Part shown: one piece after another, positions 1-64,000 of the stretch | How positions within the stretch are numbered: position 1 is the first letter of the stretch | How the letters are laid out: every line of letters starts with the position of its first letter | Origin: Escherichia phage mogra | Sequence record: MN850579.1 | DNA length: 64,000 bases | Strand: one strand, 5' to 3' | The notes under the pieces: generated by a model | Told to the model about the DNA's origin: nothing | Database searches by the model: none | What the model saw: the letters and a program-made list of their open reading frames with translations, nothing else | Translations under genes and position numbers: made by a program

Positions 1-2
1 CA

Positions 3-494
3 GCAGTAAACAACAAATCATCTAAGTGGTTTGTTGAAACAATTAAGAAAAGTGTAAAAGGTCATAAAGTAGTCAAGCCTACACCAGGCAAAATTTATAC
101 TTACGTGTATGATGCTAAACATAAAGATACTCTACCGTATTGGGACAGATATCCTTTGATTATTTATTTAGGATTAGGTAAACATAATTTGATGTATGGG
201 TTAAACTTGCACTACATCCCACCTAAAGCACGACAACAGTTTCTTGAAGAATTGCTGAAGCAATATGCTAGCACAACTACTATTACTAATAACACAAAGT
301 TGAAGATAGACTGGAGCAAGGTGAAAGGATTTCAAGGTGCTGACAAAATGATTAAAGCATACCTGCCAGGCCACATTAGAGGAACAATAACAGAAATAGC
401 TCCTAAAGACTGGGCTAACATAATCATGTTACCTACTCAGCAGTTTATGTCAAAAGGAAAACGTTTCTCTGCGAATACTGTTTGGAAATCTTAA
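3..494 (+). CDS. 3-prime part of a gene running off the window start; possibly gp2 (DNA end protector) by position
   Basis: Frame open from nt 3 with no stop to 494; sits upstream of gp3-like and gene 1 as in T4 order 2-3-1. Confidence 0.4.
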
Positions 495-588
495 TTCTAT
501 TCTCTTCCGTTCTTCTGTTGAACCAGATTAATGGAAGAGACCTAAAACCATTATACTGCATTTTTATTAAAGCGTTTTTGAGGTGCTT

Positions 589-1173
589 ATGACTCGTCCA
601 ACGAGACAGATTTTTAACCAAACAAATATAACAAACTTTGTTGTGGATATCCCAGATAGTACACGAACTTCAGGTTTTGTGCTCAATGCCCAAACGGCTC
701 CATTGCCAGGTGTGAGAATTCCTGTTGTTGAAACTGTGACAGGCACGATGGGGTTAGGACGTGCAATGCGTGCAGGCACCACATTTGAATACGACCCTTT
801 TGTTGTACGATTTATAGTTGATGAAGACATGACGTCCTGGATGAACATGTATAAATGGATGCTCAGCACTAATAACTATATAACCGGACATAATACGGCA
901 CACTCCGATGGTCCTGAGTTTGTTACTTTGCACATTTTAAACAACAATAAGACTGAAGTAGTTTTGACGGCGAATTTCTATAAACCATGGATTTCCGATC
1001 TGAGCGAAATTGAATTTAGTTACACTGAAGATTCTGACCCTGCCGTTACGTGCGTAGCAACTATTCACTACGCGTATATGACGATAGAAAAAGACGGCGA
1101 AGTCATTGTATCTCAACAACCACGTCAGGCGGCCGAATCTAAATCCATTTCTAGACACCCTTCCTTGCGTTAA
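589..1173 (+). CDS. 3: tail tube-associated protein, likely gp3 (tail completion / tube terminator)
   Basis: ATG at 589 after SD gaggtg; tail-tube-like sequence pattern; adjacent to gene 1 as in T4. Confidence 0.5.
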   Translation: MTRPTRQIFNQTNITNFVVDIPDSTRTSGFVLNAQTAPLPGVRIPVVETVTGTMGLGRAMRAGTTFEYDPFVVRFIVDEDMTSWMNMYKWMLSTNNYITGHNTAHSDGPEFVTLHILNNNKTEVVLTANFYKPWISDLSEIEFSYTEDSDPAVTCVATIHYAYMTIEKDGEVIVSQQPRQAAESKSISRHPSLR

Positions 1174-1226
1174 TCGCTTCTAGCTCCGTATGTTATAATC
1201 ACTCATAAATTATATGAGGAAAACCT

Positions 1227-1961
1227 ATGGAGCTAATCTTTTTAAGTGGCATCAAACGTAGTGGTAAAGACACTACTGCTGATTATATCAATTCAAACTT
1301 TAAATCCGTAAAATACCAATTAGCATATCCAATTAAAGACGCTCTAGCAATAGCCTGGGGACGTAGGCATGCTGAAGATCCTGATGTATTCACTGAGTTG
1401 AAATACGAATACTTTGAAGGCATTGGATACGACCGTGAAACACCATTAAATCTCAATAAGTTGGATGTTATTGAATTATTGGAAGAAGCGCTAATTTATT
1501 TGCAAAGCAAATATTTACCAATTAATAATGTTAAAGTATTATCATCGTTAGAAGGTGGATATTCGTATCTAGATATTAAACCATATGAAGCCATGCGTGA
1601 AGCTATAAATAATATCAACGACACATGGTCAATCCGCCGTCTTATGCAAGCCCTCGGTACGGATGTTGTCGTTAATTTATTTGACCGTATGTATTGGGTT
1701 AAGCTTTTTGCATTAAACTATATGGATTATATTGGAAGTGATTTCGATTACTATGTCGTAACCGATACACGTCAAGTCCATGAAATGGAAACCGCTAGAG
1801 CGATGGGTGCTACAGTTATTCATGTGGTTCGCTCTGGTACGGAATCCACCGATAAACATATTACAGAAGCTGGGTTGCCTATTGAAGAAGGCGATTTAGT
1901 TATTACAAACGACGGCTCTTTAGAAGAGCTTTATTCTAAAATTGAAACAATCTTAAGGTAA
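1227..1961 (+). CDS. 1: dNMP kinase gp1
   Basis: MELIFLSGIKRSGKDTTAD P-loop; near-identical to recalled T4 gp1 over N- and C-termini. Confidence 0.9.
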   Translation: MELIFLSGIKRSGKDTTADYINSNFKSVKYQLAYPIKDALAIAWGRRHAEDPDVFTELKYEYFEGIGYDRETPLNLNKLDVIELLEEALIYLQSKYLPINNVKVLSSLEGGYSYLDIKPYEAMREAINNINDTWSIRRLMQALGTDVVVNLFDRMYWVKLFALNYMDYIGSDFDYYVVTDTRQVHEMETARAMGATVIHVVRSGTESTDKHITEAGLPIEEGDLVITNDGSLEELYSKIETILR

Positions 1962-1965
1962 TAAA

Positions 1966-2651
<686 letters not shown>

Positions 2652-2664
2652 TTTTCACAAAACA

Positions 2665-2694
2665 GTTTACATAAGGATGTTGGTGTGATACTAT
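2665..2694 (+). promoter_or_regulatory. T4-type early promoter (GTTTAC -35, TACTAT -10) with flanking inverted repeat AGGATG/CATCCT
   Basis: GTTTAC at 2665; about 18 nt spacer to -10. Confidence 0.5.
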
Positions 2695-2730
2695 CATCCT
2701 ATCAAATCACAAACCAAACGGAAAAAACAA

Positions 2731-3042
2731 ATGAAAACTTATCAAGAGTTTATCGCTGAAGCTACTAAAGCCGATAAAAATTTTATTATTAACACCACCG
2801 GTCCGTTAGATGATGAATACGCTAATGCTATTATTAAGTCAATTTCTAATCAAGGCGTTGAAGTAACAAATTTCGAATATAAGAAAAATGATACTTATAT
2901 GATAATTAGTATCAAAAAAGGTTCAAAAGCCAAAATTAAATCTGCGTTTGGTGTTATGCGAGTTGACCAAATCGATAACCACGATTTTTCACAAACAGGG
3001 GTCAAACGCCAAAATACCATTTCTTCTAAAGGCATAAAATAA
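2731..3042 (+). CDS. internal protein with capsid-targeting sequence (IPI locus)
   Basis: N-terminus MKTYQEFIAEA matches the T4 internal-protein capsid targeting sequence; position after 57B. Confidence 0.7.
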   Translation: MKTYQEFIAEATKADKNFIINTTGPLDDEYANAIIKSISNQGVEVTNFEYKKNDTYMIISIKKGSKAKIKSAFGVMRVDQIDNHDFSQTGVKRQNTISSKGIK

Positions 3043-3085
3043 TTTACAACAAGATAGGACTATGTTATAGTAGTCCTATCAAAAC
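3042..3085 (+). promoter_or_regulatory. early promoter / stem-loop cassette (TAGGACTA..TAGTCCTA family)
   Basis: ATTTAC -35; inverted repeat flanking TGTTATAG. Confidence 0.5.
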
Positions 3086-3103
3086 AACCAAACGGAACCT
3101 AAA

Positions 3104-3367
3104 ATGAAAACTTTCAACGAATTCATCTCAGAATCATCTGGTGTGAAAATTAACAAAGCGGTCAATCAGGTTATTGCTGATATTCTTAATTTGTATAACA
3201 TTGACTTAACTCCGCATATCACGCTTGGTAACAAACGAAACTTTTTCATATTTGACACATCTGAACTTGATGAAAATCGGTTCAATAACATTCAACGTTT
3301 TGCGAATGATAAAGGTCTTCGACACGAGCCTGGTGGCTATAAAAAATACGCAATATATTTGAAATAA
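3104..3367 (+). CDS. internal-protein-like, variant CTS (MKTFNEFISE)
   Basis: CTS-like N-terminus; own promoter cassette upstream. Confidence 0.55.
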   Translation: MKTFNEFISESSGVKINKAVNQVIADILNLYNIDLTPHITLGNKRNFFIFDTSELDENRFNNIQRFANDKGLRHEPGGYKKYAIYLK

Positions 3368-3416
3368 AGGTATACAAGCCTATAGGGATATGTTATAGTA
3401 GTCCTATCAAAACAAA

Positions 3417-3623
3417 ATGAGTAAATGGAGAAATAAAATGAAACGCGCTGAACTGATTCGTAATGTTGCTGTAGTAATTGCTTCAATGGCTTTTAGTTTT
3501 TCGATGTTTGTAGGATTCATTTGTGGACTACTGACAACAACAGAAAATTCTATCTCATTGGTAGTAGCATTTCTAATCGGCTTAATCGCTATCGTTATGG
3601 ATAAAATTGCAAAAGGTGAGTAA
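3417..3623 (+). CDS. small membrane protein
   Basis: 68 aa, two hydrophobic segments. Confidence 0.5.
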   Translation: MSKWRNKMKRAELIRNVAVVIASMAFSFSMFVGFICGLLTTTENSISLVVAFLIGLIAIVMDKIAKGE

Positions 3624-3624
3624 A

Positions 3625-3987
3625 ATGAAATATCATGTATATGCTGATTTTGAAGCAAATCCTTCTAAAGACCCTGATTGTCGTTTGATACGCAGACCAT
3701 TTGATTCAGCAGCCCAAGCATGGGCTTGGATTAAAACTTGTACTCCTTCTTACACTTTCTTTGAAGTGGTAGATGATAACGGTGTTCTGCATCCAGAACC
3801 TACAGAAACTATTAATTTCCTTCTGTTTGCTGGTTATGACTGTTATCCTCTTGGTGGTATTGACGACCTTGTTGCTATAGGAAAAACTGTTGAAGCTCTT
3901 CGCGAAATTTATAAAAACGCGGAAGAAAATTTTGACTGGTATCATATCGTTGATGCTCATACCTTTGAAATGGTGGAACATTCATGA
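3625..3987 (+). CDS. hypothetical protein
   Basis: ATG 3625 overlapping upstream stop; 120 aa. Confidence 0.55.
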   Translation: MKYHVYADFEANPSKDPDCRLIRRPFDSAAQAWAWIKTCTPSYTFFEVVDDNGVLHPEPTETINFLLFAGYDCYPLGGIDDLVAIGKTVEALREIYKNAEENFDWYHIVDAHTFEMVEHS

Positions 3988-4274
3988 TTCTTTATGCTAA
4001 AGTATCGTCCATTGAGAACGGATATGAAAGCGACCAACGAGCAGCTAAAGCGTTAGTTGATGACTATGGTATTCTGACTATCTTTGAGGTTGAAAAGGTT
4101 TATATCGACCGTTCATCTTCACAAGTTAAATTACTCTGTGAAGACGTTAAATTTAACACAGTTAACTTTGATTTCTTTATTGAAACAGAAAAAGGCCCTC
4201 TTGAATATGATATTTTCAAGAACCCTTTGAAATTACGTTGCATTGAATATAACTACATTAATATGGTACGGTAA
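3984..4274 (+). CDS. hypothetical protein
   Basis: ATGA overlap with upstream ORF; 96 aa. Confidence 0.55.
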   Translation: MILYAKVSSIENGYESDQRAAKALVDDYGILTIFEVEKVYIDRSSSQVKLLCEDVKFNTVNFDFFIETEKGPLEYDIFKNPLKLRCIEYNYINMVR

Positions 4275-4370
4275 AACGTAATTTGCTTTAAGAATTATGT
4301 GTTATTATTAATCTACCCTCTATTACCAAAGGTGCTCCCTCAAGTGCCTTTCATAATAGAAAGTTATTTA

Positions 4371-4445
4371 GGCCCTGTAGCTCAATGGGAGAGCTGTCAG
4401 CTCATAACTGATAGGTAGCTGGATCGAAACCAGCCAGGGCCACCA
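4371..4445 (+). tRNA. tRNA, anticodon CAU (Met or lysidine-modified Ile), with encoded CCA
   Basis: Cloverleaf by hand: acceptor GGCCCTG/CAGGGCC, D-stem GCTC/GAGC, anticodon loop CTCATAA, T-stem GCTGG/CCAGC, 3-prime ACCA. Confidence 0.8.
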
Positions 4446-4545
4446 ATTCGCGGTGAGTACGCTCTTAGGTAGGTAAGTTGTTCGAATAAGGGTTAAAAGT
4501 AGAACCTACAAACGAGTAACCCTGAAACACCCAAAGCCGCATCAT

Positions 4546-4622
<77 letters not shown>

Positions 4623-4640
4623 ACTTCAAGTGAGGAAAAT

Positions 4641-4985
4641 ATGAAAGGCAATATTTATTTGGTAGTTCATGATTTAACGTTTTATTTTAACGAACAGGAT
4701 ACAGTTATTTCCGACCGGTTGATTAATTCGTTATATCAACACGCTGATTACGTTTATTTTAAAAATGAATTAGGACATTGGAAGTTTCTTAAAAACCGTT
4801 CCGGGTTAACTAGTTTTGAATACTTTGACCGTAAAGACCTTTTAAACGAAATTCCATTACAACATCGGTTCCAGAAACGCGAATCACTATACTATTGTCG
4901 CCATATACCAAATGCTGAATGTGTTTATGAAGCGATTAATCTATGGCGTCGACGTCGAGAGCAAATTGATGATATGCCAAAATAA
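4641..4985 (+). CDS. hypothetical protein
   Basis: ATG 4641 after SD gaggaaaa; 5-prime part of the listed ORF overlaps the tRNA and was trimmed. Confidence 0.5.
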   Translation: MKGNIYLVVHDLTFYFNEQDTVISDRLINSLYQHADYVYFKNELGHWKFLKNRSGLTSFEYFDRKDLLNEIPLQHRFQKRESLYYCRHIPNAECVYEAINLWRRRREQIDDMPK

Positions 4986-5271
4986 GAAGCCGGGTCGCTA
5001 CCGGCAAGTCGTCGGACTGATGTTCCCTGAGTAAGGACTGGTCTTAATAAATCTTTATGTTTTGTTAATATCCCCTTACATCACAGCAGAAACGGCGCAC
5101 CGAATTATCGATTCGAGGAAATATCTTTGCCGTAAGCCGAGTAGCGTTTTTGACGGAACGTTCGGATATGGTCGAGATATGGCCTTTTAAAAATATTGAG
5201 TAGCGTCAACTACTTAATAACCGGGTTCGAGTCCCGGCGTTTCGTACAAACACTTGCCTTAGCAGGTGGAA

Positions 5272-5296
5272 CCCCGACAAGGTTGGGGCTTTTTTT
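5272..5296 (+). terminator. rho-independent terminator
   Basis: Hairpin CCCCGACAAGGTTGGGG followed by T7. Confidence 0.7.
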
Positions 5297-5340
5297 GCAT
5301 AATAATAAATAGATAAGTTAATTAACTTAGGAAAAGCAAC

Positions 5341-5805
5341 ATGAAATCATACGCTGAATTTTTGACTGAACAATCTAGTTCAGATGTAAAAGCCGCTGCG
5401 ATTGCAGCAATTCAAGCAGGTAAATATTCTTACAAAGACGCCTCTGATGAAGAACGTTTCCGTTTTATTAGAGATTTTAAAGCCGAAGGTTTTACTAATG
5501 CTAATACTGTTAGCCGAGTTTTTAAAAGCCTAGCTGCATCAGGTGAATTGTTCCAGAAAGCTACAGGTAAAGCACCTGCACCAAAAGCGGACCCTAAAGC
5601 CGCTCAAGAAAAAAATATCGCCAAAGGAATTATTTCTAAGTATGAAGCAATTCTTAAAGAGCTTTTAGTAATCAAAACAGAAGGCCAGAAACTGGCACGA
5701 GCACATAGCTTCAAAGATAATCCTCACGCTCATAGCCTTGAGTATGTTGAAGATATCCAAAAACTTATTAAAGACCGTATCTGGTCTGCTAAACAAATTA
5801 AATAA
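5341..5805 (+). CDS. internal-protein-like, variant CTS (MKSYAEFLTE)
   Basis: CTS-like N-terminus; Lys/Ala-rich; flanked by terminators. Confidence 0.5.
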   Translation: MKSYAEFLTEQSSSDVKAAAIAAIQAGKYSYKDASDEERFRFIRDFKAEGFTNANTVSRVFKSLAASGELFQKATGKAPAPKADPKAAQEKNIAKGIISKYEAILKELLVIKTEGQKLARAHSFKDNPHAHSLEYVEDIQKLIKDRIWSAKQIK

Positions 5806-5811
5806 TAGAAT

Positions 5812-5838
5812 GCCCCTTCCTTACGGTTGGGGCTTTTT
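5812..5838 (+). terminator. rho-independent terminator
   Basis: GCCCCTTCCTTACGGTTGGGGC then T5. Confidence 0.65.
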
Positions 5839-5871
5839 GGTATCTAGGGCATAAAAATATTTCATAAAGAT

Positions 5872-5900
5872 GTTTACTTCTTCCCTAGATGTGTTACTAT
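5872..5900 (+). promoter_or_regulatory. T4-type early promoter
   Basis: GTTTAC 5872; TACTAT 5895. Confidence 0.5.
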
Positions 5901-5928
5901 AGACCTATCAAAACATGGGGAGAATATT

Positions 5929-6432
5929 ATGAGTCTTTACACTGAACTGAATAAAAAATCTGAAGAATCTGCTGAAACTATTTTTAAAAACGTGCAAAAG
6001 CGTATTTTAGAAAAGATGTATAACGCTGCAGCTAAAGGTGAAAAATCTTGCCGGTTTCCGATTAGGTGTTCTTCAGATTTATGCGCAAATACTATTGAAT
6101 GGCTGGAAAGTGAAGGTCTTACGGTAGAGAAAAACCCGGCGACTTCTATTGATAGCGAATCATATATTAGTATTTCTTGGGATAAATCAAGGGTAGAAGA
6201 GAAAGATGGTGATTGGGTTGTAGATGTTAAAACTTCTGATGGTGGACGTTCTGTTGAAGTTTCAGCTGTAGTTAAAGGTACCCACGAACAAAGGACTTGG
6301 GGTTGGGGTGGTGAAGAAAAAGAAATTGTTCTTAGTGTGATTGCCAGGTCAACTAGTAATAAAATTGCACAAAGCATCATTGACGCTGCAATTGCTGAAG
6401 CAGAAAAAATTTGCAAAATTAAAAATAAATGA
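5929..6432 (+). CDS. hypothetical protein
   Basis: 167 aa; promoter cassette upstream. Confidence 0.55.
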   Translation: MSLYTELNKKSEESAETIFKNVQKRILEKMYNAAAKGEKSCRFPIRCSSDLCANTIEWLESEGLTVEKNPATSIDSESYISISWDKSRVEEKDGDWVVDVKTSDGGRSVEVSAVVKGTHEQRTWGWGGEEKEIVLSVIARSTSNKIAQSIIDAAIAEAEKICKIKNK

Positions 6433-6491
6433 TGTACAAGCACCAAGGATGGTGATACTATAGACTTATCAACTACAGAGGAGTAAACAAA

Positions 6492-6656
6492 ATGACTACT
6501 TTAATTATTTGGTTCGATGAAAATGAAGAAACATACTGTGTGAATATTGGTGAAAGTCCAATGCCTGAATTTGAATCCTCAGATAAAAACTCTGTTGTAT
6601 CTTGGGCTGAAGGTTATAAAGCAGCTAAAGGTGACGTTGAAATAATTTACATCTAA
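6492..6656 (+). CDS. small hypothetical protein (54 aa)
   Basis: ATG after SD gaggag; below ORF-track length cutoff. Confidence 0.4.
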   Translation: MTTLIIWFDENEETYCVNIGESPMPEFESSDKNSVVSWAEGYKAAKGDVEIIYI

Positions 6657-6702
6657 GTAAGTTTATGTTATAGTAGTCCTATCAAATCAAGAGGAAAACA
6701 AA

Positions 6703-6930
6703 ATGGCTAAAGTTAGTATTGATGTCGTTGATTATGAATACACTGAAGAAGTTATTCGCAACCGTCACCCTGAAGTTCGTATCGATTCAGTCCAAGATTC
6801 CAAGTTCTGGACAACTGAGCTTAATCTGAGTGGTCCTTATGAAGCCGTTAAGAAGTTCATGGTTGAAGAATACTGTGAAGGCATGCACCCGGAAGACGCC
6901 AAGTTTTATGTCAATTTGATTAAAAAATAA
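6703..6930 (+). CDS. hypothetical protein
   Basis: 75 aa; SD gaggaaaa. Confidence 0.5.
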   Translation: MAKVSIDVVDYEYTEEVIRNRHPEVRIDSVQDSKFWTTELNLSGPYEAVKKFMVEEYCEGMHPEDAKFYVNLIKK

Positions 6931-6940
6931 TTTACAAACT

Positions 6941-6975
6941 CTTGAGAGCAGAGTATAATGCTCTCATTGGATAAT
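6941..6975 (+). promoter_or_regulatory. early promoter cassette, copy A of an identical 49 bp repeat
   Basis: TTTACA 6941, 17 nt spacer, TATAAT 6964; inverted repeat GAGAGCA/TGCTCTC; identical to 36843-36891. Confidence 0.6.
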
Positions 6976-7000
6976 AAACCACCAATTGAAAGGTAATAAT

Positions 7001-7594
7001 ATGAACACACTGAAGAAACTTGTTGAATTCATCCGCACTAAACTGGGTACTGCTATGGCTAAAAATCTGACTGTCGAAGAACAGTATAACGCAGCTGCAG
7101 ATAAGTTGATTACCCAAATCAAAGAACTAAAAACGGCTTCTGTTAAATCTATTAATGAAGAAAAACGTATTCGCGAACTTGTTAATGAAAAGAACAAGCA
7201 AGCCGCTTCTAAGGAACTTGAAATTCGTAAGCTCCTGGCTGAAGGACAAGATGTTACTATGCATGCTAAGCTTGGTCTTCTGTATCGTCGAACTGCCGAA
7301 CAACTTAATACAAAAGCTGACGGGTATGCCGCTATGCGAATTGAAATTGCTCGTAAGGTGGTTGAACTTGACGATGCTCGTCAGAACCTGGCAATCAAAC
7401 TCGAATACATTCGTGAAACTCGAGCAGCCAATGCCCTTGGTATCTCTACGGCCGATGATGTAATTGAAATCGCTGCACTGACTAAGGTTGATATCGAAGA
7501 CACTCTGACTCGTGTTGAAACGTTCAATGGCACTCCAGCCGGCGTCGAAACCACTTCTGCTGATGTACAAGAATATATTAACTCTTTGAAATAA
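7001..7594 (+). CDS. coiled-coil protein; weak PspA/IM30-like character
   Basis: Long heptad-rich helical sequence; ATG 7001 downstream of promoter cassette. Confidence 0.5.
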
Positions 7595-7602
7595 AATAAT
7601 AC

Positions 7603-7624
7603 GGAGGACTCCGGTCCTCCTTTT
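7603..7624 (+). terminator. rho-independent terminator
   Basis: GGAGGAC-TCCG-GTCCTCC then TTTT. Confidence 0.75.
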
Positions 7625-7643
7625 GGATAATAAAGGAGTTAAC

Positions 7644-8246
7644 ATGCGAAACCAAAATAATGATATTGACTCAATGTTCGAAGAGTTCCGAGATAAGGTA
7701 AATCCACCTACGTCTTTAGTTGATTCATTACGATATGTTGCAACTGGACGTAAATGGTACTGGTCGTCTTCTTATGAGACCACCGAGAAAACGGCTAGCC
7801 ATAGCAGAAAATCTTTATTAGCCCCAGGTATTATGATTCATGATATCGGAGCTATTGCTAAACTAGTTGCAGACCATGATATTAGATTCACTGATTTCGT
7901 TGCTCCTACGTGGTCTGTTTGTTGTTTAAACACTGAATGGGAATATATCAGCGAACGCTCTGAAGATTATTATGGCTTTAGAGATAAGCTTCTGAGGTCT
8001 AATATGTTTTATATCGATACAGAAGTTCTAGTCGATAATAAAAAATATTACTTTACGTTAATCATCGATTCTGAAACTATGTATGAAGGCAAGCCTTTGC
8101 TTAAGAGAGTTGATGCTTTAAGTGCTATTGATGCGCTTTATGAAACTATGGTTGTTAGTCCTAATTTCACTAATAATTTAATCCTTGAGCAATTTATTAT
8201 GGAATGTAGAGAATATGTCAAAGCCAACCCTATACATGCCAAGTAA
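7644..8246 (+). CDS. hypothetical protein
   Basis: ATG after SD aaaggag; C-terminus carries FIMECR motif. Confidence 0.5.
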   Translation: MRNQNNDIDSMFEEFRDKVNPPTSLVDSLRYVATGRKWYWSSSYETTEKTASHSRKSLLAPGIMIHDIGAIAKLVADHDIRFTDFVAPTWSVCCLNTEWEYISERSEDYYGFRDKLLRSNMFYIDTEVLVDNKKYYFTLIIDSETMYEGKPLLKRVDALSAIDALYETMVVSPNFTNNLILEQFIMECREYVKANPIHAK

Positions 8247-8610
8247 GCCCTGGGCGTATGAATACAAGCGTAAATTAATCCCAAATGAAGTATTATTTGG
8301 CCCTATTTTAGCTTTAGCATTTTTAATCTTTATGATTATAGGAGCTGTTTTAGATTCTAGTGAAGTTATATCGTCTGATGCAGCATTTTCATTAATGTTC
8401 GTCGCACCACTTATTGTACCGTTTTTATTAATGCCTATTAATTGGGTAGGATATTGGCACCAAGGCCGTCATCACAGAGCCCGATTAAGAGAATGGAAAG
8501 TTCAGTGCGCAAAAGCCCAAGCTCAGTATGATGAAGCTGTTAAAAAGTATGAATATGAAGAAGCTATGGAATTCGTTAAGGAAATAAGATGCAAAAGCCT
8601 CAACTCTTAA
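8215..8610 (+). CDS. small membrane protein
   Basis: Hydrophobic helices; overlaps upstream gene end. Confidence 0.45.
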   Translation: MSKPTLYMPSKPWAYEYKRKLIPNEVLFGPILALAFLIFMIIGAVLDSSEVISSDAAFSLMFVAPLIVPFLLMPINWVGYWHQGRHHRARLREWKVQCAKAQAQYDEAVKKYEYEEAMEFVKEIRCKSLNS

Positions 8611-8948
8611 CCGTATGGCCTTCTCTTGGTGAGAACATTCTAATTTTTATTATGAGTATTGGCATGGGATTTGCCTTTGGATTAGTTGGATTTCTTATTG
8701 ACGGCGTTGTGTTAGGATTTATAGGGAACACTGGTGGATTCACAGACCAATGGCAGGACTTACGGTATACCCAAGCCTTTGCATCCATCGCATCATTTTG
8801 TACTGTAGTCTATTTTTACTACGATTTTATAAACCATAACAAGAAAAATAAAAAGATTTACGCTTCTCAAATGATTAGTTATAATGAACTTCTAGCTAAA
8901 CGTGAAAATGAAACAATCGAAAACTTTATTAAGGAATGTAGAAAATGA
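8589..8948 (+). CDS. small membrane protein, C-terminal NFIKECRK
   Basis: SD aagga; TM segments; shared C-terminal motif. Confidence 0.5.
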   Translation: MQKPQLLTVWPSLGENILIFIMSIGMGFAFGLVGFLIDGVVLGFIGNTGGFTDQWQDLRYTQAFASIASFCTVVYFYYDFINHNKKNKKIYASQMISYNELLAKRENETIENFIKECRK

Positions 8949-9250
8949 GTAAGATTATTGAAATTAAAGTACCAGAGTTTAATGATGCCAAATCCGCTTC
9001 AGATGCAATTTATAAACTTCTGAATCAAGCTGAACGTATCGAAGAAGAAGCAACAAAGATCGCAGACCAATATGCCGTGTCATTTTCTGTAGGTGATTAT
9101 GGTAGCGGTCGTACTTATTATCCTAAGGGTGAAATCGTATCCCAGTGGATGAAAGATGAAATTGAAAATAATGGTGGCGATGTTAAGCGTGAAGGTAATG
9201 GTTACGTTATTACTGAAGGTGCTTGGGTTTCGTCTTCTGCGTTGTGCTAA
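8945..9250 (+). CDS. hypothetical protein, tandem paralog 1 (C-terminal GAWVSSSALC)
   Basis: ATGA overlap; shared C-terminal motif with the next two ORFs. Confidence 0.55.
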   Translation: MSKIIEIKVPEFNDAKSASDAIYKLLNQAERIEEEATKIADQYAVSFSVGDYGSGRTYYPKGEIVSQWMKDEIENNGGDVKREGNGYVITEGAWVSSSALC

Positions 9251-9259
9251 GGAATCATT

Positions 9260-9532
9260 ATGTCTAAAGAACAAACCGAACTGGCTGAAGCTGTAGCAAA
9301 AATCTATGCAGCTATTGAGGCTGCCAAAGAAATTGCTGATAAACAAAACACAACATTCAACTTGTACCCAGCTTATGGTATGGGTGGAACCTATCATTCA
9401 CCCAGACATCTTAAAGCCGATCTTGAACGTTGTACAAAAAACGGCTATGCTGAATGGGCTGACGTTTACCAATACGACTACAACCTGAGCCTCGAAACCG
9501 GTGGTTGGGTTGCATCTTCTCACACTTGCTAA
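9260..9532 (+). CDS. hypothetical protein, tandem paralog 2 (C-terminal GGWVASSHTC)
   Basis: SD aagga; shared C-terminal motif. Confidence 0.55.
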   Translation: MSKEQTELAEAVAKIYAAIEAAKEIADKQNTTFNLYPAYGMGGTYHSPRHLKADLERCTKNGYAEWADVYQYDYNLSLETGGWVASSHTC

Positions 9533-9541
9533 GGAAACAAT

Positions 9542-9739
9542 ATGTCTCGTGAATTAGATTGTGCTGTACGTACGGCAGTAGCTGCTCTGGAAAACCTGTT
9601 CCAAATTGCAACAGAAGAACGCGAAGAAGTTACATTATGGATTGAAGATAACGCAGGTCTGAATCTCCAGGACGCGATCTCATTATCCCACAATAGTATC
9701 ACTGTTCAAGGCTGGGTATCATCTAGTTATTCTTGCTAA
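9542..9739 (+). CDS. hypothetical protein, tandem paralog 3 (C-terminal QGWVSSSYSC)
   Basis: SD aagga; shared C-terminal motif. Confidence 0.55.
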   Translation: MSRELDCAVRTAVAALENLFQIATEEREEVTLWIEDNAGLNLQDAISLSHNSITVQGWVSSSYSC

Positions 9740-9743
9740 AACA

Positions 9744-9788
9744 GTTTACAACAAGATAGGGCTATGTTATAGTAGTCCTATCAAAAAC
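9744..9788 (+). promoter_or_regulatory. early promoter / stem-loop cassette (TAGGGCTA..TAGTCCTA)
   Basis: GTTTAC 9744. Confidence 0.5.
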
Positions 9789-9802
9789 AAATGGAGTCCA
9801 CA

Positions 9803-10042
9803 ATGATTTATTACGAAAGTATCGGAACCAAAGTGGTTGGTAAAACCATTACTCGTGAAAAGTTTGCAAAGATATTCGATATGCGTTATAAAAAATCTGA
9901 ACACAAAGGCATCCGATTCGAAGATGCGCACTGTACAATTTGCCCTTATAATGAAGACATAAACGGTACAATCGTTCCATTGGTAGAGGCTTCACACGAT
10001 GACCTCTGGGACGAATATAATATCGCATGTCGTGAAATTTAA
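9803..10042 (+). CDS. hypothetical protein
   Basis: ATG 9803 after SD tggag; promoter cassette upstream. Confidence 0.5.
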   Translation: MIYYESIGTKVVGKTITREKFAKIFDMRYKKSEHKGIRFEDAHCTICPYNEDINGTIVPLVEASHDDLWDEYNIACREI

Positions 10043-10070
10043 GTTAATGAATTAATCCGAGGAAAATATT

Positions 10071-11027
10071 ATGATGTTAGTTATTGGTTCTCGTGCACTT
10101 CACTATCACGGTCTTATTGATTCTAGCGCTATCAAAAATAGCGATTGGGACTTTATTGCGGACCAAGGTTCTTGGAATGCATTCAAAAATCAAATGATGG
10201 GTGTATATGTTCACCAAGATAACCCTGATGTCCAAGTTTTCAAATGCTTCCATAATGGACGCGAAACTCATTTTGAAGCATATATTGTTCCGGCAATCAC
10301 TAATGTCCGTGAATTAGTCGGTGAACTCACTCCTGAAGATTTCACGTCTTCTTATGACCTTTTAAAATACGCCAAGAAAAATTTGACTAAAGACCGTTTG
10401 AACGGGTTTTACTGGGCAACTCCTGAGATATGTCTTGCAATTAAGATGTCTCATCGTTTCAAGAAAAATAATCCATTCTTTTTAAAGACTATGAACCATA
10501 TTCAGTATCTTCGTGGTAAAGGTGTTACACTGAACGATGAACTTACTGAAATTATGCTGAAACGCCAGAAAGAAACCTTGAACTATGCTCACCCGGTTCT
10601 TGACACTTCTAAAAGTGCGTTCTTTAAAGATGACATCTATACATATGACCATGATACTATTCATGAAGCCATTGCACTAACAGACCGTCCGGCTTATACA
10701 TTTTATATGAAAGACGGTTCTGAAGTCATGACCTCACGCGAGAAGTTCGAATCGTTACCAGAAATGGTCAAATTGGCCGGTGTATATGAAGAATCATGTG
10801 TACTAGCATTAGAACGTTCTCAGATTCCTAATGACTTTAAAATTAACCCTGAAGCCAGTTTCATGATGGCATTAGAAAAAGTCTGCACAAGCATCACCTC
10901 CGGTTGGTTCCGTGAATACGCCTGGGAAAACTACAGCAAAGTAGTAAGTATGTACCAAAGCTTAGGACATAACGATTACGTCAAACGTTTCAAACAAAAT
11001 TTCCATATGGTAAAACCTTTCAAATAA
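10071..11027 (+). CDS. hypothetical protein; possible nucleotidyltransferase-fold N-terminus (GS...DWDF)
   Basis: SD gaggaaaa; motif resemblance only. Confidence 0.5.
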   Translation: MMLVIGSRALHYHGLIDSSAIKNSDWDFIADQGSWNAFKNQMMGVYVHQDNPDVQVFKCFHNGRETHFEAYIVPAITNVRELVGELTPEDFTSSYDLLKYAKKNLTKDRLNGFYWATPEICLAIKMSHRFKKNNPFFLKTMNHIQYLRGKGVTLNDELTEIMLKRQKETLNYAHPVLDTSKSAFFKDDIYTYDHDTIHEAIALTDRPAYTFYMKDGSEVMTSREKFESLPEMVKLAGVYEESCVLALERSQIPNDFKINPEASFMMALEKVCTSITSGWFREYAWENYSKVVSMYQSLGHNDYVKRFKQNFHMVKPFK

Positions 11028-11039
11028 TTTCGCAAAACT

Positions 11040-11084
11040 GTTTACACAATTATAGGACTATGTTATAGTAGTCCTACCAAAACA
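11040..11084 (+). promoter_or_regulatory. early promoter / stem-loop cassette (TAGGACTA..TAGTCCTA)
   Basis: GTTTAC 11040. Confidence 0.5.
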
Positions 11085-11097
11085 TGAGGAGAATATT

Positions 11098-11403
11098 ATG
11101 AAATTAGGCGAAACCAACCGAATTGGTCTTTTAACAATATTTGCATCACTTTTTTACGCAACTCTTTCTGTTGCAGTATTACAAAAGGCTTACAGTATGG
11201 ATGGTGTGCCTGGTTGTATATTCTTATCACCGTTTTTATTATTCGTCGGAGCTTTGTTATTATATGCCACGACTAGTTTCGACCATAATGTCTGGGTCAA
11301 TTATAAACGTAAATTGACCGAAGAAGAACACGCAGAAGCTCGTAAAAAAGCTATTGAATCTACCAATCTAGAAAATTTCATTAAAGAATGTCGAGGAAAA
11401 TAA
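11098..11403 (+). CDS. small membrane protein, C-terminal NFIKECRGK
   Basis: Two TM helices; shared C-terminal motif. Confidence 0.55.
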   Translation: MKLGETNRIGLLTIFASLFYATLSVAVLQKAYSMDGVPGCIFLSPFLLFVGALLLYATTSFDHNVWVNYKRKLTEEEHAEARKKAIESTNLENFIKECRGK

Positions 11404-11404
11404 T

Positions 11405-12091
11405 ATGAATAGTTCTAAAGTGTTTAATAGTCAAGCTCGTGCAATAGGTGGTTTTGCTCATGCGATTAAAAACGACCAGATTAAAAACGAGCCTATGTTC
11501 TTTAACTGCGATTTGAATTTTGCTTTTGATAATGGCGGCCCAATTACTCGTAGCTTTATCCAAAATCTCCCTGACGATTGGAAAGACTCGGATGTAGTAT
11601 TTGATTCACGAGTCCACATGCTGATGCCTGGTTGGTACCCTGCTATTCCTGGATATCACCATGACGATGTTCCACGCCCTGATATTCCAGTTGGTCAACA
11701 TTTTATTACTGCAGGACAACCTGATTATGACAATCCTCGCTATTTGTCTGAACATATTCTTGGTCTTGTTAACGCTGATGTGTGTCCTACTCATTTTGCA
11801 ACAGGAACTGCAGAGTTCAGTCAGATTCCTGATGGCGAACTTATCTATCGCCAGTGGCACAAAGAAGTCCTCGAAAAAATCGAAAAAGGCGAACTAGAGA
11901 AATGGGAAGCTCCAGACCGTACTCTTCTTCAGTTTGATTGGCAAACATGGCACACTGGTTCTCGTGCAATTAGTAATGGATGGCGTTGGTTCGGACGTGT
12001 ATCTCGTAATACAGACCGAGTTAAAAAGATTACCAATGAAATTCGTGTCAATGCCCAAGTTTATCTGGAATTCCCTATGGAAGGTTGGTAA
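11405..12091 (+). CDS. hypothetical protein (HHDD motif)
   Basis: 228 aa; function not assignable by eye. Confidence 0.5.
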   Translation: MNSSKVFNSQARAIGGFAHAIKNDQIKNEPMFFNCDLNFAFDNGGPITRSFIQNLPDDWKDSDVVFDSRVHMLMPGWYPAIPGYHHDDVPRPDIPVGQHFITAGQPDYDNPRYLSEHILGLVNADVCPTHFATGTAEFSQIPDGELIYRQWHKEVLEKIEKGELEKWEAPDRTLLQFDWQTWHTGSRAISNGWRWFGRVSRNTDRVKKITNEIRVNAQVYLEFPMEGW

Positions 12092-12582
12092 TGATTAACA
12101 AAACATATTGGTCTAATATAGACGATGGCAACGAAGGTATTTCGTATTATTCGGTAGATTGGACAGGATGTCCATCCTACTTAGTGAAACATATTTGCCA
12201 AGAATTTAAAATCTACCAGCCAGCAGGTATTATTGTGAACAGATACATTAATGGATATCAACCTATCGATGAAGTAATACGAACAACTCAAGCTGAGCTT
12301 GAAAAGTTTTTCAATAAGTGCCAATGGATAACAGGATGGATTATATTTGTACCGTCTATATGGTTTTTTAGTACTAAAGTAAGTGCCTTTGCTGTACTAG
12401 ATATTATCGCTATCTTATTAGCATCTACTATCGTAAGTATTATTGGTGGTATTATTGGTGGAGGTATTGTAGGCATCATTATTAATCTTATTAAAAGTAG
12501 TTTACAAGAACATAAAGACAAGATAAAAGCCAAGAATAATGAAGTTGAACGTTTTATTACCGAATGCAGGAATTTGAGATGA
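12085..12582 (+). CDS. membrane protein with glycine-zipper TM segment, C-terminal RFITECR
   Basis: GGIIGGGIVGII segment; shared C-terminal motif. Confidence 0.5.
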   Translation: MVMINKTYWSNIDDGNEGISYYSVDWTGCPSYLVKHICQEFKIYQPAGIIVNRYINGYQPIDEVIRTTQAELEKFFNKCQWITGWIIFVPSIWFFSTKVSAFAVLDIIAILLASTIVSIIGGIIGGGIVGIIINLIKSSLQEHKDKIKAKNNEVERFITECRNLR

Positions 12583-12815
12583 GTATAGCAATTTACATTA
12601 AATCAGAATCATGTGATAGTTATCTGTACACATACGATAAAGATGTGTCAGAAGAAAAAATCAAAGACGATCTTAATATGGACCTTGATATGTTCTGTCC
12701 TATTGCAGATTACAAACTTGCGGTCTCTAATAGTGAAAGTCCATCTAAAGAAACGCGCATCGAAGAATTTATGTCCGAATTAATGGCCAAATCATGGGAC
12801 CGAGATGATGAGTAA
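12579..12815 (+). CDS. hypothetical protein
   Basis: ATGA overlap with upstream ORF. Confidence 0.45.
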   Translation: MSIAIYIKSESCDSYLYTYDKDVSEEKIKDDLNMDLDMFCPIADYKLAVSNSESPSKETRIEEFMSELMAKSWDRDDE

Positions 12816-13263
12816 GAAAAATAAAGTGAAAGAACTATCAGCCGGTATTATTTTCCTTACCGAAGATAAAGAATTATTCATGGGGCGTGTAACTGGTTCT
12901 TGTCCTAAAGGTTCTTTAGCTCATAGGTGGGATATTCCTAAAGGCCGTGTCGAACCTGGCGAATCTTCTATTGAAGCCGCTATTCGTGAATGCGAAGAAG
13001 AAACTGGGTTTACACAATATGACCCTGCCTTCCTGAAAGACCTAGGTGAACATCGTTACTCAGACAATAAGAATATTCATCTGTTCCTATATGCCATCCC
13101 TGTAGAGCACGAGCAATTCAGAAACAGTGTTTGTAATTCCTATCATACATTCCCAGACGGACGACAGATTCCTGAATTTGATGCATTCGCTTTAATTAAA
13201 CCTTCTCAATGGGAATATGTGATGGGCAAATCATTATATAAGGTGCTCACTACCCTCCTATAA
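12805..13263 (+). CDS. nudE: Nudix hydrolase NudE
   Basis: Nudix box GRVEPGESSIEAAIRECEEETG; immediately upstream of e as in T4 e.1. Confidence 0.8.
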   Translation: MMSKKNKVKELSAGIIFLTEDKELFMGRVTGSCPKGSLAHRWDIPKGRVEPGESSIEAAIRECEEETGFTQYDPAFLKDLGEHRYSDNKNIHLFLYAIPVEHEQFRNSVCNSYHTFPDGRQIPEFDAFALIKPSQWEYVMGKSLYKVLTTLL

Positions 13264-13297
13264 GTAATAAATACCTCCTATAAACGTGGGAGGTATT

Positions 13298-13786
13298 ATG
13301 AATATATTTGAAATGCTTCGTAATGACGAAGGTCTTAGACTGACTTTATACAAAGACACTGAAGGCTTTTGGACGATTGGCATAGGCCATTTAGTAACAA
13401 AGAACCCGTCTTTAGCCGTAGCTAAAGCTGAACTTGACAGAATGATCGGTCGTAAATGCAACGGTACAATTACCCTTGATGAGGCTGAAAAGCTATTTAA
13501 TGAAGACGTTGATAAAGCCGTTCGCGGAATCTTGGGTAATGCTAAACTTAAACCGGTGTATGATTCTTTAGACGCGGTTCGTCGATGTGCATTGGTCAAT
13601 ATGGTCTTCCAAATGGGTGTAGCAGGCGTCGCTGGTTTTACTAATTCTCTTCGTATGCTTCAACAGAAACGTTGGGACGAAGCGGCAGTAAATCTAGCCC
13701 AATCTAAATGGTATCGTCAGACACCTAATCGCGCGAAACGCGTAATCTCAACATTTAAAACAGGAACTTGGAAAGCGTATATATGA
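13298..13786 (+). CDS. e: lysozyme (endolysin) gp e
   Basis: [23 protein letters not shown]; near-identical to T4 lysozyme; SD ggaggt. Confidence 0.95.
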
Positions 13787-14064
13787 AAACATACAATGAA
13801 TTTTTATCAGAATCTATTCTTAACGAAGCTACTGACACATTTGCAACTAAGCTAGGTGCAGCTTTGGTTGAAGCCGAAAGTCTATTAGCACGTATTTCTG
13901 AACTTGCTAGTAAGATAGATACTCGCAAATTTGAACGTACCAGCGATATCGTTAAGCTCGAAGCCTTGTTGCGTATGTGCGATAAACCGGAAGAAATCGC
14001 TAAGAACGGCTCGCTGATGAAACAACGTCTTGAAAAATATATTTCAGGCGCTTCAGAAAAATAG
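13783..14064 (+). CDS. internal-protein-like, variant CTS ([10 protein letters not shown])
   Basis: CTS-like N-terminus; ATGA overlap with e. Confidence 0.5.
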
Positions 14065-14065
14065 T

Positions 14066-14119
14066 GTTTACTTCCTCCAAGGACTTTGATACTATACATC
14101 TATCAACTACTTGGAGGAA
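14066..14119 (+). promoter_or_regulatory. early promoter inside a 10 bp perfect inverted repeat whose 3-prime arm is the denV SD
   Basis: GTTTAC 14066; arms TTCCTCCAAG 14072-14081 and CTTGGAGGAA 14110-14119. Confidence 0.55.
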
Positions 14120-14122
14120 ATT

Positions 14123-14536
14123 ATGACTCGTATCAATTTGACACTTGTTTCTGAACTGACCGACCAACATCTTATGGCTGAGTATCGTGAATTACCACGC
14201 GTATTTGGTGCAGTCCGTAAACATGTTCAAAACGGTAAACGTGTAAAGGATTTTAAAATCTCTCCAACATTTATCTTAGGCACAGGTCACGTAACATTCT
14301 TTTACGACAAACTCGAATTTTTACGTTTACGACAAATCGAGCTAATCGCTGAATGCTTGAAACGTGGTTTCAAAATCAAGGACACGACAGTCCAGGATAT
14401 TTCCGACATCCCTGCCGAATTTCGTAATAATTATGTCCCGTCTGAAGCGTCCATTGCGATAAGTCAAGCACGCTTAGATGAAAAAATTGCTCAACGTCCG
14501 ACTTGGTACAAATACTATGGTAAATCAATTTACTAA
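14123..14536 (+). CDS. denV: endonuclease V (pyrimidine dimer DNA glycosylase) DenV
   Basis: [32 protein letters not shown]; near-identical to T4 endo V. Confidence 0.93.
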
Positions 14537-14542
14537 GGAAAA

Positions 14543-14803
14543 ATGAAAATGTATCAAGAATTTATCGCTGAAGCAGATGCCAAAGGTCCTAAATTTAAAG
14601 TTAAAGCTTTCATTGGTGATGCCGAAGACTTTGGCTCATTAAAACGTAATGGGTATTCTTTCTTAGGTGGCGATGGTAAAGAAATCAACACCTATGCAAA
14701 ACGTAGTGAAATTGCTTATGTTGTAGCAAGTCCTAAAGTAGATGTTGACGATATTGGATACGATTTTAACAACTTCGGAATTATTTCTGGCGGTAAAGCT
14801 TAA
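14543..14803 (+). CDS. internal protein with CTS (MKMYQEFIAEA)
   Basis: CTS N-terminus; ipII/ipIII locus by synteny. Confidence 0.6.
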   Translation: MKMYQEFIAEADAKGPKFKVKAFIGDAEDFGSLKRNGYSFLGGDGKEINTYAKRSEIAYVVASPKVDVDDIGYDFNNFGIISGGKA

Positions 14804-14806
14804 ACG

Positions 14807-14836
14807 GTTTACGCTTAAGTATTAATATGGTATAAT
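14807..14836 (+). promoter_or_regulatory. T4-type early promoter
   Basis: GTTTAC 14807; TATAAT 14831. Confidence 0.5.
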
Positions 14837-14866
14837 TACTCTATCAAAACAAACAAGGAAACAAAA

Positions 14867-15445
14867 ATGAAAACGTATAAAGAATTTATCGCCGAGGCCT
14901 TTGCAGGAAAAGCTCAAGGCATTAATAAGGACGAGTGGAATTATCGTGGCGGAAACGGCTTTGACCCTAAAACTGCTCCACTTGAACGATATCTGGCCAC
15001 AAAAGCTTCTGATTTTAAAGCCTTCGCTTGGGAAGGACTACGCTGGCGTAACGATCTAAATATTGAAGTTGACGGACTTAAATTTGCTCATATTGAAGAT
15101 GTTGTTGCTAGTAACTTAGACGCAGCTTTTGTTAAAGCCGACAGTGACCTTCGTCGCTGGAATTTAAAACTGTTCTCTAAACAAAAAGGCCCGAAGTTTG
15201 TGCCTAAAGCAGGTAAATGGGTCATTGATAATAAATTAGCTAAAGCTGTCAACTACGCCGGTCTTGAATTTGCCAAGCATAAATCATCATGGAAAGGTCT
15301 TGATGCAATGGCTTTCCGTAAAGAATTTGCCGATGTTATGGCTAAAGGCGGCTTTAAGGCAGAAATAGATACAACTAAGGGCACGTTTAAAGACGCTAAT
15401 GTTCAGTACGCTTACGCCGTTGCTAATGCAGCCCGTAATTCCTAA
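14867..15445 (+). CDS. internal protein with CTS, IPIII-like size (192 aa)
   Basis: MKTYKEFIAEA N-terminus; Lys/Ala-rich. Confidence 0.65.
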   Translation: MKTYKEFIAEAFAGKAQGINKDEWNYRGGNGFDPKTAPLERYLATKASDFKAFAWEGLRWRNDLNIEVDGLKFAHIEDVVASNLDAAFVKADSDLRRWNLKLFSKQKGPKFVPKAGKWVIDNKLAKAVNYAGLEFAKHKSSWKGLDAMAFRKEFADVMAKGGFKAEIDTTKGTFKDANVQYAYAVANAARNS

Positions 15446-15486
15446 TAAAGCTAATACTCAGACCTATTTACATTTAAAGGAAACAT

Positions 15487-15789
15487 ATGAAAACATATCA
15501 AGAATTTATTACTGAAGCGCGAGTGAGTGCAGGTAAATTAGAAGCCGCTATAAATAAAAAGGCCCATTCATTTCATGATTTGTCCGATAAAGACCGTAAG
15601 AAACTTGTAAGCCTTTATATTGACAAAGAGCGTATTCTCGCTCTTCCTGGCGCTAATGAAGGTAAACAGGCCAAGCCTTTGAATGCTGTCGAAAAGAAAA
15701 TTGATAACTTTGCTTCTAAATTCGGTATGTCTATGGATGACCTTCAGCAAGCGGCTATCGAAGCAGCTAAAGTAATTAAAGGTAAATAA
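15487..15789 (+). CDS. internal protein with CTS (MKTYQEFITEA)
   Basis: CTS N-terminus; 100 aa. Confidence 0.65.
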   Translation: MKTYQEFITEARVSAGKLEAAINKKAHSFHDLSDKDRKKLVSLYIDKERILALPGANEGKQAKPLNAVEKKIDNFASKFGMSMDDLQQAAIEAAKVIKGK

Positions 15790-15902
15790 CAGTTTACTTT
15801 CTCCTAGAATTGTGATAGTATATTCATAATTACTTGGAGGGGTAAATACAGAAATGGACAATTCATGCGCCACGGAATGGCCCAACCTAAAAGAGAAACT
15901 AA

Positions 15903-16442
15903 ATGAGAACATTTTTAACTGGTCCTTATCTATCCCTGATGAATGCTTTTACACACCATTCTGATGCTAGAGTAGAAGAAATTTGTAAGAATGGTTATGT
16001 CCCACCATTTGAAGACGTACTCAAGCAGTACTGTACACTTCGTTTAGACGGTGGCAGACAATCAGGTAAATCGTCCGCAGTAACTAATTTTGCTGTTAAT
16101 TGGCTATACGATGGTGGAACAGTTATTGTTCTTTCTAATACTTCAGCTTATGCTAAAATTTCTGCTGGCAACATTAAAAAAGAATTTTCTCGTTATTCTA
16201 GCGATGATATTCGATTCCGTTTATTTACTGATTCTGTTCGTAGTTTTATTGGCAATGAAGGTTCTAAATTCCGTGGATTAACGCTTTCTCGTATTCTGTA
16301 TATAATTGACGAGCCTATTAAAGCTCCTGATATGGATAAGATTTACAATGTCCACATTAAAACAGTACAGCACTGCTGCAAAAGCAAATATTGCATCGGC
16401 GGTAATGCTCGTCCTCAATTTTTTGTGATTGGAATGCAATGA
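15903..16442 (+). CDS. P-loop NTPase, function unknown
   Basis: Walker A GGRQSGKSS; Walker B-like LYIIDEP. Confidence 0.55.
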   Translation: MRTFLTGPYLSLMNAFTHHSDARVEEICKNGYVPPFEDVLKQYCTLRLDGGRQSGKSSAVTNFAVNWLYDGGTVIVLSNTSAYAKISAGNIKKEFSRYSSDDIRFRLFTDSVRSFIGNEGSKFRGLTLSRILYIIDEPIKAPDMDKIYNVHIKTVQHCCKSKYCIGGNARPQFFVIGMQ

Positions 16443-16747
16443 TGACCACTATTGAAGTTTTTGAGTATTGTTATAACAGCCCAGTATGCAATAAAAGGGC
16501 TCTTGTAGAAAATTACGAGATTTACCATTTTAAACCTAAACGATATCGTTTGACTAAAGGTCCGTTCGCAGGGCAGCAGGTTCTTTGTACTGCTCCTAAT
16601 GCACGGTTGATGACTAGTATTCCACATTTCAAAATGGAATTTATTGATGGGCCATTTAAGGGATTAATCACTCAAAGTTTAATGGCGTTTAATTCCGACC
16701 CATTTTTGATTAAAGAAAAATCTTGGATAAATTTATTTTCTAATTGA
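16439..16747 (+). CDS. hypothetical protein
   Basis: ATGA overlap; 102 aa. Confidence 0.5.
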   Translation: MMTTIEVFEYCYNSPVCNKRALVENYEIYHFKPKRYRLTKGPFAGQQVLCTAPNARLMTSIPHFKMEFIDGPFKGLITQSLMAFNSDPFLIKEKSWINLFSN

Positions 16748-16753
16748 GGTTAT

Positions 16754-17116
16754 ATGAAAGCATATCAAATTCTTGAAGGTACACATAAAGGCACTATTTA
16801 TTTTGAAGACGGTACTCAAGCCCGGATTATCGTCTCTAAGACTTTTAAAGAAGACTCTATTGTAGACCCGGAAATTTTCTACGGTTTGCATGCCCGTGAA
16901 ATTGAAATTGAACATCAACCTAAAGTTAAAATTGAAGGTGGTCAACATCTGAACGTTAACGTTCTGCGTCGTGAAACTCTGGAAGATGCAGTTAAGCATC
17001 CGGAAAAATATCCGCAGCTGACCATCCGTGTATCCGGTTATGCAGTTCGCTTTAACTCTCTGACTCCGGAACAGCAGCGCGACGTTATCGCTCGTACCTT
17101 TACTGAGAGTCTATAA
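16754..17116 (+). CDS. autonomous glycyl-radical cofactor (GrcA/YfiD-like; T4 Y06I-type)
   Basis: C-terminus [33 protein letters not shown] is the pyruvate formate-lyase / GrcA glycyl radical motif. Confidence 0.85.
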
Positions 17117-17340
17117 TGGCTAAATTGATTATAGAAGGGTCTGAAGATGTTTTAAAATGTTTTGCCGCCTGGTTTAGTTGCTCAGGCGAGCAATCATTCA
17201 TTGAAGCATTTAGAACGGGTGATATTACTGGAAACTATCCGACAACTGATATCACTGTACGTGGATATGGTATTAATGAGCCTATCCAATTGGTCGAATA
17301 TGACCTTGCCACCGATGAGGAAATTCCTTATGTCGATTGA
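17116..17340 (+). CDS. hypothetical protein
   Basis: TAATG coupling to upstream gene; 74 aa. Confidence 0.5.
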   Translation: MAKLIIEGSEDVLKCFAAWFSCSGEQSFIEAFRTGDITGNYPTTDITVRGYGINEPIQLVEYDLATDEEIPYVD

Positions 17341-17596
17341 AGACATCAAAGGCTACAAGCCACATACCGACGATAAAATCAGTAAAGTGAACGCTATTAA
17401 AGATGCAGAAGTCCGTCTTGGATTGATGTTTGATGCTCTGATTGAAGAAGCATATATCTTTAAAGAAAATGAAACAGAGCAACAAACCAAAGAAGATATG
17501 GATGCAGTGCAGGCTCTTAAGTATGCTAAGCAACATCTAAAAGAAGCCAGCATGTGGGCATGTCGTGCAGTATTTCGACCTGAGGAAAAATACTAA
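17330..17596 (+). CDS. hypothetical protein
   Basis: Internal ATG chosen; the long N-terminal extension of the listed ORF overlaps the upstream gene. Confidence 0.45.
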
Positions 17597-17895
17597 TGGC
17601 TCAAATCCTATCAGGCTTTGGAACTCATTATGAAGCATCTAGACGCATAACTGAAAGCAATCCTTTTGGCCTTGTTCCGAAGCACAAGAAAATTCAAAGC
17701 CTTGATGACTTTGAGAACCGCCTATGGGCCCTCTTTAATGAGTACAAGGCATATCTGAAAGAAGACGCTGACTATTGTCTTGAAGAAGATGAGATTGCGT
17801 ATTACGAACAACGCCTTGAACAGCTCAAGAACTTCCGTCAGGTTCGTGACGAAGTATCTAAAGCAGTTAAAAAGTTAATTCCTTTCAAAGAGTAG
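17596..17895 (+). CDS. hypothetical protein
   Basis: ATG overlapping upstream stop; 99 aa. Confidence 0.5.
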
Positions 17896-17945
17896 TTTAC
17901 TTCTCCTCTAGTTGTGTTACTATAGACTTGTCAACTAGAGGAGAA
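17895..17945 (+). promoter_or_regulatory. early promoter inside a 14 bp perfect inverted repeat whose 3-prime arm carries the SD
   Basis: GTTTAC 17895; arms TTCTCCTCTAGTTG 17901-17914 and CAACTAGAGGAGAA 17932-17945; TACTAT in loop. Confidence 0.6.
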
Positions 17946-17951
17946 ATCAAA

Positions 17952-18410
17952 ATGACTATCAATTCGGAAGTTTTTATCCGCCGTAATAAACTCCGTCGAA
18001 TCTTTGAAACGGAGTTCCGCAAAATAAATGCCGGTATAAAAGATGCTGCAAAGTCTCTTGGACTACCAGGCTTTCATATCAAGTATTCTCAACATCTCTT
18101 AGATCGTGCCATCCAGAGAGAAATAGATGAGAATTACGTTTTTGAATTATTTCATAAAGTAAAAAATCATGTTAAAGAAGTTGCAGAATTTTTATCAATG
18201 CCGGCACGTCCGGATGTTGATGAAGATTTTGTCGAAGGTGTCGAATATCGCCCAGGCCGTTTAGAAATAACTGATGGAAATCTTTGGTTAGGACTTACAG
18301 TTTGTCGCGAAAATCCAGCATTCAAAATGAAGACTCTTCAATGCAGAATGGCTATTATTAACAGTAAACGACTACCAGGAAAAGCTTCTAAAGCAGTGAT
18401 TAAAATCTAG
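17952..18410 (+). CDS. possible RegB endoribonuclease
   Basis: 152 aa, T4 RegB-like size and position between the vs-region and SLT-like gene; no motif confirmation. Confidence 0.4.
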   Translation: MTINSEVFIRRNKLRRIFETEFRKINAGIKDAAKSLGLPGFHIKYSQHLLDRAIQREIDENYVFELFHKVKNHVKEVAEFLSMPARPDVDEDFVEGVEYRPGRLEITDGNLWLGLTVCRENPAFKMKTLQCRMAIINSKRLPGKASKAVIKI

Positions 18411-18418
18411 AGGTAAAC

Positions 18419-18961
18419 ATGAGAAAAGCACTACTCGCTGGTCTATTTGCTCTTTCGTTATCAGCACATAGCTCCGAGCATACTTTTAGTAATGTCCAAC
18501 TCGATAACTTGAATTATGCTTATCAGTTTGGGGAACAGTTTTCTAAGGATGGAAAATTTAAAACGCATGAAAATATGCATAAGAAAGGACTTGGATACAT
18601 AATGGCCGCAATACTATGGCAAGAATCATCTGCCGGTATTAATCTTAAAGATAAGAAAGGTCACCATGCGTATGGAATGTTCCAAAACTATCTACCAACA
18701 ATGAGGGCAAGAATTAACCAGCTTGGGTATAATATGACTGATGCCCAAATTAAGAAAATGCTATCTAAGCGGTCTAATTCAACCAGATGGGCTTATATCG
18801 AATTTTCTTATTGGTTAAATATACATAACGGGGATATAAGAAAAGCTATATCCTCATATAATGCTGGATGGAAGACAAGTGCTGGAAGTAAATATGCTTC
18901 TGAAGTCCTAGAAAAGGCTAATTACCTTAAATCAAATAAACTACTGGAAATAAAAGAATGA
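18419..18961 (+). CDS. secreted lytic transglycosylase (SLT domain)
   Basis: Signal peptide MRKALLAGLFALSLSAHS; SLT-like motifs QESSAG, GMFQ, SYNAGW. Confidence 0.6.
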   Translation: MRKALLAGLFALSLSAHSSEHTFSNVQLDNLNYAYQFGEQFSKDGKFKTHENMHKKGLGYIMAAILWQESSAGINLKDKKGHHAYGMFQNYLPTMRARINQLGYNMTDAQIKKMLSKRSNSTRWAYIEFSYWLNIHNGDIRKAISSYNAGWKTSAGSKYASEVLEKANYLKSNKLLEIKE

Positions 18962-19305
18962 CCAAAATGTTGGCTTTAATAGTTGGCTTGGTTTCATTTA
19001 ACGCTCTTGCTAATACTACATATACTGATGTAACGGAGTATACAAACAGAACGGCGTCTGATTATTGTGGTAAAAGTCAAGAGTGTAAAGTAGATTTTTC
19101 ACAAAAATTGTTATACGCTTATAAAGACGGAGAAAAAGATGGGGCGTCTAGTAGGTTCAAGGCGTCTACCTTAATTAAAAGATACTATAAAAAATGGCAA
19201 ATATTAGAATGCTCGGTGGCGGAACCTAAAGATAAGGCAGCATGCAATTCTATGGTGGACCGTCTAGTTGACTCTTATAATAGAGGACTTGCAGCAAGTG
19301 ATTAA
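18958..19305 (+). CDS. secreted protein, function unknown
   Basis: Signal peptide MTKMLALIVGLVSFNALA. Confidence 0.5.
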   Translation: MTKMLALIVGLVSFNALANTTYTDVTEYTNRTASDYCGKSQECKVDFSQKLLYAYKDGEKDGASSRFKASTLIKRYYKKWQILECSVAEPKDKAACNSMVDRLVDSYNRGLAASD

Positions 19306-19765
19306 AAACTATATCAAGGGCGATATTGTCGCCCTGTTTTCTAAAGGTAATAATATTGCTCATGGGTGTAATTGTTTTCATACAATGGGCGCTGGTGTGG
19401 CAGGGCAATTAGCAAAGGCTTATCCAAAAATTCTGGAAGCCGATAAACTTCAAACCGAATTCGGAGACAAGTCTAAACTCGGGACTTATTCGGTTTATGA
19501 AAAATATTTTAAGACCCATAAAGCTTATTGCTTTAATCTTTATACACAGTTTGAGCCGGGACCTAATTTTGAGTACTCTGCTTTAATGAATTGTATAATA
19601 GAATTAAATAAATTCGGAAAGAATAAGATAACAAAGCCTGTAATTTATATGCCAAGAATTGGTGCAGGTATTGGTGGTGGAAACTGGGATGTCATCGAAG
19701 AGATTTTAGATACGTATTCCACTAAACTAGAAATTGTGATTGTTGATTGGGAACCGTTATTATGA
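19298..19765 (+). CDS. macro-domain-like protein (tentative)
   Basis: NCFHTMGAGVAGQL and IGAGIGGG resemble macro-domain glycine motifs; start is GTG/TTG, no in-frame ATG near 5-prime end. Confidence 0.4.
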   Translation: MIKNYIKGDIVALFSKGNNIAHGCNCFHTMGAGVAGQLAKAYPKILEADKLQTEFGDKSKLGTYSVYEKYFKTHKAYCFNLYTQFEPGPNFEYSALMNCIIELNKFGKNKITKPVIYMPRIGAGIGGGNWDVIEEILDTYSTKLEIVIVDWEPLL

Positions 19766-19974
19766 ATATACATTATCCACATCCATATGATCCAAAGAAT
19801 AAGGCAGTAATTATTCGTCAATGGGAACGCATTTGTCGTACCAAATGTCCAATTAATAGTCCACATGATGTAGATAAAGACTACATCGGAACATTCGTTG
19901 AATATACCTTTATTGATAAGAAAGGCCGTAAACAACATGTAGAAGAATATTGCTTAAAGGTGACATGGCTATGA
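19762..19974 (+). CDS. hypothetical protein
   Basis: ATG overlapping upstream stop. Confidence 0.45.
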   Translation: MNIHYPHPYDPKNKAVIIRQWERICRTKCPINSPHDVDKDYIGTFVEYTFIDKKGRKQHVEEYCLKVTWL

Positions 19975-20177
19975 GTCAAACAAAAATTCTTACAGGTGCT
20001 AAATGCGAAAAATGCGAATGGCCTGTAGTTTTTGCTTTATGCAATGACGAAATGGCTTGTGATTTTGATTATTGGTGTTACTGTTCGAACAAAGGTTGTA
20101 GCAATCATAAAGGTGAAGGGTTTTACTCAGGATTTTACCCTTACCCAGATTTCGTTAAAGAAGGTGAACCTAAATGA
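19971..20177 (+). CDS. Cys-rich small protein (putative zinc-binding)
   Basis: CEKCEW..C..C..CYCSNKGC cysteine pattern. Confidence 0.5.
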   Translation: MSQTKILTGAKCEKCEWPVVFALCNDEMACDFDYWCYCSNKGCSNHKGEGFYSGFYPYPDFVKEGEPK

Positions 20178-20356
20178 AATTAACTAAAGAAGAGAAAGCT
20201 AAACTGTTCGAACTTATCCATGACCTATTGGATGAGCAAGCAGCCACCAATGCGTATGATGAATATGCTCCTTTGACGGACGAAGAATATCAAGCATTGT
20301 TGGAATCATTTGACAGGAAAGAACAAGAACTCATTGACTACGTGAATTCACTATAA
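20174..20356 (+). CDS. hypothetical acidic protein
   Basis: ATGA overlap; 60 aa. Confidence 0.45.
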   Translation: MKLTKEEKAKLFELIHDLLDEQAATNAYDEYAPLTDEEYQALLESFDRKEQELIDYVNSL

Positions 20357-20365
20357 GGGACTCTT

Positions 20366-20947
20366 ATGGCTAGTTTAATTTTTACCTATGCCGCTATGAA
20401 CGCTGGTAAGTCTGCTTCATTACTTACTGCCGCACATAACTATAAAGAACGTGGCATGGGTGTATTAGTTCTTAAACCGGCTATTGATACTCGCGATTCA
20501 AAAGGTGAAATAGTCTCTCGTATTGGTATTCGTCAGGACGCCAATATAATTACAAAAGACATGGATATCTTTGAATTCTATAAATGGGCTGCAGCACAAA
20601 AGGATATTCACTGCGTATTTGTTGACGAAGCTCAGTTCTTAACTACTGAAAAGGTGTATCAACTTAGTCGTATTGTTGACGTATACAATGTGCCGGTAAT
20701 GGCATATGGACTACGAACAGATTTTAAAGGTAATCTATTTGAAGGTTCTCAAGCATTAATGGCTATTGCCGATAAGCTTGTTGAACTTAAAGGGGTCTGT
20801 CATTGCGGTAAAAAGGCCACAATGGTAGCTAGAGTCACGGAAGACGGACTTCCAATTACAGATGGCAGTCAAATTGAAATTGGTGATACTGATAGATATG
20901 TGTCATTATGCCGGAAGCATTGGAACGATTTGACAGGGTTGTTATAA
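20366..20947 (+). CDS. tk: thymidine kinase
   Basis: FTYAAMNAGKSASLL P-loop; VDEAQF; C-terminal CHCG..C zinc site. Confidence 0.92.
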   Translation: MASLIFTYAAMNAGKSASLLTAAHNYKERGMGVLVLKPAIDTRDSKGEIVSRIGIRQDANIITKDMDIFEFYKWAAAQKDIHCVFVDEAQFLTTEKVYQLSRIVDVYNVPVMAYGLRTDFKGNLFEGSQALMAIADKLVELKGVCHCGKKATMVARVTEDGLPITDGSQIEIGDTDRYVSLCRKHWNDLTGLL

Positions 20948-20974
20948 ATACTAATATCTAACCAAGAGGTATAT

Positions 20975-21187
20975 ATGCAGCAATTAAACGAAAGACAACT
21001 TCGTAATCTTACTGTAACCCAATTGGATGAAATCCGAAGAGAATTAGGACATTCTATTTCTCATTTAAACGAGGATATCCGTCAAACTGGTTCTAAAGCT
21101 GATTATACACGCAAGCGCAAGCTGGAAAAATACCTCGCAGATGTTAAGGCCGTCCAAAGGCGAAAAATAAATACTGGCCAAAATTAA
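20975..21187 (+). CDS. hypothetical protein (rI.1 position)
   Basis: 70 aa between tk and rI-like gene. Confidence 0.5.
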
Positions 21188-21199
21188 CAGGAGGCCTAT

Positions 21200-21502
21200 A
21201 TGGCCTTAAGAGCGATAGCTGTCATGGCGATGCTGGGGTTTTTTGCAGCAACAACTCCTATCGTTGGTACTGCATATATCGACCCATATTTTGATAACTT
21301 TATGGAATCAGGGATTAAAAACGTATATACTTTGTTTGAAATTCAAAATGTCGAGAATTCTGAAAAATTCTATAAGTATATGGCAAAGCATTACAAAAAT
21401 AGTCCCTGTGATGATGCATTTGAATGTCATGAACAAGGCATAAAAACTGCCAGACAATTTGCCGAGTTCATGAAAATAAAATTAGAGCCTACATCTATCT
21501 AA
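21200..21502 (+). CDS. rI: lysis-inhibition regulator RI-like (antiholin)
   Basis: N-terminal signal-anchor MALRAIAVMAMLGFFAA; 100 aa; next to tk as in T4; resembles recalled T4 RI. Confidence 0.6.
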   Translation: MALRAIAVMAMLGFFAATTPIVGTAYIDPYFDNFMESGIKNVYTLFEIQNVENSEKFYKYMAKHYKNSPCDDAFECHEQGIKTARQFAEFMKIKLEPTSI

Positions 21503-21509
21503 TTTACTA

Positions 21510-21536
21510 GCCCCTTCCGAAAGGTCGGGGCTTTTT
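21510..21536 (+). terminator. rho-independent terminator after rI-like gene
   Basis: GCCCCTTCCGAAAGGTCGGGGC then T5. Confidence 0.7.
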
Positions 21537-21547
21537 GGCATCTATCA

Positions 21548-21599
21548 GTTTACTTCTCCTCAGGTTGTGTTATAGTAAACCTTACTTACTAGAGGAGAA
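21548..21599 (+). promoter_or_regulatory. early promoter with SD-containing inverted repeat (TTCTCCTC/GAGGAGAA)
   Basis: GTTTAC 21548. Confidence 0.5.
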
Positions 21600-21603
21600 C
21601 GTT

Positions 21604-21783
21604 ATGTCACGTAAAGAAAAAATTTCTAAGTTAATGTTTTTGATTGAAGAGTACGCTAATGCGGTATCTGATTGGGAAAATGCTCATGGTTGCGAAGATG
21701 GAGACATCGACATTAACAGAGCTATGAAAAAGATGGCCGACGCCCACACCGAATTGCAAATGTATGTTAACGAGATTATGTGA
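21604..21783 (+). CDS. hypothetical protein
   Basis: ATG after SD gaggag. Confidence 0.45.
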   Translation: MSRKEKISKLMFLIEEYANAVSDWENAHGCEDGDIDINRAMKKMADAHTELQMYVNEIM

Positions 21784-21790
21784 GGATATT

Positions 21791-22000
21791 ATGCTTTACG
21801 ATTATACTGGAAAATCTGAAGACGGTGTACTTGAACTTTTACCTGAAAGCGCTGAAGATGACGATATGGCGACGGTGATGTTTTGTAAAAATGGTCCCGG
21901 GGATAAGGGATGGATTTATCTTCGCCAAGAAAATGACCTAATTGTTTTAGACCCTAAACAAGTTGAAGAACTTTATCAACATTTAAAACACAATCGGTAG
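21791..22000 (+). CDS. hypothetical protein
   Basis: ATG after SD gtgagga. Confidence 0.45.
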   Translation: MLYDYTGKSEDGVLELLPESAEDDDMATVMFCKNGPGDKGWIYLRQENDLIVLDPKQVEELYQHLKHNR

Positions 22001-22043
22001 TTTACATCTTGGTAGGACTATGTTATAGTAGTCCTATCAAAAC
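22000..22043 (+). promoter_or_regulatory. early promoter / stem-loop cassette (TAGGACTA..TAGTCCTA)
   Basis: GTTTAC 22000. Confidence 0.5.
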
Positions 22044-22164
22044 GAACGGAGAACAAAATGAAACTTTTGCTTATCGCTTATGTTGTAGTACAATACAATT
22101 ATCCGATGTTTACTTATAACATGGTAAACGGCATAGTGAATCTTATTGAAACGAGTATGGTAAA

Positions 22165-22344
22165 ATGACCCGTGAACAAGCTAATAAATTGATGGACCTT
22201 ATCCGTGACCTACGTGAAGCCGATTCAGATTTGAATGATGTAGCTTATCATGCGGTAAATGATAACGGAGACTTTTATGAAAATCAGGTTGACGCTTGTC
22301 AGAAGGCTTTGGTGAATTTTGTTGAAACTTTAATTGGTGAATAA
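22165..22344 (+). CDS. small hypothetical protein (59 aa)
   Basis: Below ORF-track cutoff; stop-start coupling with neighbours. Confidence 0.4.
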   Translation: MTREQANKLMDLIRDLREADSDLNDVAYHAVNDNGDFYENQVDACQKALVNFVETLIGE

Positions 22345-22345
22345 T

Positions 22346-22876
22346 ATGAAAACTGTAATTGAAACAACCGAGTTGTTTGGCGATTTATGTATCGAAAAAC
22401 GTGGTTATGCTTACGTTCTGACACAAGAAGATGATGCTGTTACTATTCTTCCTATGGAACTGGACAAGATTTTGAAACTCAATCCGCCCGGCCATGCATC
22501 TGTAATTAACATTGATGAAGACCTTCAAGTTCGTTTTTATCACGGTCTTTATAGTGGGGTTAATATCGAAACAGAAGATGAATGCCTTTCTATCAATAAT
22601 TGGAAAACATTCGTCTCTAAGGTGAAAGAATTCATAGAATCTGAAACTGCCAAAAAGGCCAAACTTCAATGGGCTAAATGCCGTAATGCTTTTATTACAA
22701 ATCAGGACCGCCCTGACTATACAACAGTCCTAGGCGTTAATCCTTCTTATGAAGACGGTGATGTCGTAGTTATTCGCCAAACTGATGACCTTCGTCAACA
22801 TATCATTACATTAGACAAAGATGAAGCAGTTGCTCTTAAAGCTTATCTCGATTCTATTATCCCAACTTTGAAATAA
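22346..22876 (+). CDS. hypothetical protein
   Basis: 176 aa. Confidence 0.5.
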   Translation: MKTVIETTELFGDLCIEKRGYAYVLTQEDDAVTILPMELDKILKLNPPGHASVINIDEDLQVRFYHGLYSGVNIETEDECLSINNWKTFVSKVKEFIESETAKKAKLQWAKCRNAFITNQDRPDYTTVLGVNPSYEDGDVVVIRQTDDLRQHIITLDKDEAVALKAYLDSIIPTLK

Positions 22877-22885
22877 GGAATTATT

Positions 22886-23359
22886 ATGATTATCAATGAA
22901 AACTCTTGGCACTTTAAAATTTATGCCGCGTTCAATAGTACATGGAATCGCCCGAAAACGTTGTGTGCTTATTTTTGGAAAACGTTAATCCCGGTATTGG
23001 CTGTTTCAATTATTGGATTTGCGATTTTAGCAGCAGTCACAATCATTGGCCAGGAAATTTTAACTAAATTCTTTGTTTTTAGCAGTCTATGGACATTAGT
23101 TCCGGCCTCAATTGGTGTAGGCATTTTAATTGTAGCAGTCATGGCTTTTATTGCTACAGGGTTAGTAATTGGTCCGTCTTGGCTGTTAGACAAATATAAC
23201 GACAGAAAATATTATAAAGAAATTGAGCTCATTGCGCAAAACCAAGAACGAATTAAAAATGGACTTGAGCCTATTGAACGTAAGAAATCATTAATAGGCG
23301 AATACCTTAAAGCTCGTAAAGAAAAAGTCTGTCCTACTCTTGAATATAAGGCTAAATGA
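22886..23359 (+). CDS. membrane protein
   Basis: Several TM helices; SD aagga. Confidence 0.55.
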   Translation: MIINENSWHFKIYAAFNSTWNRPKTLCAYFWKTLIPVLAVSIIGFAILAAVTIIGQEILTKFFVFSSLWTLVPASIGVGILIVAVMAFIATGLVIGPSWLLDKYNDRKYYKEIELIAQNQERIKNGLEPIERKKSLIGEYLKARKEKVCPTLEYKAK

Positions 23360-24345
23360 TGAAAACAATTATGAAAGGCTACTTTGGTAGCCACCTTTAT
23401 GGAACGTCTACTCCTGAATCTGACGTCGATTTTAAAGAAATTTATGTCCCTCATGCTCGTGATATCTTGACCGGTAACGTTAAAGAACACATGAGCAAGA
23501 ACACGAATAACACATCTTCTAAGAACACAAAAGACGACGTGGACCATGAGTTGTATAGTCTCAAATATTTCTTTAAACTAGCTGCGGATGGTGAAACTGT
23601 CGCATTAGATATGCTTCACACTCCACAAAGTCTAGTAGTTAAATCTGATTTGCCTGATGTATGGAAGTATATTCAAGATAACAGGTCTCGTTTCTATACC
23701 ACTAACATGAAATCTTATTTAGGGTATGTCCGTAAGCAAGCTTCTAAATACGGTGTCAAGGGTTCTCGACTGGCTGTTCTTCGTCAAGCCCTTAAACGTT
23801 CTAATGAATGGGGACAATACTTTGATAATGGCGCAGTAATTCGTTTATCACATATGAAGAATGTTCTGCCTGTAGGTGAATTTGCTTCGTGGGTTGAAAC
23901 TGAAAACGAGAAAACAGGTAAGCAAACATTCTATAATCTGTTGGACCGTAAATTCCAAGACACATTAACCAATAAAGAGTTCAATGCCATCCTGGTTAAA
24001 CTAGAAGAGAACTATGGCGAACGTGCTCGTAAGGCAGAAGCTAACGAAGGTATTGACTGGAAAGCATTGAGTCATGCATGTCGTGGTGGACTTCAATTAT
24101 TGGAAATTTACAAAACCGGCGACCTGGTTTACCCACTTCAGGATGCTCCATTTATTCTCGATGTTAAGCTTGGTAAACATACGTTTAAAACTGTACAAGA
24201 ATTCCTAGAAGATATTGTTGACCAAGTTGAACAAGCATCAGAAAAAGCCGCTAAGAACGGTATGCAACAAAAAGTAGATATGAGTTTCTGGGACGACTTC
24301 CTTGAACAAGTCTATCTCGAAAATCATAATTCTTACTATAAATAA
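23356..24345 (+). CDS. nucleotidyltransferase-fold protein (Pol-beta superfamily-like)
   Basis: GSHLYGTSTPESDVDFK fits the GS...DxD NTase motif; C-terminal helical region. Confidence 0.55.
   Translation: MMKTIMKGYFGSHLYGTSTPESDVDFKEIYVPHARDILTGNVKEHMSKNTNNTSSKNTKDDVDHELYSLKYFFKLAADGETVALDMLHTPQSLVVKSDLPDVWKYIQDNRSRFYTTNMKSYLGYVRKQASKYGVKGSRLAVLRQALKRSNEWGQYFDNGAVIRLSHMKNVLPVGEFASWVETENEKTGKQTFYNLLDRKFQDTLTNKEFNAILVKLEENYGERARKAEANEGIDWKALSHACRGGLQLLEIYKTGDLVYPLQDAPFILDVKLGKHTFKTVQEFLEDIVDQVEQASEKAAKNGMQQKVDMSFWDDFLEQVYLENHNSYYK
24337..24344 (+). promoter_or_regulatory. candidate late promoter TATAAATA
   Basis: Exact octamer at the end of the upstream CDS, about 30 nt before ATG 24377. Confidence 0.35.
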
Positions 24346-24376
24346 ATAGATAAATAACCATTAACTTGAGGTAAAT

Positions 24377-24658
24377 ATGAAAAAATTAGTAATTGGTTTA
24401 TTCGCAGTAATGATGGCATTCTCTGTTGGTGCTACCACAGGTGCAACCGGCGGTAGTGCAGGAGCTGGTGGTAACCAGTCTTCTGGGCCTTCCAATGGTT
24501 CGGTAAATGCATCACATTCTCAGGGTATTGAGAATATCAGATCAAGCTATATTAATAGCACGGCCGGACAAGCAACTGAAGCATGGTCAAAGGGCCGAGT
24601 AGTTACTCGCTCCGTATTCTGTGATATGCCTAATTATGTTGCTAAGTGCGATAAGTAA
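24377..24658 (+). CDS. secreted Gly/Ser-rich protein
   Basis: Signal peptide MKKLVIGLFAVMMAFSVGA. Confidence 0.5.
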   Translation: MKKLVIGLFAVMMAFSVGATTGATGGSAGAGGNQSSGPSNGSVNASHSQGIENIRSSYINSTAGQATEAWSKGRVVTRSVFCDMPNYVAKCDK

Positions 24659-24663
24659 ATGTG

Positions 24664-24682
24664 GGGACCTTCGGGTCCCTTT
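24664..24682 (+). terminator. terminator-like hairpin
   Basis: GGGACC-TTCG-GGTCCC then TTT. Confidence 0.45.
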
Positions 24683-24776
24683 AGGGGGTTAAAATATTTT
24701 TAAAAAGTAGTGTACATGCTTTTAGGATATGTTATTATAGACCTATCGAAACGAAATGAGTAAATTGGAGAATAAA

Positions 24777-25757
24777 ATGTTCAACGTTCAAATCAAAAAA
24801 GGTATCTATCGTAATAACGAAATCTCTGGTTCTTATGTTGCCACAAAGACCTGGTTCCCGGCAAAGCTTAATCCTGAATGTTCCCACTTAGGTGATGGTA
24901 AAATTTTCGTTATGATTGATGGTTCTGAACGTGGAGTATGGGTCTTCAAATCAGACATCGTAATGGAAGGAGTTGAGACGTCACCAGTTGCAGTTATTGA
25001 AAGCACTGAAGATATGAAAACTCGTATCAACAAACGCTTTAAAGTAATGAACATGATGACGAATGGCATTATCGATGGCAAAATTCGTTCACTCATTATT
25101 TCAGGTGCAGCTGGTATTGGTAAGACGTATTCTCTGGATAAAGCACTTAATAATGCTAATGATAACGGTTTCATCAAATACAAAAGCATTAATGGTAAAA
25201 TCTCCGGTATTGGCCTTTACGAACAACTTTGGCTCAACCGTGATGCAGACAGCGTTCTCTTAATCGACGACGTTGACGTATTCTCAGATATGGACATCTT
25301 GAACCTTCTTAAAGCAGCATTAGATACCGGCGATAAACGCAAAGTTTGTTGGAGCACTGCGTCATCTTATCTCGAGGATAAGGGTATTGATAAAGAATTT
25401 GAGTTTGAAGGTACTATCGTTTTCATTACAAACGTTGATATCGATAAAGAGTTAGAACGGGGTTCGAAACTTGCTCCACACCTTCAAGCTTTAGTATCTC
25501 GTTCAGTGTATCTCGACCTTGGAGTACACTCTAATGAAGAGATTATGGTTCGAGTTGAAGATGTAATATTATCTACTGACATGATGCAGAAACGTGGCCT
25601 GACGGATGCAGAAACGTACAAAGCATTGTCCTGGATGAAGGCTAATGTATCTCGTCTTCGCAATGTATCATTACGTACCGCTCTTTATGTAGCAGATTTT
25701 ATTTCAACTGATAAAGATGGTTGGGAGGAAATCTCTGAAGTAACTTTACTGAAATAA
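24777..25757 (+). CDS. AAA-type P-loop ATPase
   Basis: Walker A GAAGIGKT; Walker B LLIDDVD; ATG 24777 after SD ggag. Confidence 0.6.
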   Translation: MFNVQIKKGIYRNNEISGSYVATKTWFPAKLNPECSHLGDGKIFVMIDGSERGVWVFKSDIVMEGVETSPVAVIESTEDMKTRINKRFKVMNMMTNGIIDGKIRSLIISGAAGIGKTYSLDKALNNANDNGFIKYKSINGKISGIGLYEQLWLNRDADSVLLIDDVDVFSDMDILNLLKAALDTGDKRKVCWSTASSYLEDKGIDKEFEFEGTIVFITNVDIDKELERGSKLAPHLQALVSRSVYLDLGVHSNEEIMVRVEDVILSTDMMQKRGLTDAETYKALSWMKANVSRLRNVSLRTALYVADFISTDKDGWEEISEVTLLK

Positions 25758-25894
25758 GCTTATAGGAAGTTCTGAGGTAACAAAAGCCATAAAGATGAAT
25801 AATCATATGGCTTACCTCAAAGAAGGACACCAGGAACCTACTGAGGGCATAGAAATATTTAAAATAATGATGTACAAATCAAAGAGGATATGTT

Positions 25895-26182
25895 ATGGAT
25901 TTTATGCAAAAAATTAAAGCCGCAGTCGAACTGTATGCTCATCGTATGGTTAGTTCTACGATGCAATATAGCGAGGAGGTTCGCCAGGACTCTTCCTTGA
26001 AAGGAAAAACTAAAGCCTTAATTACCTTAGATCGTTTGCAAAAGAATGCCATAGAGATGCTCCAGTACGACAAGGGTGTATATAAGAAAGAACAGGAAGA
26101 GAAACTTAAATCTGAAAAATTACAAAAAATCCCGAAGTCTGTTTGGTTCAGTGGAAAAAATACCGAAAAAAGTTTCTTTTAG
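25895..26182 (+). CDS. hypothetical protein
   Basis: 95 aa. Confidence 0.45.
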   Translation: MDFMQKIKAAVELYAHRMVSSTMQYSEEVRQDSSLKGKTKALITLDRLQKNAIEMLQYDKGVYKKEQEEKLKSEKLQKIPKSVWFSGKNTEKSFF

Positions 26183-26184
26183 TT

Positions 26185-26236
26185 GTTTACAAGGTCTATG
26201 GTTATGTTATTATAGACCTATCAACTACTGGAGGTA
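26185..26236 (+). promoter_or_regulatory. early promoter with inverted repeat GGTCTAT/ATAGACC
   Basis: GTTTAC 26185. Confidence 0.5.
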
Positions 26237-26240
26237 AAAC

Positions 26241-26768
26241 ATGAACGCTAAAGATATTTTCAACCTGGTAAATTATAACGACGGTAAATTTAAATCTGAA
26301 GCACAAAGTAAGTTCTTTAATGACATTGCTTATGGTAACGAGATTACCGTGGACGGAGGTCAGATTTTCAAATCTCGCTGGAATTGGATTGTTATCATCG
26401 ATTCAGTTGGAATTGTGGAAGTCTACAAAAACACTAACAAAAAACGTACATTATTCTGGTCTCGTGAAACTAACGAGAAGTACAAAAAGGATAAAGCATC
26501 TCGTTTATCCAAAGTAACCCAGGAAGATATCGAGTTTATCAAGAAAGATATCGAGATGTACGAAAATTTAATCGCTGAAGACCAGGCAGTACTCGATAAG
26601 TTTGATGAAATTAAAGCTTCTCTTGAAATCCCTGACTTCATGAAAGAAACAGTAAACGAACGATACGCTCTCACTTCAGAACGTATTGCAAACTATACAA
26701 AACAGAAAGCAGAACGTATTAGTACTCTTCGGAAATTTGAAGAACGTTTAAAGACGGTTCACGCATAA
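26241..26768 (+). CDS. hypothetical protein
   Basis: SD ggaggt; 175 aa. Confidence 0.5.
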   Translation: MNAKDIFNLVNYNDGKFKSEAQSKFFNDIAYGNEITVDGGQIFKSRWNWIVIIDSVGIVEVYKNTNKKRTLFWSRETNEKYKKDKASRLSKVTQEDIEFIKKDIEMYENLIAEDQAVLDKFDEIKASLEIPDFMKETVNERYALTSERIANYTKQKAERISTLRKFEERLKTVHA

Positions 26769-26771
26769 ACG

Positions 26772-26795
26772 CTTTACCCAAGGACGGGTTATAAT
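26772..26795 (+). promoter_or_regulatory. promoter (CTTTAC -35, TATAAT -10) for first coiled-coil paralog
   Basis: CTTTAC 26772; TATAAT 26790. Confidence 0.45.
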
Positions 26796-26830
26796 GGTTT
26801 TGAGTTCCAATTCAATCTGAGGAAATAGTT

Positions 26831-27826
26831 ATGAGCATTACATCTGATGCGGTAAAACATGAAATTAATGGTTTATGTGCTTCACAGATTAAAGTGTGGT
26901 TTAAAGACCATAACGATCGCAGAGCACTTAATTATGAGCAAATTGCTATCCAAGTTCATCAATTACTGGTTAGTAAATTTGATTTTCATATGCCGTCTGA
27001 AATCTATACTAATCTGCCGCGAGCACTTATTAAAGCGTGTAAAGGTTATGGAAAATCAATGGCTGATGGAATCTTCAGCGCGCTGAATAAACTTAACGTT
27101 CTGTCGATGATTAACTCTAACAACATCCTGAGTAATCTAGGACGTACTGATTTGTTCGGACGTGAACAGTGTAAAATGCCTTTGAAATGGATTGTTGCTC
27201 ATCTTAACGAGAACCAAACACGTTTTATGGCCGTAACAGCACGTTTACAAATGGGCCTAGATCGTCAGATGAACTTTAAAACTCATCCACGTTATTCAGG
27301 TTCAACTGACTTTTATAAATGTGAGCTTCAAAAGGTTGGTGGCAAAACTGTCTTAGTAGTTCGTGTAACGTTTGAAGGACGTCGTCAAGGATATTTTGAC
27401 ATAATCGGCTCTGGACTTAAACATTGTGGATTTATCGACGAAGTTGATATCAAGCGAGACGGCATTGGATACCGTATTGGGTATGTTTGTACTCTTAAAG
27501 AAGAGATTTCAGGACCAGCTCCAGGACTAAAAGACGTTAGATATAAAGACGAGCTCGTTGAAGAAATAAAAGAAGTTGAATATGATATCAACCAAGAAGA
27601 TGCTCTTAAAGACCTTATTGATGAACTGAACCAAGACGTTATTCCGGTTCAGAAATTTGAATCAAAACATGCTGAGCAAATCAAATACTTTGAAGCTTTG
27701 ATTAACGAACTTAATGTAACTATTCAACAGACTGACGATGAAATCTCACGATTAGCAGGCTTAAACGGTAAAAATAAAACAGAACGAGCTAATCTTATTC
27801 AAGTAGTAAAACTTCTTAAGGAATGA
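26831..27826 (+). CDS. hypothetical protein with C-terminal coiled coil (1 of 3 tandem)
   Basis: 331 aa; own promoter; SD gaggaaa. Confidence 0.55.
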   Translation: MSITSDAVKHEINGLCASQIKVWFKDHNDRRALNYEQIAIQVHQLLVSKFDFHMPSEIYTNLPRALIKACKGYGKSMADGIFSALNKLNVLSMINSNNILSNLGRTDLFGREQCKMPLKWIVAHLNENQTRFMAVTARLQMGLDRQMNFKTHPRYSGSTDFYKCELQKVGGKTVLVVRVTFEGRRQGYFDIIGSGLKHCGFIDEVDIKRDGIGYRIGYVCTLKEEISGPAPGLKDVRYKDELVEEIKEVEYDINQEDALKDLIDELNQDVIPVQKFESKHAEQIKYFEALINELNVTIQQTDDEISRLAGLNGKNKTERANLIQVVKLLKE

Positions 27827-27827
27827 T

Positions 27828-27855
27828 GTACAACCAAGGATGGTTGGAGTATAAT
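27828..27855 (+). promoter_or_regulatory. promoter (TGTACA -35, TATAAT -10) for second coiled-coil paralog
   Basis: Shares CCAAGGATGGTTGGAGTATAAT with the 28822 cassette. Confidence 0.45.
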
Positions 27856-27881
27856 AAATTTTTCAACATGAGGAATATAAA

Positions 27882-28817
27882 ATGGCTTTTATTACACGTA
27901 GAGAACTTATCAAAGAATTTACCTCGAACGCATATACTCCAGGACCTAATCCTATCCGTATGCCTGTAAAGACTCCTGAAGAGATTGAGGAAGTCTGTTC
28001 ATATTATGGGATTACTTCTCGTAAGTTTACTCAATTTGAATGCGTTACTAACACACCCGTTAAAGAGTTCATTAAAAATGGTGAGTTCAGCCGTTTATTA
28101 GCCAAACAGAAACTTCGTAATTTTTGTATTGGTGGTGAAGGACAATATTTCGCTAAGCAGTTCCGGAATAACCTTAACAATCTGATGGCCATTGCTTCTC
28201 GTATTCGTCCTCAAGCAATTAACATGAAACATTTGAAATATACTTACGATAAGTTAGAAATCATGGTTATCAGTGAGAATGAGTTCACTCTTACGTATAA
28301 ACCTAAGAATGATAACGTTGCTCGTGTATTCCACCAAGCGTTGGAAGTTTTAGGTGATAATATCCACCAGATTAAAGCAATTTATTCTCGTGAGCTTAAT
28401 ATTATCGACCCTATCAAGAATAAGGGCCATATCGCTATCCAGGCTCGTGTATCTATTGGTAAAAAGGTTCCTGCGCCATGGTGGCACAAAGACTCTGAAT
28501 ACTATCAAAATCTTAAAAAGGAAAATGCAACGTTCGAAGCGTCAATTACTGCAACCCCAATTGGCCATGCTGAAGTTCTAGGTGCATATTCTACTGCTCC
28601 ATCTATACACATTTCACCGTCGACTAAACTGGAAATCTCTAACGGTCTTCTTCCTGCCGAAGATTACCATTATAATCAAATCAAGGCCACTGTAGACCAA
28701 CTATCCGTTGAACTTGACAAAGCACAAGCTAAGCTTCGTGATGCTCAACAAGTAGTTACCAAGCTCCAGTTGCAGTACTCTAAACTTTTTAACGCAATGA
28801 ATGCATTAAAATCATAA
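27882..28817 (+). CDS. hypothetical protein with C-terminal coiled coil (2 of 3 tandem)
   Basis: 311 aa; own promoter; SD gagga. Confidence 0.55.
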   Translation: MAFITRRELIKEFTSNAYTPGPNPIRMPVKTPEEIEEVCSYYGITSRKFTQFECVTNTPVKEFIKNGEFSRLLAKQKLRNFCIGGEGQYFAKQFRNNLNNLMAIASRIRPQAINMKHLKYTYDKLEIMVISENEFTLTYKPKNDNVARVFHQALEVLGDNIHQIKAIYSRELNIIDPIKNKGHIAIQARVSIGKKVPAPWWHKDSEYYQNLKKENATFEASITATPIGHAEVLGAYSTAPSIHISPSTKLEISNGLLPAEDYHYNQIKATVDQLSVELDKAQAKLRDAQQVVTKLQLQYSKLFNAMNALKS

Positions 28818-28821
28818 ATCA

Positions 28822-28851
28822 GTTTACAACCAAGGATGGTTGGAGTATAAT
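28822..28851 (+). promoter_or_regulatory. early promoter for third coiled-coil paralog
   Basis: GTTTAC 28822, 18 nt spacer, TATAAT 28846. Confidence 0.55.
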
Positions 28852-28881
28852 GAGAACCTATCTTAACGAGAGGAAAATATT

Positions 28882-29832
28882 ATGACACGTTCACATTACA
28901 TTGAATACTTTGCCGGTCTTATCGCTAACGTTCATGCCCAACGTGCTTCTGGTTCATTAGGATTTGATGTTCCACACCGAGATGTAGTAAGTGGTATTCT
29001 TCGCGATTTTGGTACATACACAGGCCAAGAAAATCATATCTGTAAAGATACTCAAAATGCATATTCTCATTCACTAGGGACGCTGCTTCAATGGTTCAAA
29101 CGTTCTCGTTTATTATCTTCTACTGTAGCTCGCGATAACATTAAAAACTTTATGAAACCGAGCTTTATTAAATCTGTGACATCTAAAACCGATTTGGTTG
29201 AATTCACTATTGTTAATGATGTTAAAAAGACTCATTTGGCTGATTGGTTATCTACCATTCCTGAAACTAAATTTGCTGATAAATTTGCTTGTGAATTCAA
29301 TAAACAAGTGAATATGCTTTTTAAACATTCTCGTAAATTATTCACTGGCGGTGATGGCCGTACAAATAAAGTTCATGTTAAAGATTGGGTTACTGCAGTA
29401 TTCAAACCAACTGGTAATGGTAACGCATCATTATCAATTGATATCCAGGTTCCTTATTACTACTCACGTAATCTCGGCACCATGAAAGCCGAAGAAATTA
29501 ATAAGCACAACAAAACTATTCGTTCGTTGTCTTATAAACTTATTACATTGTTAGAGACTATGGATGTTGTTGAAACGTTCGACGAATCCGAAGATAACGG
29601 TTCAATGTTATATAGTTCTCGTACCCGAATTAAGTTGAAGAACCCTAACGAGTATAAACTTAAGACTATTAAAGAACCTAAAGTAGAAAAAGTTGACAAC
29701 TTGAGCGAAGAACGTGAGTACCTCAAATCTCGTCTGAAAGAAGTCGAAGCCCAGATTGCAGAACAAACTAAATCGTTAAAAGCTCTGAATGCGAAAGCGG
29801 ATGGTTTACGAAATGCCATTGAGGTGTTATAA
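28882..29832 (+). CDS. hypothetical protein with C-terminal coiled coil (3 of 3 tandem)
   Basis: 316 aa; own promoter; SD gaggaaaa. Confidence 0.55.
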   Translation: MTRSHYIEYFAGLIANVHAQRASGSLGFDVPHRDVVSGILRDFGTYTGQENHICKDTQNAYSHSLGTLLQWFKRSRLLSSTVARDNIKNFMKPSFIKSVTSKTDLVEFTIVNDVKKTHLADWLSTIPETKFADKFACEFNKQVNMLFKHSRKLFTGGDGRTNKVHVKDWVTAVFKPTGNGNASLSIDIQVPYYYSRNLGTMKAEEINKHNKTIRSLSYKLITLLETMDVVETFDESEDNGSMLYSSRTRIKLKNPNEYKLKTIKEPKVEKVDNLSEEREYLKSRLKEVEAQIAEQTKSLKALNAKADGLRNAIEVL

Positions 29833-30137
29833 TGAAACTACGTCTTTTAGAGGATATTGATATGAGCACTAATCATGGCTTGGTTAAGTTTATTGATGAT
29901 AGTTCAAAGATTGAATTTGTTCAGCGAGATAAAATCCACGGTGAAGAAAAGTTCGTTCCTCCGGCATGGAACGAAATAATGAAAATGGTTGAACGACGTG
30001 AAAATGCTGCCAAATCGGCAGCAAAACATCCATGTCCGGAATGTGGAACTATCCAAGTCCAACTGGTTAACTGGGCCAGTGATAACTTGAAATTGAAATG
30101 CCGTAAATGCTTCCACAAATTTGAGAGAACATTATAA
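29832..30137 (+). CDS. zinc-ribbon protein
   Basis: CPECG...CRKC; TAATG coupling. Confidence 0.5.
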   Translation: MKLRLLEDIDMSTNHGLVKFIDDSSKIEFVQRDKIHGEEKFVPPAWNEIMKMVERRENAAKSAAKHPCPECGTIQVQLVNWASDNLKLKCRKCFHKFERTL

Positions 30138-30544
30138 TGAGATATAGCCTTCGTTGTTTTATCGCAGCTTTAGTTTTTGCTATTATTCCATTCATTTGGA
30201 ACAGCCAGAATACTTACATGGAAACTAAAGTAATTCCTGTGGAGGTAGTGGAATTAATCTCAGGCCAATCTACAGGAAAATATTCTAAATTAGAATTTAT
30301 TGCAGTCTATAAAGATGAGCAAGGACGAGTTTTTGACAGGCGTGTATCACCTTCGTTTTATACGCTTCTGAATAAAGGTGATACGATAGCTATAGAAATT
30401 CGTGAGATGGATATCAAACAAACTACTAAAGATAACTTGATTTGGTTCTTTGGTACAGTGTTGTTGGTTTCTATCTGTATCACAGGTTTTATTACATGTA
30501 TTGTATTTGGCATTGCATATTTAATCGATGAAAGGAAAAAATAA
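30137..30544 (+). CDS. membrane protein
   Basis: N- and C-terminal TM helices; TAATG coupling. Confidence 0.5.
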   Translation: MRYSLRCFIAALVFAIIPFIWNSQNTYMETKVIPVEVVELISGQSTGKYSKLEFIAVYKDEQGRVFDRRVSPSFYTLLNKGDTIAIEIREMDIKQTTKDNLIWFFGTVLLVSICITGFITCIVFGIAYLIDERKK

Positions 30545-30807
30545 TGTTTAAAGTGTACGGGTATGACTCTACTATTCATAAATGCATTTATTGTGATAAT
30601 GCGAAACGATTGCTGACTGTTAAGAAACAGCCGTTCGAATTCATTAATGTTATGCCAGAAAAAGGTGTATTCGATGAAGAAAAAATTGCTGAGCTTCTGG
30701 CTAAGCTTGGACGTGAAACACATGTTGGATTGACGATGCCTCAGGTGTTTGCTCCTGATGGAACTTCGATCGGTGGCTTTGATCAACTGCGAGAATATTT
30801 TAAATGA
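30544..30807 (+). CDS. nrdC: glutaredoxin/thioredoxin NrdC
   Basis: CIYC active site; 87 aa; T4 synteny. Confidence 0.8.
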   Translation: MFKVYGYDSTIHKCIYCDNAKRLLTVKKQPFEFINVMPEKGVFDEEKIAELLAKLGRETHVGLTMPQVFAPDGTSIGGFDQLREYFK

Positions 30808-31160
30808 CATATTCATTAAATCTTAAAGATTTCCAAGATGTATACGAAGTTTGTGCCAATGAACTTGGTCCTGATGCTCCAACTATTATTGAAGTTTTAA
30901 ATGTGCTCCCTTCATCATTAGCTTACGAAGCCAAATCATGGGGTTGGAACGACACTGTCGTTCGTGATGACCTTTACGTCCTGATGAACGATATGATGGT
31001 TAAAAAGGCAGAACCGGTTGCACCAATGGTTACCATTACCGTTGAAGAATATAATCGCCTGCAAGCCATTGAAGAGCTTCTGTGGAACATTGAATGTGAC
31101 CTGCCGTCAGGGCTAGAATCCTGGATTGATTATGAAGAGCTCAATAAACTCCGGGGTTAA
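30804..31160 (+). CDS. hypothetical protein
   Basis: ATGA overlap; 118 aa. Confidence 0.5.
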   Translation: MTYSLNLKDFQDVYEVCANELGPDAPTIIEVLNVLPSSLAYEAKSWGWNDTVVRDDLYVLMNDMMVKKAEPVAPMVTITVEEYNRLQAIEELLWNIECDLPSGLESWIDYEELNKLRG

Positions 31161-31288
31161 GCCATGGTATTCGGCTCGATGGGAAACTGTCGAGCCAGAC
31201 GTCGAAACAGTTTACAACGACGAAGAAACGTGTTATGATGAACCTACAGTAAACGATATGATTGATTTGGAAATGGGAAGAGATTATT

Positions 31289-31459
31289 ATGCAAGTTAAA
31301 TTATTGTACCGTTTATTAAAAAATGGCAAGCATGATTGGTATTTGCTTATTAAAACCGATCCGAATTTTTTCTCCGGACGACCATTTACGGTTCGACCAA
31401 CTAAACGTCAGCTTCGCAAAGCGAAACGCACGCATCGCAACTTTTATAGAGGATATTGA
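31289..31459 (+). CDS. small basic protein
   Basis: 56 aa; Arg/Lys-rich. Confidence 0.4.
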   Translation: MQVKLLYRLLKNGKHDWYLLIKTDPNFFSGRPFTVRPTKRQLRKAKRTHRNFYRGY

Positions 31460-31460
31460 T

Positions 31461-31886
31461 ATGAATATTTCTGACACACATGGTAAATGGTTCAAGATTG
31501 TTAAAGAAGATGAAGAACTACAAGTCAAGTTTCCTGAATTAAAGAAAGATACAATCATCAAGGTAATTGGTACTACGACCGAAGATGGTTATGGCGACCA
31601 TGGCATTATTGAAGTGATGTTGAACACTGGTGAGAAACTTTGCATCTATGACCGTGATACTTCTCTTTGGTGCTTCTGGGAATCACATTCAATAGATGAA
31701 CTCGAAGAAATTGATTCGGCTGATATTGCGGGTGTGCTAGGTAGTAAACTTGGCGAATTCGAAGGTGAACGAATTTCTTATGCATTAGCTAAATTAGCCG
31801 GACAAGAAAATAACGACGGCTATGAAGGTAACCTGATGCAAGCAGCCGCAGAATACATTGAATATTTAGAAAGACGTTTAAGTTAA
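31461..31886 (+). CDS. hypothetical protein in the T4 pin position (possible Lon-protease inhibitor)
   Basis: Position between nrdC-region and gene 49 only; SD agagga. Confidence 0.35.
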   Translation: MNISDTHGKWFKIVKEDEELQVKFPELKKDTIIKVIGTTTEDGYGDHGIIEVMLNTGEKLCIYDRDTSLWCFWESHSIDELEEIDSADIAGVLGSKLGEFEGERISYALAKLAGQENNDGYEGNLMQAAAEYIEYLERRLS

Positions 31887-31921
31887 TAAATACCCTTATC
31901 TATTTAAGGTAAGGGTTTATC

Positions 31922-32395
31922 ATGTTATTATCAGGCGCAAAATATAAAGAAGAAAAACAAAAATTTTATGATGCACAGAACGGTAAGTGTCCTATTTGCC
32001 ACCGTGAATTAGACCCTGATGTTCAAGGTAACCATCTTGACCACGACCACGAATTAAACGGGCCAAAAGCTGGTAAGGTTCGTGGTTTACTATGTAACCT
32101 GTGCAATGCAGCAGAAGGCCAAATGAAGCATAAGTTCAACCGTTCTGGTCTTAAAGGTCAAAACGTTGATTACCTCGAATGGCTTGAATCTCTTCTTGCT
32201 TATTTGAAACAAGATTATTCTGATAATAATATCCATCCTAATTTTGTTGGAGATAAATCAAAGGAATTTTCTCGTTTAGGAAAAGAGGAAATGATGTCCG
32301 AGATGCTTCAAAGAGGATTTGAATATAATGAATCTGATACTAAAACACAATTAATAGCTTCATTCAAAAAGCAGCTTAGAAAGAGTTTAAAATGA
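31922..32395 (+). CDS. 49: recombination endonuclease VII gp49
   Basis: KCPICHREL..HLDHDHELNGPKAGKVRGLLCNLCN; near-identical to T4 endo VII. Confidence 0.92.
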   Translation: MLLSGAKYKEEKQKFYDAQNGKCPICHRELDPDVQGNHLDHDHELNGPKAGKVRGLLCNLCNAAEGQMKHKFNRSGLKGQNVDYLEWLESLLAYLKQDYSDNNIHPNFVGDKSKEFSRLGKEEMMSEMLQRGFEYNESDTKTQLIASFKKQLRKSLK

Positions 32396-34209
32396 AAATT
32401 GAAAAAGAAATTGAAGGATTAATTTATAAAACTAATAAAGATCTTTTGAACGAGAATGCTAATAAAGATTCTCGTGTTTTTCCAACTCAACGGGACCTTA
32501 TGGCTGGTATTGTGTCTAAGCACATTGCCAAAAATATGGTCCCGTCTTTTATTATGAATGCGCATGAAAGCGGAATCATTCACATGCATGATATTGATTA
32601 TTCTCCTGCTCTTCCGTTTACCAATTGCTGTTTAGTCGATTTAAAGGGGATGCTTGAGAATGGATTTAAATTAGGCAATGCTCAAATTGAAACGCCTAAA
32701 TCTATTGGCGTTGCTACTGCAATTATGGCACAAATTACCGCACAAGTTGCTTCACACCAGTATGGCGGAACTACATTTGCGAATGTCGATAAAGTTCTTT
32801 CTCCTTATGTTAAACGCACATACGCTAAACATATTGAAGATGCAGAAAAATGGCAAATCGCTGATGCGTTGAATTATGCTCAATCCAAAACAGAAAAAGA
32901 TGTCTATGACGCGTTCCAAGCTTATGAATATGAAGTAAATACTCTCTTTAGTTCAAACGGACAAACGCCTTTTGTAACAATTACATTTGGTACGGGAACT
33001 GACTGGACTGAACGAATGATTCAGAAGGCAATTCTTAAAAACCGCATTAAAGGTCTTGGTCGTGATGGAATAACTCCTATTTTTCCTAAACTTGTTATGT
33101 TTGTTGAAGAAGGTGTTAATCTTTATAAAGATGATCCAAACTATGATATTAAACAACTTGCGTTAGAATGTGCAAGCAAAAGAATGTATCCTGACATTAT
33201 TTCGGTTAAGAATAATAAAGCTATTACCGGTTCTTCAGTTCCTGTTTCTCCGATGGGTTGCCGTAGTTTTTTGAGTGTGTGGAAAGATTCGACTGGTAAT
33301 GAAATTCTTGATGGACGTAATAATCTTGGTGTTGTAACACTGAATCTTCCTCGTATCGCATTAGATTCTTATATTGGAACACAGTTCAATGAACAGAAAT
33401 TTGTTGAGCTATTTAACGAACGAATGGACCTGTGTTTTGAAGCCTTGATGTGTAGAATTAGTTCTTTAAAGGGTGTTAAAGCGACTGTTGCTCCTATTCT
33501 TTACCAAGAAGGTGCATTCGGTGTTCGTCTTAAACCTGATGACGATATAATTGAGTTATTTAAAAACGGTAGAAGTTCAGTGTCTTTGGGATACATTGGT
33601 ATTCACGAATTGAATATTCTTGTCGGTCGTGATATTGGGCAAGAAATTTTAACTAAAATGAATGCTCATCTTAAACAGTGGACTGAAAGAACCGGATTTG
33701 CTTTTAGTTTATATTCTACTCCTGCTGAAAACCTTTGTTATCGCTTCTGTAAACTTGATACAGAAAAATATGGAAGTGTAAAGGATGTTACAGATAAAGG
33801 CTGGTACACTAACAGTTTCCATGTTTCAGTAGAAGAAAATATTACTCCGTTTGAAAAAATTTCTCGTGAAGCTCCTTATCATTTCATAGCGACCGGCGGT
33901 CACATTTCTTATGTTGAACTTCCAGATATGAAAAACAATTTAAAGGGGCTTGAGGCCGTCTGGGATTATGCTGCACAACATTTAGATTATTTTGGTGTTA
34001 ATATGCCAGTGGATAAATGTTTTACATGTGGAAGTACCCATGAAATGACTCCTACTGAAAATGGATTTGTTTGTTCAGTTTGCGGAGAAACTGATCCTAA
34101 AAAGATGAACACAATAAGAAGAACATGTGGTTATTTGGGAAATCCGAACGAACGCGGATTTAATCTCGGTAAAAATAAAGAAATCATGCATAGGGTTAAA
34201 CACCAATGA
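32392..34209 (+). CDS. nrdD: anaerobic ribonucleoside-triphosphate reductase NrdD
   Basis: 605 aa; C-terminal glycyl radical motif RRTCGY and CxxC zinc site; uninterrupted (no intron). Confidence 0.93.
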   Translation: MKIEKEIEGLIYKTNKDLLNENANKDSRVFPTQRDLMAGIVSKHIAKNMVPSFIMNAHESGIIHMHDIDYSPALPFTNCCLVDLKGMLENGFKLGNAQIETPKSIGVATAIMAQITAQVASHQYGGTTFANVDKVLSPYVKRTYAKHIEDAEKWQIADALNYAQSKTEKDVYDAFQAYEYEVNTLFSSNGQTPFVTITFGTGTDWTERMIQKAILKNRIKGLGRDGITPIFPKLVMFVEEGVNLYKDDPNYDIKQLALECASKRMYPDIISVKNNKAITGSSVPVSPMGCRSFLSVWKDSTGNEILDGRNNLGVVTLNLPRIALDSYIGTQFNEQKFVELFNERMDLCFEALMCRISSLKGVKATVAPILYQEGAFGVRLKPDDDIIELFKNGRSSVSLGYIGIHELNILVGRDIGQEILTKMNAHLKQWTERTGFAFSLYSTPAENLCYRFCKLDTEKYGSVKDVTDKGWYTNSFHVSVEENITPFEKISREAPYHFIATGGHISYVELPDMKNNLKGLEAVWDYAAQHLDYFGVNMPVDKCFTCGSTHEMTPTENGFVCSVCGETDPKKMNTIRRTCGYLGNPNERGFNLGKNKEIMHRVKHQ

Positions 34210-34676
34210 ATTATGATAGATTTTATCCTTGCGATTTTGTGAATGGCCCTGGATGCAGGGTCGTTCTTTTCGTTACGGGTTGTTTGCATAAATGCGAAGG
34301 GTGTTATAATAAATCAACATGGAATGCTAGAAATGGTATTCCATTCACTGGTGAAACACTAGAACAATTAATTGAATGTTTGAATAATGATTATATAGAA
34401 GGATTAACTATAACCGGAGGTGACCCTCTCTATCCTGATAACCGAGATGTTATTCATTGCATTGTTCAAACAGTAAAAAATCTTTATCCCAATAAAAGCA
34501 TTTGGTTGTGGACAGGATATAAGTTTGAAGATATTAAACAACTAGAAATGCTTAAATATGTTGATGTTATTATTGATGGGAAGTATGAGAAAAATCTTCC
34601 GACCAAAAAGCTGTGGCGAGGATCAGATAATCAGCGGCTTTGGTCAAATACCGATGGGGTGTGGAAACATGATTAA
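34206..34676 (+). CDS. nrdG: anaerobic RNR activating protein NrdG (radical SAM)
   Basis: CLHKCEGC motif; ATGA coupling to nrdD. Confidence 0.88.
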   Translation: MNYDRFYPCDFVNGPGCRVVLFVTGCLHKCEGCYNKSTWNARNGIPFTGETLEQLIECLNNDYIEGLTITGGDPLYPDNRDVIHCIVQTVKNLYPNKSIWLWTGYKFEDIKQLEMLKYVDVIIDGKYEKNLPTKKLWRGSDNQRLWSNTDGVWKHD

Positions 34677-34782
34677 ATTGAATTACATTATGGATACTAT
34701 AAATGATATGATTTTTAATTTTGGTCCAGAATTTTATTCGCAATATAGTTTAATGCTTATCAATGCTTAATTAAGGGTAAAT

Positions 34783-34998
34783 ATGTATAAATTTCGTAAA
34801 GGTTTAGCTGATTTTCTTACAACTGTAACGTTCTTTTTGTTTATGGCAGTTGGAGCTATTTTTCTTATTCCTTTTACTGGCGTATTTTTCGTGATTAGTT
34901 TAATTTCTCCAGAAAAGGGTTTATCCTCCAGCGAATTCAATGAACGTTTGGACAAAATTACTAATAAACTGAATTCTGTTCTTGATAAAAAGGCTTAA
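34783..34998 (+). CDS. small membrane protein
   Basis: Two TM helices. Confidence 0.5.
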   Translation: MYKFRKGLADFLTTVTFFLFMAVGAIFLIPFTGVFFVISLISPEKGLSSSEFNERLDKITNKLNSVLDKKA

Positions 34999-35000
34999 TT

Positions 35001-35318
35001 ATGATTAGTTTTGAGCGGTATGTAGTAGAGAGTTGGAATGGTTTTGATATGTTCGGTAATGACTATTATTTCTATGAATGTAGTCTGAACCCAAGCTTCT
35101 GGGCTGGACGTGAACAAGACCTCGAAGAAATCAACGCTCGTGCCGATTTGTTAGGTGAACTGCCTACGGTTTATTTTACCTTTGATGAATCCGGCTTCGT
35201 TATCCAGGTTTATTTTCCTGAAGAAAACTCTGGTGAGGATTCTGTTAATCCTCCTTATTGGGCTTACCAAGGAATTATTTCTCGTGGAACAAAACTCGAA
35301 CTTAAAGAACAAGATTGA
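35001..35318 (+). CDS. hypothetical protein
   Basis: 105 aa. Confidence 0.5.
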   Translation: MISFERYVVESWNGFDMFGNDYYFYECSLNPSFWAGREQDLEEINARADLLGELPTVYFTFDESGFVIQVYFPEENSGEDSVNPPYWAYQGIISRGTKLELKEQD

Positions 35319-35607
35319 AATTTATGGCATCCCTGAAGAAGTTGGACGTTGTCCAGGATGTTATACTGTTACAAAACTTTTAAAGGAGCTCAATGCTCCT
35401 TATACATTTTATAAAGTCCTCACTAATAATGGTAAGATTGAATATGACCGTCCTTTAATCGTATCTCTTGCTAAACGTGCAGGATTCACTTCACTTAATA
35501 TTCGTTATCCTGTCATATTTTTAAATGATAAGAAACAAAAGAATATTGCAGAGTTTAAAAAGTCCTTGATTTCATTAGGATATGACTCTGATATCATAGA
35601 AGATTGA
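35284..35607 (+). CDS. glutaredoxin-like protein (NrdH-like), non-ATG start
   Basis: CPGC redox motif in IEIYGIPEEVGRCPGCY; no in-frame ATG; GTG at 35284 with SD aagga upstream; start uncertain. Confidence 0.5.
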   Translation: MEQNSNLKNKIEIYGIPEEVGRCPGCYTVTKLLKELNAPYTFYKVLTNNGKIEYDRPLIVSLAKRAGFTSLNIRYPVIFLNDKKQKNIAEFKKSLISLGYDSDIIED

Positions 35608-35630
35608 CCAGGTGCCGCCTGGTCTTCTTT
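35606..35630 (+). terminator. rho-independent terminator
   Basis: GACCAGG-TGCCG-CCTGGTC then T-rich tract. Confidence 0.6.
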
Positions 35631-35715
35631 ATCTCATTTCTAATATAATCCATTGGAATCTTCACTTCACTATCTCCTTGTGCCCCTCTCAAATCAAAAA
35701 TATTTTCATAAAACA

Positions 35716-35765
35716 GTTTACATCCTCAATAGATGTGTTAAGATTAAACCATCTACTATAGAGGA
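35716..35765 (+). promoter_or_regulatory. early promoter with inverted repeat TAGATG/CATCTA
   Basis: GTTTAC 35716. Confidence 0.45.
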
Positions 35766-35772
35766 AAATAAA

Positions 35773-35955
35773 ATGACAATTGAAGATAAAGAAATTAAGG
35801 TTGACCAGTACTATTCTGTCAATGGTAATGCCGTACAGATAACCAGAGTTTCAAGCCTGGATGTTTGGTACCGTTCAATCAAATATCCAGAAATTGGTGA
35901 AATGCTTTGTGACCGTGGTATCTTCTGTTCAATTGCGAAGGAAATTAAGCCATGA
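35773..35955 (+). CDS. hypothetical protein
   Basis: 60 aa. Confidence 0.45.
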   Translation: MTIEDKEIKVDQYYSVNGNAVQITRVSSLDVWYRSIKYPEIGEMLCDRGIFCSIAKEIKP

Positions 35956-36200
35956 TTAGTTTAGATTCAAAGAAAGTTGTTCTAACCCTTAAAGTTAATG
36001 ACGAGCGACCGGTATTCGTTACCATTTCCGATTTGTATGTTGAAATTGCTAATGGCGTTCGTACTTATCAAGCAAATAAAACTCATTGGGATTATATCCC
36101 GATGTTGACGCTTACTCAGCGTTTAGAATCAATCGGTCTTAAAGACCTTTCAGTAAGTGAAGTGAATTTTATCAAACGCATTGTATCAATCAACCTTTGA
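35952..36200 (+). CDS. hypothetical protein
   Basis: ATGA overlap. Confidence 0.45.
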   Translation: MISLDSKKVVLTLKVNDERPVFVTISDLYVEIANGVRTYQANKTHWDYIPMLTLTQRLESIGLKDLSVSEVNFIKRIVSINL

Positions 36201-36207
36201 GGTACTT

Positions 36208-36501
36208 ATGGGTAAAACATATCGTCGTAAAGATTTGAAAGTTCGTGATTACGACTATTTTGGTAAGCGTAAAGCTCCTGACGGTGTTAGCCACAAAGAC
36301 ATGGTTGAAAACATTTTCCGCTCAGATAAATGGAAACGTATGAAAGGCGTTGATTCTGAAGTCAAGAATGAAATGAATCGACAACTCCGCAAAGAAGTTC
36401 GTAAGTTGAAAAAAGATGTTTACAGTAAAGAAGAGTATGATTATAATACTTCTCATACTGAAGCCAAACGTAAAGCTAACGAATGTTATCGTTACAGTTG
36501 A
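36208..36501 (+). CDS. small basic protein
   Basis: Lys/Arg-rich. Confidence 0.45.
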   Translation: MGKTYRRKDLKVRDYDYFGKRKAPDGVSHKDMVENIFRSDKWKRMKGVDSEVKNEMNRQLRKEVRKLKKDVYSKEEYDYNTSHTEAKRKANECYRYS

Positions 36502-36508
36502 GGAAATT

Positions 36509-36643
36509 ATGAATATCAAACGAATGCTTTTTAAGCAGGGATTATATACTTTAAATGTTAATCCAAAGGGTGATACAACTAAATGGTCTGTAAATGACTG
36601 GATTAAGTTCATCGATGAAAATGGGGCCTGGAATATAAAATGA
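36509..36643 (+). CDS. small hypothetical protein
   Basis: SD gaggaaa. Confidence 0.4.
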   Translation: MNIKRMLFKQGLYTLNVNPKGDTTKWSVNDWIKFIDENGAWNIK

Positions 36644-36840
36644 ATCCTGAATCTATGTTATCTCAAAAACTTCGCGAAGAACGAGCTGAATTCTTTGCCA
36701 ATATGAAACTCAACGGCGTTGAGGATGAAGACTTCTTACGCTGGTTCTGGATTTACAAATACAAAGAATGCCAACACGCTGTGCTATTGACTTGCGCAGT
36801 TATGTACGAAGGCTGGAAAGGCGCTAAAAAGTTCGGATAA
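36640..36840 (+). CDS. hypothetical protein
   Basis: ATGA overlap. Confidence 0.45.
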   Translation: MNPESMLSQKLREERAEFFANMKLNGVEDEDFLRWFWIYKYKECQHAVLLTCAVMYEGWKGAKKFG

Positions 36841-36843
36841 CGA

Positions 36844-36878
36844 TTTACAAACTCTTGAGAGCAGAGTATAATGCTCTC
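36844..36878 (+). promoter_or_regulatory. early promoter cassette, copy B of the identical 49 bp repeat
   Basis: TTTACA 36844, TATAAT 36867; identical to 6940-6988. Confidence 0.6.
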
Positions 36879-36909
36879 ATTGGATAATAAAATAACCGAG
36901 GAAAATAAT

Positions 36910-37242
36910 ATGTCTACTAAAATCAAAAACGTAGTTAATTCTTTCGCTTTCGATAAAGTTGTTGCTCTTCTGGAATCCGGCAATATTGTTACTCCTCAAG
37001 TTCTTGACGCGTGGGAATTCCGTCTTTATGAAATCATGCAAAAACACGACCAGAAAATTGGACGTAATTCTATTCGCGAAATTCTAGTACAATATATTCT
37101 TTCTGAATTTGACGTTGCTGCATTTGGTGTTGAATCTAAAGCTTATCAGAAACATGAAATCTCTGAAAAGACTATCCGTCGTATGAAAAATCAACGTAAG
37201 AAAAAATTCGTTGATCTGAAAATTGTTAAGGCGGTAAAATGA
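36910..37242 (+). CDS. hypothetical protein
   Basis: Downstream of duplicated promoter cassette; SD gaggaaaa. Confidence 0.5.
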   Translation: MSTKIKNVVNSFAFDKVVALLESGNIVTPQVLDAWEFRLYEIMQKHDQKIGRNSIREILVQYILSEFDVAAFGVESKAYQKHEISEKTIRRMKNQRKKKFVDLKIVKAVK

Positions 37243-37466
37243 GCGTATTAACAGAAATTTTGATTAATGACCTGCGTCTAGCTGGTTACGAAGTTGGTAC
37301 AAATAGCCTAGGTCTTCCTCAGATTGAAGGTCCTGGATTTATTCTAGAATACGAATTCAAACAATGGTGGTTATATGCTACGGTTGACGATGCGTTGAAT
37401 ATTGATTTCGTTGACCAATTTGATTCGTTGGATGCTGCCTTATTTGCAGCAAAGGAAATAGAATGA
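37239..37466 (+). CDS. hypothetical protein
   Basis: ATGA overlap. Confidence 0.45.
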   Translation: MSVLTEILINDLRLAGYEVGTNSLGLPQIEGPGFILEYEFKQWWLYATVDDALNIDFVDQFDSLDAALFAAKEIE

Positions 37467-37555
37467 AACTATCTCGAATCACTATAACCGAAGAAAAGTT
37501 TGGTGAATTTTAAGTCGACAACTTTATAAAAGTTACGTATCTTTGATAGTATCTC

Positions 37556-37583
37556 GTGCTTTAAGATAGGTCTCTAAATATTA
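37556..37583 (+). promoter_or_regulatory. candidate middle (MotA-dependent) promoter for gene 55
   Basis: MotA-box-like TGCTTTA 37556-37562, then TATTAT about 15 nt downstream. Confidence 0.4.
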
Positions 37584-37621
37584 TGATATAATAGACCTAT
37601 GAATTGAGCCAAGAGGTACTT

Positions 37622-38179
37622 ATGACTGAACAAAAACCTAAAAATAACTATGTGAATAATAAAGAGCTTCTCGCCGCTATAATCGAGTGGAAAAAGGAGC
37701 TCTTAAATAATAAAGACCCAAACAAAATTATTCGTCAGAATGATACTATCGGTTTAGCAATTATGCTTATCGCCGAAGGCCTGTCCAAACGTTTCAACTT
37801 TTCAGGATATACCCAGTCTTGGAAGCAGGAGATGATTGCAGATGGGATTGAAGCCTCTATTAAGGGACTTCATAATTTCGACGAAACTAAGTACAATAAC
37901 CCACATGCATACATAACTCGAGCTTGTTTTAATGCTTTTGTCCAACGTATCAAAAAAGAACGTAAGGAAGTTGCAAAGAAATATAGTTACTTCGTTCATA
38001 ATGTCTACGACAGTCATGACGATGATATGGTAGCGTTGGTAGATGAAACGTTTATTCAAGACATCTACGATAAAATGACGCATTATGAAGAATCCGCTTA
38101 TAAAGCTCCTGGGGCTGAAAAGAAGGAAGTTGTTAGCGATTCGCCTAGTTTGGATTTTTTATATGAGGATGACAATTGA
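37622..38179 (+). CDS. 55: late-transcription sigma factor gp55
   Basis: 185 aa (T4 gp55 size); position upstream of gene 47; SD agagg. Confidence 0.75.
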
Positions 38180-38378
38180 CATCTCTAACTACTTAGAAGA
38201 ACCTTTTGACGAAGCAATCCCTTATTTGGTAAAACTGTTGGGTCGTGAATTTAAAATTAATTTTGACATCGACCCTTTGAACCCACATGACGTGTCATTT
38301 TCAATAAATGGGACTCCGGTTGAGTATGAGTTCTGTATTGAAGAGGATGGACGTTTTTATTTTAATTTAATGAGATAA
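38163..38378 (+). CDS. hypothetical protein
   Basis: Overlaps end of gene 55. Confidence 0.4.
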
Positions 38379-38379
38379 T

Positions 38380-38703
38380 ATGACTACCGAGATTATTGAA
38401 AATAAAGAAGCAGAAGATGCAGTAGCTAAAATGCTACAAGAAATCCAAAAGAAAAATGAAGCTGAAGCACGTAAAAAATCCGAAAAGATTCTTAAAAAGA
38501 ATCGTTTTGAACTAAACCGTCTTTATGCTCATGCTCAAGAAGCAGCAATTCAAAACAACTTCGAAGCTTACGAATATGCTATTAAGAAATCTCGGGATAT
38601 TCTACGACAACCATATAATGACAAGTTAATTAAAATCCAGTGGGTTACTACTCGTCAGGCTATTGAGGACATCATTAATGGCGCTAGTTCAAACAAAGTT
38701 TAA
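38380..38703 (+). CDS. hypothetical helical protein
   Basis: 107 aa. Confidence 0.5.
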   Translation: MTTEIIENKEAEDAVAKMLQEIQKKNEAEARKKSEKILKKNRFELNRLYAHAQEAAIQNNFEAYEYAIKKSRDILRQPYNDKLIKIQWVTTRQAIEDIINGASSNKV

Positions 38704-38884
38704 ACGTCTGAAGCTGAACGCAGGGTTCACCATTAAATTGGGTGGTCCTCTTTGTGTTAAAATTTCTGAAAAGGAATATCATGACGGTTCTATTACAGAA
38801 ATTTGTCCGCCTATTGTAAAGGCAGACCCAAAACAACTCGTGTGGGTTGATTCATTTCAAGTTAAGAAATGGTGGAAACAATGA
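38678..38884 (+). CDS. hypothetical protein
   Basis: Internal ATG; overlaps upstream gene. Confidence 0.4.
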   Translation: MALVQTKFKRLKLNAGFTIKLGGPLCVKISEKEYHDGSITEICPPIVKADPKQLVWVDSFQVKKWWKQ

Positions 38885-38923
38885 GAGAAATCGGTTTAGG
38901 TATTTTCTGAGAGGTGCTTATGC

Positions 38924-39097
38924 ATGACGAACATCCCGACTTCTGAAAATTTCGATAAAATCCGTAAAGGCAAAGCAGAAAGAATGAGACGTTTTAAAGA
39001 GTCTTATGATAAAGCTAAAGCCGAAGGAACTATTACATACAAGCCCATTCGATTTAAAAGTTCAAATGAGCCTCTGTACGGTGTACTATGTGGATAG
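38924..39097 (+). CDS. small hypothetical protein (57 aa)
   Basis: SD gaggtg; followed by a terminator. Confidence 0.4.
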   Translation: MTNIPTSENFDKIRKGKAERMRRFKESYDKAKAEGTITYKPIRFKSSNEPLYGVLCG

Positions 39098-39120
39098 GAA
39101 CTCTTCGGAGTTCCTTTTTT
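39097..39120 (+). terminator. rho-independent terminator upstream of gene 47
   Basis: GGAACTC-TTCG-GAGTTCC then T6. Confidence 0.75.
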
Positions 39121-39143
39121 GCTTTATAAACGGATGATAGAAT
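39120..39143 (+). promoter_or_regulatory. candidate middle promoter for genes 47-46
   Basis: TGCTTTA 39120-39126, 11 nt spacer, TAGAAT. Confidence 0.45.
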
Positions 39144-39166
39144 GAATTAACTAATGAGGAAATAAT

Positions 39167-40186
39167 ATGAAAATTTTGCACTTAGGCGACTTCCATATCG
39201 GAGTCAAACAAGACGACCCATGGGTTCAAGATATTCAACGTGATGGTATTCATCAAGCAATTGAATACTCTAAGAAACACGGGATTAAAACTTGGATTCA
39301 GTACGGTGATTGGTTTGACGTCCGTAAAGCAATAACACATCGTACAATGGAATTCAATCGTGAAATCGTTGATATGATTTCTAAAGCAGGCATTCACGTT
39401 CATGTCACGATAGGAAACCATGACATGGCGTTTAAGAATACAATAACACCTAACACTGTTTCTGAATTGTTAACTCAATTTGAAAACTTTACTATTTACG
39501 AGCATCCGACTACTGTAGATTTTGACGGATGTCTGATTGATATCGTTCCATGGATGTGTGAAGAAAATACAGGTGAAATCTTAGAGCACATCAAGACTTC
39601 TTCCGCAGCGTATTGTGTTGGGCACTGGGAACTGAATGGCTTTTATTTCTATAAAGGGATGAAGTCTCATGGGCTTGAACCTGATTTCTTAAAGACCTAT
39701 AAACAAGTCTGGTCCGGCCACTTCCACACAATCTCTGAAGCTGCTAACGTCAAATATATTGGGACACCATGGACCCTTACTGCAGGTGATGAGAACGACC
39801 CGCGCGGATTCTGGGTATTTGACACTGATGATGAACGTATGGAATTTATTCCTAATGAAACAACATGGCATCGACGAATCACTTATCCATTTAAAGGCAA
39901 AATCAATTATTCTGATTATACTAATCTAGCCGTACGTGTTATAGTATCAGAAATTGATTCAGAGTTGACTAAGTTTGAATCTGAACTTGAAAAAGTAGTT
40001 CACTCTCTTCGTATGGTTTCTAAAGTTGATAACAGTGTTGAATCTGATGACGACCAGGAAATCGAGATTAAATCACTTCAAGATATCATTAAAGAATATA
40101 TTGACGCGATTCCAGATATCTCAGACGAAGACAGAGAAGCGCTGGTCAAATATTCCAACGAACTTTATATTGAGGCAACACAATGA
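39167..40186 (+). CDS. 47: recombination nuclease subunit gp47 (Mre11/SbcD-like)
   Basis: MKILHLGDFHIG phosphoesterase motif; HD..GNHD; T4 synteny. Confidence 0.92.
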   Translation: MKILHLGDFHIGVKQDDPWVQDIQRDGIHQAIEYSKKHGIKTWIQYGDWFDVRKAITHRTMEFNREIVDMISKAGIHVHVTIGNHDMAFKNTITPNTVSELLTQFENFTIYEHPTTVDFDGCLIDIVPWMCEENTGEILEHIKTSSAAYCVGHWELNGFYFYKGMKSHGLEPDFLKTYKQVWSGHFHTISEAANVKYIGTPWTLTAGDENDPRGFWVFDTDDERMEFIPNETTWHRRITYPFKGKINYSDYTNLAVRVIVSEIDSELTKFESELEKVVHSLRMVSKVDNSVESDDDQEIEIKSLQDIIKEYIDAIPDISDEDREALVKYSNELYIEATQ

Positions 40187-40440
40187 CTTTAGATGAATTT
40201 AATAATGCTGGGCTCGGGCTTGAAGTCGAAATGGACGTTAAAGATGACGATGGATTCGAGAACACTATCAAGTATTGGATTGAGCCATTACGCGTTGAAT
40301 GCAATGAAGTTAAAGCAGTTCATGTCTGCACCGACTGGGCTATTGAATTTAGCTTTAATATAATGGACAACGATACTCCTGGCTCTATTCTTAAAATGGC
40401 TGAAGCGTGTATTGAGGATGCGTATAATGACGAAGACTGA
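40183..40440 (+). CDS. hypothetical protein
   Basis: ATGA coupling. Confidence 0.5.
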   Translation: MTLDEFNNAGLGLEVEMDVKDDDGFENTIKYWIEPLRVECNEVKAVHVCTDWAIEFSFNIMDNDTPGSILKMAEACIEDAYNDED

Positions 40441-40666
40441 TTATGAAATCCATCGTCATGAATTTAGTATTGGTGACGGTTATATTGGTATCGTTGAATG
40501 GACTGAGAATTACGAGGAATCAACTCCTCGTTTCTTTGGAACAATGTATGTTACCTGTGAGTATGCACCAGGTGTTGTTATGTATGCAGAACTAGATGAA
40601 TATTTTGCTGATAGAGATGACATGTTAAAATATGTAGAGGACTTCATTCGAAGAGAATACATATGA
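40427..40666 (+). CDS. hypothetical protein
   Basis: Overlap coupling. Confidence 0.45.
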   Translation: MTKTDYEIHRHEFSIGDGYIGIVEWTENYEESTPRFFGTMYVTCEYAPGVVMYAELDEYFADRDDMLKYVEDFIRREYI

Positions 40667-42351
40667 AATCATTTAAATTAAACCGTGTTCGTTATCAAAA
40701 CATCATGTCGGTAGGTGGGAATCCTATTGATATCCAATTAGATAAAGTCCAAAAGACATTAATCACTGGTAAAAATGGTGGTGGTAAATCTACGATGTTA
40801 GAAGCCATTACTTTCGGACTTTTCGGTAAACCATTTCGTGATGTTAAGAAAGGACAAATCATTAATAGCACGAACAAGAAAGAGCTCTTAGTTGAGCTTT
40901 GGATGGAATTCGATGATAAAAAATACTTCATTAGACGTGGCCAAAAGCCCAATATTTTCGAAATCTCCGTTGACGGTGTTCGTCTCGATGAATCTGCCAG
41001 CAGTCGTGACTTCCAAGAAGAATTTGAACGTAGCATCGGAATGTCATACGCGTCTTTTAAACAGATCGTTGTGCTTGGGACGGCAGGGTATACCCCTTTC
41101 ATGGCTCTTAGCACCCCTGCTCGTAGAAAACTTGTCGAAGACCTTTTAGAAGTCGGCACACTCGCTGAAATGGATAAAATCAATAAGTCTCAAGTTCGAG
41201 AACTTAATTCCCAGGGACAAGTTCTCGATGCCAAGAAAGATGGTGTTATCCAACAAATTAAGATTTATAACGAGAATATCGAACGTCAAAAGAAATTATC
41301 TGGTGATAATGTAGCGCGTCTACAGAATATGTATGACGACCTAGCCAAAGAAGCTCGTTCATTAAAAGCAGAAATCGAAGAAGCTAATGAGCGACTACTT
41401 AATATCGTTCTTGATGAAGACCCTACTGAGGCATTCAACAAGATAGGACAAGAAGCATTCTTGATTAAATCTAAAATTGACTCATACAACAAAGTTATTA
41501 AGATGTATCATGATGGCGGTACATGTCCTACTTGCGCATCACAGTTGCACCAGGGTGACCCTATTGTCTCTAAGATTACCGATAAGCTTCATGAATGTAA
41601 TCACTCATTCGAGCAACTTACCTGTCACAGAGATAATCTGAGTGTCCTAGTTGATGAATATAGAGCTAATGTTAAGACTAAGCAGGACCTTGCATCTGAT
41701 ATTCGTACCAAGAAACAAGCAATGATTGCCACTATTGATAAAGCTAAGAAAGTTAAAGCTGCAATAGAGCAAGCCTCAGCAGAATTTATCGACCATGCCG
41801 ATGAGATAGCTTTGCTTCAAAAAGAACTTGATAAAATCATTAAAACAAAATCGGATATCGTTCTTGAAAAATACCATCGTGGTATTATCACAGATATGTT
41901 AAAAGATTCTGGTATTAAAGGTGCTATCATTAAAAAATATGTGCCTCTGTTCAACAAGCAGATTAACCATTATCTTAAAATTATGGAAGCCGATTACGTG
42001 TTTTCTATTGACGAAGAATTCAATGAATCTATAAAATCACGTGGTCGTGAAGAGTTCAGTTATGCTTCATTTAGTCAAGGTGAAAAAGCACGTATCGATA
42101 TCGCGCTGTTGTTTACATGGCGAGATATTGCTGAAAAGGTTTCTGGTGTTAGAATTAATACATTAATTATGGACGAAGTCATGGATTCCGCGACTGATTC
42201 TGAAGGTATTAAAGCTATTTCAACAATTCTTAACTCTCTAACCGATGCAAACGTGTTTATAATTAGTCACAGAGACCATGACCCACAAGCTTATGGACAA
42301 CATCTTCAAATGAGCAAAGTTGGACGATTTACTGTGATGACTGTTTCATAA
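40663..42351 (+). CDS. 46: recombination endonuclease subunit gp46 (Rad50/SbcC-like ATPase)
   Basis: Walker A GKNGGGKST; coiled-coil middle; CPTC zinc hook; signature and Walker B near C-terminus. Confidence 0.93.
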   Translation: MKSFKLNRVRYQNIMSVGGNPIDIQLDKVQKTLITGKNGGGKSTMLEAITFGLFGKPFRDVKKGQIINSTNKKELLVELWMEFDDKKYFIRRGQKPNIFEISVDGVRLDESASSRDFQEEFERSIGMSYASFKQIVVLGTAGYTPFMALSTPARRKLVEDLLEVGTLAEMDKINKSQVRELNSQGQVLDAKKDGVIQQIKIYNENIERQKKLSGDNVARLQNMYDDLAKEARSLKAEIEEANERLLNIVLDEDPTEAFNKIGQEAFLIKSKIDSYNKVIKMYHDGGTCPTCASQLHQGDPIVSKITDKLHECNHSFEQLTCHRDNLSVLVDEYRANVKTKQDLASDIRTKKQAMIATIDKAKKVKAAIEQASAEFIDHADEIALLQKELDKIIKTKSDIVLEKYHRGIITDMLKDSGIKGAIIKKYVPLFNKQINHYLKIMEADYVFSIDEEFNESIKSRGREEFSYASFSQGEKARIDIALLFTWRDIAEKVSGVRINTLIMDEVMDSATDSEGIKAISTILNSLTDANVFIISHRDHDPQAYGQHLQMSKVGRFTVMTVS

Positions 42352-42405
42352 ACGCTTTAACATGATGTGGTTATAATGACCACATCAAATTAAATGGAGA
42401 ACAAC

Positions 42406-42594
42406 ATGGAGTATTCAACTGGACAACATCTTCTCGTTGTCCCTGAAATTAAAAAATATGTTTTGACCAATACGTTTTCAGGTGAAGAACATATTGTTAC
42501 TGAACAAATGCTCAAATCTGCTTTTAAAGATGAGTATAATAAAATAATGTCTAATCGCAATTCCGCATGGACAGTTACCGACTTCTACGAATAA
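42406..42594 (+). CDS. hypothetical protein
   Basis: SD tggag. Confidence 0.45.
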   Translation: MEYSTGQHLLVVPEIKKYVLTNTFSGEEHIVTEQMLKSAFKDEYNKIMSNRNSAWTVTDFYE

Positions 42595-42606
42595 GAGAGA
42601 AATAAT

Positions 42607-43023
42607 ATGTTTACTACTGCTAAAGGTTTTACCGCTGCTGATCTGAAAGTTACTTCTATCCGTACTGACGCTAACCCACATAACCATAATCGTGTTCGTA
42701 AAGCATGGGTCCTGCATTGTGATGACGCAAGTGCTAAAAAGCTTCAATCTCTTCCACAAGAAACTCGTTTCATGATTTATGGCTTTATTGATAACGATGT
42801 GTCTGATATGTGGATTCATTTGATGCGTAAGCATTATAAAGATTCTATCGAAGCAGGTGCTAAAATCGTTCTTGATAAAGACGGTTCTGAACGCCTTGAA
42901 GATTTTTACTGTGTTGATGCCGACGAACAACTAATTGCCGCTGGTGAAATTGTTGCTTCTAAAATTCCAGAATATATTGAATCACTGCCTGAAGCTATTA
43001 AAAAGCAGATGGTTGCTGCATAA
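42607..43023 (+). CDS. rpbA: RNA polymerase-binding protein RpbA (by position)
   Basis: Between gene 46 and gene 45 as in T4. Confidence 0.55.
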   Translation: MFTTAKGFTAADLKVTSIRTDANPHNHNRVRKAWVLHCDDASAKKLQSLPQETRFMIYGFIDNDVSDMWIHLMRKHYKDSIEAGAKIVLDKDGSERLEDFYCVDADEQLIAAGEIVASKIPEYIESLPEAIKKQMVAA

Positions 43024-43065
43024 TAAATTTGTTATAAACTTTGAATTGTCTTGAAAGGAAATAAA

Positions 43066-43752
43066 ATGAAACTGTCTAAAGATACTATCGCTATTCTGAA
43101 AAACTTTGCCTCTATTAACTCTGGCATTCTGCTGAGTCAAGGTAAATTTATTATGACTCGTGCAGTTAATGGCACCACTTATGCGGAAGCAAATATCTCC
43201 GATGAAATTGATTTTGACGTAGCACTTTATGATTTGAATAGCTTCTTAAGCATTTTGAGTCTAGTGTCTGATGATGCCGAAATTTCAATGCATACTGATG
43301 GCAATATTAAAATTGCAGATACACGTTCCACAGTTTATTGGCCTGCTGCCGACAAGAGCACCATTGTTTTTCCTAATAAGCCAATTCAATTCCCAGTGGC
43401 TTCTGTGATTACTGAAATTAAAGCTGAAGACCTTCAACAATTGCTTCGAGTTTCACGTGGACTTCAGATTGATACAATTGCTATTACAAATAAAGATGGT
43501 AAAATTGTTATCAATGGCTATAATAAAGTTGAAGATTCCGGACTAACTCGTCCTAAGTATTCTTTGACTCTTACTGATTATGACGGTTCTAATAACTTTA
43601 ACTTCGTAATCAATATGGCTAATATGAAAATCCAGCCAGGTAACTATAAAGTAATGTTGTGGGGAGCTGGTGATAAAGTTGCAGCTAAGTTTGAAAGCTC
43701 TCAAGTAAGTTATGTTATTGCGATGGAAGCCGATTCTACTCACGACTTCTAA
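43066..43752 (+). CDS. 45: sliding clamp gp45
   Basis: MKLSKDTIAILKNFASINSGILL; near-identical to T4 gp45; 228 aa. Confidence 0.93.
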   Translation: MKLSKDTIAILKNFASINSGILLSQGKFIMTRAVNGTTYAEANISDEIDFDVALYDLNSFLSILSLVSDDAEISMHTDGNIKIADTRSTVYWPAADKSTIVFPNKPIQFPVASVITEIKAEDLQQLLRVSRGLQIDTIAITNKDGKIVINGYNKVEDSGLTRPKYSLTLTDYDGSNNFNFVINMANMKIQPGNYKVMLWGAGDKVAAKFESSQVSYVIAMEADSTHDF

Positions 43753-43827
43753 GTCAAAGCTTTACGTTTATTGTGATACGATTATGGAGGAGAAATCCTC
43801 CAGTTTAATGATAATGAGGAAAATTAC

Positions 43828-44790
43828 ATGATTACTATCAATTCCAAAGAACACATTCTAGAACAGAAATATCGTCCTTCTTCCATTGACGAATGTATTC
43901 TGCCTGCGTATGACCATGAAACATTCAAGTCTTTAGTATCTAAAGGAAAACTTCCTCATATTATTTTGCACTCTCCTTCTCCTGGTACCGGTAAAACAAC
44001 CGTAGCAAAAGCATTATGTAACGATATCAACGCTGAAATGATGTTCGTCAACGGTTCTGATTGTAAAATTGATTTTGTACGTGGTCCATTAACTGCATTC
44101 GCTCGTTCAGTCTCAATGGAAGGCAAGCCTAAAGTTATTGTTATTGATGAATTTGACCGTAGTGGCCTCGCTGAATCACAACGTCACCTTCGTACATTCA
44201 TGGAAGAATTCTCTAGTAACTGTTCTATTATTATTACTGCCAACAACATCGATGGAATTATCGAACCGTTACGTAGTCGTTGTCGAGTTATCGAATTCGG
44301 ACGTCCAACCGAAGAAGATAAAATCTCAATGATGAAGAAAATGATTCATCGCATGGTTGAAATCTGTAAGAACGAAAATATCGAAATCGCTGATATGAAA
44401 GTTGTTGCAGCTCTGGTTAAAAAGAACTTCCCGGACTTTCGACGTACAATTGGTCAATTAGACCAGTACTCGTCTAAAGGTGTTCTTGATGCAGGTATTT
44501 TGTCGATTGTAACCAATGATCGTGGCACGGTAGATGATGTCATAGAAGCAATGAAAAATAAAGATATCAAACAGCTTCGTGCGTTAGCTCCAAAATATGC
44601 CGCTGATTATTCATGGTTCATCGATAAATTAGTTTCTGAGTGTTATGACAAAGTTGCACCAGGTAAAAGTATTATTTCGCTTTATGAAATTGCAGGCGAA
44701 AATAATAAGTTTCATGGATTAGCAAGTAATATTGAATTACATGTTATGTATATGCTTCTTCAACTGACCTGCGAACTGACTTGGAAATAA
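43828..44790 (+). CDS. 44: clamp loader large subunit gp44 (AAA+)
   Basis: Walker [11 protein letters not shown]; VIDEFD Walker B; T4 synteny. Confidence 0.93.
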
Positions 44791-44791
44791 T

Positions 44792-45355
44792 ATGAACTTA
44801 TTTGATGATGACGTCCAACTTAACGAGCACCAAATTGCATGGAAGTCTAACGACGCTGATGCGATTCAAAAATGTGCTGACATGTTTAAAGAAAAACCTG
44901 AGAATGAATTCTTTAAAATCATTAATGCTATTAATGAAAAGAAATCTATGTCAATTGCTCAGGTCGACTACTCAAAATTTATGGTTGAGAACTCATTATC
45001 CCAGTTCCCAGAATGTATGCCAGCCGTTTACATGATGAACTTAGTCGGTTCTGAATTAAGTGATGAAGCGCACTTCAACTATATGATGGCGGCAATTCCA
45101 CGTGGCCGACGATTCTCTAAATGGGCTAAACTAGTCGAAGACACTTCAGAGTTACTAGTTATCAAACTGTTGATGAAACATTACACAATCAACATGAATG
45201 ATGCTACCGAGTATAAGCGGCTCCTTGAAAAAAATAACAAGTTGCCAATAGTCCTTAAAGAACTGAAGGCCATGGTCACTGATGAGTTTCTCAAAGAAGT
45301 TACAAAAAATGTGAAAGAACAAAAACAATTTAAAAAATTAGCATTGGAATGGTAA
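44792..45355 (+). CDS. 62: clamp loader small subunit gp62
   Basis: 187 aa; directly follows gene 44. Confidence 0.8.
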
Positions 45356-45357
45356 AA

Positions 45358-45726
45358 ATGATCGAAATTAAATTGAAGAACCCCGAAGATTTTCTGAAAG
45401 TCAAAGAGACTCTGACCCGTATGGGCATCGCTAATAACAAGGATAAAGTTCTTTATCAGTCCTGTCATATCCTCCAAAAGCAAGGTAAATATTACATCGT
45501 CCACTTTAAAGAAATGCTGCGTATGGACGGACGTCAGGTTGATATTGATGGTGAAGACTATCAGCGACGTGATTCGATTGCTCAGTTGCTTGAAGACTGG
45601 GGATTGATTGTTATTGAAGACTCTGCTCGTGAAGATCTGTTTGGCCTGACTAATAACTTCCGTGTTATCTCTTTTAAACAGAAAGATGACTGGACTTTGA
45701 AAGCAAAATATACAATTGGTAATTAA
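45358..45726 (+). CDS. regA: translational repressor RegA
   Basis: MIEIKLKNPEDFLKVKETLTRMGIANNKDKVLYQSCHILQK; near-identical to T4 RegA. Confidence 0.92.
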   Translation: MIEIKLKNPEDFLKVKETLTRMGIANNKDKVLYQSCHILQKQGKYYIVHFKEMLRMDGRQVDIDGEDYQRRDSIAQLLEDWGLIVIEDSAREDLFGLTNNFRVISFKQKDDWTLKAKYTIGN

Positions 45727-45730
45727 AGCA

Positions 45731-45748
45731 ATGGGACTTCGGTCCCAT
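45731..45748 (+). terminator. stem-loop between regA and gene 43 (weak terminator or processing/regulatory hairpin)
   Basis: ATGGGAC-TTCG-GTCCCAT; only a short T run. Confidence 0.4.
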
Positions 45749-45807
45749 TTGGAGTATAATAAGTTCATCAACAAACAAAAGACAATAACTCGTCTAAAGG
45801 AAATTAA

Positions 45808-48519
45808 ATGAAAGAATTTTACTTAACGGTTGAACAGATTGGTGATTCAATTTTTGAACGTTACATCGATTCTAATGGCCGTGAACGTACTCGTGAAGTA
45901 GAATATAAACCATCACTGTTTGCTCATTGTCCAGAAAGTCAGGCTACGAAATATTTCGATATCTACGGTAAGCCGTGTACTCGTAAGCTGTTCGCTAATA
46001 TGCGTGATGCCTCCCAATGGATTAAACGCATGGAAGATATCGGACTTGAAGCACTTGGCATGGACGATTTCAAATTGGCGTATTTGTCTGACACTTATAA
46101 CTATGAAATCAAATACGACCATACAAAAATTCGTGTGGCTAACTTCGACATCGAAGTAACATCTCCGGATGGGTTCCCTGAGCCGTCACAAGCAAAACAT
46201 CCGATTGATGCTATCACCCATTATGACTCAATTGACGACAGGTTCTACGTATTTGATCTATTGAATTCTCCATATGGTAATGTAGAAGAATGGTCTATTG
46301 AAATCGCTGCTAAGCTTCAAGAACAAGGCGGTGATGAAGTTCCATCTGAAATTATCGATAAAATCATTTATATGCCGTTCGATAACGAAAAAGAATTGTT
46401 GATGGAATATCTCAACTTCTGGCAACAGAAAACTCCTGTCATTTTGACTGGATGGAACGTTGAGTCATTTGATATTCCATATGTGTATAACCGAATCAAG
46501 AATATTTTTGGCGAATCTACTGCGAAACGTTTATCGCCACATCGTAAAACTCGTGTTAAAGTTATCGAAAACATGTATGGTTCTCGTGAAATCATTACAT
46601 TGTTCGGTATCTCTGTTCTTGATTACATTGACCTTTACAAAAAATTCTCTTTTACCAATCAACCGTCGTATTCTCTGGATTACATTTCAGAATTTGAATT
46701 GAACGTTGGTAAACTGAAATATGACGGCCCTATTTCTAAACTTCGTGAAAGCAATCACCAACGATATATTTCTTATAACATTATCGATGTGTATCGTGTA
46801 TTGCAAATTGATGCTAAGCGTCAGTTCATCAACTTGAGTTTGGACATGGGTTATTATGCTAAGATACAGATTCAATCTGTGTTTAGCCCAATTAAAACAT
46901 GGGATGCTATTATTTTTAATAGCCTTAAAGAGCAGAACAAGGTGATTCCACAAGGTCGTTCTCACCCGGTTCAACCTTATCCTGGCGCTTTTGTTAAGGA
47001 ACCTATTCCAAATCGATACAAATATGTAATGAGTTTCGACCTTACATCTCTGTATCCAAGCATCATTCGCCAAGTGAATATTAGCCCAGAAACAATAGCA
47101 GGAACGTTTAAAGTAGCTCCATTACATGATTATATTAACGCAATCGCTGAACGTCCTTCAGATGTGTACAGTTGTTCTCCTAACGGCATGATGTATTATA
47201 AAGACCGTGATGGTGTAGTTCCAACTGAAATCACTAAGGTCTTTAATCAACGTAAAGAACATAAAGGTTACATGCTTGCAGCTCAACGTAATGGTGAAAT
47301 AATTAAAGAGGCATTGCATAATCCTAATCTTTCTGTTGACGAACCATTAGATGTTGATTATCGTTTCGACTTCAGCGATGAGATTAAAGAAAAGATTAAA
47401 AAGTTGTCTGCTAAATCTCTTAATGAAATGTTGTTTAGAGCTCAACGTACTGAAGTTGCAGGTATGACTGCACAAATTAACCGTAAATTGCTCATCAACT
47501 CACTTTATGGTGCACTTGGCAACGTTTGGTTCCGTTATTATGATTTGCGTAATGCTACTGCAATCACAACATTCGGGCAAATGGCTTTACAGTGGATTGA
47601 ACGTAAAGTTAATGAATATCTGAATGAAGTTTGTGGTACAGAAGGTGAAGCTTTCGTTCTTTATGGTGATACAGACTCCATTTACGTATCTGCGGATAAA
47701 ATTATTGATAAGGTTGGTGAATCTAAATTCCGTGATACTAACCATTGGGTAGACTTCTTAGATAAGTTCGCTCGTGAACGTATGGAACCTGCTATTGATA
47801 GAGGTTTCCGTGAAATGTGCGAATACATGAATAATAAGCAACATTTGATGTTCATGGACCGAGAAGCTATTGCTGGCCCTCCGCTCGGTTCTAAAGGTAT
47901 TGGTGGATTCTGGACTGGTAAGAAACGTTATGCATTAAACGTGTGGGATATGGAAGGCACTCGTTATGCTGAGCCTAAACTCAAAATCATGGGTCTAGAG
48001 ACTCAGAAATCTTCGACCCCTAAAGCAGTACAGAAAGCTCTTAAAGAATGTATTCGTCGTATGCTTCAAGAAGGTGAAGAATCATTACAAGAATATTTTA
48101 AAGAGTTTGAAAAAGAATTCCGTCAATTGAATTATATTAGCATCGCGTCGGTATCTTCTGCGAATAACATTGCTAAATATGATGTCGGTGGATTCCCTGG
48201 TCCCAAATGCCCGTTCCATATTCGTGGAATTCTGACGTATAACCGGGCTATCAAAGGTAATATCGATGCACCACAAGTTGTAGAAGGTGAAAAAGTATAT
48301 GTTCTGCCTTTACGTGAAGGAAACCCATTCGGTGATAAATGTATCGCATGGCCTTCTGGCACTGAAATAACAGATTTAATTAAAGACGACGTACTTCATT
48401 GGATGGACTACACTGTTCTCCTTGAGAAGACATTTATTAAACCACTTGAAGGATTCACATCAGCAGCGAAACTCGATTACGAGAAGAAAGCATCTCTGTT
48501 CGATATGTTCGATTTTTGA
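45808..48519 (+). CDS. 43: DNA polymerase gp43 (family B)
   Basis: 903 aa; exo motif FDIEV; pol motifs DxxSLYPS, KxxxNSxYG, YGDTDS; matches recalled RB69 gp43. Confidence 0.97.
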   Translation: MKEFYLTVEQIGDSIFERYIDSNGRERTREVEYKPSLFAHCPESQATKYFDIYGKPCTRKLFANMRDASQWIKRMEDIGLEALGMDDFKLAYLSDTYNYEIKYDHTKIRVANFDIEVTSPDGFPEPSQAKHPIDAITHYDSIDDRFYVFDLLNSPYGNVEEWSIEIAAKLQEQGGDEVPSEIIDKIIYMPFDNEKELLMEYLNFWQQKTPVILTGWNVESFDIPYVYNRIKNIFGESTAKRLSPHRKTRVKVIENMYGSREIITLFGISVLDYIDLYKKFSFTNQPSYSLDYISEFELNVGKLKYDGPISKLRESNHQRYISYNIIDVYRVLQIDAKRQFINLSLDMGYYAKIQIQSVFSPIKTWDAIIFNSLKEQNKVIPQGRSHPVQPYPGAFVKEPIPNRYKYVMSFDLTSLYPSIIRQVNISPETIAGTFKVAPLHDYINAIAERPSDVYSCSPNGMMYYKDRDGVVPTEITKVFNQRKEHKGYMLAAQRNGEIIKEALHNPNLSVDEPLDVDYRFDFSDEIKEKIKKLSAKSLNEMLFRAQRTEVAGMTAQINRKLLINSLYGALGNVWFRYYDLRNATAITTFGQMALQWIERKVNEYLNEVCGTEGEAFVLYGDTDSIYVSADKIIDKVGESKFRDTNHWVDFLDKFARERMEPAIDRGFREMCEYMNNKQHLMFMDREAIAGPPLGSKGIGGFWTGKKRYALNVWDMEGTRYAEPKLKIMGLETQKSSTPKAVQKALKECIRRMLQEGEESLQEYFKEFEKEFRQLNYISIASVSSANNIAKYDVGGFPGPKCPFHIRGILTYNRAIKGNIDAPQVVEGEKVYVLPLREGNPFGDKCIAWPSGTEITDLIKDDVLHWMDYTVLLEKTFIKPLEGFTSAAKLDYEKKASLFDMFDF

Positions 48520-48559
48520 TATAATGCCAAGGACGGCCAACTAATTAAATGAGAGAAAT

Positions 48560-49195
48560 ATGAAAACTACACCAATCACTATCGCTATTGACGCAATTGT
48601 AAAACAAGCTTCATCTCTTGCCACTATGGCTAAAGTAATTAGTCAAAACCATGCTCGTTATAATGCTATTCTAGAAACTCTTCGACGCCCTGGACTTAGT
48701 AATTATGAAAGCCGGGTAATTATTACAGGTGTTGGTAAGAATGCTAATATCGCAACTAAAGCTTCCGAGACTTTTGCTTCACTAGGTATTCCTAGCATGT
48801 ATTTGAATACCGGGCATTATTCTCATGGTGACGCAGGATTTATTGCACCTAATGATGTATTAGTTCACATCAGTCGTTCTGGTAAGACTGAAGAAATGAT
48901 AGGTGTTGCTAAACATCTTCGTATGATTCGTCCTCAGGTTAAACAGATTCTGTTACATTGTAACCCTGACATTCCACAAGAATACGAAGCTCTTTTTGAT
49001 TATACGTTCTGTACCGGTATCGCGGTAGAAGTTGACGAGAACTCTTTAGCTCCGACAATGTCTACTACATTGTTGTTAGCGCTTATCGATACGTTCGCTA
49101 TCAACCTTTCGTCTGAACGTGGATTTACCTCTAATGATTTCCTTAAGTTCCATCCAGGCGGTGCACTAGGTGCCATGTTACGAGGCGAACAATGA
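48560..49195 (+). CDS. SIS-domain sugar-phosphate isomerase, arabinose-5-phosphate isomerase-like
   Basis: ITGVGKNANIATKASETFASLGIP and ISRSGKTEE resemble KdsD/GutQ-type SIS motifs. Confidence 0.7.
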   Translation: MKTTPITIAIDAIVKQASSLATMAKVISQNHARYNAILETLRRPGLSNYESRVIITGVGKNANIATKASETFASLGIPSMYLNTGHYSHGDAGFIAPNDVLVHISRSGKTEEMIGVAKHLRMIRPQVKQILLHCNPDIPQEYEALFDYTFCTGIAVEVDENSLAPTMSTTLLLALIDTFAINLSSERGFTSNDFLKFHPGGALGAMLRGEQ

Positions 49196-49335
49196 AAGCA
49201 ATAACAATAGGACTTTTACTATTGATGCTTGCCATGACTATCTACTGGAGCTTAACGGCTCCGGTAATGATTCCAACACTTGTAATTGGATGGATTATGA
49301 TTGGACTACAAGCAAAGTATGAATGCTTTAACTAG
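49192..49335 (+). CDS. small membrane peptide (47 aa)
   Basis: ATGA overlap with SIS gene; one TM helix; not in ORF track. Confidence 0.35.
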   Translation: MKAITIGLLLLMLAMTIYWSLTAPVMIPTLVIGWIMIGLQAKYECFN

Positions 49336-49376
49336 AATAGTGTACAATACTCCTACTTACCAATGAGGACTTCAAC

Positions 49377-51062
49377 ATGAAAAAAGCTGTTATTCTTGGT
49401 GCTGGACTGGCAACTCGTTTGTATCCAATAACGCATCATATTCCTAAGGTGCTTGTGAACTATAAACAAGACACTATTCTGAGCAATTTGTATACAATTT
49501 ATTCTGACCTTGGCGCAGATGAAATTATTGTAGTAGTTCATTCAAAATTTGCTGAAACTGTTCGAGCTTATTGTGAGCAAGAAGGGTTCAATGTGACTAT
49601 TCGTACAGTTGATGAAGCGTATGGTTCTGCTTATGCTCTTGCTAAATTACACAAAGATTTAGACGGTCATAATGTAATTGTTAACTGGTGCGATATTATT
49701 CCTGATTTTGGTTCATGGTCTTGGAATGTTAACGCAATCTATGTTAAGGGTGATGAATGTCGATATAATTTCGACGGTGAAAATATCACTAACGTAGGTT
49801 CAACAGGTGGTAATGTTGTAGGAATTTATCAGTTCAAAGACTGGGAATTCTATATGGGTTCTACTGATGAGGAAATTCATGAATACTGCAAAGGACGTGA
49901 TTTCGTAGAATTCCTTTACAGCGCCGCATTCAATAAATCAGAGCTTATGAATCTAATTGATTTAGGTGATATGCCTAAACTTGAAAAGGCTCATGAAGTT
50001 CGTGAACTTAATCGTAGTTTTAACGCAGTTGAAATTGGTGAAGAAACTGTAACTAAATTCGCATTAACCGAACAGGGTCGAGCTCTTCAGAAAGATGAGA
50101 TTTCATGGTATTTGAAAGTGAAATCAGATTCAGTTCCTCAGTTAGTTTCTGTTAATGAAAATAACTTTGAAATGGAACGCATTAAAGGTAAGCCAGCATT
50201 TGAATATATTAAATCCAAATCAAGTCTTGCTCGTCCACAAATTGTTGATGCAATTTTAGATGCACTGAAATTCAGCACAGACACTTATTTTGTAAGTCCT
50301 GAAACTGTTCGTCGTGATTTCACTAAAGAATTCTATACGAAAGTTATTGATCGTTGTGAAAGCATTCAACCATTGATTGATTCATTTGGTAAAATCACGC
50401 ATGTGAACTACACTAAGATTGGACGTCTGAAGCCAATGCTGAAACAAGCTTTAGAACACCTTATTCGTTATCATAACCGTTCTCAGGGACAGTACTCTGT
50501 TATTCATGGCGACCCGAACTTCAGTAATACTATGATTACTGATAATGGCGAAGTCAAGTTTATCGACCCTCGTGGATATTTTGGTGAAACCAAGATTTAC
50601 GGGCCGAAATTGTACGACGAAGCTAAAGTGCTTTACGCTGTTTCAGGTTATGATGAATTCAACGCTAATCCGACCTGGGGGCAGTTTACTATTGATGAAA
50701 CAACTTGTAATGTGACTATTAACATCAATCCATTAGTTTACAAATATGGAAAGATGAGTTCGTTTAACGAGTATCATCATTTGGCAGTGGCAATTATCTG
50801 GATTGCATTAGGTGGTTATTTCAAGAATAATCCACTTAAAGCGGTAGCCGCATATTATAAAGGTATGGAACTTCTGACTAAGCAATTACGTAACATGGGC
50901 CGTGTACTTCAGGACGGCTCTATTAGTTATGACGTAGCAGAACCTGTAACGGCTACTCTGATTACAAAAAATCCTGGTAAGTGGGTACTAACTGATAAAG
51001 AAACTGGTGTTTCCTATCGTCCAATAGGTGGCGATATCACTCATCAATGGGAACGAATCTAA
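49377..51062 (+). CDS. bifunctional sugar-1-phosphate nucleotidyltransferase / APH-type kinase
   Basis: N-terminal ILGAGLATRL (GxGxR NTP-transferase motif); C-terminal HGDPNFSNTMI...IDPRGYFG (choline/aminoglycoside-kinase-like). Confidence 0.7.
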   Translation: MKKAVILGAGLATRLYPITHHIPKVLVNYKQDTILSNLYTIYSDLGADEIIVVVHSKFAETVRAYCEQEGFNVTIRTVDEAYGSAYALAKLHKDLDGHNVIVNWCDIIPDFGSWSWNVNAIYVKGDECRYNFDGENITNVGSTGGNVVGIYQFKDWEFYMGSTDEEIHEYCKGRDFVEFLYSAAFNKSELMNLIDLGDMPKLEKAHEVRELNRSFNAVEIGEETVTKFALTEQGRALQKDEISWYLKVKSDSVPQLVSVNENNFEMERIKGKPAFEYIKSKSSLARPQIVDAILDALKFSTDTYFVSPETVRRDFTKEFYTKVIDRCESIQPLIDSFGKITHVNYTKIGRLKPMLKQALEHLIRYHNRSQGQYSVIHGDPNFSNTMITDNGEVKFIDPRGYFGETKIYGPKLYDEAKVLYAVSGYDEFNANPTWGQFTIDETTCNVTININPLVYKYGKMSSFNEYHHLAVAIIWIALGGYFKNNPLKAVAAYYKGMELLTKQLRNMGRVLQDGSISYDVAEPVTATLITKNPGKWVLTDKETGVSYRPIGGDITHQWERI

Positions 51063-51448
51063 TGCACCGCGTAGAAAACATGCTTAATCTTTGTTTTGAT
51101 GTCGATGATTGTATAACAGAGTGGAATAACAATCGTGATTACGTGAACTTCAAGCCAGACGTCGAAATGGTGTCTGCCATTAATGCCCTGTATGATGCAG
51201 GGCATACCATAACGCTTTACACTGCTCGCGGTATGAAGTCAGTCGGTCCTGGTCGTATAGCAATTGACATTCTCCCAAGTCTGATTCAGAACTTGGCAAA
51301 CATTGGCTTGAAGTACCATAATTTGCTAACACATAAACCAGTATATGATTGGATTATCGACGACAAAGCTATGCGTCCTGACGAATTCAAAGCTCTTATG
51401 AATAAAGGCGAATTCGAAACATTTAAATCATATAAACCGAATCTATAA
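51062..51448 (+). CDS. HAD-superfamily phosphatase (small, capless)
   Basis: Motif I FDVDDCIT, motif II ITLYTAR, Lys and WIIDDKA motif IV; TAATG coupling to upstream gene. Confidence 0.6.
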   Translation: MHRVENMLNLCFDVDDCITEWNNNRDYVNFKPDVEMVSAINALYDAGHTITLYTARGMKSVGPGRIAIDILPSLIQNLANIGLKYHNLLTHKPVYDWIIDDKAMRPDEFKALMNKGEFETFKSYKPNL

Positions 51449-51508
51449 TAATTTAAGTAAGACCTGCAAAAAAAAACCATCGCATCAATTAACGCGAGAT
51501 GCAAAAAA

Positions 51509-52669
51509 ATGAATACTTTTAAAATCGGAACGAATTTTGATTTAGCTCTTCTTGATAAAATCGTAGAGCTCAATAAAACTTATCCTAATAGCTTGATAAA
51601 TGAAGTATACGGCTCTACAAGAGAAATGGCTTTTGTAGCAGCCAGACCTGATTTTAGGCTTCCTGACATTGACAAAAAGATGTTAGAAGATTATGTTAAA
51701 CGTTGTAACGAATTAGGTATTTGCTTTAACTATACACTCAACACGATAAATCCTGGTTCAAAAAGAGAACTAGTTGAGTGGAAGAAGAAAGCTATTCAGG
51801 ATTATGTTCAGTATCTTTGGTCAATAGGCGTATGGCGTATTACTATCGCTAACCCTGTTGTTATGGAAATTGTTCGTGAAGTCAATAAAGACATTGAGAT
51901 TGAAGTTTCAACAATTCTACATGTCGATGCTGTAACTCAAATCAAATACTTGCATGACCAGTATAATATCAAAAAGGTCTGCTGTGGAATTCATAAGAAC
52001 CGTTCAGTTTCTTTCCTGAAGCGTGCAGCAGAGTTTTGCAATAAGAACAATATAATATTTGAAGTTCTTGTAAATGAGTTCTGTTCTAATGCTGGTAAAG
52101 GGTATACAACACATTGTAGCTATCGTGACTCTTGCTATATTTTCCATAGTACTGATGTTACAGCTGATGATGCTAAATCCTTAAACGGATATCCAATGCA
52201 GCACTGTATTAAAGCTCGTGATACAGACCCATTTAACTGGTTGAGAACTCGTTTTGTTCGTCCTCAAGATTTGAAACTTTATAATGATATCGGTATCACT
52301 CAATTCAAAGTTTCAGGACGTACAGGTAGCACAGACTACATTTTGAAAGTTCTTGAAGCATACGCTTCTGAAAAGTTTGAAGGTAATTTGTTAGAACTGT
52401 GGAAGCCTTTAGAGACTATTTTCACTCTTGAAAACGAAACTGAGTTTTCACATACAGTAAATATTGAAACCTCTTTGTTAGATGGCTTTTTAGAAAAAAG
52501 GTGGTTCAGACATCCAGATTTCGATTGTGCTAATGAAATCTGCGGGACGACGTGTACATATTGTGAAAGATATTATAAACGTCAATTATCTAAAAACGGG
52601 TTAGCAGAAAACTCTATATCTATTATTGATATAACTAACTCTGATGACGCTTTGAGGTACCCGGAATGA
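51509..52669 (+). CDS. peptidase U32-family-like protein (family includes O2-independent hydroxylases)
   Basis: EVYGS, FVAARPDF..LEDYVKRCNELGICFNYTLN, NEFCSNAGKG..HCSY Cys-rich signature and FKVSGRTGS (compare KIEGR) resemble U32 family; by eye only. Confidence 0.35.
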   Translation: MNTFKIGTNFDLALLDKIVELNKTYPNSLINEVYGSTREMAFVAARPDFRLPDIDKKMLEDYVKRCNELGICFNYTLNTINPGSKRELVEWKKKAIQDYVQYLWSIGVWRITIANPVVMEIVREVNKDIEIEVSTILHVDAVTQIKYLHDQYNIKKVCCGIHKNRSVSFLKRAAEFCNKNNIIFEVLVNEFCSNAGKGYTTHCSYRDSCYIFHSTDVTADDAKSLNGYPMQHCIKARDTDPFNWLRTRFVRPQDLKLYNDIGITQFKVSGRTGSTDYILKVLEAYASEKFEGNLLELWKPLETIFTLENETEFSHTVNIETSLLDGFLEKRWFRHPDFDCANEICGTTCTYCERYYKRQLSKNGLAENSISIIDITNSDDALRYPE

Positions 52670-52905
52670 TTTCTAGAAAAACTTTTAACCACCGACTTAA
52701 TGAAGAGATTTTGACTATGAAACTGAACACTAATGAACAAATTCTTAAAAAGGCCCTGATGGGCCTGTTTGAAACTAAAGCGGCTAAAGTGATTAAAGAA
52801 CCTGTTCAATTGGAATACTACGCTGATGCATTTCTTCATAGTGTTCTTGGAAGTATCGATGCTGAATCTTTACGTTATATCAACATTGTCAAGAAATTCA
52901 AATAA
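52666..52905 (+). CDS. hypothetical protein
   Basis: ATGA overlap with U32-like gene. Confidence 0.5.
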   Translation: MISRKTFNHRLNEEILTMKLNTNEQILKKALMGLFETKAAKVIKEPVQLEYYADAFLHSVLGSIDAESLRYINIVKKFK

Positions 52906-52947
52906 GCTTTACGAATTGAGTATATAATAAATTGTATTGAGGTAAAC

Positions 52948-53664
52948 ATGGGAAAACATAACACAATGAAATATATCAAAGCCGCAGATTTTCAAACCGC
53001 ATTTAAAGCAGTCAATCGTGAAATTTTAGAAAACCCGGAATTCGTAACTGATTCTCGTATTGGACGTTGTAATGAAATTGGGTCTATGACAGTAGTTGTT
53101 GACACTCCATCATCATTCAAAATGACCGACCCACGTATTAACCGCATCTCTTATGAATATGCCGAAGACTTCTGGAAGTTTATGATTTCCGGTGGTACCA
53201 ACGCAGAAGAAGCGTTTAAGGCATATCCTAATGTCGCTAAATTTATTTCTAAACCAAAATCAGATGTTTTGCCGGCGAACTTCAACACTTTCTATGGTCC
53301 TCGCATTGCGGCCCAATTACCAGCTCTTCTAAAAGAACTTAAAGAGAAGCCTAACTCTCGAAGAGTTGTGTTCCAAATTCTAGAAAGTTCTGATCAGGCT
53401 TTGCTTGATTCGGACGAAACGCTTGAATATCCATGTACTGACTCAGTGACTTATTATATTCGTGATGGTAAGCTTTATACCCACTGTCATATGCGTTCTC
53501 AGAACTGTGCTGTTGTTATGCAGTTGGATTTTTATCTCCAAGGAAAATTACTTCATTATATCGCTAACGAATGTGGTGTAGAAGTTGGTGATTATACTCA
53601 TACCATGGTAAGTGCCCATGTGTTTGAACGTGATTTTGATTATGTTAAAGGATTCCTTGACTAA
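52948..53664 (+). CDS. 42: dCMP hydroxymethylase gp42 (thymidylate-synthase fold)
   Basis: TS-family motifs PNSRRVVFQ and EYPCTDSVTYY (catalytic Cys); position as T4 gene 42. Confidence 0.8.
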   Translation: MGKHNTMKYIKAADFQTAFKAVNREILENPEFVTDSRIGRCNEIGSMTVVVDTPSSFKMTDPRINRISYEYAEDFWKFMISGGTNAEEAFKAYPNVAKFISKPKSDVLPANFNTFYGPRIAAQLPALLKELKEKPNSRRVVFQILESSDQALLDSDETLEYPCTDSVTYYIRDGKLYTHCHMRSQNCAVVMQLDFYLQGKLLHYIANECGVEVGDYTHTMVSAHVFERDFDYVKGFLD

Positions 53665-54563
53665 TGGCTATTTTCCGCGTACCAATCTTGAGTATGCGGT
53701 CTTATGAAACTGGACAGTATGCTATCCTTAAGGATGGCAACTTCCAACTTCATTTGCACCGTGCTAATCCAGGCGATGTGATTACATATCCACGTAATGC
53801 ATCTGATATTAAAGAATGTGAACGTCTTTTCCCAGAATTTAAGTTTGTTCCATTATGGTATAAAGATAACGCGTATAACACTCGTAAATATTTCTGGTCC
53901 GAAAATGAATTTGTGGTTGATTCATTAATTGCTTATTATGATTGTGATTTTCTAATCACAGATATCACTGGATATAACGGCGCTTTTGATGTAGAATTCA
54001 ATTTCAATATCACGGCAGACCCTAATAAACCACGTTTTTATATTGGCGAATTCTTAAAAACCGATATGTTGTCAGTTAATAGTTCACTTCAAACTACTGT
54101 GTTGAATGAACGTCAAAAAGAAGTGCTGGTTAACGCAGGTGCAGATGGTAATAAGATTATCGTAACTCAGAAAGTTATACGTCCTTCCATCATGCAGCGT
54201 CTTGTAGGTGATTTGGCTCCTATTCATCTAGATGGTATTTTTCATCCATTTCGAATTAGTGACCCGTGCTATCGTTTTGAACAAGTGGTTGAATGTGCAA
54301 TTCAATTAGGCCAACCGCTTTATATAACCGATCCAAATAATAGCTTCGACAGAAATAAGTATCCTGAAGAAGCGCTGATTCGAATTTTTAAACCAACTAA
54401 AACTGAGTACTATCAAATTCTTAAAGGACGTCCGAAGATTCAATATTTCGAAAATCCTGAAGAAGTATTTCATCCAGGTCTTGGTGAGTTCATCTACTTT
54501 AATGCTTTAATTTCTTCGCCGTATAATATACCTAAATACGAAGATGTCGTAATCGAGGAATAA
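53664..54563 (+). CDS. hypothetical protein in the beta-gt position; candidate DNA sugar transferase
   Basis: TAATG coupling to gene 42; 299 aa; no resemblance to recalled T4 beta-gt. Confidence 0.5.
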   Translation: MAIFRVPILSMRSYETGQYAILKDGNFQLHLHRANPGDVITYPRNASDIKECERLFPEFKFVPLWYKDNAYNTRKYFWSENEFVVDSLIAYYDCDFLITDITGYNGAFDVEFNFNITADPNKPRFYIGEFLKTDMLSVNSSLQTTVLNERQKEVLVNAGADGNKIIVTQKVIRPSIMQRLVGDLAPIHLDGIFHPFRISDPCYRFEQVVECAIQLGQPLYITDPNNSFDRNKYPEEALIRIFKPTKTEYYQILKGRPKIQYFENPEEVFHPGLGEFIYFNALISSPYNIPKYEDVVIEE

Positions 54564-54564
54564 A

Positions 54565-55113
54565 ATGGCTAAAATTATTTTAGTAGATGGCCCGGATAAT
54601 GCCGGTAAAACAACTTTCATTAATGACATAATGGAAATTAGTGAAAGATATGTAAAGATTGATTTCCCTAAACGAACAGTTGATGGACGTTTCGATGTTA
54701 AGTCTCGAAATGAAGTTGGTTGTTTCGAAACGATGTTGAATTATTTAGACCCTACTAAGATTTATCTGTTAGACCGTGGATATATTAGTAACTGGGTTTA
54801 TGGACGTATTCGACAAGATGCGGACTCTGTTCTTGATGTTTATGAGCAGGATTATGTTCGTCTTTGCCAAAACCATGATGTGTTCACAATTATTTTAACA
54901 CGTAACGAAATGACTGAAAGTTTTGAAGACGACCTTATTACTTTGTCTTCATTCGGTTTTAATACAGTCATTTCACATTTTGAAGAGTTTGCAATTCATA
55001 ACAAAATCCAAACGTATCAATTACTTAATCATGATGGTGCTAACAAAGTTATAGGATTTAATGCAAGCGAACGTAATGGTTTGATTACAGAAATCATCAA
55101 ATGGGCTCGTTAA
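54565..55113 (+). CDS. P-loop kinase (nucleotide or sugar kinase-like)
   Basis: Walker A VDGPDNAGKTT; LDRGY (DRY-like) motif; 182 aa. Confidence 0.6.
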   Translation: MAKIILVDGPDNAGKTTFINDIMEISERYVKIDFPKRTVDGRFDVKSRNEVGCFETMLNYLDPTKIYLLDRGYISNWVYGRIRQDADSVLDVYEQDYVRLCQNHDVFTIILTRNEMTESFEDDLITLSSFGFNTVISHFEEFAIHNKIQTYQLLNHDGANKVIGFNASERNGLITEIIKWAR

Positions 55114-55133
55114 GAGCCATTTAAAGTTTTAAA

Positions 55134-55158
55134 TGCTGTATAACCCTTAGTATATAAT
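55134..55158 (+). promoter_or_regulatory. candidate middle promoter for uvsX
   Basis: MotA-box variant TGCTGTA, 12 nt spacer, TATAAT 55153. Confidence 0.4.
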
Positions 55159-55211
55159 CGTCTTATCTTTTAAACATGAGTAAAATATAATGATGCCTAT
55201 GGAAAAATACA

Positions 55212-56384
55212 ATGTCTGATTTAAAATCTCGTCTGATTAAAGCTTCTACTTCTAAAATGACTGCAGACTTGACTAAGTCTAAGCTGTTTAATAATCGTGA
55301 TGAAGTCCCTACTCGTATTCCGATGTTGAATATCGCACTAGGTGGTGCTCTGAATGCAGGATTGCAATCAGGCTTGACTATTTTTGCTGCACCTTCTAAA
55401 CATTTTAAAACATTGTTTGGACTGACCATGGTTGCAGCATATATGAAGAAATATAAAGATGCAATTTGTTTGTTCTATGATTCGGAATTTGGTGCTTCAG
55501 AATCTTATTTTCGATCAATGGGTGTTGATTTAGACCGAGTAGTTCATACTCCGATTCAATCTGTCGAACAACTTAAAGTTGATATGACTAATCAGCTTGA
55601 CGCGATTGAACGCGGCGATAAAGTTATTATCTTTATCGATTCAATCGGTAATACTGCATCTAAGAAAGAAACCGAAGATGCGTTGAACGAGAAAGTTGTA
55701 GGTGATATGTCTCGTGCTAAGGCACTTAAATCTCTTTTCCGTATTGTGACTCCTTATCTGACTATTAAAGATATTCCATGTGTTGCAATCAACCATACAG
55801 CAATGGAAATTGGCGGATTGTATCCTAAAGAGATTATGGGCGGCGGTACAGGTATTCTTTACTCGGCTAACACTGTATTCTTTATCTCTAAACGTCAGGT
55901 TAAAGATGGCACTGAATTGACCGGTTATGACTTCACGTTGAAAGCAGAAAAATCTCGCACAGTTAAAGAGAAATCTACTTTCCCAATCACAGTTAATTTT
56001 GATGGTGGTATCGACCCATTCAGTGGCTTGTTAGAAATGGCAACTGAAATTGGATTTGTTGTTAAGCCTAAAGCCGGTTGGTATGCTCGTGAATTCCTTG
56101 ACGAAGAAACAGGCGAAATGATTCGTGAAGAGAAATCGTGGCGTGCTAAAGCTACTGATTGTGTAGAATTCTGGGGACCGTTGTTTAAACACAAACCTTT
56201 CCGAGATGCAATTGAAACTAAATATAAACTAGGTGCTATCTCTTCTATTAAAGAAGTTGATGACGCTGTTAACGACCTTATTAATTGCAAAGCAACAACT
56301 AAAGTTCCTGTTAAAACTTCTGATGCTCCGTCTGCAGCAGATATAGAAAACGACCTTGACGAAATGGAAGATTTCGATGAATAA
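55212..56384 (+). CDS. uvsX: recombinase UvsX (RecA-like)
   Basis: 390 aa; P-loop FAAPSKHFKT; T4 synteny. Confidence 0.93.
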   Translation: MSDLKSRLIKASTSKMTADLTKSKLFNNRDEVPTRIPMLNIALGGALNAGLQSGLTIFAAPSKHFKTLFGLTMVAAYMKKYKDAICLFYDSEFGASESYFRSMGVDLDRVVHTPIQSVEQLKVDMTNQLDAIERGDKVIIFIDSIGNTASKKETEDALNEKVVGDMSRAKALKSLFRIVTPYLTIKDIPCVAINHTAMEIGGLYPKEIMGGGTGILYSANTVFFISKRQVKDGTELTGYDFTLKAEKSRTVKEKSTFPITVNFDGGIDPFSGLLEMATEIGFVVKPKAGWYAREFLDEETGEMIREEKSWRAKATDCVEFWGPLFKHKPFRDAIETKYKLGAISSIKEVDDAVNDLINCKATTKVPVKTSDAPSAADIENDLDEMEDFDE

Positions 56385-56718
56385 TCTCGTTGATTTAAAT
56401 CTAGAAATCGTTGATGAATCCCCTTCTTCGGAAGGGGAAGACATTCGCAAAGAACGAGTGTTTAATGAATCTCTTAAAATTGTCCGTTCAGCAATGGAAA
56501 ATGTCATTCAAGAGATTCTGATTACACTTGAAGACGGTTCCCATCATATAGTCTATATTACAAAACTAGACTGGGTTGATGGTAAAATCGTAATGGACTT
56601 TGCAGTTCTTGACCAGGACAGAAAAGCAGAACTTGCACCACATGTTGAAAAATGTGTTACAATGCAAGTACAACAAGCTTTTAATGAACGGACCAAGAAA
56701 AAATTTAAATTCTTTTAA
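56377..56718 (+). CDS. 40: gp40 head vertex assembly chaperone
   Basis: 113 aa; overlaps uvsX stop; between uvsX and gene 41. Confidence 0.7.
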   Translation: MNNLVDLNLEIVDESPSSEGEDIRKERVFNESLKIVRSAMENVIQEILITLEDGSHHIVYITKLDWVDGKIVMDFAVLDQDRKAELAPHVEKCVTMQVQQAFNERTKKKFKFF

Positions 56719-56727
56719 GGAGTTATC

Positions 56728-58170
56728 GTGGTAGAAATTATTTTGTCTCATCTCGTATATGACCAGGCTTATTTTTCTAAGGTCTGGCCTTATATGGATT
56801 CTGAGTATTTTGAGCGTGGACCGGCAAAAAACGTCTTTAAAATTATAAAGAGCCACGTTAACGAATATAATGCAATGCCATCTATCAATGCATTAAAGGT
56901 GGCTTTAGATAACAGTTCTTTAACTGAAGCCGAATATAAAGGAACTTCAGACCTAATTGAAAAATTGGCTGATACTCCTGAAGACCACGAATGGTTGGTT
57001 AAAGAAACTGAGAAATATGTCCAGCAAAAAGCGATGTATAATGCTACGTCTAAAATCATTGAGATTCAGTCTAATGCTGAACTACCTCCAGAACAACGTA
57101 ACAAGAAAATGCCCGACGTAGGAGCTATTCCTGATATTATGCGTCAAGCACTTTCAATTTCGTTTGATAGTTATATTGGGCATGACTGGATGGAAGACTA
57201 TGAAGCACGCTGGCTTTCTTATCTGAACAAAGCACGTAAGGTCCCGTTCAAATTAAACATTTTGAATAAAATCACCAAAGGCGGCGCAGAAACAGGTACA
57301 CTAAACGTTTTAATGGCTGGTGTTAACGTCGGTAAATCTTTAGGCCTTTGTTCACTTGCTGCAGATTATCTTCAAACAGGTCATAATGTTCTTTATATTT
57401 CAATGGAAATGGCTGAAGAAGTTTGTGCTAAGCGTATAGATGCAAACATGCTTGACGTATCACTCGATGATATTGATGATGGTAACGTATCTTATGCTGA
57501 ATATAAAGCCAAGATGGAAAAATGGCGTTCAAAAACAACATTAGGACGTTTAGTAGTTAAACAGTATCCTACTGGTGGAGCTAATGCTAATACATTTCGT
57601 GCATTGCTTAATGAGTTAAAACTTAAGAAGAACTTTGTGCCATCTGTAATCATGGTTGATTACTTAGGTATTTGTGGGTCTTGTCGTATCAGAGTTTACA
57701 CTGAAAATAGCTACACATTAGTTAAAGCTATCGCAGAAGAACTTCGTGCATTAGCAGTAGAATCTGAAACAGTTCTATGGACTGCAGCTCAAGTAGGACG
57801 TGCAGCATGGGATGCTTCAGACATGAACATGAGTGATATCGCAGAATCAGCAGGTTTACCAGCAACGGCAGATTTCATGTTGGCTGTAATTGAAACCGAA
57901 GAACTTGCACAAGCTGAACAACAACTTATCAAACAAATCAAATCACGATACGGCGATAAGAATAAGTGGAATAAATTCCTGATGGGTGTACGTAAAGGCA
58001 ATCAGAAATGGGTTGAGATTGAGCAAGAAGGCATGAACACACCTAACACAGTAAATGAAAACGCAGGTGCTCAGATGCGTCAGGCAGAGGTGAATCGTAC
58101 GGAACGCGTAGGTAAAGCCAAAGCAACACGTGCTGACCTAGATAGCTTAGCCAATGAGTTAAAATTTTAA
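56728..58170 (+). CDS. 41: replicative DNA helicase gp41 (DnaB-like)
   Basis: MVEIILSHL..DQAYFSKVWPYMDSEYFE matches T4 gp41; Walker A GVNVGKSLG; GTG start. Confidence 0.93.
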   Translation: MVEIILSHLVYDQAYFSKVWPYMDSEYFERGPAKNVFKIIKSHVNEYNAMPSINALKVALDNSSLTEAEYKGTSDLIEKLADTPEDHEWLVKETEKYVQQKAMYNATSKIIEIQSNAELPPEQRNKKMPDVGAIPDIMRQALSISFDSYIGHDWMEDYEARWLSYLNKARKVPFKLNILNKITKGGAETGTLNVLMAGVNVGKSLGLCSLAADYLQTGHNVLYISMEMAEEVCAKRIDANMLDVSLDDIDDGNVSYAEYKAKMEKWRSKTTLGRLVVKQYPTGGANANTFRALLNELKLKKNFVPSVIMVDYLGICGSCRIRVYTENSYTLVKAIAEELRALAVESETVLWTAAQVGRAAWDASDMNMSDIAESAGLPATADFMLAVIETEELAQAEQQLIKQIKSRYGDKNKWNKFLMGVRKGNQKWVEIEQEGMNTPNTVNENAGAQMRQAEVNRTERVGKAKATRADLDSLANELKF

Positions 58171-58175
58171 TAAAA

Positions 58176-58196
58176 AGGAGACTTCGGTCTCCTTTC
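58176..58196 (+). terminator. terminator-like hairpin after gene 41
   Basis: AGGAGAC-TTCG-GTCTCCT then TT. Confidence 0.5.
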
Positions 58197-58258
58197 GGGG
58201 TTTACATCTTCCTCTAGGCATGATATGATGTACTTACACAAACCAAGAGGAAAACATT

Positions 58259-58633
58259 ATGAATATGTCTCAAGCAATTTTTACTGCAATCACCGAAAAC
58301 ACAACTGTTGAAGTAGTTTCTCCGCTGGCAACTTACGTTATTCTTGCTCCTAAAACTATTGTATCTCGTATGGAAAACATGGGCAAACGTATCGTACAAA
58401 TTGTTGGAGCCGGAAATCAAAAACTTGATTATCTACGAACCATCAAAGCTTATGAACATTTCCAACTCGAAAAAGGTTCTCCTATCCAGGTAGAACTCGT
58501 AAATGGTGATATCGTTCGAGCAATGTTCCATCATTTCTATGCATTGAATGACCCATCTAAAGCGGTTCGTTTAATTGCATATGACGCAAACCAAAACGAA
58601 ATCAACGCGGATATATCTAAATTACGTTTTTAA
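58259..58633 (+). CDS. hypothetical protein
   Basis: 124 aa; insert between genes 41 and 61. Confidence 0.5.
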   Translation: MNMSQAIFTAITENTTVEVVSPLATYVILAPKTIVSRMENMGKRIVQIVGAGNQKLDYLRTIKAYEHFQLEKGSPIQVELVNGDIVRAMFHHFYALNDPSKAVRLIAYDANQNEINADISKLRF

Positions 58634-58684
58634 GTTTACTTCTCCAGTAGTTGTGTTATTATAGACCTATCAACTACTGGAGAA
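58634..58684 (+). promoter_or_regulatory. early promoter inside a 14 bp perfect inverted repeat whose 3-prime arm carries the SD
   Basis: GTTTAC 58634; arms TTCTCCAGTAGTTG 58640-58653 and CAACTACTGGAGAA 58671-58684. Confidence 0.6.
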
Positions 58685-58688
58685 CAAA

Positions 58689-59006
58689 ATGAAAACCATC
58701 GATTGTAAAGCAGAATTTAAGATTTTTTATCACGGTTCAAGTAGTTCAGCTAACATCGAAAACATGCTTTGTCCTCCTGAAGAAACAGGAGTTCTGTCTG
58801 AAACTGGACGTAAGAAAAACTTGGATCGTGTATTCTTTACTGAAGATATCGGTTTAGCAAAGATTTATGCAGGACGAGCAGCACGCTCTTATGGAGGTGA
58901 ACCACGTCTCTATCGAGTAATTTCTCCGGTAGATGTAGTTCAAATGAATGATACTAAAGGCGCTACAGTTTATCACGCTGAATGGGCATTTTGCGAGGAA
59001 ATATGA
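58689..59006 (+). CDS. hypothetical protein (YHGSSS motif)
   Basis: 105 aa. Confidence 0.5.
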   Translation: MKTIDCKAEFKIFYHGSSSSANIENMLCPPEETGVLSETGRKKNLDRVFFTEDIGLAKIYAGRAARSYGGEPRLYRVISPVDVVQMNDTKGATVYHAEWAFCEEI

Positions 59007-59191
59007 GCAAATTAACTAAAGTTACTTTTATCGGTTGGTTTAAAAGCGGTGAGATGTTCACTAAAGATATCATGTTATCAGGTGATCGCGAAGAAATCGA
59101 GTGGGTTACGGTACAACTTGCTGAAGTGAACAAAGCATTAGTTAAAGCATTTGTTAATGACGAGAAAGTTTTTGAAGCAGATTTTCGATAA
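59003..59191 (+). CDS. hypothetical protein
   Basis: ATGA overlap. Confidence 0.45.
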   Translation: MSKLTKVTFIGWFKSGEMFTKDIMLSGDREEIEWVTVQLAEVNKALVKAFVNDEKVFEADFR

Positions 59192-59204
59192 TTTTAAAAT
59201 AACT

Positions 59205-59234
59205 GTTTACAAGCACCACATACTGTGTTACTAT
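59205..59234 (+). promoter_or_regulatory. T4-type early promoter (lipoprotein gene)
   Basis: GTTTAC 59205; TACTAT 59229. Confidence 0.5.
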
Positions 59235-59262
59235 CTTTCTATCAACTACAGAGGAAATTGAA

Positions 59263-59631
59263 ATGAAAAAATTAATCGCTTTAGCAATGGTATTTGGATT
59301 AACCGGATGTGGTGCCCATGGCTTTATCCCTAATAACGTTGGCCAACTGATTTACAATCCGAATGTTAAACAGTACGACCAACCTAAAGTTGAAGTGGAA
59401 GACCCGGTTACTGTAGGTAATCGAATGATTCAAGCTGATGCTCATGCTCAACGTTATCGTGATTCTGATACTGTAGCATTGTCAAAAGAACAACGCGTTA
59501 AAGAACATTGTCTACAGGCTACTGAAATTGCATTCATTCGCTATGTTGAAACAACTGGTAAAGAGCCTACCCAGAAACAAATCGCGAATAACTACGTCCA
59601 GTGTATTGAACGTTTAAACAAATTTAATTAA
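59263..59631 (+). CDS. lipoprotein
   Basis: Signal peptide with lipobox LTGC. Confidence 0.6.
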   Translation: MKKLIALAMVFGLTGCGAHGFIPNNVGQLIYNPNVKQYDQPKVEVEDPVTVGNRMIQADAHAQRYRDSDTVALSKEQRVKEHCLQATEIAFIRYVETTGKEPTQKQIANNYVQCIERLNKFN

Positions 59632-59634
59632 TTG

Positions 59635-59664
59635 GTTTACACCAAAGTTAAAATAAGATACTAT
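59635..59664 (+). promoter_or_regulatory. T4-type early promoter
   Basis: GTTTAC 59635; TACTAT 59659. Confidence 0.5.
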
Positions 59665-59692
59665 AAACATAACAAATCAAGAGGAAATTAAC

Positions 59693-59941
59693 ATGGAATT
59701 ATTCGTAGCTAGTTCAGTAGCAGTTTTAATCGCAGGTATTGGTTCAATCATCATTTACATGTTGCCTTGGGTAATCGCACTTATTCGTGGCACAAAAAGC
59801 ACAACAGCAATCTTCTTTGTATCTTTACTCTTTAACTGGACGATGGTTGGTTGGATTGGAACTTTAATTTGGTCTATCGTTGCCGAAAAGAAATCTGCTC
59901 AGCAGCATCAACAAGTAATTATTATTCGCGAAAAAGAATAA
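59693..59941 (+). CDS. membrane protein
   Basis: Two TM helices. Confidence 0.55.
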   Translation: MELFVASSVAVLIAGIGSIIIYMLPWVIALIRGTKSTTAIFFVSLLFNWTMVGWIGTLIWSIVAEKKSAQQHQQVIIIREKE

Positions 59942-59944
59942 ACT

Positions 59945-59988
59945 TGTTTACATTATAGATGGACTATAGTATAGTAGTCCTATCAAAT
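59945..59988 (+). promoter_or_regulatory. early promoter / stem-loop cassette (GGACTA..TAGTCC family)
   Basis: GTTTAC 59945. Confidence 0.5.
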
Positions 59989-60004
59989 CAACTAAGGAGT
60001 TAAA

Positions 60005-60298
60005 ATGAAAAAGTTATCATTGGCAGCAATCTTACTTGCAGTATCATGTGCACCGGCTCCAGTTACGGCAGGTTATGATAAAGACCTCTGTGAGTGGTCA
60101 ATGACTGCAAATCAAGAAGATGTTGAACAACAAATCTTCTCTGATATCATGAACATCACTAAACGAGACCGTCCTAATATGGTTAATAAAGTTGTTGAAC
60201 AACTTAAGTCTGGCGGTATCATGCAGTACAACTATGTTTTGTATTGTGACCCTAATTTCGATAACAAAGATATCGTAACCGAAATCACAGGTGAATAA
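60005..60298 (+). CDS. secreted protein / probable lipoprotein
   Basis: Signal peptide with lipobox-like AVSC. Confidence 0.55.
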   Translation: MKKLSLAAILLAVSCAPAPVTAGYDKDLCEWSMTANQEDVEQQIFSDIMNITKRDRPNMVNKVVEQLKSGGIMQYNYVLYCDPNFDNKDIVTEITGE

Positions 60299-60299
60299 T

Positions 60300-60950
60300 A
60301 TGATTTATTATATACACAAAAATGCACCATTTAAATATGGTAAATTTCCTAATGCACAATGCTATAATATAACGCCGAATGAAAATAATAACGGATACCA
60401 TATTGGTGTAATTTTTGTAATTGTTAAAGATAACGAAATCGTTGCCTGGGCAGATTTTAAAGGTACAACATATGATGTTAATCCTGTGCCTTTCACATAT
60501 TACAATATAATGGATTTGGCATATGATTATAATTGGTTTAATCATGACACGTTGGCTCATATTGAAGGTGTAGGATTTGACATCTCTTATTCTAGCTATT
60601 CATTATGTCCTATGAGCCGAGCTCACGGTAAAGATGCATCGTATCTTTCAATTCGTAAACGTGTAAACTTCAAACGTAGTACAGAGTATGTTGGTGGACT
60701 CTTTGTTAAAGATAATAAAATAACCCGTATTAGTTATCCTTTAAGTGTGGGACAAAAAGATGTTGATGTCGATTTAGACTTAACTGAAAATAACATTAAT
60801 CGTATTGCTTCTGTATATTTTGATATCGATGAAAAAATTGTAGTGTGTGGATACGAATTACCACCTGAAGAAAAGGCTGAAGCAATTGAAGTCGAATTAG
60901 AAATTTCTGTTGATGACCAAATATTTAATGCATTTATGAATCGAGGTTAA
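60300..60950 (+). CDS. hypothetical protein
   Basis: 217 aa. Confidence 0.5.
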   Translation: MIYYIHKNAPFKYGKFPNAQCYNITPNENNNGYHIGVIFVIVKDNEIVAWADFKGTTYDVNPVPFTYYNIMDLAYDYNWFNHDTLAHIEGVGFDISYSSYSLCPMSRAHGKDASYLSIRKRVNFKRSTEYVGGLFVKDNKITRISYPLSVGQKDVDVDLDLTENNINRIASVYFDIDEKIVVCGYELPPEEKAEAIEVELEISVDDQIFNAFMNRG

Positions 60951-60951
60951 A

Positions 60952-61149
60952 ATGACTACTGCAATTTGCACTGGTTCTAAAATTAGTGTTTTTACAAGTT
61001 TTGAAGATTATGAAGTTGTTTCAAAACACCAATGCCATATTAGCGTAAAAGCTAATGACGGTGTAATTTGGAATATTCCACAGTATGAAGGCACTACATA
61101 TGAAGTCACAGATATAAATGGTGACAAAGCAATCTTTGTAATTGATTAA
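60952..61149 (+). CDS. hypothetical protein
   Basis: 65 aa. Confidence 0.45.
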   Translation: MTTAICTGSKISVFTSFEDYEVVSKHQCHISVKANDGVIWNIPQYEGTTYEVTDINGDKAIFVID

Positions 61150-61168
61150 ATATACTCAGGAGGTACCT

Positions 61169-61636
61169 ATGGGTATTATTAACACTGCAATAGATTCTGT
61201 TTATGCATATAAGTTTATTCGACTAATGCAAAAACCTTTTACCGAATGGAAAGCATATGAAGCCAAAATCATCGATGAACGTGGAAGTGTTCTTAAACGC
61301 CCTTCCACTCCTGAAGAGAAAGCGGCTTATACACCTTTTCATGCTTCAGTTCGTTCAATGAAGCGAATGATGAGCACTGTTCCAGGTCTTAATGGAATGG
61401 CCTCAATGATGTCTGCTTGGAGTGCTGTAGCTTCACGCTATAACATTACTGAAGAACAACAGAAAGAAATATTTAAAGAACTCCCTTTATTTGAGGATAT
61501 GGTTGCTGGCGATTCAGGTGGCAGCCCTCAAGCTATTGCATCAGGAACTACTACAGGTGCAATTGTAAATAAAGGTCCCGAACAAATTCCTTCCAAGAAA
61601 AGAAAGCGAATTAAAGTAAATATTAATAAGTTGTGA
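61169..61636 (+). CDS. hypothetical protein with basic C-terminus
   Basis: SD ggagg; C-terminal KKRKRIK. Confidence 0.5.
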   Translation: MGIINTAIDSVYAYKFIRLMQKPFTEWKAYEAKIIDERGSVLKRPSTPEEKAAYTPFHASVRSMKRMMSTVPGLNGMASMMSAWSAVASRYNITEEQQKEIFKELPLFEDMVAGDSGGSPQAIASGTTTGAIVNKGPEQIPSKKRKRIKVNINKL

Positions 61637-61675
61637 TAAGATGGCCTTATTAATTTAAGGCCTCTGGAGAATACT

Positions 61676-62698
61676 ATGGCTGAATGGATAGATAATGAAT
61701 TTGCTTATCGTGCGTTTTCTCACCTACCTCGTTTTAGACAAATCAATAATTCAAGCACATTTAAATTAACATTTCGATGTCCAGTTTGTGGCGACTCCCA
61801 GACAGATGCAATGAAAGCTCGCGGATGGTATTATGGCGGTACTCCTGGTAATGTGCATTGCTATAACTGTCAATACCACAATACAATTTCCGGATACTTA
61901 AAAGAGTATGATGAAGAGCTTTATCGCGAGTATCTAATGGAAGTTCGTAAAGAAAAAGCTAGAATGGAACCAAAGATTGAAAAGGTTCCTGAACATAAAC
62001 CAGAACCGGAGAAAAAGACTATAAATTCTTTGCCGTCTTGTTCTCGTCTGGACAAGCTGCCTGAAGAGCATCCTATTGTGAAATATGTTAAGTCTCGGTG
62101 TATTCCTAAAGAATCATGGAACAGATTATGGTTCACATTAGAATGGCCTAAATTGGTCAACAAGATTCAACCTGGTACGTATAAGAAAGAGATTCCTGAA
62201 CCGCGTTTAGTTATTCCTATTTTTAATAAAGATGGGAAGGCCGAGTCGTTCCAAGGACGTGCACTTCGTAAAGATGCTCCTCAGAAATATATCACTATTA
62301 AAGCATTTGAGTCTGCAACAAAAATTTATGGTGTTGAACGTGTTAAGGAAGGAGACGTCTGGGTAATGGAAGGCCCTATTGATAGTTTATTCATACCCAA
62401 TGCAATCGCTATTACAGGCGGCTCAATAGATTTAGATGTGGTACCATTTAAAGAACGTCGGGTATGGGTAATGGATAATGAACCTAGGCATCCGGATACT
62501 ATAGCTCGTATGAAGCGATTAGTTGATGCAGGCGAACGTGTCATGTTCTGGGATAGAGCTCCATGGAGTTCAAAGGATGTTAATGATATGGTAATGAAAG
62601 AAAATGCAACACCACAAGAAATTTTAGAATATATGAAACAGAATATTTCAAGTGGGTTGCATGCTAAAATGAGATTATCTCGTTATTCGAAGATTTAA
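61676..62698 (+). CDS. 61: DNA primase gp61
   Basis: Zinc ribbon CPVCGDS...CYNCQYH; 340 aa; downstream of gene 41. Confidence 0.85.
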   Translation: MAEWIDNEFAYRAFSHLPRFRQINNSSTFKLTFRCPVCGDSQTDAMKARGWYYGGTPGNVHCYNCQYHNTISGYLKEYDEELYREYLMEVRKEKARMEPKIEKVPEHKPEPEKKTINSLPSCSRLDKLPEEHPIVKYVKSRCIPKESWNRLWFTLEWPKLVNKIQPGTYKKEIPEPRLVIPIFNKDGKAESFQGRALRKDAPQKYITIKAFESATKIYGVERVKEGDVWVMEGPIDSLFIPNAIAITGGSIDLDVVPFKERRVWVMDNEPRHPDTIARMKRLVDAGERVMFWDRAPWSSKDVNDMVMKENATPQEILEYMKQNISSGLHAKMRLSRYSKI

Positions 62699-62892
62699 AC
62701 AAGCCCTATAACGGCAAAAGCTAGGTCAACTACAGTATCCAACGGAACAGAAGGAACCATAACACCATGGGCAACTAACAATGGTGCAATTCCGAAGTTC
62801 CATGAAATAATGCCACCTACAACTATTGCAGCGATAGCAGTTTTCTTTTTATTGCCTTTAATAGCATTGATTAACGATGGAAGTTTAAACAT
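62695..62892 (-). CDS. small membrane protein (only supported minus-strand gene)
   Basis: Lies in the 61-56 intergenic gap; strong SD aaggag 7 nt upstream on minus strand; TM helices. Confidence 0.55.
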   Translation of the reverse strand: MFKLPSLINAIKGNKKKTAIAAIVVGGIISWNFGIAPLLVAHGVMVPSVPLDTVVDLAFAVIGLV

Positions 62893-62981
62893 AATATCTC
62901 CTTAGTTACCTATTATTTATTACGCTTTATAAAATTAATGGTAGAATTAAACTCTCTTATACTGAATTGAAAGGAAAAATA

Positions 62982-63503
62982 ATGGCGCACTTTAATGAAT
63001 GTTCACAACTTATTTCTGGTGTTGATAAAGCAGAAGAAGCTTATTTTAATGCTCTGATTCACGAAGATAAAGACCCACTTCAGGTAATGCTTGATATGCA
63101 GAAATCTTTACAGGTTCGTCTGGCAAATGACAAGCCTGAACATAACAAACATCCTGATGAATTGGCTACTGCTGGTGATGTTGTTGATTGGCTGCGTAAT
63201 CAGAAAGATTATATTGATGATGAATTCCGTGAACTGTTGACTTCACTTGGTGGTATGAGCAATGGTGAAAAAGCCGCCAGCAGTGTATGGAAGCCTTGGA
63301 AAGCACAACATGCTGAATATCGAAATCGTCGTATCGATGAACTGTCTCCTGAAGACCAGCTTGAAATTAAATTTGAGATGATTGATATTCTTCATTTCGT
63401 TCTGAATATGTTCCAGGGTCTTGGTCTTACAGCAGAAGAAATCTTTAAACTTTACTACTTGAAAAACCAACACAACTTTGAACGCCAGGATAATGGTTAC
63501 TGA
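62982..63503 (+). CDS. 56: dCTPase-dUTPase gp56 (MazG-like)
   Basis: MAHFNEC..DPLQVMLDMQ..YYLKNQHNFERQDNGY matches recalled T4 gp56. Confidence 0.85.
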   Translation: MAHFNECSQLISGVDKAEEAYFNALIHEDKDPLQVMLDMQKSLQVRLANDKPEHNKHPDELATAGDVVDWLRNQKDYIDDEFRELLTSLGGMSNGEKAASSVWKPWKAQHAEYRNRRIDELSPEDQLEIKFEMIDILHFVLNMFQGLGLTAEEIFKLYYLKNQHNFERQDNGY

Positions 63504-63509
63504 TTAAGT

Positions 63510-63517
63510 TATAAATA
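63510..63517 (+). promoter_or_regulatory. late promoter TATAAATA upstream of soc
   Basis: Exact T4 late promoter octamer about 30 nt upstream of soc ATG. Confidence 0.6.
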
Positions 63518-63548
63518 CACCTGTAATTAAACAACAAAGGAGTTAATT

Positions 63549-63785
63549 ATGGGTGGTTATGTAAACATCAAAACCTTTACGCATCCTGCGGGTGAAGGCA
63601 AAGAAGTTAAAGGTATGGAAGTTTCTGTACCGTTTGAGATTTATTCAAACGAACATCGGATTGCAGATTCTCATTACCAAATCTTTCCATCAGAAAAGGC
63701 AGCTTATTCTGATGTCGTTTCTGATGCAGCAACTTGGAAAACTAAGAACGCTGCAATGTTTACCCCTACACCAGTAAGTGGTTAA
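63549..63785 (+). CDS. soc: small outer capsid protein Soc
   Basis: GYVNIKTF..HYQIFPSEKAAYS matches T4 Soc; TATAAATA late promoter upstream. Confidence 0.8.
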   Translation: MGGYVNIKTFTHPAGEGKEVKGMEVSVPFEIYSNEHRIADSHYQIFPSEKAAYSDVVSDAATWKTKNAAMFTPTPVSG

Positions 63786-63794
63786 ATAATTTAA

Positions 63795-63819
63795 GGAATC
63801 CTTCGGGATTCCTTTTTTT
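63795..63819 (+). terminator. rho-independent terminator after soc
   Basis: GGAATCC-TTCG-GGATTCC then T7. Confidence 0.8.
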
Positions 63820-63828
63820 GTTTCTACA

Positions 63829-63858
63829 GTTTACAACCACTAAAAACTGTGTTAAGAT
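63829..63858 (+). promoter_or_regulatory. T4-type early promoter
   Basis: GTTTAC 63829; TAAGAT -10-like. Confidence 0.45.
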
Positions 63859-63886
63859 ATTCTTACTTACTCAAGAGGAGAACAAT

Positions 63887-64000
63887 ATGTTAAATCGTTG
63901 GATTAAACCTAATAACACATTAGGTGCTTTGATTGCTCAAGAAGTTTCGTTGAAATACGGTCTTGGATATTATGATGATGTAGTCGTACACTCATTCATG
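63887..64000 (+). CDS. 5-prime part of a gene running off the window end
   Basis: ATG after SD gaggag; open to window end. Confidence 0.4.
   Translation, partial: MLNRWIKPNNTLGALIAQEVSLKYGLGYYDDVVVHSFM

Follow-up and report, generated by a model that had tools for sequence, protein, structure and literature searches.

A probable arabinosyl-5-hydroxycytosine gene cluster in the polymerase–uvsX interval of Escherichia phage mogra

The region at positions 48560 to 55113 of the Escherichia phage mogra sequence is very probably the Mosigvirus cluster, of the type carried by RB69, HY126 and Bas46, that makes DNA containing arabinosylated 5-hydroxycytosine by means of a sugar branch, a base branch and a transfer branch. 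Here, the window refers to the whole 64,000-nucleotide (64 kb) stretch of record MN850579.1 that was analyzed. The cluster is already known from the literature (Thomas 2018, Mahler 2025, He 2026, Lee 2026). Indeed, the module was flagged in 2018 by Thomas et al., who proposed arabinosylated hydroxymethylcytosine (ara-hmC) as its product, and GenBank entries annotate it, among them that of Bas46, where these genes are labeled ‘UDP-arabinose biosynthesis’. Thus, a sequence-only reading that had offered the pathway as a fresh inference was anticipated, and its broader idea of a phage-encoded sugar-nucleotide pathway that feeds DNA modification in an RB69-type phage is supported.

Identity and layout of the cluster

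The window derives from a Mosigvirus. The DNA of the region is 98.5% identical to many Mosigvirus (RB69-like) genomes, 151 records span at least 80% of it, and its gene order is the same as in Bas46 and HY126. The DNA of Mosigviruses, including RB69, contains mono- and di-arabinosyl-5-hydroxycytosine, and phages bearing the cluster carry arabinosylated cytosine in their DNA (PMC13326640, PMC13390438). Nothing in the sequence contradicts the cluster assignment, which is made here from the sequence.

Nine open reading frames (ORFs) fill the region, flanked by DNA polymerase (45808–48519) and UvsX (55212–56384). Two further genes of the base branch lie elsewhere in the window.

48560–49195, + strand: single-domain SIS arabinose-5-phosphate isomerase (putative), RB69 gp55 homologue; Pfam, TIGRFAM, PDB and PHROG matches
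49192–49335, + strand: 47-aa hydrophobic membrane ORF; PHROG 3610 (4.5e-27)
49377–51062, + strand: 561-aa bifunctional nucleotidyltransferase-kinase fusion of the AfhE type; Pfam, PHROG, identity to HY126, motifs
51047–51448, + strand: 133-aa small HAD-type phosphatase of the AfhF type; PDB 9iqw, PDB 1xpj, TIGR01689
51509–52669, + strand: 386-aa U32-family TIM-barrel Fe-S protein; Pfam Peptidase_U32, AF2 model
52666–52905, + strand: 79-aa ORF; dN/dS 0.33
52948–53664, + strand: 238-aa predicted 5-hydroxy-dCMP synthase of the thymidylate synthase superfamily; Pfam, signature residues, PDB 9iqc
53664–54563, + strand: 299-aa GT-B-fold glycosyltransferase, putative first DNA arabinosyltransferase, RB69 gp46:47 homologue
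54565–55113, + strand: 182-aa P-loop thymidylate-kinase-like nucleotide kinase, RB69 gp45 homologue; PHROG 761 thymidylate kinase (5.7e-45)
1227–1961, + strand: gp1-type dNMP kinase; PHROG 139 (1.7e-59)
62967–63503, + strand: gp56-type dCTP pyrophosphatase, which excludes unmodified dCTP from phage DNA; PHROG 173 (1.7e-45)

The block had been described from sequence as a translationally coupled set of isomerase, fusion and phosphatase. These ORFs are real, but the U32 gene and the two small ORFs within the same coordinates had been overlooked. Four junctions overlap (SIS/47-aa ORF by 4 nt, fusion/HAD by 16, U32/79-aa ORF by 4 and synthase/glycosyltransferase by 1) and the glycosyltransferase and kinase genes are spaced by 1 nt, but the remaining gaps measure 40 to 60 nt. 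Therefore, the block is translationally coupled only in part.

Sugar, base and transfer branches

Profile searches bore out the predicted KdsD-like SIS isomerase. The protein matches Pfam SIS (38.9 bits, 9.2e-10; cut-off 25), KpsF/GutQ TIGR00393 (E 8.5e-32) and KdsD (2.8e-30), the latter two under their full-length cut-offs, as well as PDB 3etn (E 1e-24) and PHROG 5670 (2.6e-116), and it lacks the CBS pair present in KdsD. The proposed fusion was upheld at its N terminus (about aa 1–200), a sugar-1-P nucleotidyltransferase with a Pfam NTP_transferase match above cut-off (39.1 bits, 8.2e-10, aa 3–99; cut-off 21.2). The C-terminal part (about aa 211–517) resembles APH/choline kinases. Its Pfam matches, at aa 344–409, are all sub-threshold (Fructosamin_kin 17.1 bits versus 22.4), but its HxDxxxxN...D motif (H377, D379, N384 and D397) is invariant across six genera, as is a GxGxR...PK motif of the fusion. 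The fusion matches PHROG 4098 over its full length and shows 96.6% identity to its HY126 counterpart, with identities across genera of 44 to 72%. The small HAD phosphatase found no Pfam match, but TIGR01689 (E 4.3e-13) and PDB 1xpj (5e-10) agree with that assignment, and aa 5 to 133 are 100% identical to PDB 9iqw, the HY126 phosphatase.

Judging from homology, the SIS enzyme would isomerize ribulose-5-P, giving arabinose-5-P. From this, the fusion's kinase half would form arabinose-1,5-bisphosphate, the HAD phosphatase would remove the 5-phosphate, and the nucleotidyltransferase half would yield UDP-arabinofuranose, these last three steps being reported for the HY126 proteins. As relayed by PMC13326640, citing He et al. 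2026, HY126 AfhE is an arabinose-5-P 1-kinase and UDP-arabinose pyrophosphorylase, and AfhF converts arabinose-1,5-bisphosphate to arabinose-1-phosphate. The route foreseen from the mogra sequence, from ribulose-5-P through arabinose-5-P, arabinose-1,5-bisphosphate and arabinose-1-P to an NDP-arabinose, is the same as the one so reported for AfhE/AfhF.

The base branch departs from the earlier expectation of a gp42-type dCMP hydroxymethylase and an hmC acceptor. The thymidylate synthase homologue (Pfam Thymidylat_synt 2.3e-15) occupies the position of T4 gene 42 and yet is not a hydroxymethylase. It retains the catalytic Cys and, in E. coli ThyA numbering, carries L143E, D169N and N177D, the diagnostic signature of 5-hydroxy-dCMP synthases (Lee et al., PMC13326640), and it differs at 5 of 238 residues (~98% identity) from PDB 9iqc, the HY126 enzyme crystallized with flavin (PMC13326640). 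By these residues, it belongs to the O2/flavin-dependent 5-hydroxy-dCMP synthases. Because the ‘gene 42’ product is such a synthase, the DNA base is predicted to be arabinosyl-5-hydroxycytosine, not ara-hmC.

The presence of gp56 and gp1, also claimed from sequence, was confirmed by the dCTPase and dNMP kinase genes listed above. From identity and signature residues, the dCTPase would supply dCMP, the synthase would hydroxylate its C5 position with flavin and O2, and the gp1-type kinase together with host enzymes would produce the triphosphate that polymerase incorporates. These steps have been demonstrated for 98% identical RB69 and HY126 homologues (PMC13326640), including phosphorylation of 5-hydroxy-dCMP by the RB69 gp1-type homologue.

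For transfer, the GT-B enzyme encoded beside the synthase (48–68% identity across genera) would attach the first arabinose to the 5-hydroxyl of cytosine in DNA; its fold is established and its activity inferred. A second transferase, encoded near rIIA outside the window, would add the next arabinose. As had been claimed, T4 α-gt and β-gt homologues are missing: the best tblastn result over the whole 64 kb window was E 0.016, from a chance match at 7731–7910. The accompanying view that both T4 glucosyltransferase loci hold unrelated small ORFs is correct for the 55–47 interval (38180–39166), with three small ORFs without assigned function, but not for the 42–uvsX interval, which holds the GT-B enzyme and the thymidylate-kinase-like protein. 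A transferase is thus not missing, since the GT-B enzyme occupies the slot of T4 β-gt.

Two other readings of the cluster were weighed. Gene position, membership in the thymidylate synthase family and the ara-hmC proposal of Thomas et al. would fit a true gp42 dCMP hydroxymethylase, with phage-made arabinose placed on hydroxymethylcytosine. We regard this as very improbable. The protein shares only 25% identity with T4 gp42, has Asn where gp42 has Asp at ThyA position 169, and is nearly identical to the flavin-bound HY126 enzyme. RB69 gp48 yields 5-hydroxy-dCMP incorporating 18O from O2 (PMC13326640), and two later papers term the hmC assignment erroneous (PMC13326640, PMC13390438); in close relatives, the hydroxymethylase reading is already refuted. 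There is even less to recommend auxiliary metabolic genes that boost KDO, capsule or heptose precursors of the host envelope, a role that we find scarcely credible. The best matches are indeed KdsD/KpsF-type isomerases, a ‘capsule biosynthesis phosphatase’ (TIGR01689) and GlmU/RmlA-like nucleotidyltransferases, and several GenBank records are annotated in that manner. However, in every genus examined the genes accompany the 5-hydroxy-dCMP synthase and the GT-B transferase in the polymerase–uvsX interval, cluster-bearing phages have arabinosylated cytosine in their DNA, and the HY126 enzymes are reported, in the account cited above, to make UDP-arabinose.

The U32-family protein

The U32 protein matches Pfam Peptidase_U32 (42.2 bits; cut-off 22.4), and its AF2 model (pLDDT 92.6) has as its best PDB match 5d88, a U32 fold. 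No other protein of the cluster is as well conserved (81–87% identity across genera; dN/dS 0.056), and nine of its cysteines stay unchanged even in homologues of 47% identity. Of the E. coli paralogues RlhA, TrhP and UbiU, aligned to it with hhalign, RlhA is the best match, at a moderate level (probability 82%, E 1e-5) with the CYI.H cysteine motif aligned, and the TrhP and UbiU matches are poor. The canonical CX6CX15CX3/4C motif survives only in part, as C192-x10-C203-x5-C209-x23-C233. RlhA, TrhP and UbiU/V are genetically implicated in O2-independent hydroxylation that depends on Fe-S clusters and prephenate, and 5-hydroxycytidine formation requires RlhA. Direct hydroxylase activity of the RNA enzymes has not been demonstrated, and no U32 hydroxylase has so far been reconstituted in vitro.

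A Pfam-significant chorismate mutase gene lies beside the U32 and synthase genes in 56 phage records, in three arrangements, the adjacency being confirmed in those annotated rows and loci inspected. These chorismate mutases have invariant residues at alignment positions that we take to be equivalent to the catalytic residues of the E. coli enzyme. On one unrelated phage contig, DAHP synthase directly follows U32. On another, a TET-associated glycosyltransferase does so; UDP-galactopyranose mutase is encoded close by, as is a member of the dCTP deaminase/dUTPase family that has dUTPase and DCD domains. That chorismate mutase and DAHP synthase recur as partners of U32 points to prephenate. Distant U32 homologues adjoin dCMP deaminase, dNK, NT5C and TAGT genes, at loci that lack genes for arabinose.

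U32 is absent from all 57 records of phages of Acinetobacter, a strict aerobe, that have the fusion. Because Dhakaviruses (e.g., JS98, with E. coli hosts) possess the core cluster but neither U32 nor chorismate mutase, U32 is accessory. Mosigviruses have lost the chorismate mutase. The window also encodes the anaerobic ribonucleotide reductase NrdD/NrdG.

We tentatively propose that the U32 protein may be an Fe-S, prephenate-dependent, O2-independent cytosine-5 hydroxylase, a suggestion in which we place somewhat less than even confidence. It would provide 5-hydroxycytosine at O2 levels that do not suffice for the flavoenzyme, with prephenate drawn from the host in Mosigviruses and from the adjoining phage chorismate mutase in most other genera. 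Counted in its favor were the U32 domain and fold with the traits of the characterized family members, the likeness to RlhA, cysteine and overall conservation, the prephenate-gene and glycosylation neighbors, the Acinetobacter absence and NrdD/NrdG. On the other side stood the Dhakavirus absence, the partial cysteine motif, the moderate RlhA match, the Mosigvirus loss of chorismate mutase, the missing in vitro reconstitution in the family and the differing guesses of other authors.

As to those guesses, Lee et al. labeled RB69 gp50 a ‘sugar or heterocycle reductase’ (PMC13326640), and Readshaw et al. listed an ‘epimerase’ in the cluster (PMC13390438). On a reading of this kind, U32 would not be a hydroxylase but would serve the sugar branch, by epimerizing or reducing arabinose or a sugar nucleotide, or else help in redox, as an Fe-S electron donor to the synthase flavin. 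The flavoenzyme does need reduced flavin with no flavin reductase encoded nearby, and in contig L020 the second gene downstream encodes an NAD-dependent epimerase. We nevertheless consider such a role unlikely. Sugars are not a known substrate of any U32 member, the distant homologues have the neighbors listed above and no arabinose genes, and the recurrent chorismate mutase and DAHP synthase partners would go unexplained. The UDP-arabinofuranose route is moreover complete without U32, both in JS98 and the Acinetobacter phages and in the HY126 assays as far as PMC13326640 recounts them. That U32 is a collagenase-like peptidase with no part in DNA modification, as the Pfam family name and many GenBank ‘peptidase’ annotations would have it, is most improbable, given that characterized bacterial members bind Fe-S clusters and act in hydroxylation pathways, that nine cysteines are invariant and that the gene always lies within nucleotide or DNA-modification gene sets.

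Remaining reading frames

The 79-aa ORF overlaps the U32 stop codon and sits in the slot that holds chorismate mutase in other genera. It was rejected as a chorismate mutase, having no similarity to that of Entb_45, and Pfam and NCBIfam searches gave no match. Both the ORF and chorismate mutase are present in Yersinia and Serratia 92A1 phages, and the ORF is frameshifted in HY126 and several further Mosigvirus genomes. The 47-aa ORF, which overlaps the SIS stop codon, has a dN/dS of 0.27 (versus Bas46), and its phage LC53 homologue is annotated with transmembrane segments. The 182-aa kinase matches TIGR00041 weakly and is kept alongside the cluster in JS98, Thanatos and Acinetobacter phages.

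The gene cluster between DNA polymerase and uvsX

The window carries a T4-like genome in the orientation opposite to that of the T4 map, wherein the clamp loader genes, regA, and the DNA polymerase gene (45808-48519) are followed by nine plus-strand ORFs and then by uvsX (55212-56384), gp40, and gp41. The polymerase sequence is presumably that of RB69. Composition is even across the region (34-40% GC). Within the cluster, four gene pairs overlap, one pair is separated by 1 nt, and the remaining gaps are 40 to 60 nt. The relevant features are as follows.

48560-55113, + strand, cluster of nine ORFs that begins with a 211-aa SIS-domain protein and the small orf47
49377-51062, + strand, 561-aa nucleotidyltransferase-kinase fusion (AfhE type)
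51047-51448, + strand, 133-aa HAD-like phosphatase (AfhF type)
51509-52669, + strand, 386-aa U32-family protein
52666-52905, + strand, 79-aa ORF (orf79)
52948-53664, + strand, 238-aa thymidylate-synthase homologue, the positional gene 42
53664-54563, + strand, 299-aa predicted glycosyltransferase
54565-55113, + strand, 182-aa kinase-like protein

The sequence-only reading had recognized a sugar-nucleotide operon here, but its gene list overlooked the U32-family gene and the two small ORFs. The observation of a cluster is real and the interpretation of the sugar pathway is right, whereas the base assigned to the pathway and the supposedly missing transferase are wrong. The cluster as a whole is already known, its pathway having been solved experimentally in 2025-2026, and the sequence-only finding contributes no new biology. 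In RB69 DNA, Thomas et al. 2018 had detected arabinose, and they singled out this polymerase-uvsX module as the probable source of UDP-arabinose. The BASEL phage Bas46 is annotated accordingly (UDP-arabinose biosynthesis); a transposon-mutagenesis preprint lists no essentiality results for its genes.

The segment 48560-55113 aligns by megablast over its full length with the listed Mosigvirus genomes at 97.8-98.5% identity, and 151 records span 80% or more of it. The Mosigviruses RB69, HY126 (source of the Afh gene names), Bas46/Bas47, and NP have the same genes in the same order, with DNA that is 98% identical. The window proteins are 96.6-100% identical to the HY126 proteins and to PDB entries 9iqc and 9iqw, with no material difference. 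The fusion and glycosyltransferase genes are single intact ORFs in the window but are split in the RB69 record.

A scan of 48300-55400 yielded 23 promoter-like sites against 25.7 expected, which is chance level, and five terminator-like sites against 3.0 expected; both counts are uninformative on operon structure. One promoter-like site (TTTAAA-16-TATAAT, 51422-51449) is located in the 60-nt gap directly upstream of the U32 gene. This site could give U32 and orf79 a transcript of their own, although the scan overall is at chance level.

The sugar and base branches of the modification pathway

The family calls of the sequence-only reading for the three sugar-branch enzymes mostly held. The 211-aa protein scores above the Pfam SIS cut-off, its best NCBIfam matches are the KpsF/GutQ and KdsD models (SIS part only), and it matches PDB 3etn, a single-domain putative phosphosugar isomerase taken by Lee et al. 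2026 (PMC13326640) to act on arabinose-5-P, with an E value of 1e-24. By these profile and PDB matches, it corresponds to the single-domain SIS arabinose-5-phosphate isomerase of Afh-type clusters. The N terminus of the fusion is a sugar-1-P nucleotidyltransferase (NTP_transferase, above the Pfam cut-off). Pfam scores for its C-terminal kinase-like half are below threshold, but the HxDxxxxN...D catalytic motif is kept in every genus compared. The small phosphatase lacks a Pfam match, has a TIGR01689 match (E 4e-13), and is 100% identical to PDB 9iqw over residues 5-133. Together with the 96.6% identity between the fusion and its HY126 counterpart, these motifs and matches identify AfhE and AfhF by sequence comparison.

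According to Lee et al. (PMC13326640), He et al. 2026 rebuilt the sugar branch with HY126 proteins, wherein AfhE acts as arabinose-5-P kinase and UDP-arabinose pyrophosphorylase and AfhF as an Mg-dependent phosphatase. The enzyme order proposed from sequence agrees with this reconstitution as reported there.

The proposed resemblance to ADP-heptose synthesis in logic, with enzymes from non-orthologous families, also holds. Both routes use an isomerase, an anomeric kinase, a distal phosphatase, and a nucleotidyltransferase, including a kinase-nucleotidyltransferase fusion, although the domain order of HldE is the reverse of that in the phage protein. In contrast to GmhA, HldE, and GmhB, the window encodes a KpsF/GutQ-type isomerase rather than GmhA, an APH/choline-kinase-like rather than PfkB kinase, and a small phosphatase of the 1xpj/EcbF type; no GmhA, PfkB, or HldE model is among the Pfam and NCBIfam matches of the cluster ORFs. 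By sequence, the sugar route works like ADP-heptose synthesis, yet it is not a member of that pathway.

The base branch differs from what had been predicted. The positional gene 42 had been read as a dCMP hydroxymethylase and the acceptor base as 5-hydroxymethylcytosine (hmC). When aligned with E. coli ThyA and T4 gp42 (MAFFT), the 238-aa protein has E143, N169, and D177, whereas T4 gp42 has D169, and it is only 24.8% identical to T4 gp42. It thus departs from gp42-type hydroxymethylases, is identical to PDB 9iqc at 233 of 238 residues, and carries the signature of 5-hydroxy-dCMP synthases (N169 plus N177D and L143E, ThyA numbering), of which Lee et al. 2026 (PMC13326640) consider Asn at ThyA position 169 predictive. 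The same authors describe 5-hydroxycytosine in RB69 DNA as bearing one or two arabinoses through an ether bond at C5, and report that gp48, the RB69 thymidylate-synthase homologue, makes 5-hydroxy-dCMP with oxygen from O2 and binds flavin. Readshaw et al. 2026 (PMC13390438) report identical bases from Mosigvirus NP and regard the previous assignment of hmC as erroneous. Replacement of cytosine by 5-O-arabinosyl-cytosine in virion DNA has been demonstrated for RB69, NP, and Bas46. Given the synthase signature and these two reports, the base in this phage is most probably 5-hydroxycytosine, and homologues at the "gene 42" position that have Asn at ThyA 169 should be named 5-hydroxy-dCMP synthases.

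Searching all 64 kb with the T4 proteins (tblastn) revealed no alpha-gt or beta-gt homologue, as had been claimed. The best match, to alpha-gt at 7731-7910 (E 0.016), falls in an unrelated 207-aa ORF without glycosyltransferase features and is attributed to chance. The 55-47 interval does hold small ORFs, namely three without an assigned function. The interval between gene 42 and uvsX, also described as containing unrelated small ORFs, instead encodes the 299-aa protein and a 182-aa thymidylate-kinase-like P-loop protein. The 299-aa protein has no sequence-profile match and no PDB match by sequence; by fold comparison, its model (47 homologues, pLDDT 95.1) is a GT-B glycosyltransferase. A predicted GT-B DNA glycosyltransferase therefore adjoins the synthase, as in Afh-type clusters, and occupies the beta-gt slot, where annotation should name it a transferase. 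Lee et al. 2026 (PMC13326640) list RB69 gp46:47 as the candidate first arabinosyltransferase.

The cluster shares with the T4 glucosyl-hmC system its neighborhood (genes 43 to uvsX) and its logic, wherein dCTP is excluded, dCMP is modified by a thymidylate-synthase homologue and incorporated, and a GT-B enzyme glycosylates the DNA. The gp56-type dCTPase and gp1-type dNMP kinase, which the sequence-only reading also lists as present, are encoded elsewhere in the window, as are NrdD and NrdG. In the counterpart interval of T4, imm.1 and imm precede gene 42, and beta-gt and segA follow it. Unlike T4, which uses folate chemistry for hydroxymethylation and takes UDP-glucose from its host, the window cluster places the hydroxyl directly on C5 (flavin/O2), makes its own donor sugar, and has no sequence homologues of alpha-gt or beta-gt. 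Phage TET/JBP systems with a TET-associated glycosyltransferase are similar in that C5 substituents of cytosine are hydroxylated by an oxidizing enzyme, which gives an adjacent glycosyltransferase its attachment point. TET enzymes, however, depend on O2 and 2-oxoglutarate and act on 5-methylcytosine in DNA, and there is no TET gene here.

A candidate prephenate-dependent hydroxylase

The pathway logic re-derived from raw sequence was sound, and the U32-family gene is the only part of the cluster that could yield something new. We tentatively propose, at slightly less than even confidence, that this gene (51509-52669) encodes the first O2-independent, prephenate-dependent hydroxylase to act on a DNA precursor or on DNA. 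The protein would hydroxylate cytosine C5 at the nucleotide or DNA level, complementing the O2-dependent flavoenzyme. Under anoxia it would make 5-hydroxycytosine, either as a backup for that synthase or as an alternative to it.

Known roles among U32 proteins are limited to RlhA, which makes 5-hydroxycytidine 2501 in 23S rRNA, TrhP, which makes 5-hydroxyuridine in tRNA, and UbiU/UbiV, which carry out anaerobic ubiquinone hydroxylation. All act independently of O2 and need Fe-S clusters and prephenate; the evidence for the RNA enzymes is genetic, and for UbiU/V the oxygen has been demonstrated to come from prephenate. In Lee et al. 2026 (PMC13326640), RB69 gp50 is listed as a "sugar or heterocycle reductase" from its fold match to 5d88, and Readshaw et al. 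2026 (PMC13390438) mention an "epimerase" in the cluster. A search of the open-access literature (outside He 2026 and Mahler 2025) found nothing joining U32 proteins, prephenate, and phage DNA.

By domain and fold, the protein belongs to the U32 family. It matches PF01136 (Peptidase_U32) with 42.2 bits against a cut-off of 22.4. A PDB search by sequence gave no match; by fold comparison, its model (pLDDT 92.6) has a U32 TIM-barrel whose best PDB match in Foldseek is 5d88, a U32 protein. By hhalign, the phage family is closest to RlhA among three E. coli paralogues (RlhA, TrhP, and UbiU), with 82% probability (E 1e-5, 203 columns), as compared to 15% for TrhP and 5% for UbiU, although with single-sequence templates only the RlhA comparison is informative. 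The product of RlhA also has the base chemistry of the cluster product. The phage protein shares with RlhA, TrhP, UbiU, and UbiV the domain, the fold, and many conserved cysteines, but it is only 15-23% identical to them and presumably acts on a deoxynucleotide or on DNA, whereas theirs are rRNA, tRNA, or quinone substrates.

The cysteines bear on the proposal in both directions. Nine do not vary across 51 homologues with identities as low as 47%, among them C192, C233, and a C-terminal CX4CX3CX2C (C340/C345/C349/C352) that, like the altered cysteine pattern, distinguishes the phage protein from the four characterized ones. Phage C203-x5-C209-YI.H aligns onto RlhA C-x6-C-YI.H, which contains the first two cysteines of the CX6CX15CX3/4C 4Fe-4S motif, but the third and fourth cysteines are not matched one to one with RlhA. 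The canonical four-cysteine motif is therefore only partly kept, which counts against a hydroxylase.

Conservation within the cluster is highest for U32, which is 81-87% identical between the window and phages of Serratia, Enterobacter, Klebsiella, Proteus, and Shewanella. Identities in the same comparison are 69-84% (synthase), 44-72% (fusion), 48-68% (glycosyltransferase), and 64-88% (UvsX). The dN/dS of U32 is 0.056 (vs Bas46).

If the proposal is correct, prephenate-dependent hydroxylation would extend from RNA and quinones to DNA, and the family, which has resisted reconstitution in vitro, would gain a soluble member that is easy to assay. The published 5-hydroxy-dCMP synthase needs O2, yet the hosts of these phages are gut bacteria and their genomes encode an anaerobic ribonucleotide reductase. 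In the window, the genes for NrdD and the activase NrdG lie at 32392-34676, giving the phage the means for replication in the absence of oxygen. Hydroxylation independent of O2 would account for DNA that stays modified under such conditions.

Chorismate mutase and the wider contexts of U32 genes

Across 56 phage records, which represent ten or more host genera, a small AroQ chorismate mutase gene is located by the U32 and thymidylate-synthase-homologue genes, with adjacency checked in the annotated rows and in the loci inspected. Pfam CM_2 matches with E values of 2.4e-10 in Entb_45 and 1.2e-13 in contig L022. The alignment positions that we equate with the active-site residues Arg11, Arg28, Lys39, Glu52, Ser84, and Gln88 of E. 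coli chorismate mutase are invariant. Examples in the compared loci are as follows.

L004 6158-6397, AroQ chorismate mutase
L011 5884-6228, AroQ chorismate mutase
L012 5986-6231, AroQ chorismate mutase
L009 (Thanatos-1) 5983-6240, AroQ chorismate mutase
L022 3469-3732, AroQ chorismate mutase

Three arrangements occur: U32-mutase ahead of the synthase, U32-mutase after the kinase (Shewanella phage Thanatos), and mutase-U32 (L022). The mutase gene is beside U32 in every inspected locus and in the annotated rows, mostly just ahead of the 5-hydroxy-dCMP synthase. T4-like phages with the gene infect Enterobacter, Klebsiella, Serratia, Yersinia, Edwardsiella, Proteus, Providencia, Morganella, and Shewanella. 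This pairing of U32 with prephenate-pathway enzymes parallels the genetic requirement of RlhA, TrhP, UbiU, and UbiV for pheA/tyrA. The mutase might instead feed a CmoA/CmoX-type carboxymethylation (PMC12783734), a reading that we set aside, as the cluster ORFs have no methyltransferase-type match in Pfam, NCBIfam, or PHROG.

Mosigviruses lack the mutase, having lost it, which counts against the proposal. The idea that orf79 is a diverged mutase was rejected: orf79 has no Pfam or NCBIfam match even at an E value of 10, BLASTP against the Entb_45 mutase gives 6.9, and an orf79 homologue coexists with the mutase in Yersinia and Serratia 92A1 phages. It is a different protein in the mutase's place and changes faster than the flanking genes, with 87-97% identity and a dN/dS of 0.33, as compared to 0.056 for U32. 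Intact in the window, orf79 is frameshifted in HY126 (L005 6158-6400) and aligns as two separate segments in five or more further Mosigvirus genomes, and it may be decaying in this genus.

Distant U32 homologues (48-58% identity) are present in unrelated, often very large phage-like contigs, where they neighbor genes for dCMP deaminase, Tmk-like kinases, UDG-PolIII alpha, NT5C, and dNK. No thymidylate-synthase homologue lies within the 7-8 kb flanks inspected; these contexts hold instead dCMP/dCTP deaminases, Tmk-like kinases, a TET-associated glycosyltransferase, or DAHP synthase. Pfam and PHROG scans of the unannotated neighbors mostly gave no match.

In an 80-kb phage-like metagenomic contig (L020, 7001-9804), a 55% identical U32 gene is preceded by two UDG-family genes and a nucleotide kinase gene and directly followed by genes for a Bacillus-type DAHP synthase (NCBIfam 2.6e-70, vs 2.9e-17 for KDO8P synthase) and an NAD-dependent epimerase. 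DAHP synthase is the first enzyme of the shikimate pathway. In a 61-kb phage-like contig (L021, 4777-13179), U32 lies downstream of a DXD glycosyltransferase gene, and the next gene encodes a Pfam-significant TET-associated glycosyltransferase. After it come a gene of the dCTP deaminase/dUTPase family (dUTPase and DCD domains) and, about 4 kb further downstream, one for UDP-galactopyranose mutase. The 15 kb seen contain neither a thymidylate-synthase homologue nor a TET gene, and this locus may represent a glycosylated hydroxypyrimidine pathway that rests on U32 alone. In such unrelated phages, U32 alone would install, in anaerobic habitats, the hydroxyl through which pyrimidines are glycosylated.

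In two further contigs, U32 directly follows a dCMP deaminase gene, overlapping it in L013 and about 70 nt downstream in L016, a hint that a uracil nucleotide, and not a cytosine one, may be the substrate in these contigs. These contigs (L013 7447-9086, L016 7504-9083) are megaphage-like, one being 466 kb, and carry a DnaE-type polymerase fused or adjacent to UDG.

Host range also enters the argument. The listed U32-carrying phages infect Enterobacterales or Shewanella, and all 57 Acinetobacter phage records with the fusion lack U32. Dhakaviruses have a compact cluster with neither U32 nor the mutase and keep imm beside polymerase; their differing gene order, seen in JS98 (L018 5062-10175), is a short SIS-like ORF, fusion, phosphatase, kinase, synthase, and glycosyltransferase. 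The absence of U32 from Dhakaviruses of E. coli implies that it is accessory, which counts against the proposal. Taken together, family and fold, cysteines, conservation, mutase pairing, distant contexts, and host range suggest a prephenate-dependent, O2-independent C5 hydroxylase of cytosine. In Shewanella phage Thanatos-1 (L009 6305-8705), uvsX is annotated as two pieces around a GIY-YIG Seg-like homing endonuclease gene.

Follow-up and report, generated by a model that had tools for sequence, protein, structure and literature searches.

The U32 hydroxylases are a recently recognized enzyme class whose characterized members carry Fe−S clusters, work independently of O2, and, in the cases of UbiU-UbiV, TrhP, and RlhA, require prephenate (PMC10990095, PMC6599085). 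RlhA (E. coli YdcP), the 23S rRNA 5-hydroxycytidine C2501 synthase, is prephenate-dependent (PMC6599085). TrhP, an O2-independent U32 enzyme that also depends on prephenate, and the O2-dependent TrhO install the same tRNA ho5U34, and organisms dwelling in both oxic and anoxic habitats keep the two enzymes, while aerobes keep only the O2-dependent one (PMC6599085). UbiU-UbiV, which act with UbiT, are U32 Fe−S proteins that use prephenate as an oxygen donor and catalyze the reactions also carried out by the O2-dependent flavin monooxygenases UbiI, UbiH, and UbiF (PMC10990095). Even in the cases of RlhA and TrhP, direct hydroxylation is still to be demonstrated in vitro (PMC10990095).

The T-even phages offer a precedent for aerobic and anaerobic enzymes at one nucleotide step in the T4-type ribonucleotide reductases NrdAB and NrdDG, although their chemistry (ribonucleotide reduction) and protein families differ from those discussed here. 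In RB69-like phages, the DNA base is arabinosyl-5-hydroxycytosine and not hmC (PMC13326640). Its 5-hydroxyl group is provided by a ThyA-like, flavin- and O2-dependent 5-hydroxy-dCMP synthase (RB69 gp48; in DLP3, gp80), whose function has been demonstrated experimentally and whose oxygen atom was traced to O2 by 18O2 labelling (PMC13326640). Next to the ThyA-like gene lies a U32 gene, labelled “sugar or heterocycle reductase” in Table 1 of that study (PMC13326640) and ‘UDP-arabinose biosynthesis’ in the Bas46 record; no paper assigning a function to it was found in the literature, and the Tn-seq preprint on LC53 and Bas46 gives no data for it at the level of single genes. Here we propose that the protein may be an anaerobic twin of the ThyA-like enzyme.

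A U32-Family Protein Among DNA Modification Genes

The window, i.e., the whole 64,000-nt stretch of Escherichia phage mogra (MN850579.1) that was analyzed, derives from a Mosigvirus (RB69-like). The genes relevant to this study are as follows.

32392..34673, + strand: genes of the anaerobic ribonucleotide reductase (nrdD) and of its activase (nrdG), 99% and 98% identical to NrdD and NrdG as annotated in Bas46 (tblastn)
48560..49195, + strand: SIS-domain arabinose-5-phosphate isomerase, homolog of RB69 gp55 (Pfam SIS; PMC13326640)
49377..51062, + strand: bifunctional NTP-transferase/kinase, AfhE-like, homolog of RB69 gp52:53 (Pfam NTP_transferase and kinase-like matches; PMC13326640)
51047..51448, + strand: HAD-like phosphatase, AfhF-like, homolog of RB69 gp51 (PMC13326640; no Pfam match)
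51509..52669, + strand: U32-family ORF of 386 aa with an ATG start, ortholog of RB69 ORF050c and Bas46_0144
52666..52905, + strand: 79-aa ORF, its first 4 nt shared with the end of the U32 ORF (no Pfam match)
52948..53664, + strand: ThyA-like 5-hydroxy-dCMP synthase, homolog of RB69 gp48 (Pfam Thymidylat_synt)
53664..54563, + strand: putative DNA arabinosyltransferase 1, homolog of RB69 gp46:47 (PMC13326640 Table 1)
54565..55113, + strand: thymidylate-kinase-like nucleotide kinase, homolog of RB69 gp45 (PMC13326640 Table 1)

The U32 ORF is thus flanked by the HAD-like ORF (51047-51448) and the 79-aa ORF (52666-52905). The first-pass annotation had described it as embedded in the DNA-modification operon and as lacking a counterpart in the T4 hmC-glucose pathway; its tight packing on one strand with modification genes and the lack of a T4 counterpart both hold. 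Its identification of the neighboring ‘gene 42’ (the ThyA-like gene) as a dCMP hydroxymethylase was wrong, the RB69 homolog being the flavin/O2-dependent 5-hydroxy-dCMP synthase (PMC13326640). Promoter-like and terminator-like sites around the U32 gene were no commoner than in shuffled sequence, so we base no operon claim on them. The presence of nrdD and nrdG implies that the phage is equipped for dNTP synthesis without O2. A phage dNMP kinase is encoded at 1227-1958 of the window. The 79-aa ORF is not intact in all Mosigviruses; in some, HY126 among them, it is split or truncated.

The assignment to the U32 family, previously made by eye, is confirmed by Pfam Peptidase_U32 (PF01136), which the protein matches over residues 94-286 and profile positions 2-192 of 233 with 42.2 bits (E = 7.3e-11), above the gathering threshold of 22.4 bits, and homologs of the protein also have precomputed PF01136 matches. 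The AlphaFold2 model (pLDDT 92.7, pTM 0.91) finds its best solved-structure match in 5d88, the U32 protein Mk0906 (E = 2.3e-7; target-normalized TM 0.72), which is the sole U32 entry among these matches. The ORF is a genuine member of the U32 family, with a TIM-barrel fold as in 5d88. A PDB search with the single sequence gave no matches, a BIM1 match from the PDB profile search was spurious, and the NCBIfam search returned only the UbiU equivalog NF047963, far below threshold (18.6 bits versus a cutoff of 440).

By profile comparison, RlhA is the best match of the four E. coli paralogs (85.6% probability, E = 5.5e-6, 206 columns), while the match to TrhP is weak (12%). Since the alignment is limited to the core in the case of RlhA (query 53-285) and to query 10-157 in the case of TrhP, the phage protein is not an ortholog of either. 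RlhA, which belongs to the same Pfam family and would share the proposed hydroxylation of cytosine at C5, is a 653-aa protein with extra C-terminal domains and a ribosomal RNA target, whereas the phage protein, of 386 aa, is distinguished by an NEFC insertion and by CX4CX3CX2C near its C terminus; its genomic neighborhood suggests free deoxynucleotides as substrates.

Invariant Cysteines and the KIEGR-Like Motif

Three segments of the U32 protein stand out in the alignments.

52082..52207, + strand: core U32 Cys/Glu segment, residues 192-233, NEFC192...THC203.YRDSC209Y..H213...QHC233 (candidate [4Fe-4S] ligands)
52304..52330, + strand: FKVSGRTGS, the clade version of the U32 KIEGR motif (by alignment)
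52526..52564, + strand: C-terminal CX4CX3CX2C motif, C340, C345, C349, and C352 (invariant in 121 homologs)

Among 121 homolog sequences, with identity to the window protein down to 47%, nine cysteines are invariant (121/121): C158, C192 (NEFC), C203 (THC), C209 (DSC), C233 (QHC), C340, C345, C349, and C352. The Cys-rich NEFCSNAGKG..HCSY segment pointed out in the first-pass annotation is therefore real and conserved. C203 and C209 align with TrhP C170 and C177, as well as with the RlhA core and UbiU C176; TrhP C170, C177, and E162 are essential (PMC6599085). E162 also has a conserved counterpart in the phage protein, which is the invariant E190 according to hhalign and E185 (95%) according to MAFFT, the choice being ambiguous because of the insertion in this clade. 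Judging from these alignments, C192, C203, C209, and C233 are candidate ligands of a [4Fe-4S] cluster.

The likening of FKVSGRTGS to KIEGR is borne out by its alignment with UbiU VKIEGRQRS, TrhP LKIEGRTKS, and RlhA FKIEGRYKD. K267, G270, R271, and T272 are invariant in the 121 homologs, while the Glu of KIEGR is replaced by Ser/Thr throughout the clade (FK[VI][ST]GRTG). With RlhA, both the EF..C..CY..H core and the FK[IV]xGR motif align. The CX4CX3CX2C motif is specific to the clade, has no aligned counterpart in the E. coli U32 paralogs, and may constitute a second metal or Fe−S site. The two conserved Cys groups in one chain recall the two clusters of the UbiU-UbiV heterodimer, although the latter acts on a lipid, and no UbiT-like partner was found for the phage protein.

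These features bear on two other readings of the gene. That it encodes a collagenase-like (PrtC) protease is suggested only by the historical family name and automated GenBank annotations and is extremely improbable: the invariant residues are Fe−S-type cysteines, the context is nucleotide metabolism, and the characterized E. coli family members are implicated in hydroxylation (PMC10990095, PMC6599085). Action on host RNA to adjust translation, in the manner of RlhA (23S rRNA ho5C2501) or TrhP (tRNA ho5U34), would agree with RlhA being the nearest E. coli paralog and with the fact that the characterized pyrimidine-directed U32 enzymes all target RNA (PMC10990095, PMC6599085). We nevertheless consider it quite unlikely, given that the C-terminal regions of RlhA and TrhP are missing and a four-Cys tail is found instead, that E. 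coli already possesses both enzymes, and that the genes conserved around it in unrelated viruses encode nucleotide kinases and homologs of DNA glycosyltransferases (GT).

The U32 Gene Travels With Kinase and Glycosyltransferase Genes

The corresponding T-even cassette consists of the ThyA-like, GT, and Tmk genes. Outside the T-even phages, we compared 43 loci, the metagenomic ones being seen over ~10 kb on each side of the U32 gene. A GT homolog of the arabinosyltransferase 1 type is linked to U32 in 26 of the 43 and a Tmk-like kinase in 24, the two often lying back-to-back with U32, while a ThyA-family gene occurs in a single locus of the 43; as the metagenomic loci extend ~10 kb to each side, such a gene could sit elsewhere in those genomes. 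In these viruses U32 thus takes the position of the ThyA-like enzyme beside the kinase and GT genes.

This arrangement speaks against the idea that U32 assists the ThyA-like flavoenzyme as a redox partner, e.g., by delivering electrons that reduce its flavin. The two genes are adjacent, the flavin needs a reductant, and the two candidate metal sites of U32 would be appropriate for transferring electrons; however, 42 of the 43 loci lack a ThyA-family gene, the ThyA-like enzyme functions by itself both in E. coli and in phages of Acinetobacter, and the linkage to chorismate mutase described below would have no explanation. We regard a partner role as rather improbable, and both it and the protease reading were rejected because of the context in loci without a ThyA-family gene.

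Sugar-activation genes are also linked to U32 (NTP-transferase/kinase in 17 and SIS in 9 of the 43 loci), so that context alone would be compatible with a sugar role, in which U32 would help to make or remodel the arabinose donor. Such a role is in line with the position of the gene, which has the sugar-activation genes on one side and the ThyA-like gene on the other, with the co-occurrence of NTP-transferase/kinase, HAD, and SIS homologs in many of the non-T-even loci, with the resemblance of the TIM barrel to many sugar enzymes, and with the two database and Table 1 labels mentioned above (PMC13326640). On the other hand, several loci (L030, L034, L036, L041, L043, L057, L002, and L005) combine U32 with kinase and GT genes or dCMP deaminase and have no sugar genes. 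The U32 gene is absent from Acinetobacter phage Konradin, Pseudomonas phage PspYZU05, and Dhakavirus Bp7, though sugar and GT genes are present, and the same arabinosyl-5hoC is found without U32 in DLP3, other Acinetobacter phages, PspYZU05, and Dhakavirus. According to PMC13326640, DLP3, which lacks the U32 gene, makes tri-arabinosyl-5hoC, and UDP-Araf has been reconstituted with AfhE and AfhF alone (work cited therein), which suffices to explain its synthesis. The U32 gene is not needed for the sugar pathway, and a sugar function, which also leaves the chorismate mutase linkage unexplained, appears unlikely.

Two kinds of loci hint at a different nucleotide or position, such as dUMP hydroxylated to 5-hydroxy-dUMP or a second site giving a further modification. 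In megaphage-like contigs, dCMP deaminase is encoded directly upstream of U32, and bacterial loci have a kinase-methyltransferase fusion as the partner gene where others have a GT, showing that the clade feeds a different downstream chemistry there. Published nucleoside analyses of RB69, however, give only mono- and di-arabosyl-5hoC, replacing cytosine, and the T-even cassette contains a single GT for the first step and a single kinase; for the window protein we hold this alternative to be no likelier than the sugar function. The partners found elsewhere, namely a nucleotide kinase, a GT homolog, and chorismate mutase, lend less support to the suggestions of the first-pass annotation that U32 adds another modification or targets host RNA. 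An O2-independent route to the same C5 hydroxylation fits these partner genes better, since they usually occur without a ThyA-like gene.

Linkage to Chorismate Mutase

Chorismate mutase (CM) is the prephenate-forming enzyme. In Kanagawavirus, Winklervirus, and Marfavirus phages, U32 is followed by a CM_2 chorismate mutase gene that overlaps its stop codon (39-45 bits versus a cutoff of 27); in these sister T-even genera, CM separates U32 from the ThyA-like gene. In 54 phage records, representing more than 10 host genera, a CM gene is found within or beside the interval from U32 to the ThyA-like gene, and the PheA residues R11, R28, K39, S84, and Q88 are kept in the phage enzymes. Outside the T-even phages, CM or a DAHP-synthase-CM fusion adjoins U32 in 15 of the 43 loci.

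The window's own phage has no chorismate mutase. The 79-aa ORF was rejected as a degenerate version: it has no CM_2 match, and Yersinia phage TG1, Pectobacterium phage PM2, and Serratia phage 92A1 each carry a homolog of it as well as a separate CM gene. Because the CM of the sister genera is absent, prephenate in this Mosigvirus would have to be supplied by host PheA or TyrA.

Host Range and Oxygen

Among deposited phages, the U32 clade is present in 221 T-even relatives, whose named host genera all belong to Enterobacterales or are Shewanella, with no Acinetobacter or Rhizobium name among them; these host summaries include seven name groups without names, one Acinetobacter locus was checked directly, and the distribution reflects few evolutionary events and not independent samples. 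The ThyA-like enzyme occurs in 57 Acinetobacter and 20 Rhizobium phage records, and phages of both hosts make the same base. In Pseudomonas phages, too, U32 was not found. Since ~20% of Enterobacterales phages that encode the ThyA-like enzyme, e.g., Dhakavirus Bp7, have no U32 gene, the latter is not obligatory in facultative-anaerobe hosts. Of ~100,000 species genomes, 7 contain the U32 clade; six are assigned to anaerobic lineages (Romboutsia, Erysipelotrichales, Tannerella, Phocaeicola, and a Bacillota MAG), and the seventh is a BRC1 MAG.

Discussion

We give about even chances to the window U32 protein being an O2-independent, prephenate-dependent dCMP 5-hydroxylase, and infer its substrate, product, use of prephenate, and physiological role as follows. 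The Fe−S enzyme would convert dCMP to 5-hydroxy-dCMP, acting at C5 of a free pyrimidine deoxynucleotide and taking the oxygen from prephenate instead of O2. From there the product would take the known route, being phosphorylated, incorporated by the phage polymerase, and arabinosylated on DNA. Physiologically, U32 may enable the phage to grow in the gut under anoxia, which the ThyA-like enzyme, being O2-dependent, cannot work in. The proposed pair would follow the dual-pathway logic of TrhP and TrhO, though the substrate of the latter is tRNA and not a nucleotide, and the O2-dependent partner is rhodanese-like there and a flavin-dependent ThyA homolog in the phage. U32 and the ThyA-like synthase would share product and place in the pathway, while differing in fold, cofactor, and oxygen source.

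For the clade as a whole, we propose somewhat more tentatively, at slightly under even chances, that it is the first group of U32 hydroxylases acting on a free deoxynucleotide, a twin of the ThyA-like synthase in phages of facultative anaerobes and, in those of strict anaerobes, the only enzyme providing 5-hydroxypyrimidine. The latter phages would use 5-hydroxypyrimidine ‘handles’ for glycosylated, perhaps O-methylated, DNA, and in some of them their own DAHP-synthase-chorismate-mutase may supply the oxygen donor.

If this is true, U32 closes a gap in a newly described pathway, whose sole known phage route to 5-hydroxycytosine needs O2: the coliphages with U32 inhabit the gut, break down dCTP, and already encode an anaerobic ribonucleotide reductase. 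A small soluble substrate like dCMP would make the mechanism with prephenate as oxygen donor testable in vitro. Both the modification and the sensitivity to host defence would be expected to vary with oxygen, which would be relevant to phage therapy and to the in vitro production of modified DNA. Finally, since phages of Bacteroidales and Clostridia-type anaerobes have the linked modules, 5-hydroxypyrimidine-based DNA hypermodification is predicted to be widespread in anoxic microbiomes, where it is something that ThyA-based searches would miss.

A U32-family protein encoded by phage mogra

The source phage is a T-even member of the genus Mosigvirus (RB69-like). Around its U32 gene, a 6.7-kb stretch shares 98.5% identity with both Escherichia phage vB_EcoM-172859UKE1 and Shigella phage JK45, and 98.1% with BASEL phage Bas46. 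We found this gene, the ortholog of RB69 ORF050c, at the position and length that the first-pass annotation had reported.

Features around the U32 gene
51509-52669, + strand: U32 gene, 386 aa, with a HAD-like ORF upstream
52666-52905, + strand: 79-aa ORF; 4-nt overlap with the U32 stop codon
52948-53664: ThyA-like gene, homolog of RB69 gp48 (5-hydroxy-dCMP synthase)

Public databases already list the gene with its family label (“peptidase family U32 protein,” “collagenase-like protease”), which is why the finding as such is not novel; the Bas46 record calls it “putative enzyme involved in UDP-arabinose biosynthesis.” That it is a protease, as the older names suggest, is barely credible. Upstream lie a promoter-like TTTAAA-16-TATAAT (51422-51449) and, 11 nt before the start codon, a hairpin with a 7-bp stem (TCGCATCAATTAACGCGA, + strand; 51480-51497) preceded by an A-run; neither is exceptional relative to shuffled sequence.

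The protein matches the Pfam Peptidase_U32 profile (42.2 bits; gathering cutoff, 22.4), which confirms the family assignment first made by eye. An AlphaFold2 model built from 81 homologs (pLDDT 92.7, pTM 0.91) has the U32 protein Mk0906 (5d88) as its closest solved structure, the other matches being generic TIM barrels. The suspected cysteine cluster is likewise conserved: nine cysteines (C158, C192, C203, C209, C233, and C340/C345/C349/C352) are invariant across 121 homologs with 47 to 87% identity to the window protein. C203 and C209 align with C170 and C177 of TrhP; these two residues and E162 are essential if TrhP is to form ho5U34 (PMC6599085). C203 and C209 also align with the part of UbiU around C176, which ligates a cluster (PMC10990095). 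At the E162 position the phage protein has invariant E190 or near-invariant E185. FKVSGRTGS aligns with the KIEGR motif. The phage protein probably binds an Fe−S cluster. Profile comparison with the four Escherichia coli paralogs ranks the 5-hydroxycytidine synthase RlhA first (85.6% probability, E 5.5e-6), with TrhP, UbiU and UbiV scoring far lower. Unlike these paralogs, the phage clade has an NEFC insertion and a C-terminal CX4CX3CX2C motif, and the protein is not a UbiU equivalog (18.6 bits versus a cutoff of 440). Action on host RNA, the activity of TrhP and RlhA, is very unlikely.

Linkage to chorismate mutase

RB69 DNA contains mono- and di-arabosyl-5-hydroxycytosine, in which an ether oxygen joins the sugar to C5 (PMC13326640, 2026). 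RB69 gp48, the “gene 42” homolog, is a flavin-binding 5-hydroxy-dCMP synthase that takes its oxygen from 18O2, and the arabinose donor is made by SIS, NTP-transferase/kinase and HAD genes (PMC13326640). The first-pass interpretation is partly supported: the U32 family and conserved cysteines stand, and the neighbor taken for a dCMP hydroxymethylase is instead the gp48 homolog. The 2026 study names the U32 protein (RB69p050) in a table only, calling it a “sugar or heterocycle reductase” on the basis of fold matches; RNA pyrimidine hydroxylation pathways come up in the Discussion of that study, with no link drawn to the U32 gene (PMC13326640). The best-supported reading, in which our confidence is about even, is that the U32 protein is an O2-independent, prephenate-dependent dCMP 5-hydroxylase duplicating the ThyA-like enzyme.

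In phages Entb_45 (Enterobacter), LC53 (Serratia) and PWKp16 (Klebsiella), three genera other than the window's, the U32 stop codon is overlapped by an ORF for a CM_2 chorismate mutase (CM) that scores above the Pfam cutoff. By tblastn, 54 phage records spanning more than 10 host genera contain the phage CM, within or beside the U32-to-ThyA-like interval in the rows examined. This placement was seen in Kanagawavirus, Winklervirus and Marfavirus and in Yersinia, Proteus, Providencia, Edwardsiella and Shewanella phages; Mosigvirus lacks CM. Phage CMs keep R11, R28, K39, S84 and Q88 of PheA, which we take to be active-site residues of the E. coli enzyme. Prephenate is the product of chorismate mutase. 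UbiU/V, TrhP and RlhA require prephenate, the proposed oxygen donor (PMC10990095, PMC6599085), and the phage U32 protein may do so too.

Sites with and without CM
Window 52905-52948: site without CM, compared with L007:5658-5897, L008:5660-6004 and L009:5658-5903
L040:7302-8357: type I DAHP synthase with fused C-terminal CM, beside the U32 gene; also in L038, L039, L042 and L052

The 79-aa ORF has no family match and was ruled out as the Mosigvirus CM, being a different gene. It is conserved across Mosigvirus; it may be dispensable, because some members, HY126 among them, carry a split or truncated copy. Its homologs in Yersinia TG1, Pectobacterium PM2 and Serratia 92A1 lie between the U32 gene and CM, and its N terminus resembles the N-terminal extension of the LC53 CM protein. 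As the window's phage lacks CM, its U32 enzyme would depend on host PheA or TyrA for prephenate.

We also analyzed 43 non-T-even loci (IMG/VR contigs, metagenome contigs and GTDB genomes) with a U32 homolog at 40 to 58% identity. DAHP-synthase-CM fusions (125 and 65 bits) flank the U32 gene in unrelated viral contigs, which appear to raise shikimate-pathway flux to prephenate; such a fusion or CM adjoins U32 in 15 of the 43.

Gene neighborhoods outside T-even phages

Neighbors were detected by iterative search of locus ORFs within 10 kb, about the whole flank visible in metagenomic loci. A homolog of the window's putative DNA arabinosyltransferase (GT) lies within 10 kb of U32 in 26 of the 43 loci and a thymidylate-kinase-like nucleotide kinase (Tmk) in 24, often back-to-back in the order Tmk, GT, U32 (L030, L034, L036, L041, L043, L057). 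The corresponding T-even cassette is ThyA-like, GT, Tmk; therefore, in non-T-even loci the U32 gene fills the hydroxylase position. A ThyA-family gene was found in this flank in only one locus (L029), with E. coli ThyA included as an extra query. Because U32 otherwise occurs without any ThyA-family gene in the flanks searched, a role as redox partner of the ThyA-like enzyme is highly doubtful.

Other U32 modules
L002:7447-9086 (466-kb contig) and L005:7504-9083: dCMP deaminase, then U32; megaphage-like, DnaE-type polymerase
L074:3044-7137 (Phocaeicola faecalis FXJYN30E22): GP88-family protein, guanylate-kinase-SAM-methyltransferase fusion, ~265-aa protein, U32

In the very large phage-like contigs, U32 directly follows dCMP deaminase, near thymidylate kinase and UDG; downstream of it in L002 and L005 is a conserved ~250-aa ORF without assigned function. 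The kinase-methyltransferase fusion preceding U32 in P. faecalis is also paired with it in L072, L073, L070, L003 and L053, and, speculatively, this module could O-methylate a hydroxylated nucleotide to a 5-methoxypyrimidine. At 12160-14360, beside a nucleoside 2-deoxyribosyltransferase-like gene, L003 further encodes both a radical SAM/SPASM protein and another U32-like protein, which is very divergent. The common partners of U32 are thus a nucleotide kinase together with an enzyme that can decorate hydroxyl groups, which points to a mononucleotide substrate. That this is a nucleotide target other than dCMP seems unlikely.

Phages without U32

Linkage to sugar genes in many loci would fit a sugar enzyme, an improbable assignment, as AfhE and AfhF account for UDP-arabinofuranose synthesis and DLP3 makes tri-arabosyl-5-hydroxycytosine without a U32 gene (PMC13326640). 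Konradin (Acinetobacter), PspYZU05 (Pseudomonas) and Bp7 (E. coli Dhakavirus) share the order NTP-transferase/kinase, HAD, ThyA-like, GT, Tmk, with no gene between HAD and ThyA-like; Bp7 lacks both U32 and the SIS isomerase. The U32 gene is dispensable for the sugar pathway. All five alternatives account for less of the evidence than dCMP 5-hydroxylation does, notably the CM linkage and U32 without a ThyA-family gene.

Host range and oxygen

Of 50,697 phage records, 221 were found to carry the U32 clade; tblastn with the window protein and tblastn with a relative at 49% identity gave this count alike, with the same organism tally. Every host that is named belongs to Enterobacterales or Shewanella, seven minor organism-name groups being left unnamed in the summaries. 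Records with the ThyA-like enzyme number 373, of which 57 are from Acinetobacter phages and 20 from Rhizobium phages; the host distributions differ (contingency test, p = 2e-37), the underlying events being few and non-independent. U32 is missing from about one-fifth of the Enterobacterales phages that have the ThyA-like enzyme, and Bp7 departs from the association of U32 carriage with facultatively anaerobic hosts. Among about 100,000 species genomes, seven carry the clade: six are assigned to anaerobic lineages (two Romboutsia, Erysipelotrichales, a Bacillota MAG, Tannerella and P. faecalis), and the seventh is a BRC1 MAG.

The window also encodes nrdD and nrdG; therefore, O2-dependent hydroxylation remains as the known step of modified-dNTP synthesis that would fail without oxygen. 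We found no published function for the U32 gene in the literature searched, and an earlier statement may exist elsewhere; as far as checked, the hydroxylase hypothesis is unpublished, specific and testable. The proposed pairing of U32 with the ThyA-like enzyme would parallel TrhP/TrhO, UbiUV/UbiIHF and NrdDG/NrdAB in its logic.

Follow-up and report, generated by a model that had tools for sequence, protein, structure and literature searches.

The DNA between helicase gene 41 and primase gene 61 of Escherichia phage mogra (sequence record MN850579.1; the window, i.e., the whole stretch analysed, is 64,000 nucleotides long) is a familiar early-gene cluster of T4-like phages in its RB69 form, already sequenced; nothing marks it as unusual or as newly inserted. 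Very probably, this is the standard variable 41–61 cluster of early genes, of the RB69 type, whose small products keep the infected cell for the phage. This arrangement is already known: it entered GenBank with the RB69 genome, and about 150 deposited phages carry it. The functions given below are predictions transferred from T4 and RB69 orthologues, 58–99% identical. The label "exclusion and counter-defence cluster" describes four known genes, and applying it to the remaining genes would be a guess. Half of the cluster is cytoplasmic and known or likely to serve counter-defence (Dmd, AdfA and possibly ORF105), an aspect missed by the earlier note on this DNA. The features are listed in Table 1.

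Table 1. Genes and candidate regulatory elements between and including genes 41 and 61
Feature	Position	Strand	Evidence
Gene 41, replicative helicase (left flank)	56728..58170	+	tblastn 85% to T4 gp41, 100% to RB69 gp41; JK45 annotation
UUCG-loop hairpin (58174-58195), then early-promoter-like site (58200-58229)	58174..58229	+	PeSL-like terminator-promoter composite
ORF124 (= RB69ORF041c), restricted to RB69-like phages	58259..58633	+	phrog_10668 at 3e-86
Early-promoter-like site (58634-58662) and 14-bp stem-loop, spacer to ORF105 ribosome-binding site	58634..58688	+	pattern, folding
ORF105 (= RB69ORF040c), predicted minimal ADP-ribosyltransferase fold	58689..59006	+	stop overlaps dmd start (ATGA)
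dmd (61.5), antitoxin against RnlA/LsoA RNases	59003..59191	+	Pfam Dmd (PF17587) 7.2e-21; 58% to T4 Dmd
Early-promoter-like site upstream of imm.1	59205..59234	+	motif pattern; sequence kept in RB69
imm.1 homologue, predicted lipoprotein	59263..59631	+	Pfam DUF5481 (PF17578) 3.7e-9; 35% to T4 Imm.1; RB69 annotation
Early-promoter-like site upstream of imm	59635..59664	+	motif pattern
imm, superinfection immunity inner-membrane protein	59693..59941	+	Pfam Imm_superinfect (PF14373) 1.6e-15; 63% to T4 Imm, full length
Early-promoter-like site upstream of sp	59946..59975	+	motif pattern
sp (61.3), Spackle	60005..60298	+	Pfam T4_Spackle (PF25676) 1.1e-42, residues 1-96; 66% to T4 Sp
adfA (61.2), anti-DarT factor A	60300..60950	+	Pfam AdfA (PF23813) 2.9e-119, positions 1-211 of 211; 65% to T4 AdfA
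ORF65 (= RB69ORF033c)	60952..61149	+	phrog_3249 at 3e-33
Gene 61.1, full-length, 155 residues	61169..61636	+	73% to T4 gp61.1 over residues 102-141; phrog_2086
Hairpin between 61.1 and gene 61	61639..61665	+	fold energy -13.6 kcal/mol, z -2.1
Gene 61, primase (right flank)	61676..62698	+	74% to T4 gp61, 100% to RB69 gp61

The nine ORFs described between genes 41 and 61 by an earlier note on this DNA are real. All are on the same strand, and they fill positions 58171–61675 (3505 bp), packed tightly and without overlaps beyond that of the ORF105 stop and the dmd start. Each is preceded by a Shine-Dalgarno sequence. The starts of dmd, adfA and 61.1 were corrected by the annotation of Shigella phage JK45. 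Pfam cut-offs were exceeded by five families (Dmd, DUF5481, Imm_superinfect, T4_Spackle and AdfA), and homologues in other phages were found for all nine ORFs. Several ORFs are short (62–65 residues) and four are without annotated function, as would be expected of spurious frames in a spacer that codes for nothing; however, it is extremely improbable that any of the nine arose in this way, given the ribosome-binding sites of all nine, the one-strand packing and the protein-level homologues, 33–90% identical, in other genera. The exception is ORF124: of its 134 phage records by tblastn, 132 have at least 95% identity, and its only diverged relatives are two at about 36%; Pfam, NCBIfam and PDB searches with ORF124 gave no match.

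The earlier note regarded the interval as a 3.4 kb accessory insert between genes that are adjacent in T4. This framing fails because the premise is false: in T4 (NC_000866), the five genes dmd, 61.4, sp, 61.2 and 61.1 occupy the 1648-bp space between 41 and 61. Selick et al. (J Virol, 1993) reportedly described T4 genes 61.1–61.5 in the space that separates the two primosome genes, 41 and 61. A recent foreign island of the moron type, landing between formerly adjacent 41 and 61, would agree with the twofold length of the interval relative to T4, with the confinement of ORF124 to RB69-like phages, with the different place of imm.1-imm in T4 and with the abundance of promoter motifs of a type linked to modular shuffling. 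Such an origin is nevertheless highly improbable. None of the six T4-like lineages examined has 41 next to 61, and 4 to 14 genes lie between them (comparative maps of 28 loci: Jiaodavirus 4, T4 5, Dhakavirus 8, RB69-like phages 9–10, Acinetobacter phage Apostate 14). All examined lineages with Spackle have both sp and a 61.1 homologue in this interval. No compositional break was detected, the GC-content being 0.32–0.41 in the interval and 0.33–0.43 in the flanks. All gene families of the interval are those of T4-like phages, and bacterial or foreign relatives were found for none. ORF105 (609 records) and 61.1 (1473 phage records, of which 588 are nearly full-length; the hosts include Acinetobacter, Aeromonas, Klebsiella and Vibrio) both recur in the 41–61 interval of Apostate, where 61.1 also lies directly upstream of gene 61. 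Compared across phages, the interval largely contradicts an island, as dmd, sp, 61.2 and 61.1 are also present in the T4 interval.

The gene order in mogra is 41, ORF124, ORF105, dmd, imm.1, imm, sp, adfA (61.2), ORF65, full-length 61.1 and 61. The layout of RB69, where imm.1, imm, sp, 61.2 and 61.1 are annotated, is the same, with ten genes including 61.4. The nucleotide identity to RB69 across positions 45000–63507 is 97.6% and 96.8%, apart from a 203-bp gap at 61.4; this gene, which lies just upstream of the 59205 promoter-like site in RB69, is cleanly absent. Phage JK45 is 99% identical over the whole interval, and at least 80% of the interval is covered in 152 records. The sole peculiarity of the RB69 type is that the imm.1-imm pair is located beside sp and not between genes 43 and 42. 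The 43–42 slot of mogra is occupied by genes for a SIS-domain isomerase, a nucleotidyltransferase and a homologue of U32 peptidases. The window also retains a 113-bp relic of the T4 imm-42 intergenic region (49213–49325; 70% identity, E 1e-7).

It is T4 that appears to be the reduced form, because ORF105 and full-length 61.1 are widespread and occur in the 41–61 interval of Apostate, a phage of another subfamily. T4 61.1 retains the C-terminal third only (54 residues). Most of the larger interval would be ancestral content lost or shortened in T4 (ORF105, ORF65 and full-length 61.1). The lineage-specific ORF124 and the imm.1-imm cassette are also present. Present sampling points to a common ancestor of Tevenvirinae with a populated 41–61 interval. 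Homologues of ORF65, 66–71% identical, are found at the equivalent place in Dhakavirus loci; ORF65 showed no similarity to T4 61.1.

The earlier note also proposed superinfection exclusion as the function of the region. This functional guess holds for two of the three envelope proteins: Imm and Spackle are the classical pair that confers superinfection exclusion in T4 (PMC7677548). Neither of them, however, is one of the lipoproteins to which the activity had been ascribed. The membrane protein reported at 59693 is Imm, with exclusion activity assigned by orthology; it has 82 residues and the two hydrophobic segments previously described (hydropathy windows >1.6 start at residues 1–16 and 40–41). 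According to published work on the T4 and RB69 orthologues, Imm would insert in the inner membrane and stop the DNA entry of a second T-even phage. The gene is present in a single copy, and a second imm was not found within the window.

Imm.1 is a predicted lipoprotein; it scores 37.3 bits with PF17578 (cut-off 27). The LTGC lipobox noticed earlier at 59263 is real and comprises Cys16, with Gly rather than the Asp retention signal at +2 (N-terminus MKKLIALAMVFGLTGC). The protein passes a test demanding a Lys/Arg n-region, a hydrophobic core and a lipobox [LVI][ASTVI][GAS]C with the Cys within residues 15–35. Imm.1 would probably be sorted to the outer membrane. Its gene forms a two-gene cassette with imm, and the envelope is the probable place of its action, either jointly with Imm or next to it. 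The DUF5481 family is represented by only 6–8 clusters among billions of proteins, and its gene always immediately precedes imm: in T4, in the RB69 type (RB69 itself and the window) and in two more lineages, known from metagenomes. Lu and Henning reportedly obtained immunity from plasmid-borne imm alone, which argues that the Imm phenotype does not depend on Imm.1.

The product of the ORF at 60005, which the earlier note counted as a second lipoprotein, does carry a signal peptide, but it is Spackle, and only one lipoprotein (Imm.1) is predicted in the cluster. The signal peptide, MKKLSLAAILLAVSCAPAPVTA, has 22 residues and an A-x-A end and is followed by GYDKD. N-terminal sequencing showed that T4 Spackle loses its first 22 residues and is released into the periplasm in soluble form (PMC7650644), with a disulfide between Cys29 and Cys81 (PMC7650644, PMC7677548); both cysteines are invariant in the alignment. 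The PDB matches (6x6o at 1.4e-39 and 7cn6 at 1.1e-33) have Spackle chains that begin at residue 23. The AVSC motif of mogra Spackle fails the strict lipobox and passes a looser PROSITE-style rule. The strict lipobox is passed by Spackle of T4 (LASC), IME08 (VASC) and KpV477 (VSSC), and the T4 protein nonetheless starts at residue 23. The lipobox-like Ser14-Cys15 of the signal peptide is invariant in 18 of 18 variants. Judging from its orthologue, mogra Spackle would be soluble in the periplasm and inhibit the tail lysozyme gp5, and it is probably not a lipoprotein. It would be exported, lose the signal peptide and, as published orthologue work indicates, inhibit the gp5 tail-spike lysozyme domain of an incoming phage by binding.

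By analogy with T5 Llp and Cor, Imm.1 might itself be the real exclusion factor of the region, masking an outer-membrane receptor, possibly together with a lipid-anchored Spackle. The lipobox is kept in the window, in T4 Imm.1 and in two distant members (P0128 and P0129), two conserved cysteines and a predicted exported location suit an envelope role, and synteny with imm is strict at two genome positions. Imm.1 also diverges faster than Imm between the T4 and RB69 types (33–35% vs 63% identity), as is typical of arms-race proteins, and the invariance of the Ser-Cys15 motif would fit an anchored Spackle. We consider this reading unlikely. The lipobox Cys is absent in P0002 and P0125, which resemble plain secreted proteins, and the Imm.1 family can thus do without a lipid anchor; the structure model of Imm.1 is poor (pLDDT 60), with no similarity to any known protein; T4 Spackle is soluble, as described above; and imm and sp account genetically for T4 exclusion (PMC7677548).

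The remaining known genes of the cluster are directed against host defence. The Dmd match spans profile positions 3–59 of 60 in PF17587, and the gene is downstream of 41. Dmd is a phage antitoxin against the RNases RnlA and LsoA (PMC5308261), and the mogra protein would bind these host toxins as its studied orthologues do. AdfA differs from RB69 AdfA by two substitutions and keeps R164 (ENNINRIAS), which is His in T4. The His164 allele neutralises DarT1, and AdfA with R164 does not bind it (PMC11257639). By its sequence, mogra AdfA is a family member with an allele non-neutralising for that particular DarT1. AdfA binds the DNA ADP-ribosylating toxin DarT, according to published orthologue work; Arg164 is the RB69 wild type, by which the tested DarT1 was not neutralised.

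ORF105 is a conserved 105-residue protein with a predicted ADP-ribosyltransferase fold. Its H15, Y60 and E103 are invariant and may correspond to the conserved His...Tyr...Glu/Asp triad of the split beta-sheet, NAD-binding fold (Arr, Tpt1 and diphtheria-toxin-like); no profile or sequence match to any ADP-ribosyltransferase family, Pfam or PDB entry was obtained. The predicted fold suggests that ORF105 may be a small transferase that uses NAD and might also serve counter-defence.

The earlier note attributed early promoters of their own to the nine ORFs. Promoter-like sites precede five ORFs and not all nine, because only five intergenic sites in the interval match GTTTAC-N16-18-TAnnnT (58200, 58634, 59205, 59635 and 59946, all on the + strand), these being consensus matches only. 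In the whole window, the motif was observed 24 times against 2.8 expected from shuffles, with 23 of the 24 on the + strand. The hairpin at 58174 (fold energy -22.9 kcal/mol, z -2.8) reads AGGAGAC-UUCG-GUCUCCU and is followed by GTTTACA...TATGAT. The second stem-loop, which runs from the spacer of the 58634 site to the ORF105 ribosome-binding site, has a fold energy of -21.7 kcal/mol and a z of -5.5, with equal stability in none of 200 shuffles. Transcription of the cluster would start immediately upon infection, both as part of the replication genes' transcription and at early promoters within the cluster.

Several known systems resemble parts of the cluster. The predicted fold and the His-Gly-Ser...Tyr...Glu pattern of ORF105 resemble those of Arr (rifampin ART), the NAD-binding domain of Tpt1/KptA and AcrF11, but ORF105 is shorter (105 residues) and has its own conserved basic loop, GRKKNL. 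T5 Llp and Cor of T1 and phi80, examples of the re-infection-blocking phage lipoproteins to which the earlier note likened the proteins here, are small early phage lipobox proteins like Imm.1; however, no sequence or fold similarity was detected, and the known exclusion activities of the cluster belong to non-lipoproteins. In T4-type phages, PeSLs consist of an AGNA-loop-TCNT stem-loop followed by TTTACW-N17-TAYWAT and are located in hyperplastic regions (PMC4122927). Such regions (PMC2839356, PMC4122927) are variable blocks of small early ORFs between core genes with dense TTTACW-N17-TAYWAT promoters, as here. One hairpin-promoter composite is found in mogra, right after gene 41, whereas the other four of the five promoter sites have no preceding stem-loop.

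T4 imm.1-imm has the same order, a lipobox protein of about 122–125 residues followed by the two-segment membrane protein Imm of 82–83 residues. The T4 pair is located between genes 43 and 42 instead of beside sp, its Imm.1 is 35% identical to that of mogra, and the spacer is 8–15 bp in T4 and the metagenomic lineages compared with 61 bp, including a promoter-like site, in mogra. T4 genes 61.1–61.5 agree with the mogra cluster in position, strand and early expression and share with it, with conserved gene order, dmd (61.5), sp (61.3), 61.2 (adfA) and the C-terminal part of 61.1. The differences are that ORF124 and ORF105 precede dmd in mogra, imm.1-imm occupies the place of T4 61.4, ORF65 is present, 61.1 is three-fold longer and the shared proteins are only 58–66% identical. 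The closest counterparts are RB69 ORFs 031c–041c (NC_004928) and those of about 150 RB69-like phages, with the same gene set and order and 97–99% nucleotide identity. Relative to RB69, 61.4 is missing from mogra (203 bp), as it is from JK45, JK42 and the AV109 group, and 61.1 is one 155-residue frame, which the RB69 record splits into two ORFs; the imm.1-imm pair beside sp and the AdfA Arg164 allele are common to mogra and the RB69-like phages.

Nine forward-oriented ORFs fill the 3505 bp separating gene 41, for the replicative helicase gp41, from gene 61, for the primase gp61. Gene boundaries in this interval were set by the annotation of the near-identical Shigella phage JK45, with which the interval shares 99% identity. 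The ORFs are tightly packed, and each of the nine has a Shine-Dalgarno sequence ahead of it. The curated Pfam cut-offs were exceeded by matches to Dmd (7e-21), DUF5481 (3.7e-9), Imm_superinfect (1.6e-15), T4_Spackle (1.1e-42) and AdfA (2.9e-119), and the PHROGs (phage protein cluster) assignments of the interval proteins concur with Pfam. Directly past gene 61 lies a 65-residue hydrophobic ORF, hypothetical in RB69 (ORF029w) and JK45, which is the sole minus-strand gene of this early region.

Coordinates of genes and gene pairs in the window and in compared loci
Feature	Position	Strand	Basis
SIS-domain isomerase	48560-49195		
Nucleotidyltransferase/kinase, 561 residues	49377-51062		
U32-peptidase homologue	51509-52669		
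299-residue ORF	53664-54563		
gp41	56728-58170		
ORF124	58259-58633	+	JK45 annotation
ORF105	58689-59006	+	JK45 annotation
dmd	59003-59191	+	JK45 annotation
imm.1 homologue, lipobox protein	59263-59631	+	JK45 annotation
imm, two-segment membrane protein	59693-59941	+	JK45 annotation
sp, signal-peptide protein	60005-60298	+	JK45 annotation
adfA, 216-residue protein	60300-60950	+	JK45 annotation
ORF65	60952-61149	+	JK45 annotation
61.1, 155-residue protein	61169-61636	+	JK45 annotation
gp61	61676-62698		
65-residue hydrophobic ORF	62695-62892	-	
imm.1-imm pair	window 59263-59941; T4 locus L002 11374-12014; locus L004 6001-6631; locus L006 3355-3977		DUF5481 gene adjoining imm

The interval had been interpreted as an accessory insert between two genes that are adjacent in T4. 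The T4 reference record contradicts this adjacency and places dmd, 61.4, sp, 61.2 and 61.1 there, in an interval of 1648 bp. Selick et al. 1993 (J Virol) reportedly dealt with the T4 interval. The number of genes from 41 to 61 is 4 in KpV477 (Jiaodavirus), 5 in T4 (Tequatrovirus), 8 in IME08 (Dhakavirus), 9 in the RB69-like window, 10 in RB69 (Mosigvirus) and 14 in Acinetobacter phage Apostate (Twarogvirinae), and genes 41 and 61 are adjacent in none of the sampled T4-like phages. A tblastn map of 28 loci places sp and a 61.1 homologue within the interval wherever Spackle exists, the remaining genes being variable. A foreign insert was rejected, given the absence of a GC break (the GC-content of the interval does not differ from that of its flanks), gene families confined to T4-like phages and the presence of genes in the interval of all lineages examined. 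The 41-61 interval is a long-lived hotspot collecting imm and sp for exclusion and dmd and adfA for counter-defence. The earlier reading was half right: its guess at a superinfection exclusion function stands for two of the three envelope proteins, on grounds its reader did not have, but the premise of an insert falls.

The window has 24 occurrences of the promoter-like motif GTTTAC-N16-18-TAnnnT, versus 2.8 expected, and 23 of the 24 are on the plus strand. Five sites are located in intergenic gaps of the interval, upstream of ORF124, ORF105, imm.1, imm and sp, and these motifs suggest early expression of the interval genes. The earlier note described the sequence mostly accurately, including the nine ORFs, but it had given these ORFs their own early promoters, and an early-promoter-like site is found at only five of the nine. 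In the gap past gene 41, a UUCG hairpin is followed directly by a promoter-like site; this hairpin-plus-promoter composite resembles the PeSL described for T4-type hyperplastic regions (PMC4122927). The gap upstream of ORF105 contains a 14-bp stem-loop (z -5.5). No Rfam family was found in 57500-62500 at E up to 0.1.

The counter-defence component includes Dmd, a phage antitoxin blocking RnlA (PMC5308261), and AdfA, the 216-residue protein, which differs at two positions from the AdfA of RB69. AdfA was discovered in RB69 and binds DarT (PMC11257639). Residue 168 (164 in RB69 numbering) is Arg in the window and RB69 and His in T4; the Arg allele neither binds nor neutralises DarT1, whereas the His allele does (PMC11257639). 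Given the Arg at this position, the phage, like wild-type RB69, may be sensitive to the corresponding DarTG1 system unless AdfN (gene 30.3) or a similar factor is intact.

The two-helix membrane protein is Imm, with 63% identity to T4 Imm. The signal-peptide protein with the AVSC motif is Spackle (66% identity to T4 Sp), which matched PDB entries 6x6o and 7cn6 and conserves the disulfide cysteines C29 and C81. In T4, superinfection exclusion is conferred by Imm and Spackle together (PMC7677548). T4 Spackle is exported with removal of the first 22 residues, according to N-terminal sequencing of the periplasm-released protein (PMC7650644), and a 1:1 complex formed after export with the gp5 lysozyme domain has been published for the orthologue. 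Judging by identities of 58-99%, the orthologue functions of Imm, Spackle, Dmd and AdfA would apply to this phage. Spackle had also been listed as a lipoprotein, which on experimental evidence it is not, as the soluble T4 protein starts at residue 23. Its signal peptide features Ser14-Cys15 (window 60005-60070; also loci L008-L028) in all 18 distinct homologues from four genera. The motif is lipobox-like, with the strict lipobox matched in three of the four genera (T4, IME08, KpV477), and it goes unmentioned in the papers on the structure of Spackle. Since Spackle was seen as a periplasm-released protein, a membrane-bound fraction would have escaped detection, and the protein may be partly lipid-anchored via the invariant Cys15.

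The protein with the LTGC lipobox is a homologue of T4 Imm.1 (35% identity), and its gene is named imm.1 in RB69. It is a predicted lipoprotein with a strict lipobox, Cys16 and Gly at +2, and the latter residue, under the standard sorting rule, predicts an outer membrane destination. The family is very small: a word-indexed search yielded 3, then 6 proteins, and when 1.8 billion representatives were searched exhaustively with a profile, six were obtained, only two of which had not already been collected. Two types make up the family, an RB69 type found in 154 phage records and a T4 type in 502; each genome has a single copy. Most members carry the lipobox; in the family proteins P0002 and P0125 an ordinary signal peptide takes its place. 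Between the two types, Imm.1 retains about 33% identity versus 63% for Imm and is much the faster diverging of the two. The structure model of Imm.1 is poor (pLDDT 60) and is confident only for the C-terminal helical hairpin, residues 75-120.

In all four lineages imm is immediately preceded by the imm.1 (DUF5481) gene, and the pair has two genome positions: the 43-42 interval in T4 and two metagenomic lineages, and the 41-61 interval in RB69 and the window. The constant order at both positions makes the pair behave like a cassette, the strongest argument that Imm.1 and Imm may share a role. The literature search on imm.1 function returned nothing usable. A broader proposal, in which imm.1-imm is a mobile two-gene exclusion cassette and Imm.1 a third component of T-even superinfection exclusion, acting in the periplasm or at the outer membrane alongside Imm, is speculative and rather improbable; a lipid-anchored Spackle and a counter-defence role of ORF105 are still weaker additions to it.

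The window contains a single imm. The interval between genes 43 and 42 encodes a SIS-domain isomerase, a nucleotidyltransferase/kinase and a U32-peptidase homologue, and the 299-residue ORF occupies the place of the T4 beta-glucosyltransferase gene; the RB69 record splits both the 561-residue and the 299-residue genes into two ORFs each. We take the genes of 48560-54563 to resemble the RB69-type arabinosyl-hydroxymethylcytosine DNA modification module. A 113-bp stretch (49213-49325) amid the SIS-domain and nucleotidyltransferase genes is 70% identical to the T4 imm-42 intergenic region, and the RB69 record notes the same. It is consistent with an ancestral imm site between 43 and 42 and later relocation beside sp. 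Probably it either marks where imm once lay or is a regulatory element conserved ahead of gene 42.

ORF105 (105 residues) shows 60-90% identity across T4-like phages of Escherichia, Klebsiella, Acinetobacter, Aeromonas and Vibrio. Within T4 coordinates 15000-30000, the stretch examined, no homologue was found, and no T4-type record was present among the tblastn matches listed. In the confident structure model (pLDDT 86.3) the protein is predicted to adopt an ADP-ribosyltransferase fold, resembling Tpt1 and Arr most closely; H15-G16, Y60, R63, E103 and a basic GRKKNL loop are invariant. Searches of Pfam, NCBIfam and PDB with the single sequence or a profile gave no match to known ADP-ribosyltransferases, and a few GenBank records already label the protein as a putative ADP-ribosyl transferase. 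Nothing was found in the literature on Arr-like phage ADP-ribosyltransferases. The ORF105 stop overlaps the dmd start in the window, and this dmd-coupled, ADP-ribosyltransferase-like protein may be a new counter-defence enzyme. Constant pairing with dmd was rejected, as RB16 and Apostate have a non-Dmd small ORF downstream.

The 155-residue protein is full-length 61.1. T4 gp61.1 (54 residues) aligns to its residues 102-141 with 73% identity and is reduced to the conserved C-terminal motif DMVAGDSGG...GAIVNKGPEQIP. In 588 phage records, from many host genera, the homologue is near full length; the protein has 155 residues in the window and most T4-like phages, and its gene is always immediately upstream of the primase gene. 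The window has one intact frame, whereas the RB69 record has two ORFs, a split that may be due to a frameshift or sequencing error. ORF65 was tried as the counterpart of T4 61.1 and rejected, as the two do not align and the homologue is the next ORF; ORF65 recurs in Dhakavirus loci. ORF124 is restricted to RB69-like phages.

At least 80% of the interval is covered by 152 phage records, and RB69 shares 97.6% and 96.8% identity with window positions 45000-63507. The annotated order in RB69 is 41, ORF041c, ORF040c, dmd, 61.4, imm.1, imm, sp, 61.2, ORF033c, ORF032c+61.1, 61. The window differs from RB69 in a clean absence of 61.4 (203 bp; window 59184-59205 versus 7751-7963 of the RB69 locus L003), the dmd stop being joined to the imm.1 promoter region. 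This absence is common to many deposited relatives, and both forms are frequent among deposited RB69-like phages. T4 gp61.4 was rejected as an Imm paralogue (20% identity in a forced alignment); it is a distinct gene, found together with imm in RB69. Two 61.4-like copies are present in the interval of Dhakavirus loci. The JK45 record (NC_054940) is filed as Tequatrovirus and RB69 belongs to Mosigvirus, while the JK45 41-61 region and the window are each 97-99% identical to RB69; the label of JK45 is possibly outdated.

The observation is real but ordinary, the cluster having been known and annotated before; it is of use as a correction regarding the spacing of 41 and 61 in T4-like phages. Imm.1, ORF105, full-length 61.1 and the Spackle Ser-Cys motif pose general T4-family questions rather than window-specific ones, and the proposals on Imm.1, Spackle and ORF105, if true, would hold for T4 and RB69 too. 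Leads for T4 biology are the imm-accompanying Imm.1, the highly conserved ADP-ribosyltransferase-like ORF105 and the primase-adjoining 61.1 kept family-wide. Textbook or recently published T4/RB69 biology covers the cluster, where it sits and four of the nine genes, and the same sequence has been deposited many times.
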